From assembly GCA_942493105.1 (NCBI GenBank), contig OW818668.1, positions 300,001 to 332,000 of the forward strand: DNA of 32,000 nucleotides, given 5' to 3'. Below the pieces are notes generated by a model. That model had not been told where the DNA came from, made no database searches, and saw only the letters and a list, made by a program, of their open reading frames with translations. Within the stretch, counting starts at the first letter, position 1, and each line of letters opens with the position of its first letter. Positions 1 to 32,000 of this stretch are shown in pieces. The stretch comes from an uncultured Erysipelotrichaceae bacterium (lineage in GTDB: Bacteria; Bacillota_I; Bacilli_A; Erysipelotrichales; Erysipelotrichaceae). Position numbers and translations under genes: made by a program.

Positions 1-182
1 AAGTCATGATCGTAGATTCACACTTCGAAGATCTCATCACACACAGAGCTTCTATGGAAGATCTAAGAGCCTATGCCAAAGAAAAGAAGATGAGAATGCT
101 TAAAGATGAAGTCTCTGATTTGATTGAAACAGGAGTGACGACCGTCGAAGAAGGCTTACGCATTCTGTATTCTGTCGATTAA
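1..182 (+). CDS. 3' end of a PilB/GspE-like type II/IV secretion ATPase, truncated by the window edge
   Basis: Open frame from base 3 to TAA at 180-182, ending ...DLIETGVTTVEEGLRILYSVD*, which resembles PilB/GspE C-terminal tails. Lies 8 nt upstream of pilT. Confidence 0.5.
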   Translation, partial: VMIVDSHFEDLITHRASMEDLRAYAKEKKMRMLKDEVSDLIETGVTTVEEGLRILYSVD

Positions 183-190
183 GGGGACCC

Positions 191-1243
191 ATGCTTCAAG
201 AGATCCTAATAAAGGCACAAAAAGAGTCTTGTTCAGACATTCATATCTCAGGAAATGAGAAGGTCTTATTCAGAAAAGATGGACGTCTCCTATCCTATTC
301 AAGTGATATAATAAGTTCAGAGCAGGCTCTATCCGTAGTTCACGAATTGTTAAGTACGGAAGCCTTTGAAACCTATACAAAAGGTCATGATATCGATGCT
401 GCTTATACAGATTCAGAAATGAATCGATATCGACTCAACATCTACCGTCAGCGCGGTGTACCCGCAATAGCGATCCGTTTACTTAGAAAAACGATCCCGA
501 CGCTTGAAGAACTCAAGCTTCCTGAAGTCCTAAGTACATTGGCAATGCTTCCAAGAGGCCTCGTATTACTCACAGGTCCTACCGGAAGCGGTAAGTCCAC
601 CACCCTAGCCGCTATGATTGATCATATCAATCGTAATAGATCTGTTCACATTTTAACTCTAGAGGATCCTGTAGAATACATTCATACTCCCAAAATGGGT
701 ATGATCCATCAACGAGAGATCCATACAGACGTAACCGACTTCGCGTCAGCCTTACGTTCTGCACTTAGAGAAGACCCGGATGTGATCTTGGTAGGAGAAA
801 TGCGCGATCATGAAACGATCGCCTTGGCTCTGACTGCCGCGGAAACCGGGCACCTCGTATTGTCCACCCTACACACTACCGGGGCTGCCAGTACGATCGA
901 TCGTATTATTGATGTATTCCCACCCCACCAACAAGGGCAAATCAGAACTCAATTGGCATCATCCCTACAGGGTGTTGTCTCTCAAGATCTGGTTCCACTC
1001 GAAGGTGGCGGTCGAATTGCCGCACATGAGATCATGATCATGACTGATGCGATAGGCAATTTGATCCGCGAAAACAAAATCGTTCAGATCAACTCTGCGA
1101 TTCAAACCGGCATGCGGATGGGCATGTGCACCCTGGACGGATCCCTGGCTAACTTGATCCGAAAAAATCTGATCTCTGTGGATACAGCATTGGAGTACAC
1201 CAACAATCCTGAGGCGTTGAAACGTTTACTCCACAACTACTAA
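191..1243 (+). CDS. pilT: Type IV pilus retraction (twitching motility) ATPase PilT
   Basis: 350-aa ORF with Walker A GPTGSGKST, Asp box DVILVGEMRD and His box LVLSTLHT. Size is typical of PilT, and it sits between a PilB-like gene and a prepilin. Confidence 0.85.
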   Translation: MLQEILIKAQKESCSDIHISGNEKVLFRKDGRLLSYSSDIISSEQALSVVHELLSTEAFETYTKGHDIDAAYTDSEMNRYRLNIYRQRGVPAIAIRLLRKTIPTLEELKLPEVLSTLAMLPRGLVLLTGPTGSGKSTTLAAMIDHINRNRSVHILTLEDPVEYIHTPKMGMIHQREIHTDVTDFASALRSALREDPDVILVGEMRDHETIALALTAAETGHLVLSTLHTTGAASTIDRIIDVFPPHQQGQIRTQLASSLQGVVSQDLVPLEGGGRIAAHEIMIMTDAIGNLIRENKIVQINSAIQTGMRMGMCTLDGSLANLIRKNLISVDTALEYTNNPEALKRLLHNY

Positions 1244-1280
1244 TCCTAGAATCACAATTAAACTTCAAAAAGGAGAACAA

Positions 1281-1631
1281 ATGAAGAAATTAAACAAAAA
1301 AGGGTTTACACTTATTGAATTGATCGTCGTTATCGCTATCTTGGCTATCTTGGCTGCGATCTTGATTCCTGCGATTACTGGTTATATTACAAAGGCTGAA
1401 CAAGGCAGAGATTCTGCTAACTGCCGCTCATCCTACTCGCAAGCAGCAATGTCAGTTATGCTTGAAGCCGATCCATTAGTACCTGCTTCAGGTGCTGTAG
1501 TTAGTGGATTAACAATTACATATACTGTTGATACAACCAACAATGTTATTAATGCTGGTTTCAAATGTGTTGGTGCTACTGGTACATATACCGCTCCAGA
1601 CTTTAAACGCACTGCTACACCAGCTCCTTGA
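1281..1631 (+). CDS. Prepilin-type N-terminal cleavage/methylation domain protein (type IV pilin or pseudopilin)
   Basis: Class III signal MKKLNKKG/FTLIELIVVIAILAILAAIL (Gly-1, Phe+1, Glu+5). AGGAG RBS at 1271-1275. Two Cys in the C-terminal half. Confidence 0.85.
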   Translation: MKKLNKKGFTLIELIVVIAILAILAAILIPAITGYITKAEQGRDSANCRSSYSQAAMSVMLEADPLVPASGAVVSGLTITYTVDTTNNVINAGFKCVGATGTYTAPDFKRTATPAP

Positions 1632-1665
1632 TTATTCTTTTAGCAACTCGTACAAAAATAATATT

Positions 1666-1692
1666 AAAACGGTTCCTCAGGGCCGTTTTTTT
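1666..1692 (+). terminator. Rho-independent terminator after the pilin gene
   Basis: AAAACGG (1666-1672) pairs with CCGTTTT (1683-1689), followed by a T-run to 1692. Confidence 0.6.
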
Positions 1693-1704
1693 ATGGTCAT
1701 AATA

Positions 1705-1733
1705 AAAGGCATCAACTCATTGTTGATGCCTTT
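1705..1733. terminator. Bidirectional hairpin terminator, mainly ending the minus-strand unit
   Basis: Perfect 9-bp stem GGCATCAAC (1708-1716) / GTTGATGCC (1722-1730), flanked by AAA and TTT. Lies 5 nt beyond the TGA of the 1738-2055 gene. Confidence 0.7.
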
Positions 1734-1737
1734 GTGT

Positions 1738-2055
1738 TCATTTACCTAAGAAGAATTCTGTTTCAGTCTTTGAGGTATATGCTGCTTTTAGAATGTATAG
1801 AGCTGTGGCTAAACTACCTGTAACCATAAGTAGAATAAACCAACCTACCCGAGCTCCTAATCCCTTCTCTCTTTTAAAGATCCATAGATAGAATAGAATA
1901 AATCCTATATAGAGATCTACCATACTCATCTGACCCCATACATTGCTTAAGAGTGCTGCTCCATCTACCGCAAAGTCACCTGTCACGATTGAGAAGATGA
2001 TCATGGCTGTCATAATGATGGCACCTAACCAAGCGATTATTTTAATGTTTCTCAT
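1738..2055 (-). CDS. Small 3-TM membrane protein, DUF1475-like
   Basis: 105-aa hydrophobic ORF. The motif VWGQMSMVDLYIGFILFYLWIFKRE matches my recollection of bacterial DUF1475 proteins, which often neighbour DUF1295 genes. Confidence 0.5.
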   Translation of the reverse strand: MRNIKIIAWLGAIIMTAMIIFSIVTGDFAVDGAALLSNVWGQMSMVDLYIGFILFYLWIFKREKGLGARVGWFILLMVTGSLATALYILKAAYTSKTETEFFLGK

Positions 2056-2057
2056 GT

Positions 2058-2816
2058 TTATTTGCCTCCTTTAAACCATGGGATAAAGATACTTGTCTTC
2101 TTTGCGTATGCTTTAAAGTCTTCTCTGTCTTTGTACTTCTTTTCTAAAAGTGGTACACCTGAAACATATCTCAATAATAAAGTAATCAGTAATGCGCTAA
2201 ACAGCACCCATACTGGCGCTCCTACGCTGACTGTGAAGGTTGCCATACTCCACCACATCAATGCTTCCCCAAAGTAGTTTGGATGGCGTGTGATGGACCA
2301 TAAGCCTGTGGTAATGATTTTGCCTTTGTTGGCAGGATTCTTTCTGAAATCTGCGAGTTGTTTATCACCCATGACTTCGAAACAGAAACCAATGGCCCAA
2401 AAGACAACTGAGACATAACTTATGATACTTAAACTTGGATTGTCTAGGAAAGCTAATTGATAATACGGTTGATTGATCAGAAATAAAAGTATGGCTTGTA
2501 GGACATAAACATTTAAGAAACTGTAGAGATAAGGATGTTTGGTCCAACGTTTACGCATTTCTGTATAACGCTTATCTTCAGGTTTGTTCCAATTGCGTAA
2601 GAAGAGATAAATACTGAGTCTTAAGCCCCAGATGAGTAACATCCCAAACCCTATGAGTTTAACTGTGGTGATCTCATTGGTGAATAAAGCAGTGAGTCCA
2701 CTGACCACGAAACCCATTCCCCAGGCAATATCAACTAAGCCATGGTTATTTTTTAAGGTTCCAAATGTGAAGGCGATAAGAAAGAAAATCAATAAAGAGA
2801 TTAAAATAGGTGTCAT
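2058..2816 (-). CDS. DUF1295 / steroid 5-alpha-reductase-like polytopic membrane protein
   Basis: 252-aa multi-TM ORF with the C-terminal signature [14 protein letters not shown] typical of the DUF1295/ICMT-like superfamily. Start overlaps the upstream gene's stop by 4 nt. Confidence 0.75.
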
Positions 2817-4579
2817 TGTTTGTCCTCGACTTGTATGGCGATCGCAAAGGTCTTAGGTCCAGCACTCATCGCCACGATGGTGGATATTTCATCTATGAAT
2901 AGTGGAGCTTGGTTAAGCTTTTGTGTCAACAAGCTACCAAAACGTTCTGCTCGCTTAAGATCATTCCCATGGACGATACAGTAATTGACCAACTTTTTAT
3001 CTTTAGCCATAGCCATGACTTCTTTGATCATTCTGCGTTCTGTTTGTTTCTTACTGAATGATGCGCCTTTGGTTACCCCGTGACCTGTCTCATCGATGGT
3101 GACGATGGGCTTCATGTTGATCCATTTCCCAATCTTACCGACAATGGGTTTTAAACGGCCCATTTTGACCATATATTTCAAAGTATCGACTGAGACAAAG
3201 ATCTTGGTGTTTTCTATGGCTTTTTCGATCTTATCTTGGATGACATCTATGGGAAGACCTTGTTGAATCAACTCATAAGCTTTCATGACCAGAAGACCTT
3301 GAGCTCCAGAATTTTGTTTACTGTCGATGACGACGACCTTACCTTCATAAGCATCTGCTGCTTTCTTAAAGACTTGATGAGTTCCGCTCATCTTTGAGGA
3401 AACAGAAATAACTAAGATTTGTTCGTAGTGTTGAAACAGTTGTTTATAATAATCATCGATGCTTTTTAAGGTAGGTTGTGAAGATGAAGGATAAGCTTTG
3501 AATGAATTTATTCTTTCATAGAAGACATTTGAAGGCATGGTGATGCGATCAAGGAAAGGTGCTTCTTCGATCATGATGGTCAAAGGAAACACATGGATCC
3601 TGGCTTCATCAATGATGCCTTTTGGTAGATCCGCAATAGAATCCGTCACTAAAGCAATCTTAGAATGTGGAGTAAAATCTAAGTGTTGTAGGATCATATC
3701 ATCGGCTTTCTGCTGAATGATGGTCCCCACTGTTTTTAAGTCATCCATGACCTTTTCAGGGCTATTGGTGTGTATATGAACCTTAAGGTAGTGTTTACTT
3801 CTAACCACAAGCAATGAGTCTCCAAGAGGCTCTAAACGGTTCTTGATGTCTTGGGTGTCGGTAAGATCTGTTCGCACTAAAGCTTCTGTACAATATCTGA
3901 AATTGATCGTTTCGTTAGCATCGATGATGTGTGATTCATGGTCATGATCATCTATGGCTTCATCAATAATGAGCTTTTCTGTAGTCCATAAACCTTTCAC
4001 AAATCCTTCTAAGAAATGGACAAAACCTTTGGCTCCACTGTCTACCACATGATGTTCTTTTAAGATCTGAAGTAAATTAGGTGTATCTTTTAAAGCTTCA
4101 TACGCCTTGTTTAAAGAAGCATTGATGGTTAAATTAAAGTCGTGTGATTTCTGATATAAGGCATCGATCTCATCGACCCATAGACGCATGACAGTGATCA
4201 TTGTGCCTTCTACTGGATGACTTAGAGCTTCATAAACTTTCTTGACGGCAACTTTCAAACCATCAATAAAATCTTTATCTGATAATTCTCGATCAGGTAA
4301 GGTTTCTGAAAACCCAATGATGAATTGAGCCATGATGGCTCCTGAATTGCCTTTCGCATTTAAACTGACCGCATCGGCAATTGAATTCATGGTTTCAGTC
4401 ATGGAATCATAATGTTTACTGGATCTTAAGATGCCTTCCATCGTATAAGCCATATTGCTTCCGGTATCCCCGTCCGCAACAGGAAAAACATTCATATCAT
4501 TGAGAATCTGTTTTTGTAGGATCAAAGATTGGGCTCCGCTGATAAAGGCATTGTAGACTTGAGTAGATTTAATGGTCAT
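2813..4579 (-). CDS. DAK2 (DhaL-like) domain fused to a DegV fatty-acid-binding domain
   Basis: N-terminal half has [13 protein letters not shown] (DhaL/DAK2 Mg-nucleotide motif, as in YloV/FakA). C-terminal half has the DegV signatures [27 protein letters not shown] and [12 protein letters not shown]. Start moved to ATG 4579 (MTIKS...) because ATG 4624 lies in the loop of the phoU terminator hairpin; the start remains uncertain. Confidence 0.8.
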
Positions 4580-4602
4580 ATGTTTATTCTTTCTGATCAT
4601 GG

Positions 4603-4641
4603 TTTTAAAAAGCAGAAAAACCATGGTTATGTTTCTCTGCT
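4603..4641 (-). terminator. Rho-independent terminator after phoU
   Basis: On the minus strand AGCAGAGAAA ... TTTTTCTGCT forms a 10-bp stem with one G-U pair, followed by TTTT. Confidence 0.6.
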
Positions 4642-4642
4642 T

Positions 4643-4651
4643 ATTATATCA
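4643..4651 (-). promoter_or_regulatory. Possible extended -10 promoter (TGATATAAT) for the DAK2-DegV gene
   Basis: The minus strand reads TGATATAAT immediately upstream of the hairpin's left arm. No good -35 element. Confidence 0.3.
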
Positions 4652-4687
4652 AATAATACTTAAGTTACTTTATGAATGCCCACACTT

Positions 4688-5332
4688 TTATCCAAAGTCA
4701 TAATGTTGGCCTCTGACTTCATAAATGACTTGTTCGCAAATGTTTTTGGTATGATCGCCTGCTCTTTCGATGTTTCTAAGCATCCCAATCGTAGGGACCA
4801 AATGGGTGATGTCTTTCTTCTGTTCAGTCAATAATTCGATGTGGCTGATCATATTCTTAAATGCTGCATCGATCTCATCATCGCGTGACGGTAACTCTAA
4901 AGCTAATTTCACATCGCGATTGATGTAGGCAATGATGGTTTCATCATAAAATTCCATGAACTTTTCACCTATCGTATCTATATATGGTAAAAGCTGTTGA
5001 TCCAAATCATCATTCTTGATGACGAAACGACCAATGGCTTTAGCATAATCACCGATTCGTTCTAAGTCTGTGGCAATTTTGATTCCAGCGATGATGATGC
5101 GTAAATCTGATGCGACCGGTGCCAATAACGACAACACCTCCACGGCCTTATCATTGATGGCTTCATTTGCATTGTTGACATACTCATCAAGTTCAACAAT
5201 GCTAAGTGCTTTTTCTTTATTACCAGTATCTAACACTTCGATTGCCATCGTAAACATACGTCTAACATTTTGACTCATTAAGAAAATATCATCTTTGAAT
5301 AACTGAATTTCTGTTTCTATTTTTACCATCAT
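4688..5332 (-). CDS. phoU: Phosphate signalling complex protein PhoU
   Basis: 214-aa ORF with duplicated PhoU repeats (ATDLERIGDYA and RNIERAGDHT), directly downstream of pstB. Confidence 0.9.
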   Translation of the reverse strand: MMVKIETEIQLFKDDIFLMSQNVRRMFTMAIEVLDTGNKEKALSIVELDEYVNNANEAINDKAVEVLSLLAPVASDLRIIIAGIKIATDLERIGDYAKAIGRFVIKNDDLDQQLLPYIDTIGEKFMEFYDETIIAYINRDVKLALELPSRDDEIDAAFKNMISHIELLTEQKKDITHLVPTIGMLRNIERAGDHTKNICEQVIYEVRGQHYDFG

Positions 5333-5338
5333 GGGCTC

Positions 5339-6094
5339 CTAACCAAACCTTCCAGTGATGTAATCTTCGGTACGTTTGTCTTGTGGGGTTGAAAATAAAG
5401 TCTTCGTTAAACCAAATTCAATGAGTTCTCCATTTAGAAAGAACCCTGTATAATCTGAAATTCGAGCGGCTTGTTGCATCGAATGCGTCACTATGATTAC
5501 AGTATATTCTTTTTTGAGCTCTTCGAGAAGTTCTTCAATCTTAGCGGTTGCGATGGGATCTAAAGCGGATGTCGGTTCATCCATCAGCAGGACTTCAGGT
5601 TTGGTGGCTAAAGTACGGGCAATACATAGACGTTGCTGTTGACCACCAGATAAAGAGAAGGCAGATTGGTTGAGTTTGTGTTCGACTTCTGTAAACAGCG
5701 ATGCTTTTCTTAGTGAACTTTCAAGCAAAGCAGGCCACTCGATCTTGGGGACATCACCATGCCTTTTAACCCCATACAGAACATTCTCGGTTATTGATTT
5801 TGGGAAAGGATTGGGCTTTTGAAAGACCATACCGATCCGTTTTCTAAGTTCAACCACATCTGTGTTTTTATCTAAGATTTCCATCCCATCTAAGGTAATG
5901 CTTCCTTTGGCTGTGGCTCCATCAATAAGATCATACATCCGATTGATTGATTTGATAAAGGTTGATTTACCACACCCTGAAGGACCAATCAGAGCTGTGA
6001 TCTTATTGGCATAGATATCCATAGAAATATTCTTTAAAGCTTGGAAGTTTCCATAATAGAAGTTAAGATTTTCTACTTTGATTTTTGTTTGCAT
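5339..6094 (-). CDS. pstB: Phosphate ABC transporter ATP-binding protein PstB
   Basis: 251 aa with Walker [10 protein letters not shown], signature LSGGQQQRL and Walker [12 protein letters not shown]. Sits in pst context. Confidence 0.92.
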
Positions 6095-6102
6095 AGTGGT
6101 TC

Positions 6103-6981
6103 CTAATCTACTCGGTTCTGAGTTTTATTACGAATGATGATGGCAGTAAGATTGGTCAACAGAAGTAGTATCAACATAACGATGATTCCAGCTGCAGCGA
6201 TTTGAGCAAAGGCTTCTTGAGGACGTGAAGTCCAGTTGTAGACCAGCATCGGCAATAAGGTATAACGATCTAGAATACTGTTAGGTAAGAAAGTCACAAA
6301 GCCTACAGCACCAACCATGATCATGGGAGCAGCTTCACCCATAGCTCTGGAAAGGGCTAAGATCGATCCAGTCATGATGCCTGGGATCGCCATCGGTAAG
6401 ACAACTCCAGTGATCGTTCTCCAGCGACTGACACCTAATGCAAGCGATCCTTCCGTAATGGATGGAGGCACCGCTTTAATCGCTTCAATTGAAGAAACAA
6501 TGATGACTGGTAGAATCAAGAGACTTAAAGTCAATGCCCCGGCTAAGATCGTAGGACCAATCTTTAGAATTTGGACAAATACGGTTAGACCTAAGATCCC
6601 ATAGACGATGGAAGGTACCCCTGCCAAATTAGCGATGTTGATGTTTAAAACTTTGAAGAACCAGGTTTTTTTATCCGCATAAACTTGCAGATAGATGGCT
6701 GTCCCTATCCCAACAGGAATAGAAATCAAAGCTGTCAATACGATGACCCATAAAGTTCCAAGCAGTGCAGGTAAGATCCCTGCTCTTTCTGGTCGACTTG
6801 AGGGCATATTGAGTATAAAATCTAAATCCAAAGAACCCAAACCTTTACTTAACACATCCATCACCAAGATCCCTAAAACCATGATGGAGATGATGATGGT
6901 CGACATGAAGATGAATTTGAAGACTTGATTAAGTAAGAGTCTTCTTTTTAATCGAGTATGATACAAAGTATTTTTCTTCAT
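6103..6981 (-). CDS. pstA: Phosphate ABC transporter permease PstA
   Basis: 292-aa six-TM permease with an EAA-type loop (ALGVSRWRT). Its ATG overlaps the pstC stop by 1 nt (TAATG). Confidence 0.88.
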
Positions 6982-7871
6982 TAGTACACCTCACGATTCT
7001 TTTGAATAACGAACTTAGCAATGAAGTTCATAACAAGTGTGACAAGGAATAATAGGGCTCCTACCACAAACACGGTTTTAAACTCAATAGAGCCTTGTTG
7101 AATATCACCTAGAGCCATATTGACCATAAAGCCAGTCATCGTTTGTATGCTTTCTAAAGGGTTGAGCGTAAAGGTTGGAGTTTGACCAGCCGCAATCGCA
7201 ACGATCATCGTTTCACCGACAGCTCTGGAAATCGCCAACATGAATGAGGCCCCTATTCCTGAGAAAGCAGCCGGTACAATGACGTGGATCGCTACCTCTA
7301 ATTTCGTTGAACCTAAAGCATAAGCTCCTTGTCGAATGGAATCAGGAACAGCCATCATCGCATCTTCGCTTAGGGATGCAACCATCGGTAAAGTCATGAT
7401 CCCTACCGCAATCGAAGCACTCAACGCATTATAGATCGAAGTTTCAGGCAAGATAGTTCTTATGATGGGTGTAATAAAGGTCAACGCAAAGAAACCATAA
7501 ACAATGGATGGAATACCTGCCAAGAGTTCTAAGATTGGTTTAATGACCTTGCGTGCCTTCTTAGAGGCAAATTCACTAAGATAGATGGCGCTGCCTAAAC
7601 CTAAAGGCAAGGAAATAAAACTTGATAAGATCGCAATCAGAAAGGTTCCTGATAATAAAGGCAAGACCCCAAAGGATGGCGGATCAAAGACAGGCGCCCA
7701 TCTTAAGGTCGTAAAGAATTCTTTAAACGAAACTACAGTGAAGAATTCATAGGACTCATAGAATAAAGTCAAGACGATGCCCAAAGTTGTTAAAATTGAA
7801 ATCGTACTCACAGCGATCAAGATCCATTCAATACTTTTTTCTTCCAACCATCTTTTTTTCTTTTTCGTCAT
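6981..7871 (-). CDS. pstC: Phosphate ABC transporter permease PstC
   Basis: Polytopic permease with loop GAYALGSTKLE. The tracked ORF begins at a TTG (7937); ATG 7871 (MTKKKKRW...) has a GAAAGG RBS and lies downstream of the intercistronic hairpin. Confidence 0.85.
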   Translation of the reverse strand: MTKKKKRWLEEKSIEWILIAVSTISILTTLGIVLTLFYESYEFFTVVSFKEFFTTLRWAPVFDPPSFGVLPLLSGTFLIAILSSFISLPLGLGSAIYLSEFASKKARKVIKPILELLAGIPSIVYGFFALTFITPIIRTILPETSIYNALSASIAVGIMTLPMVASLSEDAMMAVPDSIRQGAYALGSTKLEVAIHVIVPAAFSGIGASFMLAISRAVGETMIVAIAAGQTPTFTLNPLESIQTMTGFMVNMALGDIQQGSIEFKTVFVVGALLFLVTLVMNFIAKFVIQKNREVY

Positions 7872-7888
7872 ACTTGCCTTTCTAAACA

Positions 7889-7919
7889 CAAGAAGGCGCC
7901 TTATAAGGCACCTGTCTTG
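7889..7919 (-). promoter_or_regulatory. Intercistronic stem-loop between pstS and pstC
   Basis: The minus strand reads CAAGA-c-AGGTGCC ttataa GGCGCCT TCTTG: 12 pairs including one G-U, one bulge, and no following U-tract. Confidence 0.55.
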
Positions 7920-7974
7920 AATTGAATCTGTGTTCAATAAAGTTGTAAGTCTATACGTGATTTTAAAGACATTT

Positions 7975-8901
7975 CTATTTCAGTAGTTTTAAATCAGCTT
8001 CATAGTCTGCATCCGGTAAGGACACATAACCAACTTCTTTAGATAACTCTTTTGCGTTTTTGATGAAGAAGGTGACATAAGACAAGACCTCAGCTCTTTT
8101 TAGCGATGCTTTATTGACATAGATGAACAACGGTCTGGATAATGGATAAGTACTGTCAGCGATCGTTGCGAAGACTGGGGTAACTGCTGCTTTAACAGGA
8201 TCTTTGGTTAAAGGCACGACTTTTAATTTGTCTGCATTTTCTTCAAAGTAAGCAAATCCAAAGTAACCAATAGCACCTTTACCACCAGCAACACCAGTAA
8301 CCAAGATATTGTCATCTTCACTAAAGGAGATTTTAACAGTTTCTGAATCTTGTCTGATGACGCCTGCTTTTCCGTTGACAGCTTCAGTGAAGAAGTCGAA
8401 GGTTCCAGATTCATGACCTGGTGAGTAGATCACGATGTTTTCTTCTGGCCAACCAGCTCTGACATCAGACCATTTGGTTGCAGTTGCATCAGCCCCAAAG
8501 ATGGCTCTGAGTTCATCGAAGGTCAAGTAATCGACCCAAGTGTTTTGTTTATTGACGACAACGGATAAACCATCATAAGCGACTTTGAGTTCTAAGTATT
8601 CGATTTTCGCTGCAGCTACAGCATCTTTTTCAGCCTGTTTGATGGGTCTGGATGCGTTAGAGATATCGATTTCACCCGATGCAAATTTGGTGAATCCACC
8701 GCCTGTTCCTGAGAAACCTACTGTGATTTCAACGTCAGGATAATCTTTGTTATAATCTTCGGTAACCAATTCTGCGATTGGATAAACTGTAGATGATCCA
8801 TCAATGGCGATAGATCCTTTTAAACTCGTTTTTGGACTTGCACAAGCGGCTAAGCCAAGTGCGATCATAAGTGTACTGATCAGGATTTTATTTAACTTCA
8901 T
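7975..8901 (-). CDS. pstS: Phosphate-binding lipoprotein PstS
   Basis: 308 aa with a signal peptide and lipobox LGLAAC, plus the PBP-like motifs DGSSTVYP and SGTGGG. AGGAGG RBS at 8907-8912. Confidence 0.9.
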   Translation of the reverse strand: MKLNKILISTLMIALGLAACASPKTSLKGSIAIDGSSTVYPIAELVTEDYNKDYPDVEITVGFSGTGGGFTKFASGEIDISNASRPIKQAEKDAVAAAKIEYLELKVAYDGLSVVVNKQNTWVDYLTFDELRAIFGADATATKWSDVRAGWPEENIVIYSPGHESGTFDFFTEAVNGKAGVIRQDSETVKISFSEDDNILVTGVAGGKGAIGYFGFAYFEENADKLKVVPLTKDPVKAAVTPVFATIADSTYPLSRPLFIYVNKASLKRAEVLSYVTFFIKNAKELSKEVGYVSLPDADYEADLKLLK

Positions 8902-8935
8902 CTGTTCCTCCTGGAATTTGTTTTTCCTTGATCAT

Positions 8936-8989
8936 AGTATAGAAAAAAAGAAAACCGAATTGATTTCGGTTCAGTTAAGGTTTTGTTAA
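8936..8989 (-). promoter_or_regulatory. Putative Pho-regulated pstS promoter: -10 TATACT plus two Pho-box-like hexamers
   Basis: On the minus strand TTAACA (8989-8984), a 5-nt spacer, then TTAACT (8978-8973), giving 11-bp periodicity. TATACT at 8941-8936. No conventional -35 element. Confidence 0.35.
8941..8972 (-). terminator. Rho-independent terminator after the phoR-like gene
   Basis: On the minus strand AACCGAA atcaa TTCGGTT is followed by TTCTTTTTTTCT. Confidence 0.65.
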
Positions 8990-9002
8990 GAAAAATTTAC
9001 AT

Positions 9003-10229
9003 TTATATTGGGAATTTTATGGTAAAACAAGATCCCTTATCAACATTGCTGCTGACTTCTATGTCACCTTTATGCGCCAAGACAAACGATTTGACGATGG
9101 CTAATCCTAAACCACTACCGCCTGACGTTCTGGATCGTGATTGATCCGTACGATAAAAGCGTTCAAAGATGTATTTTTGATCTTCTTCTTTGATTCCTAT
9201 ACCTGTATCACTGACCTTTACGATACAGTAGGGACCATTTATTTCTGCAGATATGGTAATGGTTCCATCTTGCGTAAACTTGATCGCATTGGTCAACAGA
9301 TTGGTAAAGATCTGATGGGCTTTAACTCGATCTAGATTCAGTTGGATCCTTTTATCGATTTCCATAGTAAATATGTTGTTTTTCTCTTGAATCAAATGTT
9401 TAAGCGGAGTATATACATCTTGAATCAATTGGTTTAGGTTGACTGGTTCAGGATTTAATATGACTCTGTTGGATGAAAGTTTTGATAAAGACATGAGATC
9501 AGTAATGATATTATCCATTCTTAATGATTCTTTATCGATTTGATCCATGAATTCCCTTAATGTATCTTGATCATTGAAGTCGGGTCGATTCAAGATCTTG
9601 ATCATGCCCATGATGACCGACAACGGTGTTCTTAACTCATGTGATGCATCCGCTATGAAACGCTTTTGAACACGTTCTCCTTCTAAGATCTTGGTGATGT
9701 CTAAAAACATAAACAAACAACCAGCACTTCTTCCCCCATCAAAAACAGGAACAGACAAGGCTTGATAATCGATACTGTTGATGTTGAAGGTTCGAATAAG
9801 AACTTCGTCTTTGATATATGCATTTTTGATAAAACTTCCAATTTCTGGTTGAAAAGCTTTACTGTCATAGGCTAGCTTTTGTTTTGGATCAATGACGAAT
9901 TGTTCAAAAAGAACATTGCTTAAGACTATGTTTCCAACTTTATCCATCAAGGCAATCGGAAACGGTAAATTAGAGACGATGGTTTCAATTTGTGTGGATT
10001 TTAATTGGATGTTTTTTTCTTGCTGAAGACTGAGTTGATTGGCTTGTGAGATATGTCTTTGGTTCTCAAGACGATGAGCTTGTTCAAGTCTAACTATGAT
10101 GAAGGCATTACCTAAAATAGCGATCAAAGCTATTTCAATCAGAAAATCTTTAAATAGCCAGATGGATATCATCAATGCACCATTAAAAAGAATATAGTAA
10201 ACAATCTGTTTAGTTTTCATGAACTTCAT
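9003..10229 (-). CDS. phoR: Sensor histidine kinase, PhoR-like
   Basis: 408 aa with two N-terminal TM segments, H-box ASHELRTPL, and N/G boxes (LLTNAIKFT, DTGIGI, GGSGLGLAI). Adjacent to an OmpR-family regulator and the pst operon. ATG 10220 is an alternative start. Confidence 0.7.
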   Translation of the reverse strand: MKFMKTKQIVYYILFNGALMISIWLFKDFLIEIALIAILGNAFIIVRLEQAHRLENQRHISQANQLSLQQEKNIQLKSTQIETIVSNLPFPIALMDKVGNIVLSNVLFEQFVIDPKQKLAYDSKAFQPEIGSFIKNAYIKDEVLIRTFNINSIDYQALSVPVFDGGRSAGCLFMFLDITKILEGERVQKRFIADASHELRTPLSVIMGMIKILNRPDFNDQDTLREFMDQIDKESLRMDNIITDLMSLSKLSSNRVILNPEPVNLNQLIQDVYTPLKHLIQEKNNIFTMEIDKRIQLNLDRVKAHQIFTNLLTNAIKFTQDGTITISAEINGPYCIVKVSDTGIGIKEEDQKYIFERFYRTDQSRSRTSGGSGLGLAIVKSFVLAHKGDIEVSSNVDKGSCFTIKFPI

Positions 10230-10887
10230 CGAGAATATAACCGATGCCTCGTGATGATTTGATTTCTATGTGTGTGTTTTCAAGTTTGCTTCTTAGTTTA
10301 AAGACATGGACATCTACGATCCTTGTATCTCCGTCATATTCAAAGCCCCAGATCGTATTTAAGATTTGATCTCGTGATAAAACGATACCCTTGTTTTCTA
10401 TAAACATCATCAAGAGATCAAATTCTGTTTTTGTTAAATCAATGGGTTTATTTTGATAATGAACTTCACGGCTCTTTAAGTTGATGTGTAAACTTTGATG
10501 AGTCAGTGTTGATCCTATATTGGCTTTTAATCGACTTAAATGTGCTTTCATACGAACTAATAATTCACGAGAAGAGAATGGCTTAGTGAGATAATCATCG
10601 ACACCAGCTTCAAAAGCTTCAATAAGATCTTCTTCTTCGGATTTAGCCGTCAACATTATGATCAAAGCACTTTGATGATCTTCTCTAAGCTTTTTGACCA
10701 AGGTGATCCCATCCATTTCAGGCATCATCCAATCGATGATGAAGACATCAAAAGAATGAATTTTACTGAGCTCATAGGCAACTTTACCATTTTCACACAA
10801 GTTAAAATCATAGCCTGCCTGTTTAAGATCATAGGCAACTAAGCGTCTGATATTAAGTTCATCATCCACAAAACATACTTTGGTCAT
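10210..10887 (-). CDS. phoP: OmpR-family response regulator, PhoP-like
   Basis: REC domain (VCFVDDE ... DVFIIDWMMPEMDG ... LTAK) plus a winged-helix output (LTKTEFDLL ... GIGYIL). Start set to ATG 10887 (GGAG RBS 5 nt upstream) rather than 10914. Overlaps the kinase gene by 20 nt. Confidence 0.75.
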   Translation of the reverse strand: MTKVCFVDDELNIRRLVAYDLKQAGYDFNLCENGKVAYELSKIHSFDVFIIDWMMPEMDGITLVKKLREDHQSALIIMLTAKSEEEDLIEAFEAGVDDYLTKPFSSRELLVRMKAHLSRLKANIGSTLTHQSLHINLKSREVHYQNKPIDLTKTEFDLLMMFIENKGIVLSRDQILNTIWGFEYDGDTRIVDVHVFKLRSKLENTHIEIKSSRGIGYILDEVHEN

Positions 10888-10939
10888 AGCGTCTCCGTTA
10901 AGTTTATTATACATGAACAGGAGAAGAGCTTTGTTAAAT

Positions 10940-10970
10940 AAACTTCATAAAAAGCACCGAAGTGCTTTTA
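10940..10970 (-). terminator. Terminator after the aldo/keto reductase gene
   Basis: 8-bp stem AAAAGCAC (10950-10957) / GTGCTTTT (10962-10969) with loop CGAA. The TAA stop lies in the stem. T-rich tail on the minus strand. Confidence 0.55.
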
Positions 10971-12092
10971 AGGATGCGGAATATCTTTTGCGACTTGAAT
11001 CAAGTCATCGATGATGTGGATGTGTTGCGGACAAAGCGCTTCACAAGCCCCACATGCTTGACACATGTCGGCCCTTACTTCAGCTTTAAGATCTGTCCAA
11101 TAGCGTTTAATGGCTTTGGTTTCATCTCTAAAGATCGAATAATCATTCCAAATCTTGAAGTTTCTAGGAATATTGACTCCAAATGGACAAGGCATACAGT
11201 ATTCACAGCTCGTACAACCATTCTTTGTTCTCGCATTGATGATGTCATTGACTTTATGAACGATGGACATTTCTTCATCGCTAAGATCTTTATAGTGATT
11301 GAAGGTATTGAGATTATCTAAGACATGATCCATCGTACTCATTCCGCTTAATATAACTTTAACGTTTGGATGCGTTGCTACCCAACGCAAGGCCCATGAA
11401 GACAAGGAAGCTTTTGGATCATAATCTTTGAAAGGTTGGGCAATATCATCAGGTAAGGTTGCCAACATCCCACCTTTAATGGGTTCCATCACAACCAAAG
11501 GTATACCTAATTTTACAGTTAAATCATAACCTTTCTTTCCAGCTTGGATTTGAGTATCGATGTAGTTGTATTGAATCTGGCAGAAGTCCCATTGACGATA
11601 AGTTGCGATCTTTTCAAAGACAGGATATTCATCATGGAAAGAGAATCCTAGGTTTTTGATCTTGCCTTCTGCTTTAAGTTGTTCAACGACTTCAATGACA
11701 CCTAACTTAAGCAATAGATCCCACTTTTCTTGATCCAAGGCATGAAGCAAATAGAAGTCAACATAGTCGACTTGTAAACGAGCGAGTTGTTCATTGAATA
11801 TTCTTAAGGCATCATCTTTTGTCTTAAGTATCCAAATTGGAAGCTTGGTTGCGAGAAAAAATGATTCTCTTGGATGATTTTTTAATACTTTTCCTACAAA
11901 AGGTTCACTTTCTCCGTTATGATAAGGATAAGCTGTGTCAATATAGGTGACTCCATTGGCCATTGCTGTTTCAATCATTTCTGTTGCTTTGACTTCATCA
12001 ATCGACCCATCGGCTAAGGTTGGAAACCTCATACATCCAAATCCTAACAGTGATGGACTGATCCCTGACTTCTCAAATTTTCTAGTGTGCAT
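10968..12092 (-). CDS. Aldo/keto reductase with a C-terminal 4Fe-4S ferredoxin-type domain
   Basis: 374 aa. The N-terminal AKR fold (GFGCMRFP, IDTAYPYHNGESE, DYVDFYLLH) is followed by Cys clusters CTSCEYCMPCP and CQACGACEALCP. Confidence 0.8.
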   Translation of the reverse strand: MHTRKFEKSGISPSLLGFGCMRFPTLADGSIDEVKATEMIETAMANGVTYIDTAYPYHNGESEPFVGKVLKNHPRESFFLATKLPIWILKTKDDALRIFNEQLARLQVDYVDFYLLHALDQEKWDLLLKLGVIEVVEQLKAEGKIKNLGFSFHDEYPVFEKIATYRQWDFCQIQYNYIDTQIQAGKKGYDLTVKLGIPLVVMEPIKGGMLATLPDDIAQPFKDYDPKASLSSWALRWVATHPNVKVILSGMSTMDHVLDNLNTFNHYKDLSDEEMSIVHKVNDIINARTKNGCTSCEYCMPCPFGVNIPRNFKIWNDYSIFRDETKAIKRYWTDLKAEVRADMCQACGACEALCPQHIHIIDDLIQVAKDIPHP

Positions 12093-12171
12093 ACGTTAAC
12101 CTCGCTTTCTTTAATTGAACACTATATTCACAAACTACGCAAGTCTCTTTTTAGAGAAACGAAAGGAAATC

Positions 12172-12606
12172 ATGTCTCGTCTACAAAATGCCATTGAACG
12201 TTTAAAGATCCAACAACTCAGTTGTATCGCTCTAAAAGGCGATGATGAATACATTAGTACCGAAAGAGGCTTACGTCCTTTAATGAAGCCTTTACGAGTC
12301 GATCCTGACTTCTTTAAGGATGCCATAGTCATTGATCGAGTGATTGGTAAATCAGCTGCATTCTTGCTTATACGGGCTCGTATACAGCGTTTACATACGA
12401 TCACGATCAGTACACATGCGATCAAACTTTTAGAGAAACATAAGATACCTTTTACCTATGAAAAAGAAGTTCCCTACATCATCAACGATACCCAAACCGG
12501 TATGTGTCCTATGGAAGAAACTGTTTTAAATATCGAAGATGTTGAAGAAGCTTACCTTGCATTAGAGCATAAAATCAAAGCATTGATGATGAATCAGAAT
12601 CCATAA
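12172..12606 (+). CDS. DUF1893 (TM1506-like) domain protein
   Basis: 144 aa from ATG 12172 (RBS AAAGGAAA); the tracked ORF starts at an upstream TTG. The motifs DRVIGKSAAFL and TGMCPME match my recollection of DUF1893. Confidence 0.55.
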   Translation: MSRLQNAIERLKIQQLSCIALKGDDEYISTERGLRPLMKPLRVDPDFFKDAIVIDRVIGKSAAFLLIRARIQRLHTITISTHAIKLLEKHKIPFTYEKEVPYIINDTQTGMCPMEETVLNIEDVEEAYLALEHKIKALMMNQNP

Positions 12607-12609
12607 GTT

Positions 12610-13668
12610 CTAAAAACTTAAACTGATTGAATGCACTAAATCATCAATTTCATACTTATCTTCATTAAAAACCTGTAGACATGCATCTACGACATCGCTG
12701 CGATAAGCGATGCCTTTTCTATTTTGAATTTCACTAAGTGCAGCTTCTTTACCTAAAGAAGGACGATATGGTCGATGCGACATCATGGCTTCAACCACAT
12801 CAGCCACGATCAAGATATGACTTTCCATCAAGATCTCACTTTCAATCAGTTGTCTAGGATATCCACTGCCATCACACCGTTCATGGTGCTGGTAAATGGT
12901 TTCTGCGACCGTTTCAGGAAGATTGGATCCTTTTAATAATTCATAGCCACTAAAGGAATGATTACGTAATAGTGCCATTTCTAGATCTGTTAATTTACCT
13001 GGTTTGCTTAAGATTTCAGCAGGGATACTGATCTTACCGATATCGTGGATATAGCCTATGGTTCGTATTTCTTCTGCTTTTTGTTTAGACATGTTCATTT
13101 TTTGGGCAATGACGGCAGCTAAATTTCCTACTCGGCGTTGATGGCCTGCTGTATAGGGGTCTCTAGATTCAACGACTTGCGATAAAAGCAAAATGATGCT
13201 TTCCATAGAGTGCTGTAAGGCAAAGGTACGACGTTCAACCATTCGTTCCAAATCTCTTTGATACTCCTGATTACGACTTTCAAGTTCTCTTTTTTGATCC
13301 AACAGTTTTTTAATTTCGGCTGCTTTACGAACGATGTTTAAGAAGTCATCCTTATGAATGGGTTTACTGATGTAGTCGCTGGCGCCGTTTTGTACAGCAC
13401 TGACTGCCGTTTCTACAGTAGGTTCACCTGTCATGATGATGATTTGCAGATCACTGGATTGCTTACGCAACTTCATCATCAGTTCGATTCCGCTTCCTTT
13501 AGGCATCACAATATCCGATACGACCACATCCGGATTAAACCGTTGTGCCTCTTGATAAGCTTCATCGGCATTTGATGCACTTAAAACTTCATAGCCTTCA
13601 TTAAAAAGAAATTTACTTAAGGTTATTCGTAGTGATACTTCATCGTCAACGATCAACACTTTAGTCAT
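12610..13668 (-). CDS. Response regulator with HD-GYP output domain (RpfG-type, putative c-di-GMP phosphodiesterase)
   Basis: REC domain (VLIVDDE ... VVSDIVMPKGSG ... MTGE) followed by HDIGKISIP and HHERCDGSGYP. Start set at ATG 13668 (GGAGG RBS), overlapping the kinase stop by 8 nt. Confidence 0.85.
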   Translation of the reverse strand: MTKVLIVDDEVSLRITLSKFLFNEGYEVLSASNADEAYQEAQRFNPDVVVSDIVMPKGSGIELMMKLRKQSSDLQIIIMTGEPTVETAVSAVQNGASDYISKPIHKDDFLNIVRKAAEIKKLLDQKRELESRNQEYQRDLERMVERRTFALQHSMESIILLLSQVVESRDPYTAGHQRRVGNLAAVIAQKMNMSKQKAEEIRTIGYIHDIGKISIPAEILSKPGKLTDLEMALLRNHSFSGYELLKGSNLPETVAETIYQHHERCDGSGYPRQLIESEILMESHILIVADVVEAMMSHRPYRPSLGKEAALSEIQNRKGIAYRSDVVDACLQVFNEDKYEIDDLVHSISLSF

Positions 13669-15757
13669 GAGTTGCCTCCATAGTTTCCCATCCATTATCT
13701 ACCGTTAAGATTACTCTAAACATACTGTATTCGCCTTTTATACTGTCTACGATGATTTCTCCATGGTGGTCTTTTACGATCCCATAACTGATGGATAAAC
13801 CCAATCCTGTTCCTTTATCTTTGGCTTTGGTGGAGTAAAAAGGCTCAAATATCTTCTGTATGATTTCCTCATCGATACCGGTCCCATAATCTTTGACCGA
13901 AAGCTCGATCCATTTTCGATCATTCTCATGGGTTAGGTGTGCTCTTATCTCGATTTTCTTGAGCGGATCAGATTGAGGATATCGATCATTGAGGGCATCT
14001 CTTAAATTGGTCAACAGATTCATGAGGACTTGTTGGATCTGTTGAGAACGACATTTGAAATCAGGAAGTTCAGGATCTAATTGGATGTCCAATACAATAT
14101 TGTCCTTTTTAAAGATCACATTGGTTAGTGAGACTGTTCTGTTAACGATGTCGTAAAGACTGGCATATGAATGCGATTGTTTTTCCATACGTGCAAACTG
14201 AAGTAAGTTTCTTACGATTTCTGATATTCTTTCGGTTTCGCGAATGATTTCTTTAGCGTAGCTTTCAGTTTCTTTGACTTGACCGAGTGAGTCTACAATC
14301 AACTGGGCATAGTTCATGATCCCATTGATGGGGTTATTGATCTCATGTGCCACACCACCGGCTAAACTGCCAATGGCTTCAAGTTTTTGTTGCTGACGCA
14401 TTTGAATCTCAAATTCTTGTTTTTGTAGTTGTAAAGCTTTGGCTTCTGTTATATCCAAAGCGAAAACTATGGCACCATTCTTGTTTAGAGTTCGATAAGG
14501 AATTGCCAAAACGGTGACATCTACCGGAGTTCCATCCATTTTAAGAAAGACCTCATCGTTGGCTGGAACCATTTTTTTATCTTCGTTTAATAGCCTTATA
14601 CGCTCTTTTATGACCTCTCTTGAATCAGGGTGAAAGTGTTCCATGACTGGTTCATCAAGCAATGCCTCAGCAGTTTTAATCCCAAATAAATTACACGCCA
14701 TTTTATTTAGATAGTAAAAACGATTATCTAATTGAATGAAAATTGCATAAGGAGCATTATCTACTAATGTCTTGAATTGTATTTCGCTATTGGCGAAATC
14801 AGACTGAGCAATAATTCGATCGGTTACATCATGAATGATCGAATAGATCATGTGTTTACCTAAACGCATGACAGGACCAGAATATACTTCTACATCTCGT
14901 AATTCACCATTTGCTAGACGATGTTTGAATTCAAAATGATTCTGCTTTTCTTCGACAGCCAACTTAAGTTTTTCTTCTATTTCATCTGGTGACATGGTAT
15001 TGATTTGACTGACCTTCATACTGGTCAAAGTTTTCTTGTCCCAACCATAATAATTCTCTGAGGCTTTATTGGCATCGATGATGTTTCCCGTTTTTGGATC
15101 AAGGATCAGCATCATGGCTTGATTTAAATCAAAGAAGGAACGATATAAAGACTCTGATTCACTAAGTTTGGATACCATGTCTGCATTCTCAACTTGAGTT
15201 TGAATCAATGCACTTAAGAGTAAAGAAGCCATTGGATAAAGTACCAAAACAGGTAATCCAATATTTTTATAGGTATTCATCGCAAGATCCCAAGGTAAGA
15301 TCAACATACACAACAACATAATGACATGTGTTAATACACCAAAAACATAAAGTTTCCACGCTTTACGACGAATCTTATTGGGTGAGGAGAAAGTTCGCCA
15401 AATCAACCCAAAAGCAGTGACACTCCCTATAACAAGAACTCCTGCTAATGCTCCAACACCACCTTGATATATCCTAAACAATGCAGCCATTATGGCAGCA
15501 ATGATAGCAGGAATAGCACCTAGATATAAAGCACTGACACTTAATAAGATAGACCTTGTATCAAAAACCAGACCTTCTACGAAAGTCATGGGGTTAGTCA
15601 TGACTGTTATTGCGATCACACCTAAAATCAACCCATCGATCACATCTGAGTATTTGCTGCGTCGATGAATGATGAGATGTCCTACTTGATTCAGGATGCT
15701 GACTGAGAGTAAAAGCCCAGCATTATTGACCAATTGGCTTAAGATTTCAAGATTCAT
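13661..15757 (-). CDS. Sensor histidine kinase with 5TMR-LYT-type membrane domain and PAS domains
   Basis: 698 aa from ATG 15757 (GGGAGA RBS). N-terminal multi-TM region with FDTRSILLS, as in the LytS/YhcK 5TM receptor. Two PAS-like segments, H-box GGVAHEINNP, and an ATPase domain with DYGTGI and GTGLGLSI. Confidence 0.8.
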   Translation of the reverse strand: MNLEILSQLVNNAGLLLSVSILNQVGHLIIHRRSKYSDVIDGLILGVIAITVMTNPMTFVEGLVFDTRSILLSVSALYLGAIPAIIAAIMAALFRIYQGGVGALAGVLVIGSVTAFGLIWRTFSSPNKIRRKAWKLYVFGVLTHVIMLLCMLILPWDLAMNTYKNIGLPVLVLYPMASLLLSALIQTQVENADMVSKLSESESLYRSFFDLNQAMMLILDPKTGNIIDANKASENYYGWDKKTLTSMKVSQINTMSPDEIEEKLKLAVEEKQNHFEFKHRLANGELRDVEVYSGPVMRLGKHMIYSIIHDVTDRIIAQSDFANSEIQFKTLVDNAPYAIFIQLDNRFYYLNKMACNLFGIKTAEALLDEPVMEHFHPDSREVIKERIRLLNEDKKMVPANDEVFLKMDGTPVDVTVLAIPYRTLNKNGAIVFALDITEAKALQLQKQEFEIQMRQQQKLEAIGSLAGGVAHEINNPINGIMNYAQLIVDSLGQVKETESYAKEIIRETERISEIVRNLLQFARMEKQSHSYASLYDIVNRTVSLTNVIFKKDNIVLDIQLDPELPDFKCRSQQIQQVLMNLLTNLRDALNDRYPQSDPLKKIEIRAHLTHENDRKWIELSVKDYGTGIDEEIIQKIFEPFYSTKAKDKGTGLGLSISYGIVKDHHGEIIVDSIKGEYSMFRVILTVDNGWETMEATHD

Positions 15758-15792
15758 AAAGATCTCCCGAGTGAACTTCAAACTACACATTT

Positions 15793-15821
15793 ATTATCAC
15801 ACAATACTTATGGTTATGCAA
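15793..15821 (-). promoter_or_regulatory. Sigma-70-type promoter for the kinase/HD-GYP operon
   Basis: On the minus strand TTGCAT (15821-15816), a 17-nt spacer, then TGT-GATAAT (15801-15793). Confidence 0.5.
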
Positions 15822-15833
15822 AATGCAGAACAT

Positions 15834-15859
15834 TATAAAAAAACCATGATTTCTCATGG
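15834..15859 (-). terminator. Rho-independent terminator ending the radical-SAM-like operon
   Basis: On the minus strand CCATGA gaaa TCATGG is followed by seven T. The TGA stop of the 471-aa gene sits in the stem. Confidence 0.65.
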
Positions 15860-17269
15860 CGTGAAGATGATTTGAGTTTTGATGGACTCGCTTAATTTTT
15901 GAGTCAGTGGATTATCATTTAAGATTTCTTGAGGGGTCATCAAAGTATACTGAGATTCTATGGTATCTTGTGCGATCGTTGTGGCTTCTTTTAATGCAGC
16001 AATTCCTTTATCAGCACCTAAATCAAAGATCCCTTTGGTTAAACTGGTTCCGATAGACTCAGGAATACTGGTCCCCGCAATGGATGCATTTAAACTGCTC
16101 TGAAGGGTTGAGTTTAGTAAAGTCGTTGCTTCTTTAGCCCAAGCTTGATCACCATAACGATCTTTGATGGCTGTAGCGGATACATTTAGGATGGCTTTAG
16201 CTAAGTGCTTTGACTTATTCTTAGGATCTTTTCTTGCATCTTTTACACCTAAAAACATGGTCTTAAGGGCTCCATAAGCAATCTTGATTTGTGCTCCGGC
16301 AGGACCAGCCAATTCAGCTAATCCATCGATTGCGACATCAGCTCCATATTGAAGTCCTTCTGATGCTTTGGTTGCTAGTTCTCCTCGATTGGCTTTTAAA
16401 ATTTGATCATATAGTGCTTTACATTTCTTTTCATAGGCACTTTTCAATTTCTTATGTGTGGCTGCATCAGCATCAGCAACTTGCGTTTCATAATTTATCT
16501 TTTCGGTTTCCAGTTGTTTAAGTAATGCTTGGGTTTCTTCATTAGGCTGCAGTTCACCTTTAGCCAGGGCTTTATATTCACTTCGAGCATTGGCTGCCAT
16601 AAGCGTCTTATCGATATCGATTTCACGTTTTTCCAGTTCTTTGAAACACTCTAGCCAAGGATTTGCTTCAGAATTGCCAGGTTCAAACATGGGTGCCATG
16701 GACTTCAGCAAAGCCTTCTGTTCCTGTACAGTGACATAATCTGATTGATTTTGTTGGATCCATGCGTCTCTTTCAGAAATGATACTTTGTTTAGCAGTTC
16801 GATCTTGTTCAACTGATTTCTTTTGTAGCTCTATCTGTTTGAGCTGTTCAGAAAGATAATCAAGATAGGCTTTGTTTTTATCACTTTGAACTTGATATTC
16901 ACTGGTGCTCTTATCGGCTGTCTTATCAATAGTTTCCCAGTTCTTTTTTGTTTGAGCTAATTCAGATTGAAGATCTTTAGCTGCCTTTGAAAGCAAAGAC
17001 AGGGCTTCATCATAGGCATCCGTTACGATTTTCTCTTGTTGGTGGGCATCATCAATGACTCCTTCAGTTATCCTAGATGCCATTCTTTCAGATTCCATCA
17101 TCAGTTCATCATAAAGCTCATCTTGCTTTATAGACATGTTGGTTGAGCGATAACCTGTCATTAAGGTATCCAGCATAAATAAGAGTCCTGCAGTGACTGC
17201 ACTGTCAGCCAGGACTACACCAAATACTTCACTGGAAGAATTGGTAACATGATCGACTTTGATTTTCAT
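15854..17269 (-). CDS. Hypothetical 471-aa protein: short N-terminal motif, one hydrophobic segment, long coiled-coil region and an A/G/S/T-rich C-terminal region
   Basis: Start at ATG 17269 (AAGGAGA RBS), forming an ATGA overlap with the upstream stop. N-terminus is MKIKVDHVTNSSSEVF, then GVVLADSAVTAGLLFMLDTLMTGY, then about 280 aa rich in K/E/Q heptads. I recognise no family. Confidence 0.6.
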   Translation of the reverse strand: MKIKVDHVTNSSSEVFGVVLADSAVTAGLLFMLDTLMTGYRSTNMSIKQDELYDELMMESERMASRITEGVIDDAHQQEKIVTDAYDEALSLLSKAAKDLQSELAQTKKNWETIDKTADKSTSEYQVQSDKNKAYLDYLSEQLKQIELQKKSVEQDRTAKQSIISERDAWIQQNQSDYVTVQEQKALLKSMAPMFEPGNSEANPWLECFKELEKREIDIDKTLMAANARSEYKALAKGELQPNEETQALLKQLETEKINYETQVADADAATHKKLKSAYEKKCKALYDQILKANRGELATKASEGLQYGADVAIDGLAELAGPAGAQIKIAYGALKTMFLGVKDARKDPKNKSKHLAKAILNVSATAIKDRYGDQAWAKEATTLLNSTLQSSLNASIAGTSIPESIGTSLTKGIFDLGADKGIAALKEATTIAQDTIESQYTLMTPQEILNDNPLTQKLSESIKTQIIFTP

Positions 17270-18354
17270 AAATGACTCTCCTTCTGATCGAACTGGAATC
17301 GATCGCATAAGGTAATTTCAGGGATGATGGGGCATCCTGAGTAACACGATGATCTACTGCTGCAACCACTGCATTTGCCTGTCTGCCTATTTCTGAATCG
17401 ATCAAAGACTTCACAATCCCAAGCTTCTTGGATACTCATCTCATCAAGTGAAACAGAATAGGCTTCATCTTTTTCGAAACTGCATGGGATCAGTTTATTG
17501 TCTGGACTAATGTAAGCTGAGAAACGTCCGGCTTCACAAGCTTCGATACATAAAGGACTGATTTTTGTGGTCAAGTTAAGGATCGCAGGGACACAACAAC
17601 TATCGAAACCCACTTTATTTGCGATCTCTACGCGATCCATCAGTGAAAAGAAATGCTGGACTTTGGGATCTTTGATGTCTAGTACTTGATCGTATGAACC
17701 AAAGCCTACAGGTTTATGAAGCAAGAAGATGATTCGATTGATCCCATGAGGCCATGACTTGTGTTCAATCAATTCAATGGCTTCTTCAAGTGTATCTCTA
17801 GAAAGCACATAATGAATGTTGGTTTTGATTCCGTAGTCCGTTAACATTTTAATCGCATCCATTGTGTAATGATTACGATACCAACTCACTGCTACAGCTC
17901 CACAACATTGTTTAATGACCGGTAATAATTTCTTATTTAATCCATATCCTGAGGTTGTGAAATTAGGTGTGACACCATGATTATGGGCATAGGTCAATAT
18001 TTTGATGATGTCGGGATGTTGATCAGGATCACCTCTTCCACCTAAAGCAATCTGAAATGTTTTGTTTTGAGCTTGGTCGATGATCTTTGAGAAAGTCTCA
18101 AAACTCATATGATCTTCTTCTATTTCTCCGCCTTTTTGATAACACTGAACTCCAGAAGCCAAACATAAGCCGCTTTTACCGTGTTCACATGAACCCATGA
18201 TCCCAATATCCAATAACTCAGGAAAACTGCCTTGAAATGGATCTAGTCCACTATCAATGCCTTCTTTAGTAAAGGTATTGCTTCTGGCTCCTTGACCTGT
18301 CACAGGATCAAAGAAACTCACATAGCGATATAAATCATCCCATCGTTTTTTCAT
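17266..18354 (-). CDS. Radical-SAM-like enzyme with a C-terminal SPASM domain and a non-canonical N-terminal Cys triad
   Basis: 362 aa. GGRGDP (a GGEP-like SAM-binding motif) and NFTTSG are present. The C-terminus has CEAGRFSAYISPDNKLIPC and CSGCSSRSSCYSGC (CX2CX5CX3C). The N-terminal cysteines are spaced C56-x7-C64-x6-C71 instead of CxxxCxxC. Confidence 0.65.
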   Translation of the reverse strand: MKKRWDDLYRYVSFFDPVTGQGARSNTFTKEGIDSGLDPFQGSFPELLDIGIMGSCEHGKSGLCLASGVQCYQKGGEIEEDHMSFETFSKIIDQAQNKTFQIALGGRGDPDQHPDIIKILTYAHNHGVTPNFTTSGYGLNKKLLPVIKQCCGAVAVSWYRNHYTMDAIKMLTDYGIKTNIHYVLSRDTLEEAIELIEHKSWPHGINRIIFLLHKPVGFGSYDQVLDIKDPKVQHFFSLMDRVEIANKVGFDSCCVPAILNLTTKISPLCIEACEAGRFSAYISPDNKLIPCSFEKDEAYSVSLDEMSIQEAWDCEVFDRFRNRQTGKCSGCSSRSSCYSGCPIIPEITLCDRFQFDQKESHL

Positions 18355-19147
18355 GTTTGATGACTGGTTTTGGGGTCATGAATTTTAAAAGCAAGCCTAC
18401 TGCCAACAATGCAAATCCCAGGTAATATCCTCCATACATCATCTGCATCAATATCAATGGGGCATCCAACAATAAACCTAAAATAAAACCACTTAAGATC
18501 ACATAGGTATGAAAATCAGTATATCTAAAAGGTAACTTCAAAGCTTTAGCAAGATCAGAGAAAATCAAACGAGCCATCTTAAAGATCCAATGCTTACGTC
18601 CTTCACCTAATAAATAAGAGATCGTAAAGGAAATGACGACGGCAATAAAGTACTTATCGAATTTATTTCGAGCTCCACTAAAGCGACTATATGACGCAAA
18701 ATTATTCGCAATGATCAACCCAACCCCTGACCCAATCAACAAGTAAACCTTCGCATTTTGTCTTAGCGCAGAATAAGCATGGATCAGTTCAGGTTTAAGT
18801 TGTTTAATGGGACGTAATGCTTCCCCAAATCCATTCTTTTGTATTTTTAAAAATAAGCGTTTCCCAAATGTAAAGATGATGATCCAATAAATGGTCTTAG
18901 GCAAGATGTCATTATACGTTGCGGTAAGAAAAATAATCGGTCCCGATATGAATGGTGGAATATACTGACTCACTGCTCTCCACCAAAAGGCAAACTGGAA
19001 AAACAAAACGATTCCCAACTGAATGGCCAATTGCTTAGATCGTTTAGGTAGATCTCGTAATGCAGCTTTGGTGATGACCCTTATCCAAGAGAAAAATGTC
19101 TCTTTAGGTCTGGCTTCTTGAGACGTCTGATGTGAACTTGTGGTCAT
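18335..19147 (-). CDS. Hypothetical polytopic membrane protein
   Basis: 270-aa ORF with GGAGA RBS at 19153-19157 and about six hydrophobic segments. No motif I recognise. Overlaps the next gene by 20 nt. Confidence 0.6.
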   Translation of the reverse strand: MTTSSHQTSQEARPKETFFSWIRVITKAALRDLPKRSKQLAIQLGIVLFFQFAFWWRAVSQYIPPFISGPIIFLTATYNDILPKTIYWIIIFTFGKRLFLKIQKNGFGEALRPIKQLKPELIHAYSALRQNAKVYLLIGSGVGLIIANNFASYSRFSGARNKFDKYFIAVVISFTISYLLGEGRKHWIFKMARLIFSDLAKALKLPFRYTDFHTYVILSGFILGLLLDAPLILMQMMYGGYYLGFALLAVGLLLKFMTPKPVIKHEKTMG

Positions 19148-19238
19148 ATGGATCTCCTATGTTTCGTGATTGTTTGAAAGGGAGTTAGGTTGATCAACAA
19201 TAATTTTATACAGCAGTAAACATGTTCCTAATGTCTAA

Positions 19239-19266
19239 ATTATAGCACCCTGTTTAGGTCTGTCAA
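19239..19266 (-). promoter_or_regulatory. Near-consensus sigma-70 promoter for the membrane/rSAM/coiled-coil operon
   Basis: On the minus strand TTGACA (19266-19261), a 16-nt spacer, then TGC-TATAAT (19247-19239). Predicts a leader of about 85 nt. Confidence 0.65.
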
Positions 19267-19351
19267 CGAAGCTTTTTAACCTGTTTTTATATTAAAATTT
19301 GCGCATCTAGATATACATATAAAAAATATTTACATTTTTCTAATATATACC

Positions 19352-19380
19352 TTGACAGGCGATGTATTATGGTGTATGTT
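19352..19380 (+). promoter_or_regulatory. Sigma-70-type promoter for the PadR operon
   Basis: TTGACA (19352-19357), a 17-nt spacer, then TATGTT (19375-19380). Followed by the 8-bp palindrome GTTATAAC. Confidence 0.55.
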
Positions 19381-19404
19381 ATAACCAAAGAAGGGAGTGA
19401 ATCT

Positions 19405-19725
19405 ATGAACATCACCTCTGATCTATTACGAGGACATACTGAAACCATCATCTTAAAACATCTATTAGAAAAAGACAGTTACGGCTATGAAATCAATAAA
19501 GCCATTCAAGAAAAGACAAACAATCAGTATGAACTTAAAGAAGCAACCCTCTACTCAGCCTTCAGAAGGCTGGAAACAGCTGGGCTTATCGTCTCTTATT
19601 GGGGAGATGAACAAACAGGAGCTCGCAGACGATATTATGCGATCACCAATGAAGGAAGAGCCTATTACACACAAAACCGTAAAGATTGGGAAGACGCTAA
19701 AACATTGATTGAAACATTGATCTAA
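19405..19725 (+). CDS. PadR-family transcriptional regulator
   Basis: 106 aa from ATG 19405 (AAGGGAG RBS). Contains LLRGHTETIILKHLLEKDSYGYEI and RRRYYAITNEGR, typical of the PadR winged helix. The tracked start at 19369 lies inside the promoter. Confidence 0.85.
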   Translation: MNITSDLLRGHTETIILKHLLEKDSYGYEINKAIQEKTNNQYELKEATLYSAFRRLETAGLIVSYWGDEQTGARRRYYAITNEGRAYYTQNRKDWEDAKTLIETLI

Positions 19726-19736
19726 AAAGGAGAAAC

Positions 19737-20402
19737 ATGATCACAAAAATCAGAACGTACATCAACCGTGCATTCGAAGATGTACCCAAAACAAAGAAAT
19801 CAGTAGAAATGCAGGAAGAGTTGATCAGTAACTTGATTGAAAAATTCAATGATCAACTCAAGACAGGTAAAAGTGAAGAAGAAGCGTATACAGCCGTTAT
19901 ATCAGGGATTGGCGATTTAAGTGAACTTACAGAAGGTTTAAGAGAAAGACATATCTTATCAGGTCCTACAGCTCAAGAGCGCAGACAAAGTGCATTGACC
20001 ATCGCAGTAGCCGTCATGATCTTCATTATGAGTCCTATGGCTTTGATCTTCAGTGCTGAAGTCTTAGGACAACAAACTTTAGGTTTAGTCAGTATGTTTG
20101 CCTTGATTGCTTGTGGAACAGGCTTATTGATCTTTCATTTCGCAAGTAAACCAAAATACATCAAAGATGATGAAACCATGATTGAAGAATTTAAAGAATG
20201 GAAAGCAGCAAGAGATAAAAATAAACCTCTGTTTGATGCGTTGAGTTCAGCATTTTGGTTGATTATCTTAGCCATTTACTTCTATGTTAACTTCACCTAT
20301 GGATGGTGGGCCTTCTCTTGGATCATCTTCATTATTGGAGCTGCCATCAACAACATCTTAAAAGCACTCTTCAACCTGAGTCGTAACGATCATGAGAAAT
20401 AG
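19737..20402 (+). CDS. PadR-associated membrane protein (DUF1700 / permease-prefix-like N-terminus)
   Basis: 221 aa with a soluble helical N-terminus (EMQEELISNLIEKFNDQLKTGKSEEEAYTAVISGIGD) followed by four TM segments. Position after padR is typical of this family. Confidence 0.6.
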   Translation: MITKIRTYINRAFEDVPKTKKSVEMQEELISNLIEKFNDQLKTGKSEEEAYTAVISGIGDLSELTEGLRERHILSGPTAQERRQSALTIAVAVMIFIMSPMALIFSAEVLGQQTLGLVSMFALIACGTGLLIFHFASKPKYIKDDETMIEEFKEWKAARDKNKPLFDALSSAFWLIILAIYFYVNFTYGWWAFSWIIFIIGAAINNILKALFNLSRNDHEK

Positions 20403-21306
20403 TCGCACGAAGAACGTATTTCTGATCATCATTTGGGGGTTGGTTGCAGCTGTTGCGGTATACTTCTTCAATTCAGCCATACAAAACGGAGGGTTTACTT
20501 TTCAACAAAAATACCAAGGTGAACCTACGGTTATCCTAAATGACATCACACTAAATGAAAGCATAGATTCTATTAGCATTGATTGGATTTCTGGAGGAGT
20601 AAAAATCATCCCTACCACAGGAGATAAAGTCCGCATTGTAGAAAAGTCTTATAAGATGATCGATGAAAACAAAGAAGTCAGAATAACGGTCTTGAATTCA
20701 AAACTAGAACTTGAATCACGCAATAAGGCCGTCTTCAACTTCTTGTGGTTTACCAGTACGCCTACATTTTTAGAAGTGTATCTACCGATCACTACCAGTT
20801 TCAATCTCATCAAGTTAAATGGTGTGTCTGGCAATTATAGCATCGATGAAGTCTATTCAAATCTTATTCAAATTGACATCGTTTCAGGAAACTTGACACT
20901 AGACAACAGTTTCTCAGCCTTATTATCTATGGACATGACCAGTGGAAACGCTACAATAAGCGATTCTGAGCTCTTGTCTGCAGATGTGGAGATGACTTCA
21001 GGTCAGCTCAAGTATGCGGCTAAAACCCAATCTTTTAAAGCCAGAATGACTTCTGGAACCATCAAACTAGATCTTTTGGAACAATTGCCTCAGGTACTGA
21101 ATTTAAAGTTGACCTCTGGTTCTGCAGACATCACGCTTCATGGCACAGATGGATTTAGTTTTGTGGTCAAGAAAACCTCAGGCAGTTTCACCTCTGACTT
21201 TGAAGTCATGACCAGTGGAAATACCTATACGTATAAGGCAGGTGGTCCAGTATACAATGTCGATGTGACCAGCGGAACAGTGAGTGCTCACCTAAAATCT
21301 AATTAA
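20392..21306 (+). CDS. DUF4097-family beta-strand repeat protein (LiaG/YvlB-like putative adhesin)
   Basis: 304 aa with an N-terminal TM segment and at least seven repeats of the x-(T/V)SG-x type (VSGNLTLD, MTSGNATIS, MTSGQLKY, MTSGTIKLD, LTSGSADIT, KTSGSFTSD, VTSGTVSA). Overlaps the upstream gene by 11 nt. Confidence 0.75.
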   Translation: MRNSRTKNVFLIIIWGLVAAVAVYFFNSAIQNGGFTFQQKYQGEPTVILNDITLNESIDSISIDWISGGVKIIPTTGDKVRIVEKSYKMIDENKEVRITVLNSKLELESRNKAVFNFLWFTSTPTFLEVYLPITTSFNLIKLNGVSGNYSIDEVYSNLIQIDIVSGNLTLDNSFSALLSMDMTSGNATISDSELLSADVEMTSGQLKYAAKTQSFKARMTSGTIKLDLLEQLPQVLNLKLTSGSADITLHGTDGFSFVVKKTSGSFTSDFEVMTSGNTYTYKAGGPVYNVDVTSGTVSAHLKSN

Positions 21307-21309
21307 GTT

Positions 21310-21340
21310 AAAGCAGAGACTCATGAGTCTCTGCTTTTTA
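21310..21340 (+). terminator. Rho-independent terminator of the PadR operon
   Basis: GCAGAGAC tcatga GTCTCTGC followed by TTTTT. Confidence 0.8.
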
Positions 21341-21430
21341 AAACATCATTGGTGATAATCATTTTCCTTTTAACACAATATCTTTCGTTAAAATGATTGA
21401 TATGGTAAACTTCTAAATAAGGGCCACATT

Positions 21431-22144
21431 ATGCAACTACAATGGTATTATTTCGCATCTGTCTTATTCATTGCATTGACTTTATGGATCTTTAAAAATA
21501 AAAGCCAAAATCAACGCTTTAGGTTTCTCATGATTTTAGCTGTTATAAATGCATTAGCATACGTGATCAACTGGTACTATTTCTATATTCGCAGCGATCA
21601 CATCCTAACCCTATTACCATTACAGTTATGTAATTTGGCTGTATTTTTAATTCCGATTGCCTTGATCACAAAGAAAGCTGTCATTATGGATTTTGTTTTC
21701 TATATATGTGGATTAGGGGCTTTGGTGGCAATTTTGGTAGTAGGCAGTGATTATCAAGACACTTATTCTATGATGACCATTTCCTTTTATGTCTTTCACT
21801 TCTCGATCTTTTTGATACCAATGTTAAATTCGGTATGGGGATTTCATTCACTTAAACCATCAAGAAAAAGTGCCATTGATTTAAGTATCATGGTGCTTGC
21901 GATATCTTTTTCTTTACATTTATTCAATTTATTTCTCAACAATGTCTTTGATATTCCAGCCAACTATTTCTTTACAATTAAAGATCTTGCTGCACCTACA
22001 AATCCGGCTTTTGCGTTATTTGCGAGTTGGATCCCTTATGATTACATTTACTTAAGTGTTGCCTTCCCCATTCTTTATGTCTATATGTTTATCATTTATG
22101 TTTTTATGCGATTGACATCCAAAATAAAGTCTAACCCATCATAA
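21431..22144 (+). CDS. Integral membrane protein, YwaF/TIGR02206-like
   Basis: 237-aa, roughly seven-TM ORF containing LPLQLCNLAVFL, as I recall for the YwaF family. Confidence 0.45.
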   Translation: MQLQWYYFASVLFIALTLWIFKNKSQNQRFRFLMILAVINALAYVINWYYFYIRSDHILTLLPLQLCNLAVFLIPIALITKKAVIMDFVFYICGLGALVAILVVGSDYQDTYSMMTISFYVFHFSIFLIPMLNSVWGFHSLKPSRKSAIDLSIMVLAISFSLHLFNLFLNNVFDIPANYFFTIKDLAAPTNPAFALFASWIPYDYIYLSVAFPILYVYMFIIYVFMRLTSKIKSNPS

Positions 22145-22148
22145 AGAT

Positions 22149-22181
22149 AACCCTTGATGAATTCATCAAGGGTTGTTTTTT
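22149..22181. terminator. Bidirectional terminator between convergent genes
   Basis: Perfect palindrome AACCCTTGATGAATTCATCAAGGGTT (22149-22174) followed by GTTTTTT. The hydA stop is at 22180-22182. Confidence 0.8.
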
Positions 22182-23940
22182 ATTCACTTTCCAAATCTTT
22201 GAATCTGGGTTTTGCTGTGTAGTGTGTATGCAACAGTTCATGAGCCATATGACTGCCTGGTTCTTGAAGGAAGTTTTTATATAACTCTTGAATTTGAACA
22301 TTCTCATGAGATTTTCTAAATGTACGGCTCACATCTTCATCATACAAAGCATTCGCTCTGACTTTGATATAAGAAGTTCCAATGACATTACGGACGTTCG
22401 CATTGATGATGGATTGGCCACCACCGTTGACACAACCGCCTGGACAACCCATGATTTCGATGAAATGATAAGGTGATTTGCCTGCTCTGATGTCATCGAG
22501 TAAAGGTTTAGCTAATTTCATACTATGAACGACCGCTACTTTAACGATTGTCCCATTGATGTCGACTGAGGCTTCTTTGACACCATCGCCTCTAAGCGCT
22601 AGGAAGTTAACATCAGCCAAAGGTTTCTTAGTTAAGATTTCAGTTACTGTTCTTAAGGCAGCTTCCATAACTCCACCAGATGCTCCAAAGATGACACCGG
22701 CACCTGTATATTCACCAAACATGTCTTGATCAAATTCTTCATCAGGCAAGGTTGGGAAATCGATACCATAAAGCTTAATAAGTCTGCCTAATTCTCGGGT
22801 CGTCAAGACTGCATCGACATCTCGCATCTCTGTGAAATGATTGATTCGAGTCTTTTCTTCTTTTTTAGCTGTACAAGGCATGATTGAAACCACATAGACA
22901 TCTTTTGGATCAACTTGCTTGGTTTCTGCAAAGTAACTCTTTAAGATGGCTCCAAACATCATGTGTGGAGATTTACAGGTAGATACATTAGGGATCAAAT
23001 CTGGATACTCAAATTCCATATAACGGATCCATCCTGGTGAACAAGAAGTCAATAAAGGTAAGACACCCTTGTGTTTAAAGCGATGAATAAACTCAGTGCC
23101 TTCTTCCATGATGGTCAAATCAGCTGCATAGTTGGTATCATATACGCGATCAAAGCCAATTAAACGAAGTGCAGCAACCATTTTACCGGTTACACGTGTT
23201 CCAATCGGCATTCCAAATTCTTCGCCTAGTGATGCTCTAACCGCTGGAGCTGTTTGAACAACGACAACTTTCTTAGGATCATTTAAAGCATTGATGACAT
23301 CATGAATTTCTTCTTTTTCACTTAATGCCCCAACTGGACATACGTTGATACATTGCCCACATTGCATACAATTGACATCATTAAAACTTCGATCGAAAAC
23401 AGGACCAACTTTAGTTTCAAATCCTCTGTCGATAAAGTTTAGGATACCTAAGCCTTGTGTCTTTTTACATTGTTCAATACATCTTCCACACAAGATACAT
23501 TTTGAAGTATCCCTTACAATGCCTGGAGAGACTTCATCAAAGGTTTGTTTAGCCAAAGCTCCTTTGATGTAAGTATGACGCACATTAAGATCTTGAGCCA
23601 ACGTTTGAAGTTCACAGTTTTGATTACGGATACAACTTAAGCAATCTTTACTGTGATTGGATAAAATAAGCTCAACTGTTTTTCTGCGAGAAGAAATAAC
23701 ACGTTTTGAATGAGTTTGTATTTCCATGCCTTCTGAGACAGGATAATTACAAGAGGTCACCAAAGAACGAAGTCCTTTGATTTCGATGACACAGACACGG
23801 CAAGCACCAGATTGATTGATGTCTTTTAAGAAACAAAGACTGGGAACCTGAATTCCTATTTTACGGATGGCTTGTAGGACGGTTTGGTTGGCTTCAACTT
23901 CATATTCTTTGAAGTTGACCTTGATTTTTACAGTGTTCAT
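22180..23940 (-). CDS. hydA: [FeFe]-hydrogenase catalytic subunit (M3 architecture), HydA
   Basis: 586 aa with an N-terminal 2Fe-2S ferredoxin fold and accessory clusters CILCGRCIEQC and CMQCGQCINVCP. H-cluster motifs are L1 TSCSPGW (variant), L2 MPCTAKKEE and L3 EIMGCPGGCVNGGGQ. Confidence 0.9.
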   Translation of the reverse strand: MNTVKIKVNFKEYEVEANQTVLQAIRKIGIQVPSLCFLKDINQSGACRVCVIEIKGLRSLVTSCNYPVSEGMEIQTHSKRVISSRRKTVELILSNHSKDCLSCIRNQNCELQTLAQDLNVRHTYIKGALAKQTFDEVSPGIVRDTSKCILCGRCIEQCKKTQGLGILNFIDRGFETKVGPVFDRSFNDVNCMQCGQCINVCPVGALSEKEEIHDVINALNDPKKVVVVQTAPAVRASLGEEFGMPIGTRVTGKMVAALRLIGFDRVYDTNYAADLTIMEEGTEFIHRFKHKGVLPLLTSCSPGWIRYMEFEYPDLIPNVSTCKSPHMMFGAILKSYFAETKQVDPKDVYVVSIMPCTAKKEEKTRINHFTEMRDVDAVLTTRELGRLIKLYGIDFPTLPDEEFDQDMFGEYTGAGVIFGASGGVMEAALRTVTEILTKKPLADVNFLALRGDGVKEASVDINGTIVKVAVVHSMKLAKPLLDDIRAGKSPYHFIEIMGCPGGCVNGGGQSIINANVRNVIGTSYIKVRANALYDEDVSRTFRKSHENVQIQELYKNFLQEPGSHMAHELLHTHYTAKPRFKDLESE

Positions 23941-23948
23941 GATTTCAC

Positions 23949-25745
23949 CTAAGCTCTTTCAACTGCACCAAATGGGCAGTTTTGGACACAAGCTCCACAA
24001 CGAATACATTTGATCGCATCGATTACATAAGGTTCTTTGCCTAAGACGCCACTAATGGCTGATGTAGGACAACCTTTAGCACATAAACCACATTTCTTAC
24101 ATGCATCTTTATTAATGGAATAATCCAGTAATGATTTACATACTTTAGCTGGACATTTCTTATCTACCACATGGGCTAAATACTCATCTTTAAAATGTTT
24201 AAGTGTGGATAAAACAGGATTAGAAGCCGTTTGACCTAAACCGCATAATGAACTGTCTTTGACATGGATGGCCAAAGCTTCCAAATCGGTTAGGGTCTGC
24301 ATGGTTGCCTTGCCTTCACAAATATCGATCAGCATCTCCAACATACGCTTGGTTCCAATACGACAAGGTGAACATTTACCGCAAGATTCATCTACGATAA
24401 AATCCATATAGAAACGTGCCACATCGACCATACAGTTATCTTCATCTAATATGATCATACCGCCTGATCCCATCATAGAACCTAAGGCAATGAGATTATC
24501 GAAATCGATTGGGGTATCTAAATGTTCTTCGGTTAAACAACCCCCAGAAGGACCACCTGTTTGAACGGCTTTAAAATTCTTGTGTTCAGGACATCCTCCA
24601 CCGATCTCATAAATGACTTCTCTTAAAGTTGTACCCATTGGAACTTCAACTAAACCGGTATTGACGATTTTTCCGCCTAAGGCGAAAACCTTGGTTCCTT
24701 TTGATTTTTCAGTTCCTATGGATGCAAACCAATCTGCCCCTTGATTGATGATGGCAGGAATATTCGCAAATGTTTCCACATTATTGATGATGGTTGGTTT
24801 GCCCCATACGCCTTTTACAGCAGGAAATGGAGGCTTGACACTAGGCATACCGCGTCTGCCTTCTATTGATGCGATCAATGCGGTTTCTTCACCACAGACG
24901 AAAGCACCCGCTCCTAAACGAATTTCAATATCAAACTTAAATCCGGTATTGAAAATGTTCTTACCTAGCATCCCATATTCCTCAGCTTGACCGATCGCGA
25001 TTTTTAAACGTTCAACAGCGATCGGATACTCAGCACGGATATACACATAACCATGGTTAGCTCCAATCGCATAACCAGCAATCGCCATAGCTTCAATGAC
25101 AGAGTGTGGATCGCCTTCCAAAATAGAACGATCCATAAATGCTCCTGGATCTCCTTCATCCGCATTACAAATAACGTACTTTTCATCATTGACTTGATTG
25201 GCTGCAAATTGCCACTTATTTCCAGTAGGAAAACCACCGCCTCCACGTCCTCTTAATCCAGAACGTTTCATCTCGTCTATGACATTTTGCGGAGTCATAC
25301 TCGTCAGTACTTTCGCTAAAGCTTGATAACCATCTAGGGCTATATATTCAGTTACATCTTCAGGGTTGATCAATCCGCAATTGCGTAAGGCAATGCGTTG
25401 TTGTTTCGCATAGAATTTGATCTTTTCAAATTCAAAAATCTTTTCTTTGGTTTCTTCATCGATGTCTGTGATTTCTAAACGTTTGACTGGACGTCCTTTA
25501 TACAGATGTTCATTGACGATCTCATCGATATCCCCTAAAGTAACATGACTATAGAAAACTTTATCAGGATGGATCGCAATGATTGGACCTTTTTGGCATA
25601 ATCCAAAACAGCCTGTCTTAACGACTTTGACTTCGTTTTGAAGATCCTTCATCTTGATGACTTCTTCAAGACGTTTAACGAGCTCTAATGATTTAGAAGA
25701 GGTACAGCCTGTACCAGCACAGACCAAAACATGTGTTCTTTCCAT
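23949..25745 (-). CDS. hydB: NuoF-like flavoprotein subunit of a bifurcating-type hydrogenase, HydB
   Basis: 598 aa with an N-terminal thioredoxin-like 2Fe-2S domain (CAGTGC ... CFGLC) and an FMN/NADH module GRGGGGFPTGNKW. The N3-type cluster is SCGKCSPCR, and there are two C-terminal ferredoxin motifs, CKKCGLCAKGCP and CIRCGACVQNCP. Confidence 0.9.
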   Translation of the reverse strand: MERTHVLVCAGTGCTSSKSLELVKRLEEVIKMKDLQNEVKVVKTGCFGLCQKGPIIAIHPDKVFYSHVTLGDIDEIVNEHLYKGRPVKRLEITDIDEETKEKIFEFEKIKFYAKQQRIALRNCGLINPEDVTEYIALDGYQALAKVLTSMTPQNVIDEMKRSGLRGRGGGGFPTGNKWQFAANQVNDEKYVICNADEGDPGAFMDRSILEGDPHSVIEAMAIAGYAIGANHGYVYIRAEYPIAVERLKIAIGQAEEYGMLGKNIFNTGFKFDIEIRLGAGAFVCGEETALIASIEGRRGMPSVKPPFPAVKGVWGKPTIINNVETFANIPAIINQGADWFASIGTEKSKGTKVFALGGKIVNTGLVEVPMGTTLREVIYEIGGGCPEHKNFKAVQTGGPSGGCLTEEHLDTPIDFDNLIALGSMMGSGGMIILDEDNCMVDVARFYMDFIVDESCGKCSPCRIGTKRMLEMLIDICEGKATMQTLTDLEALAIHVKDSSLCGLGQTASNPVLSTLKHFKDEYLAHVVDKKCPAKVCKSLLDYSINKDACKKCGLCAKGCPTSAISGVLGKEPYVIDAIKCIRCGACVQNCPFGAVERA

Positions 25746-25749
25746 GGCT

Positions 25750-26112
25750 CTACCTATTTCCTACTCGGGTATATGTTTGAAGAACCACACCTTTTTTAAT
25801 GTGGCTTTCTAAGATTTCGATGGCTTTGGCAGGGGTGACTTCCAAATAAGTGGTCTTAATTCCAGCTTGATCGATGATCTCTATGATGGGTTCATGGATA
25901 CACATCCCAATACAGCCTGTTTGTTGGATGGTGACTGGAAGTCCATCTTTTTCAATCCCATCCATCAGTGCTTTCATGACCGGTCTGGCTCCAGCAGCGA
26001 TCCCGCAGGTTGCCATCCCAACCAAGATGCGATACTGGGCATTGTTTTGCCTTAAGTTGACTTTTTTGAGTGCTTCTTCGCGAATACGATTTAATTCTTC
26101 AAGACTTTTCAT
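25750..26112 (-). CDS. Thioredoxin-like [2Fe-2S] ferredoxin
   Basis: 120 aa with MATCGIAAGA and GCIGMCIHEP, a NuoE-like fold fragment. Located 4 nt upstream of hydB. Confidence 0.75.
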   Translation of the reverse strand: MKSLEELNRIREEALKKVNLRQNNAQYRILVGMATCGIAAGARPVMKALMDGIEKDGLPVTIQQTGCIGMCIHEPIIEIIDQAGIKTTYLEVTPAKAIEILESHIKKGVVLQTYTRVGNR

Positions 26113-26662
26113 GATCGATTTCTCCCTTACAGTGCTCGATATTCAAATTGATTTCTGATTCTATCCATTTAAGAATGGCAAGCTCACTGATGGGTACCGG
26201 AGCAATGCTGGTTTCAAACGTTTTACTGTCAAAGGTATAAACGGATGAACTGTAACTGAATGTGAAGACTAAATGTACATCTGAATGACTTTGCAATGCG
26301 ATAAGGACGACTTCTCCAAGATTTCCAAGGGGTGGAGCATCCCAATGATTTGTTTTCCAAGTGCCCTGAATGGTTGTGCCTTGATTGAGCTTGGATTCAA
26401 ATTTAACGAATCCTTCAGCTTGTTGAATGGCTTGAGTAAAGAAGGCAACCCCAAAACCAACTTTACGAGTGGTCCTGGATGTGGTAAATGGACTGCTGAC
26501 TTTTGAAAGCATGACTTCATCCATTCCGATCCCATCATCTTTGATGATGAGGGATGATGTCCCATCTTTTTGATTCAAGATGAAGGATAAATCGATGTGT
26601 GTAGCATTGGCTTTCAAAGAATTCTGAACCAGTTCTAAACTGATCATGGCAAGATCTTGCAT
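26099..26662 (-). CDS. Stand-alone HATPase_c (GHKL) ATP-binding protein
   Basis: 187 aa with N-box ELVQNSLKA and G1 box IKDDGIGMD, and no H-box or dimerisation domain. Overlaps its neighbours by 14 nt and 1 nt. Confidence 0.65.
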   Translation of the reverse strand: MQDLAMISLELVQNSLKANATHIDLSFILNQKDGTSSLIIKDDGIGMDEVMLSKVSSPFTTSRTTRKVGFGVAFFTQAIQQAEGFVKFESKLNQGTTIQGTWKTNHWDAPPLGNLGEVVLIALQSHSDVHLVFTFSYSSSVYTFDSKTFETSIAPVPISELAILKWIESEINLNIEHCKGEIDHEKS

Positions 26663-27351
26663 CAGTCACCCCAGAATTGAGCTAAGGTTTTGGGATTGAT
26701 GGCGAAATTGGCCTCATGAATATCAGATAAATGATGCGCATCAGAATTGATGAAACAAGGCAATTCTGATAAGTGAGGATACTCCTCGATAAAGCGGTGG
26801 ATGTCGTCTTCATGAGAGACTTCAACCCCATCGATAGGTAGATTTTCAGGTATGAAACCCAGTTGATAAATAATGCCGTTCTTACGTCCATAAATATGAG
26901 CCAATACTGCCTTCCCATGATGATCATGGATTACTTGAAGGCAATCTTCTAAGCTCACATTTAGCGAGAAAATCAAAGCGATCTTTTCTTCATCAATGAC
27001 GTGATCATCTTGATCAAATAGATATTGATGACCAAAGAAATTGGGTCGATTAACCACTTTCATTTGATGGTGGGTGATCCATTGTTGCATGGGAAGTAAA
27101 GCTTGATCATCTTTGAAGTAAGCTAATACATGAACCTCTTCTTTGGTTTGGATTTCAATACCATATACATAGTCAAGACCATGTTCTTTCGCAACCTGAG
27201 CGATGATGCCTTGTTGTTTCAAAGAATTGTGATCACAAACGGAAATCATCTGTAATCCTTTTAATTTAGCCATCTGGACGATGTTTTGCGGGCTCATGTC
27301 ATCATTTGCACAAGGTGACAATCCCGAATGGATATGCAAATCATAATACAT
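26662..27351 (-). CDS. PHP-domain metal-dependent phosphoesterase
   Basis: 229 aa from ATG 27351 (MYYDLHIHSGLSPCA, with the HxH motif), then CDHNS and a C-terminal NSDAHH. Confidence 0.75.
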   Translation of the reverse strand: MYYDLHIHSGLSPCANDDMSPQNIVQMAKLKGLQMISVCDHNSLKQQGIIAQVAKEHGLDYVYGIEIQTKEEVHVLAYFKDDQALLPMQQWITHHQMKVVNRPNFFGHQYLFDQDDHVIDEEKIALIFSLNVSLEDCLQVIHDHHGKAVLAHIYGRKNGIIYQLGFIPENLPIDGVEVSHEDDIHRFIEEYPHLSELPCFINSDAHHLSDIHEANFAINPKTLAQFWGD

Positions 27352-27352
27352 A

Positions 27353-27682
27353 TCAGAAACCCAGATTAACCAAGATTTTGATGGTCTCGAAGGCATCCAG
27401 AGGACTTTTTAAAACGTTGATCTCATTGTCTGCAGCAATACCTAAGGTTTGTTGATCCAAGTCATTGTCATCAATAAGGATGATACAAGAGAATTCCTTA
27501 AGTGATGCGATTGCGATGATGTTTTGATGGGTCTGCATGGTGATCCAAGCTTGACCTGTTTGGCCATGTCCCATCACATATGATAAGAGATCTCCTGTGT
27601 GTATCCCTGTGATCTTTTGATCGATGTTGCCTTGCATGACAAACGGCCAATCTGTTTTCTGATGAAGTTCTTTGATGGTCAT
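27353..27682 (-). CDS. DRTGG-domain protein
   Basis: 109 aa with IHTGDLLSYVM and a C-terminal IILIDDN... core, consistent with DRTGG. ATGA overlap with the upstream gene. Confidence 0.6.
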   Translation of the reverse strand: MTIKELHQKTDWPFVMQGNIDQKITGIHTGDLLSYVMGHGQTGQAWITMQTHQNIIAIASLKEFSCIILIDDNDLDQQTLGIAADNEINVLKSPLDAFETIKILVNLGF

Positions 27683-28101
27683 AGAGTATCCTTTCGTTTA
27701 AAACCGAGTTGTAATAAGGTCCCATTGGGATCGGAAATCAAATTAAAGGTGTCTGAATTCTTCTTAATGTTAGGTAAACCTAAACCAGCTCCAAAGCCCA
27801 TATTTTGAGCAACAGCATCAGCGGTTGACCAACCCGGTTTCATTGCCAATTCTATATTTTCAATGCCTGGTCCCACATCTTTAAAGCTTATGTTGAGCCA
27901 CTCATCGTCAATAGACAACTCTACTAGACCCCCATGAGAATGAATGATCATGTTGATCTCAGCTTCATAACAGGCTACAGCAACGCGACGTATGGTTTCT
28001 TGAGACATCCCATATCCTTTTGCGATCTTACGAATATCACTGGATATGGATCCTGCTTTACTGAAATCATCTGCGGTTAATTCATAGGTCTTAATCAGCA
28101 T
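27679..28101 (-). CDS. RsbW/SpoIIAB-like anti-sigma-type Ser/Thr kinase (HATPase_c_2)
   Basis: 140 aa with EAEINMIIHS (N-box), DVGPGIENI (G1) and GFGAGLGLPN (G2). Confidence 0.7.
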   Translation of the reverse strand: MLIKTYELTADDFSKAGSISSDIRKIAKGYGMSQETIRRVAVACYEAEINMIIHSHGGLVELSIDDEWLNISFKDVGPGIENIELAMKPGWSTADAVAQNMGFGAGLGLPNIKKNSDTFNLISDPNGTLLQLGFKRKDTL

Positions 28102-28462
28102 GACGGGTTGCCGTTTTTAAGCCTTCCTTATATAAGATACCCACGGCTTCAAACATGGGCAGAGGTGTTGTGAAGACATTCATTTCCATAGAAGTAGCCA
28201 ACTCTACGTTTTCTTCACCCAATGTTTTATTGCGACATAAGATGATGACATTGATGTCCATCATTTCTGCAGTACGTAAAGCTTGTCCATTGGCCAAGCC
28301 AGTCAATAAGACGGTTTGTGCTGGATTAGTACAGATCATCGCTAAGGCATCACTCATCAGATCAGTACAGCTGACATAATAATGTTCGCGAAAGACGATA
28401 TAAGGATCGTCAACGGTGATCGGGGTTGCATTTATCAATCCCAACATGGCTTGAAGCTTCAT
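28091..28462 (-). CDS. DRTGG-domain protein
   Basis: 123 aa with VLLTGLANGQALRTAEM and VIILCRN. ATGA overlap with the hydC stop. Confidence 0.6.
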   Translation of the reverse strand: MKLQAMLGLINATPITVDDPYIVFREHYYVSCTDLMSDALAMICTNPAQTVLLTGLANGQALRTAEMMDINVIILCRNKTLGEENVELATSMEMNVFTTPLPMFEAVGILYKEGLKTATRHAD

Positions 28463-28956
28463 GATTGAGCAGTTTTTTCTTCCTTAATGATGCGTCTGAT
28501 GGCATTCTCAAGGTCCTTATTGTTATTGGCATTTCCATATACTTGTTCATCCAATACTGCAACCGGAGCCAAGCCACAAGCACCTAAACAACGTGTTGCA
28601 TCCAAAGAGAACAAATTATCAGTGCTGGTTCCATTAACTGGAGCATTGGTCAATATCTTAACGCGATCCAATAAAAGCTGAGAGCCTCTGACATAACAAG
28701 CTGTCCCTAAACACACATTGATAACATGTTTGCCTTTAGGTTCAGTGGTGAATTGTGTGTAAAAACTAACGACGCCATAAACCTCACCTACTGGCACTTG
28801 AGCTGCTTGACTGATCTTCTCCATGGCTTCAAATGGGATATAACCCAATTGCTTTTGAACATCATGAAGCATCAGTTTAACAGGTCCCTTTTTATCTTTA
28901 TGAACTTCTACGATCTCATCAATCTTCTTTAAATATTCCGCGCTTAAATTCATCAT
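28459..28956 (-). CDS. hydC: NuoE-like [2Fe-2S] subunit of the hydrogenase, HydC
   Basis: 165 aa with CLGTACYVRG and CLGACGLAP cluster motifs. GAGGT RBS. First gene of the operon. Confidence 0.88.
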   Translation of the reverse strand: MMNLSAEYLKKIDEIVEVHKDKKGPVKLMLHDVQKQLGYIPFEAMEKISQAAQVPVGEVYGVVSFYTQFTTEPKGKHVINVCLGTACYVRGSQLLLDRVKILTNAPVNGTSTDNLFSLDATRCLGACGLAPVAVLDEQVYGNANNNKDLENAIRRIIKEEKTAQS

Positions 28957-28980
28957 CGGTTACCTCGGTTATTTGTGAAT

Positions 28981-29008
28981 ATTATAACATAACTAATTAA
29001 TTGAACAA
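28981..29008 (-). promoter_or_regulatory. Promoter of the hyd operon
   Basis: On the minus strand TTGTTC (29008-29003), a 16-nt spacer, then TGT-TATAAT (28989-28981). Confidence 0.5.
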
Positions 29009-29100
29009 GTGATTTTTTTAACAAAATAATACTATTTTTGATTAATCTTTATTTATTTAAAAAGAGCCTTAATCATCTGACTTTATAACTTTTTTGAACA

Positions 29101-29109
29101 TGCTATAAT
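29101..29109 (+). promoter_or_regulatory. Extended -10 promoter (TGCTATAAT) for lemA
   Basis: TGCTATAAT lies 34 nt upstream of the ATG. AAGGAG RBS at 29131-29136. No clear -35 element. Confidence 0.45.
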
Positions 29110-29142
29110 GTTTTCAAAACTTGCTGATTTAAGGAGCTAAAT

Positions 29143-29688
29143 ATGAAGAAACTATGGATCCCTCTTGGGTTAGTCATTATTGTGATTGCTGTGCTTTTTA
29201 ATGGATATAACGGATTGGTAAAAAATGAAGAATCCGTCAATGGTGAATGGAGCCAAGTCCAAACACAACTTCAAAGACGAGCAGACTTGATACCCAACTT
29301 AGTCAATACTGTGAAAGCTTATGCTGCTCAAGAGCAGGAAATTTTTACTGCACTAGCTGAAGCAAGAGCTAAATTAGCATCTGCCAAAGGGGTTGCTGAA
29401 ACAGAAACAGCTCAAGGTGAATTATCTGATGCTTTGTCTCGCTTATTGGTCATTGTAGAAAACTATCCTGAACTAAAGTCAAACGTGAATTTTTTGGCGC
29501 TTCAAGATGAATTAGCAGGCACAGAAAACCGAATTGCGACAGCTAGAACAGACTACAATAAAGCCGTTCAAACCTACAACACCAAGATCAAATCTTTGCC
29601 TACTGCCTTGTATGCAGGTCTATTGGGCTTTGGTCCTAAAGATTACTTTGAAGCAGATAAAGACGATAACGTTGACGTAGAATTCTAG
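29143..29688 (+). CDS. lemA: LemA-family protein
   Basis: 181 aa with an N-terminal TM segment, then YNGLV ... W(S)QVQTQLQRRADLIPNLV ... YPELKSN ... LAGTENRIA ... YN, the LemA signature. Confidence 0.88.
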   Translation: MKKLWIPLGLVIIVIAVLFNGYNGLVKNEESVNGEWSQVQTQLQRRADLIPNLVNTVKAYAAQEQEIFTALAEARAKLASAKGVAETETAQGELSDALSRLLVIVENYPELKSNVNFLALQDELAGTENRIATARTDYNKAVQTYNTKIKSLPTALYAGLLGFGPKDYFEADKDDNVDVEF

Positions 29689-29698
29689 GATAACGTTG

Positions 29699-30451
29699 AT
29701 GAGGAAAATCCTCTTTGGTTTGTTTTTAATACTGACGGTTTGGATTTTTAATCTAACTCCTAAACCGCTCAATGCATTATCGATACCTAGCCCAAGTGCT
29801 GATTTTTATGTGTTGGATGAAGTAGGAGTTCTTTCTAATACTACCCTTCAAACCATCAAGTCGATATCTATCGAGCTTGAAAATAAAACCAAAGCACAAA
29901 TCGTGGTGGTCATCGTCAATGACTTAGGCAATGTAAGTGCAGAGACTTACAGTCTTGCGATATTAAGAGAATGGGGAATTGGGGATGAAAAGCTCAATAA
30001 TGGTACTTTGATCCTTCTTGCGATGGATGAAAAAATATCCAGGATCGAAGTAGGCTATGGATTAGAAGGTGCACTCAATGATGCTAAAACTGGACGAATT
30101 CAAGACAATTATATGTTGCCTTATTTTAATCAGGGAGATTTTGATCAAGGTATCTTAAATGGTTATCTTGCGATCATTCAAGAAGTTGCTAAAGAATATA
30201 ATGTATCGATCGATGCTAATCAACCGCTTGCTTATTCAAAACCTTTTAATTTATGGACAGATTTACCTTCGTGGATGATCATTGGAGGCATCATCTTGCT
30301 TGTCATTGTCCTAGGGGCCTTAGATTTAAGATTCCTGGATGGCACACTCATACGTTTGATTTTTTCATTGGTATTCAGTATGGGAAAAGGCAGTTCATAT
30401 CGAGGCAGTGGTGGCAGCGGTGGTGGAGGTGGAAGTTCAAGACGATGGTAA
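29699..30451 (+). CDS. TPM-domain (YgcG-like) membrane protein
   Basis: 250 aa from ATG 29699, with a signal/TM segment and a TPM core (YVLDEVGVLS ... QIVVVIV ... GLEG). Followed by a TM segment and a Gly/Ser-rich tail GSGGSGGGGGSSRRW. The LemA-TPM pairing is classic. Confidence 0.8.
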   Translation: MRKILFGLFLILTVWIFNLTPKPLNALSIPSPSADFYVLDEVGVLSNTTLQTIKSISIELENKTKAQIVVVIVNDLGNVSAETYSLAILREWGIGDEKLNNGTLILLAMDEKISRIEVGYGLEGALNDAKTGRIQDNYMLPYFNQGDFDQGILNGYLAIIQEVAKEYNVSIDANQPLAYSKPFNLWTDLPSWMIIGGIILLVIVLGALDLRFLDGTLIRLIFSLVFSMGKGSSYRGSGGSGGGGGSSRRW

Positions 30452-30511
30452 GTAAAAAACAGCGAATTAAACTATCCCCTTTGTAAAGGACACGGAAAGA
30501 AAAACAGATGA

Positions 30512-30538
30512 AGATCGACAGAAATGTCGGTCTTTTTT
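30512..30538 (+). terminator. Strong plus-strand intrinsic terminator located inside the IS end
   Basis: AGATCGACA gaaa TGTCGGTCT forms a 9-bp stem with one G-U pair and a GAAA tetraloop, followed by TTTTTT. It overlaps the orfB stop codon. Confidence 0.7.
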
Positions 30539-31542
30539 ATGTAATCAACTGAAATTGATGAATCACTGCTGGTAATAATCGTTTCTGATGAGTTGGATTG
30601 GTTATATAATCGTCATATTCGTGAGGGGTCATCCGATTAAGATCCCATTGAGGTCGATCATAATTATAATAGTTGATGTATGAAATAAGGTACTCAGCCA
30701 ATCGTTCATAAGAATTGATTTTAGATAATTCGAGTTCGGTTTTAAGCACGGCGTAGAAGGATTCTTGTGGGGCATTATCCCAACAGTTTCCTCGCCTAGA
30801 CATCGATTGAGTAATGTCATGCTTAGAGAGAAGATCCTGATAGGCGATACTGGTGTAATGACTTCCTTGATCAGAGTGAAGGATGACTCCCATATGAAGT
30901 TCCCCACAGTAATTCTCCAGAAGCTGATTCACTGTATTGATCACGAAATCCAACTCAAGGGTCGATGAGAGCTGCCAGGCTAAGATCTTCTTAGTCATGG
31001 CGTCTTTGATGGTGGATACGTAAGCTCGCTTCCCATTGCCGTAGGTGATATAAGTGATGTCGGTCAATAAGGTCTTCTTGGCACTGCCTTGCGAGAAGTT
31101 TCGATCTAAGATGTTACTGAAGACTTTGTTGCTGTCTTTGGGCTCTAAGTATCGCTTTGACTGGGTTTGCTTTTCGAATTGGACAGATTAGTTCGTACTT
31201 ACTCATCAGCCGATGGATCCTTTTGAGGTTCATAATGACCTGATAATCCCTCTCAAGCCTCATTTTGATCTGTTTGGCCCCTTTTTTGAACCCTTCATAA
31301 TCATAAGCTGCTTTGATTGCGATAAAGTCGAGTTGATCCTTCATTTCTCTTTCACCCATCGTTAGTCTTCGTTTCTTATAAGCGTAGTACCCAGATCGAG
31401 ATACGCTCGCTTGGGTACACATATATTTTATGTCCAGTCGATTCTTTCTTCGACCTTCCATTTCCCATATGATATTGAATCGCTTTTCTGCGCTGAGTTT
31501 TTTTACTCCCCCCTTTCCAGCGCTTTCAGCTTTTTTAAGAAT
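30537..31542 (-). pseudogene. IS3 orfB (rve/DDE integrase) interrupted by an extra frameshift
   Basis: The N-terminal part (open frame from 31542; tracked ORF 31461-31114) ends ...CPIRKANPVKAILRAQRQQQSLQ*. A second frame, open from 31187, reads ...KRYLEPKDSNKVFSNILDRNF ... LTDITYI ... HSDQGSHYTS ... RRGNCWDNAPQESF. The junction lies near 31150-31185 and needs a +1 shift. Confidence 0.7.
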
Positions 31543-31901
31543 TCATTCTCCTGTTCAAGGTACTCATTTCTGTCTTTTAGATATCGGTTCTCTTCCTCAG
31601 GGCTGTTAAATATTAGTTTCTTAGGTCGTCCTGGTGATTTGAGTCGCTTAAATCCTTCAGGTCGCTTTGCTTGTTTCCTTGCCCTCGCAAATATTGAGTT
31701 GAGTCGGTTTTTCCCAAAGAATTCTGAATCTATTCCTAAATCACTTAAGATTCGCTTTTGCGTTTTTCCTAGTCGACTTTCCCTTTCGATAATTGTTTTG
31801 AACTCTGATGTAAACTGAACCGAACTTTCAGATACTTTTACGACATATTTGTTTCTTCTTAACCTCTCAATTGTCTCCGCACTGAATTTAACTTTTCCCA
31901 T
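31503..31901 (-). CDS. IS3 orfA (HTH transposase subunit with leucine zipper)
   Basis: 132 aa with a basic HTH region and C-terminal heptads EYLEQENEFLKKLKALE. GAGGT RBS. Confidence 0.85.
   Translation of the reverse strand: MGKVKFSAETIERLRRNKYVVKVSESSVQFTSEFKTIIERESRLGKTQKRILSDLGIDSEFFGKNRLNSIFARARKQAKRPEGFKRLKSPGRPKKLIFNSPEEENRYLKDRNEYLEQENEFLKKLKALERGE
31530..31536 (-). other. Programmed -1 ribosomal frameshift heptamer A AAA AAG (orfA to orfB)
   Basis: In the orfA frame, TTA AAA AAG. The -1 frame continues as AESAGKGGVKKLSAEKRFNIIWEMEGRR (orfB). A GCGCTG/CAGCGC stem starts 6 nt downstream. Confidence 0.7.
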
Positions 31902-32000
31902 GTTTGACCTCTTTCTTAAGTATAAGAAAACCCCACAGAACTGTCACGAGGTTTTTCTTTTCGTGTCTATTCTATGGGGTACAGTTTAAATGAAGCTGTT

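Follow-up and report, generated by a model that had tools for sequence, protein, structure and literature searches.

Radical-SAM/SPASM enzymes are a main source of new peptide chemistry, and almost every known substrate is either a short peptide of the leader-core type or one dedicated protein. In RiPP precursors, conservation generally marks the leader and variability the core. QhpD, of the QhpD/QhpC system, is a radical-SAM/SPASM enzyme that introduces cross-links into one subunit of quinohemoprotein amine dehydrogenase, the subunit sharing its operon with partner proteins. The internal proteins of phage T4 carry a short conserved N-terminal capsid-targeting tag, which heads tandem, unrelated and fast-evolving phage proteins. 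The operon described here belongs to a widespread and apparently undescribed system, whose tag association points to a new enzyme-driven N-terminal protein modification in anaerobic bacteria and their phages.

The operon lies within a window of 32,000 nt (the whole stretch of Erysipelotrichaceae DNA that was analysed) and forms a single minus-strand unit, in which a consensus promoter precedes three genes with tight overlaps and a terminator closes the set (Table 1). Gene 2 overlaps gene 1 by 20 nt, and the start codon of gene 3, ATG 17269, forms an ATGA overlap with the gene 2 stop. This start is conserved and is preceded by a ribosome-binding site (GGAG); a longer 484-aa reading frame from 17308 finds no support among homologues. 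With a score of 12/12 and an extended -10, the promoter is the sole perfect match across the 13-22 kb region, where promoter-like sites overall show no enrichment (21 found versus 27.6 expected), so that the weight rests on the perfect 12/12 site only. The first-pass annotation had described a near-consensus promoter, three coupled genes with these overlaps, a terminator and a 5-codon ORF, MFTAV, in the leader; all were located on the minus strand, with MFTAV, a trivial ORF, at 19223-19206. The leader matched no Rfam family of riboswitches or other RNA elements. Scanning all three proteins against Pfam, NCBIfam, PADLOC and PHROGs returned matches for the enzyme alone, namely generic SPASM/radical-SAM models and phrog_7293, which is of unknown function.

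Table 1. Features of the three-gene unit and their positions in the window.
Feature	Position	Strand	Details
Sigma-70-type promoter	19239..19266	(-)	TTGACA 19266-19261, 16-nt spacer, TGcTATAAT 19247-19239
5' leader, ~90 nt	19148..19238	(-)	Holds 5-codon ORF MFTAV and gene 1 RBS (GGAG)
Gene 1, 270-aa polytopic membrane protein, uncharacterised family	18335..19147	(-)	At least 5-6 hydrophobic segments
Gene 2, 362-aa atypical radical-SAM/SPASM enzyme	17266..18354	(-)	Pfam SPASM 7.9e-6, Radical_SAM 1e-5
Expanded SAM-cluster loop, residues 56-73	18136..18189	(-)	C-x-H-G-x2-G-x-C-x3-G-x2-C-Y-Q, CX7CX6C
SPASM region, residues 253-350	17305..17598	(-)	8 conserved Cys including CX2CX5CX3C
Gene 3, 471-aa tagged protein	15854..17269	(-)	Tag, one TM helix, long all-alpha/coiled-coil body, Gly/Ala-rich helical C-terminal region
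N-terminal tag, residues 1-16	17222..17269	(-)	MKIKVDHVTNSSSEVF
TM segment, residues 15-33, directly after tag	17171..17227	(-)	Hydropathy 2.06
Intrinsic terminator	15833..15860	(-)	7-bp stem, 4-nt loop, T-run; stem 15860-15843

The gene 2 enzyme passes the Pfam SPASM model PF13186 (26.5 against a cut-off of 21.5), is borderline for TIGR04085 (26.6 against 27) and falls just under the gathering score of Radical_SAM PF04055 (26.2 bits against 29.5). The PF04055 alignment spans residues 71-150 only and, beginning at residue 71, leaves the CX3CX2C region unmatched. The AF2 model of the enzyme reached a pLDDT of 92.7, and its best Foldseek matches were SuiB, PqqE, anSME, CteB, TigE, ChlB and SkfB, with E-values of 2.8e-12 for SuiB, 4e-11 for PqqE, 1e-9 for CteB and about 4e-10 for anSME (4k37-4k39). 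The partial TIM-barrel core matched SuiB, PqqE, anSME, viperin and MoaA with a Foldseek probability of 1.00. In place of the canonical radical-SAM motif CX3CX2C, the enzyme carries C56-x7-C64-x6-C71-Y-Q, with C56, C64, C71, Y72 and Q73 invariant among 71 sequences, as is the GGE-like motif GGRGD. The corresponding stretch of distant relatives reads CX3CX2C-YQ or CX7CX2C, which suggests that CX7CX6C is an expanded version of the CX3CX2C loop. All eight SPASM cysteines are present; C253, C273, C291, C328, C337, C341 and C350 are invariant in the 71-sequence set, and C331 occurs in at least 90% of the sequences. These results bear out the earlier description of gene 2 as an atypical SPASM radical-SAM-like enzyme, the fold being supported alongside the altered loop and the sub-threshold Radical_SAM score.

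The profile searches that the first-pass annotation had proposed reached no characterised family for the enzyme, and all NCBIfam equivalog scores lay far under their cut-offs. The highest, MftC TIGR03962, gave 50.7 bits against a cut-off of 265, and MftC identity was rejected on this score and on the neighbours, which are membrane and tagged proteins, not MftA/MftB. The anSME identity was likewise rejected, with TIGR03942 giving 10.6 bits against 349 and the motif (C/S)-x-(P/A)-x-R being absent from the tag. PADLOC pVip matched weakly and partially (27.9 bits, residues 71-209); viperins ranked below SPASM maturases in Foldseek and have no SPASM domain. No RRE or PqqD-like recognition domain was matched in Pfam or NCBIfam, and the N-terminal 50 residues comprise merely three short strands in the AF2 model.

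The third gene opens with a 16-residue tag, for which the family consensus is M-K-[IVFY]-[RK]-x-D-[FYH]-V-T-N-S-S-S-[SET]-x-[FY]. Within the window, the tag matches the start of gene 3 only, and no short precursor-like ORF bears it. The AF2 model of the 471-aa protein, of low confidence (pLDDT 59), places a helix at residues 13-42 and leaves residues 1-12 disordered, with Foldseek returning only meaningless helical matches. The protein has no match in Pfam, NCBIfam, PADLOC or PHROGs, and its 27 homologues are all annotated as hypothetical or lack an informative name; sequence-profile searches of the PDB with the tagged-protein and fourth-gene families gave nothing significant. Charge bias weakly indicates the topology, in which the protein would be bitopic, its long body helical and the tag its short tail on the cytoplasmic side; a cytoplasmic tag is what a model with the enzyme acting on it requires.

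Enzyme relatives occur in 456 species-representative genomes and 305 viral contigs, and their association with the tag is strict and modular. At least one same-strand ORF opening with M-K-x-[RK]-x-D-[FYH]-V-T-N-S-S-S-x-x-[FY] was present in 75 of 81 loci, usually as the next gene and commonly with a 4-nt overlap with the enzyme stop. Viral loci carry 1-8 tagged genes in 75 of 80 cases, with phage-like contigs holding up to eight per locus beside one enzyme gene. The reverse search, by tag pattern alone, found the enzyme in 67 of 120 stretches; none of the other 53 extends at least 6 kb in each direction, and they therefore give no proof of an orphan tag. Order, strand and 4-nt overlaps are kept across Bacillota, Chloroflexota, Actinomycetota and viral contigs, and the tag is also found in chromosomal, non-prophage contexts such as this window. 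Cultured-phage records yielded only distant T4-like relatives of the enzyme, lacking tagged neighbours, and a query with a tagged phage-type protein matched nothing there. The window carries both the CxHGxxGxCxxxGxxCYQ loop and an adjacent MK-x-[RK]-x-D-[FYH]-VTNSSS gene, the two features by which we propose a new family, the tag-associated CX7CX6C SPASM enzymes.

The membrane protein follows a narrower pattern. Homologues of gene 1 occur in 43 of 80 genome loci, always immediately upstream of the enzyme gene, and share the motifs FLTATYN, ANNFASYSRFSGARNKxDKYF, GEG and GY. They are restricted to loci where a TM helix follows the tag (40 of 40 informative loci), being present in 40 loci with a TM segment after the tag and absent from 30 in which the tagged proteins are soluble. 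A few loci break the pattern: their flank is truncated, their hydropathy score is borderline or, in the single case of L036, a TM-tagged protein lies upstream and the membrane gene is missing. The enzyme tree splits membrane-class from soluble-class loci, and the order membrane gene, enzyme, tagged protein is retained, mostly with 4-nt overlaps, in all 40 informative loci of the membrane-class clade. The protein itself has no relative in Pfam, NCBIfam, PADLOC or the PDB (including a PDB sequence-profile search), and no motif for catalysis or binding could be recognised in it. It is best read as a class-specific partner.

Other claims of that annotation can be set against these data. Its "orphan operon" is indeed a self-contained unit but no orphan, since the enzyme family has hundreds of members. 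Its proposal that a neighbour is the candidate substrate or partner gains support, except that the coiled coil is not the universal partner: the tag is universal and the coiled-coil body class-specific. Its failure to see a precursor-peptide ORF was correct, in that no conserved short precursor was found and a 16-residue tag on a full-size protein follows the enzyme family-wide.

We consider it probable that the downstream protein is recognised through its N-terminal tag and that the enzyme alters this tag by radical chemistry, the membrane protein being a partner in one class only. The operon would then be a dedicated protein-maturation module, in which gene 2 acts as a three-cluster radical-SAM/SPASM enzyme with its SAM loop expanded to CX7CX6C. 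Its substrate would be the flexible tag of the protein encoded immediately downstream, with the invariant core [F/Y/H]-V-T-N-S-S-S. The free N-terminus may be threaded into the enzyme barrel, as anSME does with its own substrate motif without requiring an RRE, and a hydrogen atom would be abstracted from the core. The outcome could be a short-range cross-link to aromatic residue 7 or 16 (cyclophane or ether, compare triceptides, darobactin and dynobactin) or a Ser/Thr oxidation of the anSME type. The co-translated membrane protein would most likely hold enzyme and substrate together at the membrane, or pair with the anchor helix.

The absence of CX3CX2C and the sub-threshold Radical_SAM score mean that the enzyme could be a non-catalytic pseudo-radical-SAM protein. 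A rival reading, to which the same two points lend weight, takes the tag as a docking or targeting peptide, with the SPASM protein acting as a non-catalytic Fe-S hub or chaperone, or as an enzyme on another molecule; tagged proteins would be recruited to it, for instance to be assembled, packaged or inserted into the membrane. None of the three N-terminal cysteines remains in one relative (P0255), the tight translational coupling would suit a stoichiometric complex, and the T4 capsid-targeting sequence provides a precedent for N-terminal targeting tags on unrelated phage proteins. Against these points stand the invariance of the 11 cluster-ligand cysteines (C331 as stated above) and GGRGD among the 71 sequences, and the nearest folds, which all belong to active peptide or protein maturases. 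Inteins, which typically occupy catalytic sites, are inserted in enzyme relatives exactly at the conserved Cys/GGRGD motifs. Furthermore, a single enzyme gene serves up to eight tagged genes, which fits a catalyst better than a stoichiometric partner. The docking function is regarded as unlikely, although it is the strongest competitor to tag modification.

Removing the first 20 residues from 391 tagged proteins left 45 families, and hhalign on the 14 largest detected homology in 1 of 91 pairs. The genes encode proteins of 82-882 aa, and behind the tag lie coiled-coil membrane anchors, LRR proteins, BRCT proteins and small acidic proteins, with LRR_5, BRCT and Tcp10_C among the Pfam domains. 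Core-motif matches sit exactly 6 codons past a start codon in 97 of 98 cases. All synonymous codons are in use for the invariant T, N and S residues, a diversity that rules out selection on DNA or RNA instead of the peptide. Judged from the sequences, the tag is a module on which selection acts at the peptide level. Models covering it are absent from Pfam and NCBIfam, and literature searches on the tag sequence, on non-canonical SPASM enzymes and on those of phages returned nothing relevant. The 68 candidates collected with a tag profile from a 5.8-billion-protein set, of 33-77 aa, resemble truncated copies of longer families and so tell little about how the tag is distributed.

Under RiPP logic, the conserved tag could be a leader only, with the enzyme modifying residues further down in the variable part; the presence of several paralogous precursors beside one maturase agrees with such an arrangement. 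The downstream parts, however, are proteins of 80-880 aa that belong to at least 45 families, some with folded LRR or BRCT domains, and have no common core; in the window's class a membrane helix follows the tag immediately. Invariance is highest in T-N-S-S-S, whose residues make chemically plausible targets and are atypical of leaders. Modification beyond the tag is judged rather improbable.

It is more doubtful still that the tagged proteins share a small domain with a function of its own, for instance a phosphate-binding loop, of which the tag would supply the opening strand and loop, with adjacency reflecting a common pathway. A beta-strand-like F-[IV]-[IL]-x follows the tag in soluble members, and the alignment of phrog_7397 with some small tagged proteins reaches up to about 90-166 residues. 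The hhalign comparison of tag-trimmed proteins rejects this explanation, since with the one pair excepted the families lack homology past residue 20; moreover, the tag is unstructured in AF2, the next element in the window's class is a TM helix, and the same tag heads LRR, BRCT and coiled-coil architectures. Fortuitous adjacency of three functionally unrelated genes has next to no likelihood, being contradicted by the conserved order, strand and overlaps across the lineages compared.

The broader proposal, for which we see about an even chance, is that a portable 16-residue tag marks otherwise unrelated proteins, arrays of small acidic phage proteins among them, for radical modification by one dedicated CX7CX6C SPASM enzyme, in anaerobes with a membrane partner and in phages as cassettes of up to eight genes, making a common N-terminal handle or cross-link. 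A modular tag on dozens of unrelated families would extend SPASM logic to whole proteins. If the tag is indeed the enzyme's substrate, it would provide a defined, synthesisable 16-mer for finding a new radical reaction, possibly a genetically encodable tool for N-terminal protein modification, and an unexplored function common to gut and sediment anaerobes and phages. At the level of sequence, the system also appears to document a conserved, workable departure from the CX3CX2C rule.

Among known systems, anSME is likewise a SPASM radical-SAM enzyme with two auxiliary clusters and no RRE, acting on a short Ser/Cys motif of a full-length protein. It has the canonical CX3CX2C, and the motif it targets, (C/S)-x-(P/A)-x-R, lies internally in the members of a single family, whereas the 16-mer of the present system is strictly N-terminal and occurs on at least 45 families, nearly all of which show no detectable mutual homology. 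SuiB, PqqE, CteB, MftC, DynA and the triceptide 3-CyFE enzymes share the adjacency of cognate substrate genes, often in several copies, and SuiB, PqqE and CteB are best fold matches of the window enzyme; the tag core [F/Y/H]-V-T is similar to the three-residue aromatic-X-X motifs that are cross-linked in triceptides and dynobactin. These RiPP maturases act on short peptides whose leader is N-terminal and whose core is C-terminal, and most carry an RRE; the window system has no RRE, short peptide or leader, and its conserved element lies at the extreme N-terminus of full-size proteins. QhpD, compared by description, also acts as a SPASM enzyme on a protein subunit from its own operon, but with a single dedicated substrate, multiple internal Cys-Asp/Glu thioethers and no portable tag. 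The T4 capsid-targeting sequence parallels the viral cassettes of tagged genes, yet its recognition falls to the scaffold and prohead protease instead of a radical-SAM enzyme. Among annotated viral proteins, those nearest to the window enzyme are the phrog_7293 radical-SAM proteins, found in T4-like phages of Klebsiella, Cronobacter and Enterobacter (29% identity over 84% of the enzyme's length, phrog E 6.8e-26), which share an expanded first spacer, CX7CX2C, and differ in that phage KP27 showed no neighbouring genes with the tag.

The operon starts at the only 12/12 promoter site in the scanned 9 kb and runs through gene 1 (membrane protein), gene 2 (enzyme) and gene 3 (tagged protein) to a terminator, with a 20-nt overlap between genes 1 and 2 and an ATGA overlap between genes 2 and 3 (Table). 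The trivial mini-ORF MFTAV is the sole ORF of the leader, and an Rfam search of the leader returned no element. Promoter, overlapping genes, terminator and mini-ORF all lie on the minus strand, as the first-pass annotation had described. The self-contained unit that it proposed is borne out by the promoter-to-terminator layout and by the neighbourhoods of the operon homologues; since none of the window's flanking genes recurs there, the three genes constitute a module of their own. The flanks are ordinary anaerobe chromosomal genes: downstream of the operon, genes for a PAS histidine kinase and an HD-GYP response regulator; on the other side, a PadR/DUF4097 cluster and, beyond it, an [FeFe] hydrogenase. 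The PadR/DUF4097 cluster is not conserved beside operon homologues, and the [FeFe]-hydrogenase/NuoF-like pair (22180-25745) is consistent with a strictly anaerobic host.

Table. Features of the operon and of its flanks in the window.
Feature	Position	Strand	Remark
Response regulator, HD-GYP-type HD_5 domain	12610-13695	-	35-nt overlap with histidine kinase gene
5TM-LYT/PAS histidine kinase	13661-15790	-	directly downstream of operon terminator
Terminator	15860-15833	-	hairpin and T-run
Gene 3	17269-15854	-	471 aa
Tag start in gene 3	17269-17222	-	MKIKVD…F16
Gene 2	18354-17266	-	362 aa
N-terminus of enzyme	18354-18310	-	M-x-x-x-x-D…F15 in the family
Gene 1	19147-18335	-	270 aa, at least 5-6 hydrophobic segments
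Promoter	19266-19239	-	TTGACA-16-TGcTATAAT, perfect 12/12 match
Promoter-like site of PadR/DUF4097 cluster	19352-19380
PadR/DUF4097 cluster	19369-21306	+	divergent from operon
PadR-family regulator	19369-19725	+	in the divergent cluster
221-aa membrane protein	19737-20402	+	in the divergent cluster
DUF4097 'toastrack' protein	20392-21306	+	in the divergent cluster
[FeFe]-hydrogenase large subunit	22180-23940	-	N-terminal ferredoxin-like domains
NuoF-like flavoprotein	23949-25745	-	adjoins [FeFe]-hydrogenase gene

The gene 2 product is the atypical SPASM enzyme it was taken for: its SPASM domain exceeds the Pfam threshold, its Radical_SAM core falls just under it and aligns from residue 71 onward only, and the canonical CX3CX2C motif is replaced in the family by CX7CX6C. 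The confident AlphaFold2 model (pLDDT 92.7, pTM 0.90), computed from 71 homologues, is closest in the PDB to SuiB, PqqE, anSME, CteB, TigE, ChlB and SkfB (E 3e-12 to 6e-8, TM ~0.6), and the best matches are SPASM enzymes that modify peptides or proteins. No characterised equivalog family is reached: MftC, the highest-scoring NCBIfam equivalog, gets 50.7 bits against a cut-off of 265, and all others likewise fall far short. Invariant residues of the family include C56, C64, C71-Y72-Q73, GGRGD where a GGE SAM-binding motif usually stands, and the cysteines of the SPASM region, CX2CX5CX3C among them. C56, C64 and C71 probably form an expanded radical-SAM cluster loop, because distant relatives carry CX3CX2C-YQ (P0258, and P0274 after intein removal) or CX7CX2C (T4-like phage relatives) at the equivalent place. 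Pfam, NCBIfam and the AF2 model reveal no RRE/PqqD domain.

The enzyme is tied to a short N-terminal peptide, the tag. Of 81 loci, made up of the window and 80 from genomes, 75 have one or more ORFs on the enzyme strand that begin exactly M-K-x-[RK]-x-D-[FYH]-V-T-N-S-S-S-x-x-[FY]; such an ORF is usually the next gene, with a 4-nt overlap with the enzyme stop codon. Gene 3 begins MKIKVDHVTNSSSEVF, its tag having H7, T9, N10, S11-13 and F16, and a peptide representing the candidate substrate tag is MKIKVDHVTNSSSEVFG. Across 867 kb in six-frame translation, 97 of 98 core-motif matches lie exactly six codons after a start codon. Selection on the tag at DNA or RNA level was rejected: the invariant T, N, S, S and S use all synonymous codons, both serine codon families included, so the peptide is what is under selection. 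A scan seeded with nothing but the tag pattern gave 120 stretches, 67 with the enzyme; none of the remaining 53 has at least 6 kb on both sides, and thus no orphan tag is demonstrated. Pfam and NCBIfam hold no model covering the tag, phrog_7397, with a function-less annotation, is the only family model touching it, and the motif was not found in the open-access text searched. The enzyme's own N-terminus, MKKRWDDLYRYVSFF, loosely resembles the tag start, which may be chance or a hint of strand pairing between the two N-termini.

What follows the tag is highly diverse: numerous small acidic proteins, coiled-coil membrane proteins, BspA-type LRR and zinc-ribbon-like proteins, one BRCT protein and Tcp10_C repeats. 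The 391 tagged proteins, trimmed of their first 20 residues, fall into 45 families, and profile-profile comparison of the 14 largest detects homology in only one of 91 pairs. Residues 1-12 of the gene 3 product are unstructured in its AF2 model. A shared domain behind the tag similarity and chance adjacency of the genes are both largely excluded by these observations together with the codon and start-distance data and the 4-nt overlaps.

Behind the tag, the gene 3 product has a single TM helix (residues ~15-33), then a long helical hairpin modelled with confidence (~75-190) and finally a conserved, helical C-terminal stretch that is rich in Gly, Ala and Lys and contains GADxAVDxL and GPAGxxIKxAY. 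Its net charge is 0 before the TM helix and -3 after it, a bias that weakly favours a cytoplasmic N-terminus, the location that a substrate role of the tag would require. The gene 1 product conserves FLTATYN, ANNFASYSRFSGARNKxDKYF, GEG and GY, with no recognisable catalytic set. Sequence and fold searches gave no assignment for the gene 3 product and searches gave no function-known relatives for that of gene 1.

Two classes of locus are distinguished. In 40 loci (membrane class), a hydrophobic helix directly follows the tag and a gene 1 homologue precedes the enzyme, whereas 30 loci (soluble class) encode soluble tagged proteins and lack gene 1; the small number of loci that break this pattern show either truncation of a flank or a hydropathy score near the limit, and in one, L036, the TM-tagged protein lies upstream and there is no membrane gene. 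Conservation of both partners beside the enzyme holds in the membrane class, with gene order and 4-nt overlaps preserved, and fails for gene 1 in the soluble class. Each class groups together in the neighbour-joining tree of the enzyme. A fourth gene of ~313 aa, absent from the window, lies just downstream of the tagged protein in 16 membrane-class loci (L014 at 8727-9680, L017, L020, L023-L025, L029, L031, L038, L044-L047, L051, L056, L069), with faint similarity to the type VII secretion chaperone EspG (Pfam 9e-6 in one of 16 members; PDB EspG1, E 0.05).

Enzyme relatives occur in 456 of the species-representative genomes scanned (one per species) and in 305 IMG/VR viral contigs, and 419 clusters at 50% identity score E<=1e-30; 80 loci were fetched per collection for inspection. 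Cultured carriers include Lacrimispora amygdalina, Flavonifractor sp. An92 and Clostridiales bacterium CCNA10. The soluble class dominates on viral contigs, where a single enzyme gene heads an array of 1-8 distinct tagged genes; often six families recur in a fixed order. In viral locus L094 (IMGVR_UViG_3300029305_011225, 2624-14691), the enzyme lies amid accessory genes that include those for a vWA-like protein, eight tagged small acidic proteins and a PurA/PurZ-like protein, judged by eye from its adenylosuccinate synthetase motif GDEGKG, with a large ORF behind the eight. Klebsiella phage KP27 (L081, 3872-5041) and 171 other phage records encode a distant homologue annotated as hypothetical; in T4-like Klebsiella, Cronobacter and Enterobacter phages it has 29% identity, belongs to phrog_7293 and carries CX7CX2C, and no tagged gene lies beside it in KP27. 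Inteins interrupt relatives P0214, P0222, P0258, P0318 and P0274: one is inserted at the third cluster-motif Cys, and four lie immediately before ALGG(R)G(D/E)P (…Q|C…HN|CALGG…), their large size suggesting a homing endonuclease. Such placement fits essential catalytic motifs and a phage-linked, mobile history. In relative P0255 (494 aa), the three cluster cysteines of the N-terminal part are all gone, those of SPASM are kept and a C-terminal extension of ~150 aa has been gained; it may be a degenerate pseudo-enzyme.

All functional statements here are deductions from sequences, structure predictions and gene neighbourhoods. Less probably, the tag serves to dock proteins onto an Fe-S protein that is not catalytic, or is a leader only. 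We consider it fairly probable that enzyme and tag are an enzyme-substrate pair, in which the tag is bound at its free N-terminus and altered in its invariant core, because the maturase-type fold conserves all cluster ligands, the enzyme is strictly associated with a modular N-terminal peptide under peptide-level selection, and one enzyme gene serves many tagged genes. The motif keeps a fixed distance from the N-terminus, which suggests that recognition involves the terminus itself. The aromatic-V-T and N-S-S-S elements of the tag hint at one of two modifications: a short-range cross-link, as by triceptide, darobactin and dynobactin enzymes, or oxidation of Ser/Thr in the manner of anSME. In the membrane class, the gene 1 product would most likely unite enzyme and substrate at the membrane or pair with the anchor helix, a partner role read from its co-occurrence pattern.

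The suspicion that no precursor peptide exists and that a neighbour is a candidate substrate or partner is supported: there is no short precursor, and gene 3 carries the tag. The closest systems in working are anSME with sulfatases and QhpD with QhpC, in both of which the SPASM enzyme has a protein as its target, but the tag system lacks the sulfatase motif of the former. RiPP maturases likewise have adjacent, often multiple substrates, yet the tag system has neither their short precursor nor their RRE. With no canonical Cys motif and no equivalog-level match either, the enzyme-tag system departs from the defining traits of each of these systems and is thus outside every characterised family, a new variation on the rSAM/SPASM maturase-substrate theme.

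What the first reader, a model, noticed from the sequence alone, without database searches (positions are those of the whole stretch)
18142..18189. Radical-SAM-like enzyme lacks CxxxCxxC and has C-x7-C-x6-C instead
The region about 40 residues upstream of the GGEP-like motif (here GGRGDP) normally carries CxxxCxxC. Here it reads GSCEHGKSGLCLASGVQCY. I checked the codons TGT at 18187-18189 and 18142-18144. The C-terminal SPASM signature CX2CX5CX3C (CSGCSSRSSCYSGC, 17332-17373) and the preceding C-x17-C twitch-like element are intact. So the auxiliary clusters look conserved while the SAM-cluster motif is re-spaced. Non-canonical spacings are known in a few radical SAM enzymes (ThiC, HmdB, some QueE), but I do not recognise this one.
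Basis: seen in the sequence. Interest (0 to 1): 0.65.

Follow-up and report, generated by a model that had tools for sequence, protein, structure and literature searches.

The report
Re-spaced radical-SAM enzyme with tagged partners
This gene encodes a radical-SAM/SPASM-type iron-sulfur enzyme whose three key cysteines are spread out (C-x7-C-x6-C instead of C-x3-C-x2-C); it belongs to a large unstudied family in anaerobic bacteria and their phages that almost always sits next to proteins starting with the same 16-residue tag (MKIRxDFVTNSSSxxF), which are probably what it modifies.

Summary
ORF 17266-18354 (-) has Cys56/64/71 spaced C-x7-C-x6-C, no CxxxCxxC, and an intact SPASM cysteine set. 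The re-spacing interpretation is supported. The three Cys are invariant in 120 homologues. Close relatives have canonical CxxxCxxC, or intermediate spacings, at exactly the same place, between the beta1 strand and a conserved C-Y-Q. An AlphaFold model (pLDDT 91.6) matches SuiB, anSME and PqqE. Activity is untested.

The new result is the partner. In 77 of 80 genomes the enzyme gene abuts one or more ORFs beginning M-K-[IVF]-[RK]-x-[DG]-[FYH]-V-T-N-S-S-S-x-x-[FY]. These ORFs are otherwise unrelated. In the reverse test, 65 of 76 phage contigs chosen only by that tag carry the enzyme within 10 kb.

The window holds the membrane version: a polytopic membrane protein, the enzyme, and a tagged membrane-anchored 471-aa protein whose ATG overlaps the enzyme stop (ATGA).

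No Pfam or NCBIfam model and no paper found describes the family, the tag or the spacing. I read it as a protein-modifying radical-SAM maturase with an expanded cluster loop. The chemistry is unknown.

The parts
17266..18354 (-). Radical-SAM/SPASM-type enzyme, 362 aa, of an uncurated family that matches PHROG 7293
   Evidence: ORF. Pfam SPASM passes threshold and Radical_SAM is sub-threshold. AF2 pLDDT is 91.6. Foldseek hits SuiB, anSME and PqqE. phrog_7293 matches at E 7e-26.
18142..18189 (-). Expanded radical-SAM cluster loop C56-x7-C64-x6-C71 (codons 18187-18189, 18163-18165, 18142-18144)
   Evidence: Codons read. The Cys are invariant in homologues. They align with CxxxCxxC of canonical relatives.
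18025..18042 (-). GGRGDP, the counterpart of the GGEP SAM-binding motif with a one-residue insertion
   Evidence: Invariant in the clade. Canonical relatives have GG-GEP or GG-GNP in the same columns.
17305..17598 (-). SPASM region with conserved Cys 253, 273, 291, 328, 331, 337, 341 and 350 (CX2CX5CX3C at 17332-17373)
   Evidence: Pfam PF13186 covers residues 273-331 at 26.5 bits. Cys conservation is shown.
15854..17269 (-). Tagged partner protein, 471 aa. The true start is the ATG at 17267-17269, which overlaps the enzyme stop (ATGA). The 484-aa ORF call starts too early.
   Evidence: Homologues start at MKIKVDHVTNSSS. There is an AAGGAG Shine-Dalgarno sequence upstream.
17222..17269 (-). 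N-terminal tag MKIKVDHVTNSSSEVF, the proposed recognition or modification site
   Evidence: There are 301 unique instances of the motif, and 293 lie exactly at an N-terminus. The motif is adjacent to the enzyme in 77/80 genomes. This is the only match in the window.
17144..17221 (-). Hydrophobic, TM-like segment directly after the tag (GVVLADSAVTAGLLFMLDTLMTGY...)
   Evidence: The Kyte-Doolittle 19-mer maximum is 2.06. This feature co-occurs with the upstream membrane protein in 35 loci.
18335..19147 (-). Polytopic all-alpha membrane protein, 270 aa. It has no known family and overlaps the enzyme start by 20 nt.
   Evidence: No Pfam, NCBIfam or PADLOC hit. It is present in 39/81 loci, only where the tagged protein has a TM segment. 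The AF2 model has no PDB fold match.

Best explanation
The ORF encodes a working member of a large, uncharacterised radical-SAM/SPASM maturase family.

In this clade the loop after beta1 that holds the SAM-binding [4Fe-4S] cluster has grown by insertions in both intervals, from C-x3-C-x2-C to C-x7-C-x6-C. C56, C64 and C71 remain the three cluster ligands. The GGEP motif has become GG-R-GDP. Two auxiliary clusters are held by the SPASM cysteines.

The enzyme acts on the 16-residue N-terminal tag (M-K-[IVF]-[RK]-x-[DG]-[FYH]-V-T-N-S-S-S-x-x-[FY]) of the protein encoded next to it. In the window that protein is a translationally coupled, N-in membrane-anchored 471-aa protein. The upstream 270-aa membrane protein is a further component specific to membrane-anchored substrates.

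What is shown: the fold, the homology of the Cys triad to the canonical one, its conservation, and the two-way genomic linkage with tagged proteins.

What is inferred: that the cluster still binds and cleaves SAM, and that the tag is the substrate.

What is speculative: the chemistry. It could be H-abstraction within the invariant T-N-S-S-S stretch. That could give a Ser oxidation of the anSME kind, or a cross-link to the flanking aromatic residue of the kind made by cyclophane-forming SPASM enzymes.
For: Fold: Foldseek hits SuiB, anSME, PqqE and CteB at E 5e-11 to 2e-8.

Triad: C56, C64 and C71 are invariant in 120 homologues.

Homology to the canonical motif: relatives with canonical and intermediate spacings sit in the same alignment frame. 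A rough tree runs from canonical, through Cx5Cx2/3C, to Cx7Cx6C.

Shared core: about 45 core positions are shared by canonical and expanded clades, including H113, N131, T133, G136, S157, N179, H181, K214 and all SPASM Cys.

Partner, forward test: a tagged ORF is adjacent in 77/80 genome loci. The median gap is -1 nt and 74/75 lie within 150 nt.

Partner, reverse test: 65/76 viral contigs picked by the tag alone carry the enzyme within 10 kb, with 1-7 tagged ORFs per locus.

Same partner across spacings: tagged ORFs also lie near canonical-motif relatives (P0178, P0181) and near Cx5Cx3C and Cx5Cx6C relatives. Enzymes with and without the canonical spacing therefore share partners.

Co-degeneration: a relative that lost the Cys triad (P0173) sits next to a partner whose tag has lost NSSS (DFVTSLCGGSF).

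Protein-level selection on the tag: both Ser codon families are used.
Against: Pfam Radical_SAM is below its gathering score (26.2 vs 29.5).

The aromatic residue that normally precedes C3 is Gln here.

No known radical-SAM enzyme listed in the RadicalSAM.org survey changes the C2-C3 spacing. ThiC does, but with a very different active site (PMC4389238).

Cys-less relatives exist, so parts of the family can dispense with the cluster.

Cys convergence in the model was not measured.

The co-degeneration case is a single example.

Tagged partners are up to 919 aa and include folded domains (TIR, LRR, beta-propeller), which is unlike classical RiPP substrates.

No biochemical data exist.
Confidence: 0.6

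Rival explanations
1. Pseudo- or repurposed radical-SAM protein. The fold and an Fe-S cluster on C56/C64/C71 are kept, but the expanded loop no longer supports SAM binding and cleavage. The protein would then act as a redox, structural or binding partner (a chaperone or adaptor) for tagged proteins rather than as a radical enzyme.
For: PF04055 is below threshold. The C2-C3 spacing and the aromatic residue before C3, both normally near-universal, are altered. GGEP is altered to GGRGDP. Truly Cys-less relatives exist in the same family (P0167, P0173, P0176, P0225), so loss of the cluster is tolerated somewhere in the family.
Against: The three Cys and the inserted H-G-x-S-G and S-G residues are under strong purifying selection. 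The acidic/amide residue of GG(x)G[DEN]P and the other core residues are the same as in canonical relatives. Canonical-motif relatives share the same tagged partners. The one Cys-less relative with a partner has a partner whose NSSS is also degenerate, which suggests that intact enzymes need the triad to act on NSSS.
Confidence: 0.2
2. The tagged proteins are not substrates. The tag would be an N-terminal sorting, packaging or interaction signal read by other machinery. The enzyme would make or modify something else (a small molecule, lipid or cofactor) needed by these proteins.
For: Tagged proteins are large and heterogeneous (99-919 aa; TIR, LRR, beta-propeller, TM/coiled-coil). The membrane protein co-occurs strictly with TM-type tagged proteins, which would fit a sorting role. 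No RRE-type leader-binding domain was identified.
Against: The only component common to all loci other than the tag is the enzyme. Soluble-type loci contain just the enzyme plus tagged ORFs. The closest structural relatives are peptide- or protein-modifying SPASM enzymes. No small-molecule pathway genes are conserved nearby. T-N-S-S-S is fully invariant within matches selected on a related pattern, and K2, D6, F7 and F16 are near-invariant without selection, which is more than a sorting signal usually needs.
Confidence: 0.15
3. The real relic of the canonical motif is C64-x3-G68-x2-C71 (CxxxCxxC with the middle Cys lost), and C56 is unrelated to the cluster.
For: The C64-C71 distance equals the C1-C3 distance of CxxxCxxC. 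Local HMM alignments to MftC and Pfam models start at residues 64-71.
Against: The family alignment anchors C56 three residues after beta1, exactly like C1 of canonical relatives, and C71 before the shared Y-Q. Intermediates such as Cx5Cx3C and Cx5Cx6C cannot be read that way. C56 is invariant.
Confidence: 0.05

Closest known systems
SPASM-domain radical SAM peptide/protein maturases (SuiB, anSME, PqqE, CteB, SkfB)
   Same: It shares the partial TIM-barrel plus C-terminal SPASM fold (Foldseek E 5e-11 to 2e-7, TM about 0.6). It has a full 7-8 Cys SPASM pattern. Its gene sits next to its likely protein substrate(s), often several in tandem.
   Different: The cluster loop is Cx7Cx6C, not CX3CX2C. 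GGEP carries an insertion. Sequence scores against every curated equivalog are far below cut-off. The putative substrates are whole proteins that share only a 16-residue N-terminal tag. No RRE was seen.
Radical SAM enzymes with non-canonical cluster motifs (ThiC CX2CX4C, HmdB CX5CX2C, QueE CX14CX2C, and the RadicalSAM.org clusters with CX4-11CX2C)
   Same: Three Cys in one loop bind the SAM cluster with non-standard spacing (PMC9477430; PMC4389238).
   Different: Nearly all known variants change only the first interval and keep CX2C. Here the second interval is also expanded (x6, and x3 or x8 in relatives). One family spans a graded series from canonical to expanded.
Anaerobic sulfatase-maturating enzyme (anSME/AtsB)
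   Same: It is a SPASM enzyme that modifies a Ser or Cys in a short conserved motif of a folded protein substrate. It is among the top fold matches.
   Different: TIGR03942 scores 10.6 against a cut-off of 349. The target motif is T-N-S-S-S at the extreme N-terminus, not (C/S)xPxR. The partners are not sulfatases.
Radical SAM cyclophane synthases (triceptide-type; HaaB, HtkB, XyeB family)
   Same: These SPASM enzymes cross-link an aromatic residue (Phe, Tyr, Trp or His) to a nearby side chain within a short motif (PMC11499958). The tag has an obligatory aromatic residue (F/Y/H) two residues before the invariant Thr.
   Different: There is no sequence-level membership. Their substrates are short peptides with leader regions. 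The resemblance is only a lead for the chemistry.

Membership tests
Radical SAM superfamily (PF04055) | Partial (beta/alpha)6 TIM-barrel core | tested here: met
   The AF2 model (pLDDT 91.6) matches SuiB, anSME, PqqE and viperin with probability 1.0.
Radical SAM superfamily (PF04055) | CX3CX2C motif after beta1 | tested here: not met
   The spacing is Cx7Cx6C. The three Cys are, however, positionally homologous to the CX3CX2C of close relatives.
Radical SAM superfamily (PF04055) | Pfam gathering score | tested here: not met
   The score is 26.2 bits against a cut-off of 29.5. The match covers residues 71-150 only.
Radical SAM superfamily (PF04055) | GGE(P) SAM-binding motif at the end of beta2 | tested here: inconclusive
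   The motif is GGRGDP. Glycines, an acidic residue and Pro are kept, with a one-residue insertion. Canonical relatives have GG-GEP or GG-GNP in the same columns.
Radical SAM superfamily (PF04055) | Three Cys converge on one [4Fe-4S] cluster; reductive SAM cleavage | not testable with these tools
No biochemistry is available.
SPASM domain (PF13186 / TIGR04085) | Model score above cut-off | tested here: met
   PF13186 scores 26.5 against 21.5. TIGR04085 scores 26.6 against 27, marginally below.
SPASM domain (PF13186 / TIGR04085) | Seven to eight Cys, including CX2CX5CX3C and flanking Cys, for two auxiliary clusters | tested here: met
   C253, C273, C291, C328, C331, C337, C341 and C350 are conserved in the clade and in canonical relatives.
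Curated rSAM/SPASM equivalogs (MftC, NirJ2, W-cofactor maturase, GeoRSP, PqqE, anSME, AhbD) | NCBIfam trusted cut-off | tested here: not met
   The best score is 50.7 bits against a cut-off of 265 (MftC). All others are lower.
Prokaryotic viperins (PADLOC pVip) | Full-length match and defence context | tested here: not met
   There is only a weak partial hit (27.9 bits, residues 71-209). The protein has a SPASM domain, which viperins lack.
PHROG 7293 (phage protein family of unknown function) | Profile match over most of the length | tested here: met
   E 6.8e-26, residues 26-329 against profile positions 41-351 of 384. The family has no assigned function.
RiPP maturase system | Short precursor peptide with a leader, and an RRE domain in the enzyme | tested here: inconclusive
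   Tandem partner genes with a conserved N-terminus and variable remainder resemble precursors. However, they are 99-919 aa proteins, and no RRE was detected by Pfam.

The most novel reading that the evidence does not exclude
This would be an undescribed enzyme-tag system. A radical-SAM/SPASM family with a uniquely plastic cluster loop (from CX3CX2C up to CX7CX6C/CX7CX8C) would covalently modify one universal 16-residue N-terminal tag. That tag is carried by hundreds of otherwise unrelated proteins: membrane-anchored coiled-coil proteins, TIR, LRR and beta-propeller proteins, and arrays of small early phage proteins. The system occurs in anaerobic Bacillota and their large phages. It would be a new protein-level post-translational modification, with a dedicated membrane component for anchored substrates.
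Probability: 0.45. Interest if true: 0.85.

Novelty: new variant of a known kind. Interest (0 to 1): 0.7.

Why it matters
First, it would extend the rules for how a radical-SAM cluster can be bound. The CX2C half of the motif is treated as almost inviolable. Here one family shows a graded natural series of expansions in both intervals, while the rest of the active site and the partner stay the same. That makes it a ready-made system for asking what the loop geometry really has to provide.

Second, most members fail the Pfam Radical_SAM threshold and carry only a SPASM annotation. They are therefore likely to be missing from radical-SAM censuses.

Third, the tight two-way linkage to an invariant N-terminal FVTNSSS tag on very diverse proteins points to an unrecognised protein modification. 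The tagged proteins include TIR-domain proteins and tandem arrays in large phages. The modification may matter for phage-host interactions in gut and anaerobic-digester Bacillota.

Cultured carriers exist for experiments: Fusibacter bizertensis, Flavonifractor sp. An92 and Lacrimispora amygdalina.

Tried and rejected
1. Reading the loop as C64-x3-G-x2-C71, a canonical motif with the middle Cys lost. Local HMM alignments suggested it. The family alignment with canonical and intermediate relatives rejected it.

2. Sequence search of PDB chains. The single sequence gave nothing relevant. The profile gave only weak SPASM-region matches to PqqE and anSME. The fold search was needed.

3. Defence-system assignment. 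PADLOC gave only weak pVip hits for the enzyme and nothing for the neighbours.

4. Identity of the neighbours. Pfam, NCBIfam and PHROG gave nothing for the membrane protein or the 471-aa partner. The membrane protein's AF2 model (pLDDT 81.8) has no PDB fold match; the best E-value is 0.8.

5. Literature. No paper holds CX7CX6C together with radical SAM. No relevant paper holds VTNSSS or TNSSSSSF. The Aravind conflict-systems paper describes different SPASM systems (FxSxx).

I replaced it with a peptide-pattern scan.

7. Isolated phages. Only distant homologues (about 29% identity, Cx7Cx2C) occur, in T4-like Klebsiella, Enterobacter and Cronobacter phages, with no tagged neighbours. A canonical relative next to polysaccharide genes also lacks tagged neighbours. 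The partner link therefore does not cover the whole superfamily branch.

8. Measuring Cys-Cys distances was not possible, because model coordinates are not exposed.

Full report
OBSERVATION. The minus-strand ORF 17266..18354 encodes a 362-aa protein. Reading the codons confirms TGT at 18187-18189 (Cys56), 18163-18165 (Cys64) and 18142-18144 (Cys71). This gives GSC-EHGKSGL-C-LASGVQ-C-YQ, which is C-x7-C-x6-C. None of the 16 cysteines forms CxxxCxxC.

IS IT A RADICAL-SAM/SPASM PROTEIN?
- Pfam gives SPASM above threshold (26.5 vs 21.5 bits). Radical_SAM is just below threshold (26.2 vs 29.5), matching residues 71-150 only.
- NCBIfam gives only far-sub-threshold hits to MftC, NirJ2, the tungsten-cofactor maturase, GeoRSP, PqqE and others.
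- A PDB sequence search was uninformative for the single sequence. With a profile it was weak and confined to the SPASM region.
- An AlphaFold2 model built on a 49-sequence alignment is confident (pLDDT 91.6, pTM 0.90).
- Foldseek places the model with SPASM radical-SAM maturases: SuiB (E 5e-11, TM 0.63), anSME, PqqE, CteB, ChlB and SkfB, followed by viperins, BtrN and MoaA.
- The secondary structure puts the three Cys in the loop right after the first core strand (E47-53). That is where the SAM cluster loop sits in this fold.

IS THE TRIAD CONSERVED AND HOMOLOGOUS TO CX3CX2C? In the 120 best homologues (49-91% identity), C56 and C64 are present in 120/121 aligned sequences and C71 in 121/121. 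The inserted residues H58, G59, G62 and G68 are also conserved, and GGRGDP is invariant.

A profile search of 1.84 billion representative proteins found 414 clusters at E<=1e-30. Among the best 150 there are full-length relatives with canonical CxxxCxxC at the same place (for example CTKGCPYCYQ and CDRGCGYCYQ). Others carry Cx4Cx2C, Cx5Cx2C, Cx5Cx3C, Cx5Cx6C, Cx7Cx2C, Cx7Cx8C or Cx9Cx2C.

All of them share two anchors: the beta1 strand (PELLD[IV]xI, then 2-3 residues, then C1) and a Y-Q after C3. So C56=C1, C64=C2 and C71=C3, with insertions in both intervals. An alternative reading, C64-x3-G-x2-C71, was suggested by local HMM alignments. This family frame rejects it.

A rough NJ tree orders the classes. 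Canonical loops with GG-GEP/GNP come first, then canonical loops with GGxG[DN]P, then Cx5Cx2/3C, then Cx5Cx6C and Cx7Cx6C. About 45 core positions outside the loop are the same in canonical and expanded clades, including all SPASM cysteines. A few relatives have lost the triad altogether.

The RadicalSAM.org survey lists natural variants only of the CXnCX2C type (PMC9477430). ThiC (CX2CX4C; PMC4389238) is the familiar exception. Expansion of the C2-C3 interval is therefore the unusual feature. No paper in the library combines CX7CX6C with radical SAM.

SURROUNDINGS. Upstream, overlapping the enzyme start by 20 nt, is a 270-aa polytopic membrane protein (18335..19147). It has no Pfam, NCBIfam or PADLOC match.

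Downstream is an ORF called as 484 aa. Homologues show that it really starts at the ATG at 17267-17269, which overlaps the enzyme's TGA (ATGA) and follows an AAGGAG. The product is 471 aa and begins MKIKVDHVTNSSSEVF. A hydrophobic TM-like segment follows, and then a long region whose only family matches are weak, sub-threshold coiled-coil-type hits (KIF21A-like and SMC).

The same three-gene cassette recurs in a 74%-identical homologue's contig and in a Tepidanaerobacteraceae MAG.

THE CONSERVED PARTNER. I fetched 80 genome loci encoding Cx7Cx6C-type homologues (46-73% identity). Most are anaerobic Bacillota. Some are Anaerolineaceae, Dehalococcoidales, Bacteroidales or Atopobiaceae. At least 285 species representatives have a relative.

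In 77 of the 80 loci an ORF beginning M-K-[IVFY]-[RK]-x-[DG]-[FYH]-[VI]-T-N-S-S-S-x-x-[FY] lies next to the enzyme gene. The three exceptions are contigs that end at the gene. Where the distance to the nearest tagged ORF could be measured (75 loci), the median gap is -1 nt. 74 of 75 lie within 150 nt. 64 are downstream and 11 upstream.

Across all fetched loci there are 301 unique instances of the motif. 293 begin exactly at a start codon. K2, R/K4, D/G6, F/Y/H7 and F/Y16 are each present in more than 96% of instances, although the search pattern did not require them. Both serine codon families are used, so selection acts on the peptide.

Beyond residue 16 or so the proteins are unrelated. They are 99-919 aa long. 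Some carry TIR_2, BspA-type LRR or PQQ-like beta-propeller domains, and most have no Pfam match.

REVERSE TEST. I scanned IMG/VR with only the peptide pattern [DG]FVTNSSS. It matched 453 stretches, of which 339 were confirmed. Of the 76 fetched loci (+/-10 kb), 65 contain a strong enzyme homologue (E 1e-124 to 1e-185), and the loci carry 1-7 tagged ORFs each. In three viral loci inspected in detail, the tagged ORFs form tandem arrays directly after the enzyme gene among non-structural genes.

Tagged ORFs also accompany relatives with canonical CxxxCxxC (P0178, P0181), Cx5Cx3C (P0150) and Cx5Cx6C (P0157). A Cys-less relative (P0173) is preceded by a partner whose tag reads DFVTSLCGGSF, so NSSS is lost there as well.

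More distant homologues lack tagged neighbours. These are the T4-like Klebsiella, Enterobacter and Cronobacter phages (about 29% identity, Cx7Cx2C) and a canonical relative next to polysaccharide genes.

TWO ARCHITECTURES. Clustering the neighbours separates two types.
- In the membrane type, the membrane protein is present in 39/81 loci. It co-occurs with tagged proteins whose tag is followed by a hydrophobic segment (35 loci with both; the two apparent exceptions are truncated contigs). A 313-aa protein is added in 17 loci.
- In the soluble type (32 loci), there are one to four soluble tagged proteins and no membrane protein.

The window belongs to the membrane type. The membrane protein family has only 144 detectable homologues, all annotated hypothetical. 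Its AF2 model (pLDDT 81.8, all-alpha) has no PDB fold match.

INTERPRETATION. The most economical reading is that this is an active radical-SAM/SPASM maturase with an expanded cluster-binding loop, and that it acts on the N-terminal tag of adjacent proteins.
- Shown: the fold, the triad's homology and conservation, and the two-way linkage.
- Inferred: retention of SAM cleavage. This rests on purifying selection on the triad, on the shared core, and on canonical relatives having the same partners. The tag being the substrate is also inferred, from adjacency, translational coupling, tandem partner arrays and the single co-degeneration case.
- Speculative: the chemistry. The invariant T-N-S-S-S flanked by obligatory aromatic residues suggests either Ser/Thr C-H activation, as in anSME, or an aromatic-to-side-chain cross-link, as in radical-SAM cyclophane synthases (PMC11499958).

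Three rivals remain open:
- a cluster-bearing but SAM-inactive adaptor;
- a tag that is a sorting signal rather than a substrate;
- the CxxxGxxC reading, which the alignment disfavours.

COMPARISON AND NOVELTY. By fold and SPASM content the protein works like the SuiB, anSME and PqqE class. It fails the formal CX3CX2C criterion and the Pfam Radical_SAM threshold, and it belongs to no curated equivalog. It matches PHROG 7293, and the small partners match PHROG 7397. Both have unknown function. I found no description of the spacing, the family or the tag. I rate it a new variant of a known kind, with a realistic chance that the enzyme-tag pairing represents a new protein modification system.

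Noticed in passing
window 15854-17308 (-): The mechanical ORF call (484 aa, ATG at 17308) starts 13 codons too early. Homologues and a Shine-Dalgarno sequence place the start at the ATG at 17267-17269, in an ATGA overlap with the enzyme's stop codon.
   Followed up: yes
L084 1186-3417; L055 1413-2819; L085 6071-8830: Some tagged partner proteins carry a TIR_2 domain, BspA-type leucine-rich repeats or a PQQ-like beta-propeller. This hints at roles in conflict or defence, or at the cell surface.
   Followed up: partly
L099 4446-4787 and 5001-6011: A relative of the enzyme lacks the Cys triad and has a truncated SPASM domain. It sits after a 113-aa partner whose tag has degenerated to MQIKTDFVTSLCGGSF. 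The enzyme and the tag appear to have decayed together.
   Followed up: partly
L007 3869-5038 (Cronobacter phage GAP161, NC_019398.1); 172 phage records: T4-like Klebsiella, Enterobacter and Cronobacter phages encode a distant homologue (about 29% identity) with a Cx7Cx2C loop and a degenerate GGEP region (ALGADAQGQTNPD). No tagged ORFs lie nearby.
   Followed up: partly
L158 7375-10432; L102 9564-11926; L129 7743-10306: Large uncultivated phages (contigs of 80-500 kb) carry tandem arrays of 5-7 small tagged ORFs directly after the enzyme gene, among DNA-metabolism and early-type genes. One recurring member has a Cys-rich, zinc-ribbon-like region (…SSSSSFVCDICG…).
   Followed up: partly
window residue C151 of the enzyme (17902-17904): An extra cysteine (K148-x-x-C151-G152) is conserved in 120/121 homologues and in most canonical relatives. 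It lies outside both the SAM-cluster loop and the SPASM region. Its role is unknown.
   Followed up: no
window 12610-15790 (-): A 5TMR-LYT/PAS histidine kinase and a response regulator with an HD-GYP-type HD domain lie directly downstream of the cassette. They are not conserved next to it in other genomes.
   Followed up: partly
window 22180-25745 (-) and 10968-12092 (-): The window also holds an [FeFe]-hydrogenase large subunit, a NuoF-like flavoprotein with Fe-S domains, and an aldo/keto reductase fused to a 4Fe-4S dicluster domain. These fit a strictly anaerobic Erysipelotrichaceae-like host. The nearest partner homologue comes from an Erysipelotrichaceae MAG, and the source contig is 2.03 Mb.
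   Followed up: no
window 4688-10914 (-): A phosphate uptake locus is present: a PstS-like binding protein, two permeases, an ABC ATPase and PhoU, together with a PhoR/PhoB-like two-component pair. This is ordinary.
   Followed up: no
L003 8536-9486 and 16 other loci: A 313-316 aa protein with no Pfam match follows the tagged protein in 17 membrane-type loci. It is absent from the window.
   Followed up: no
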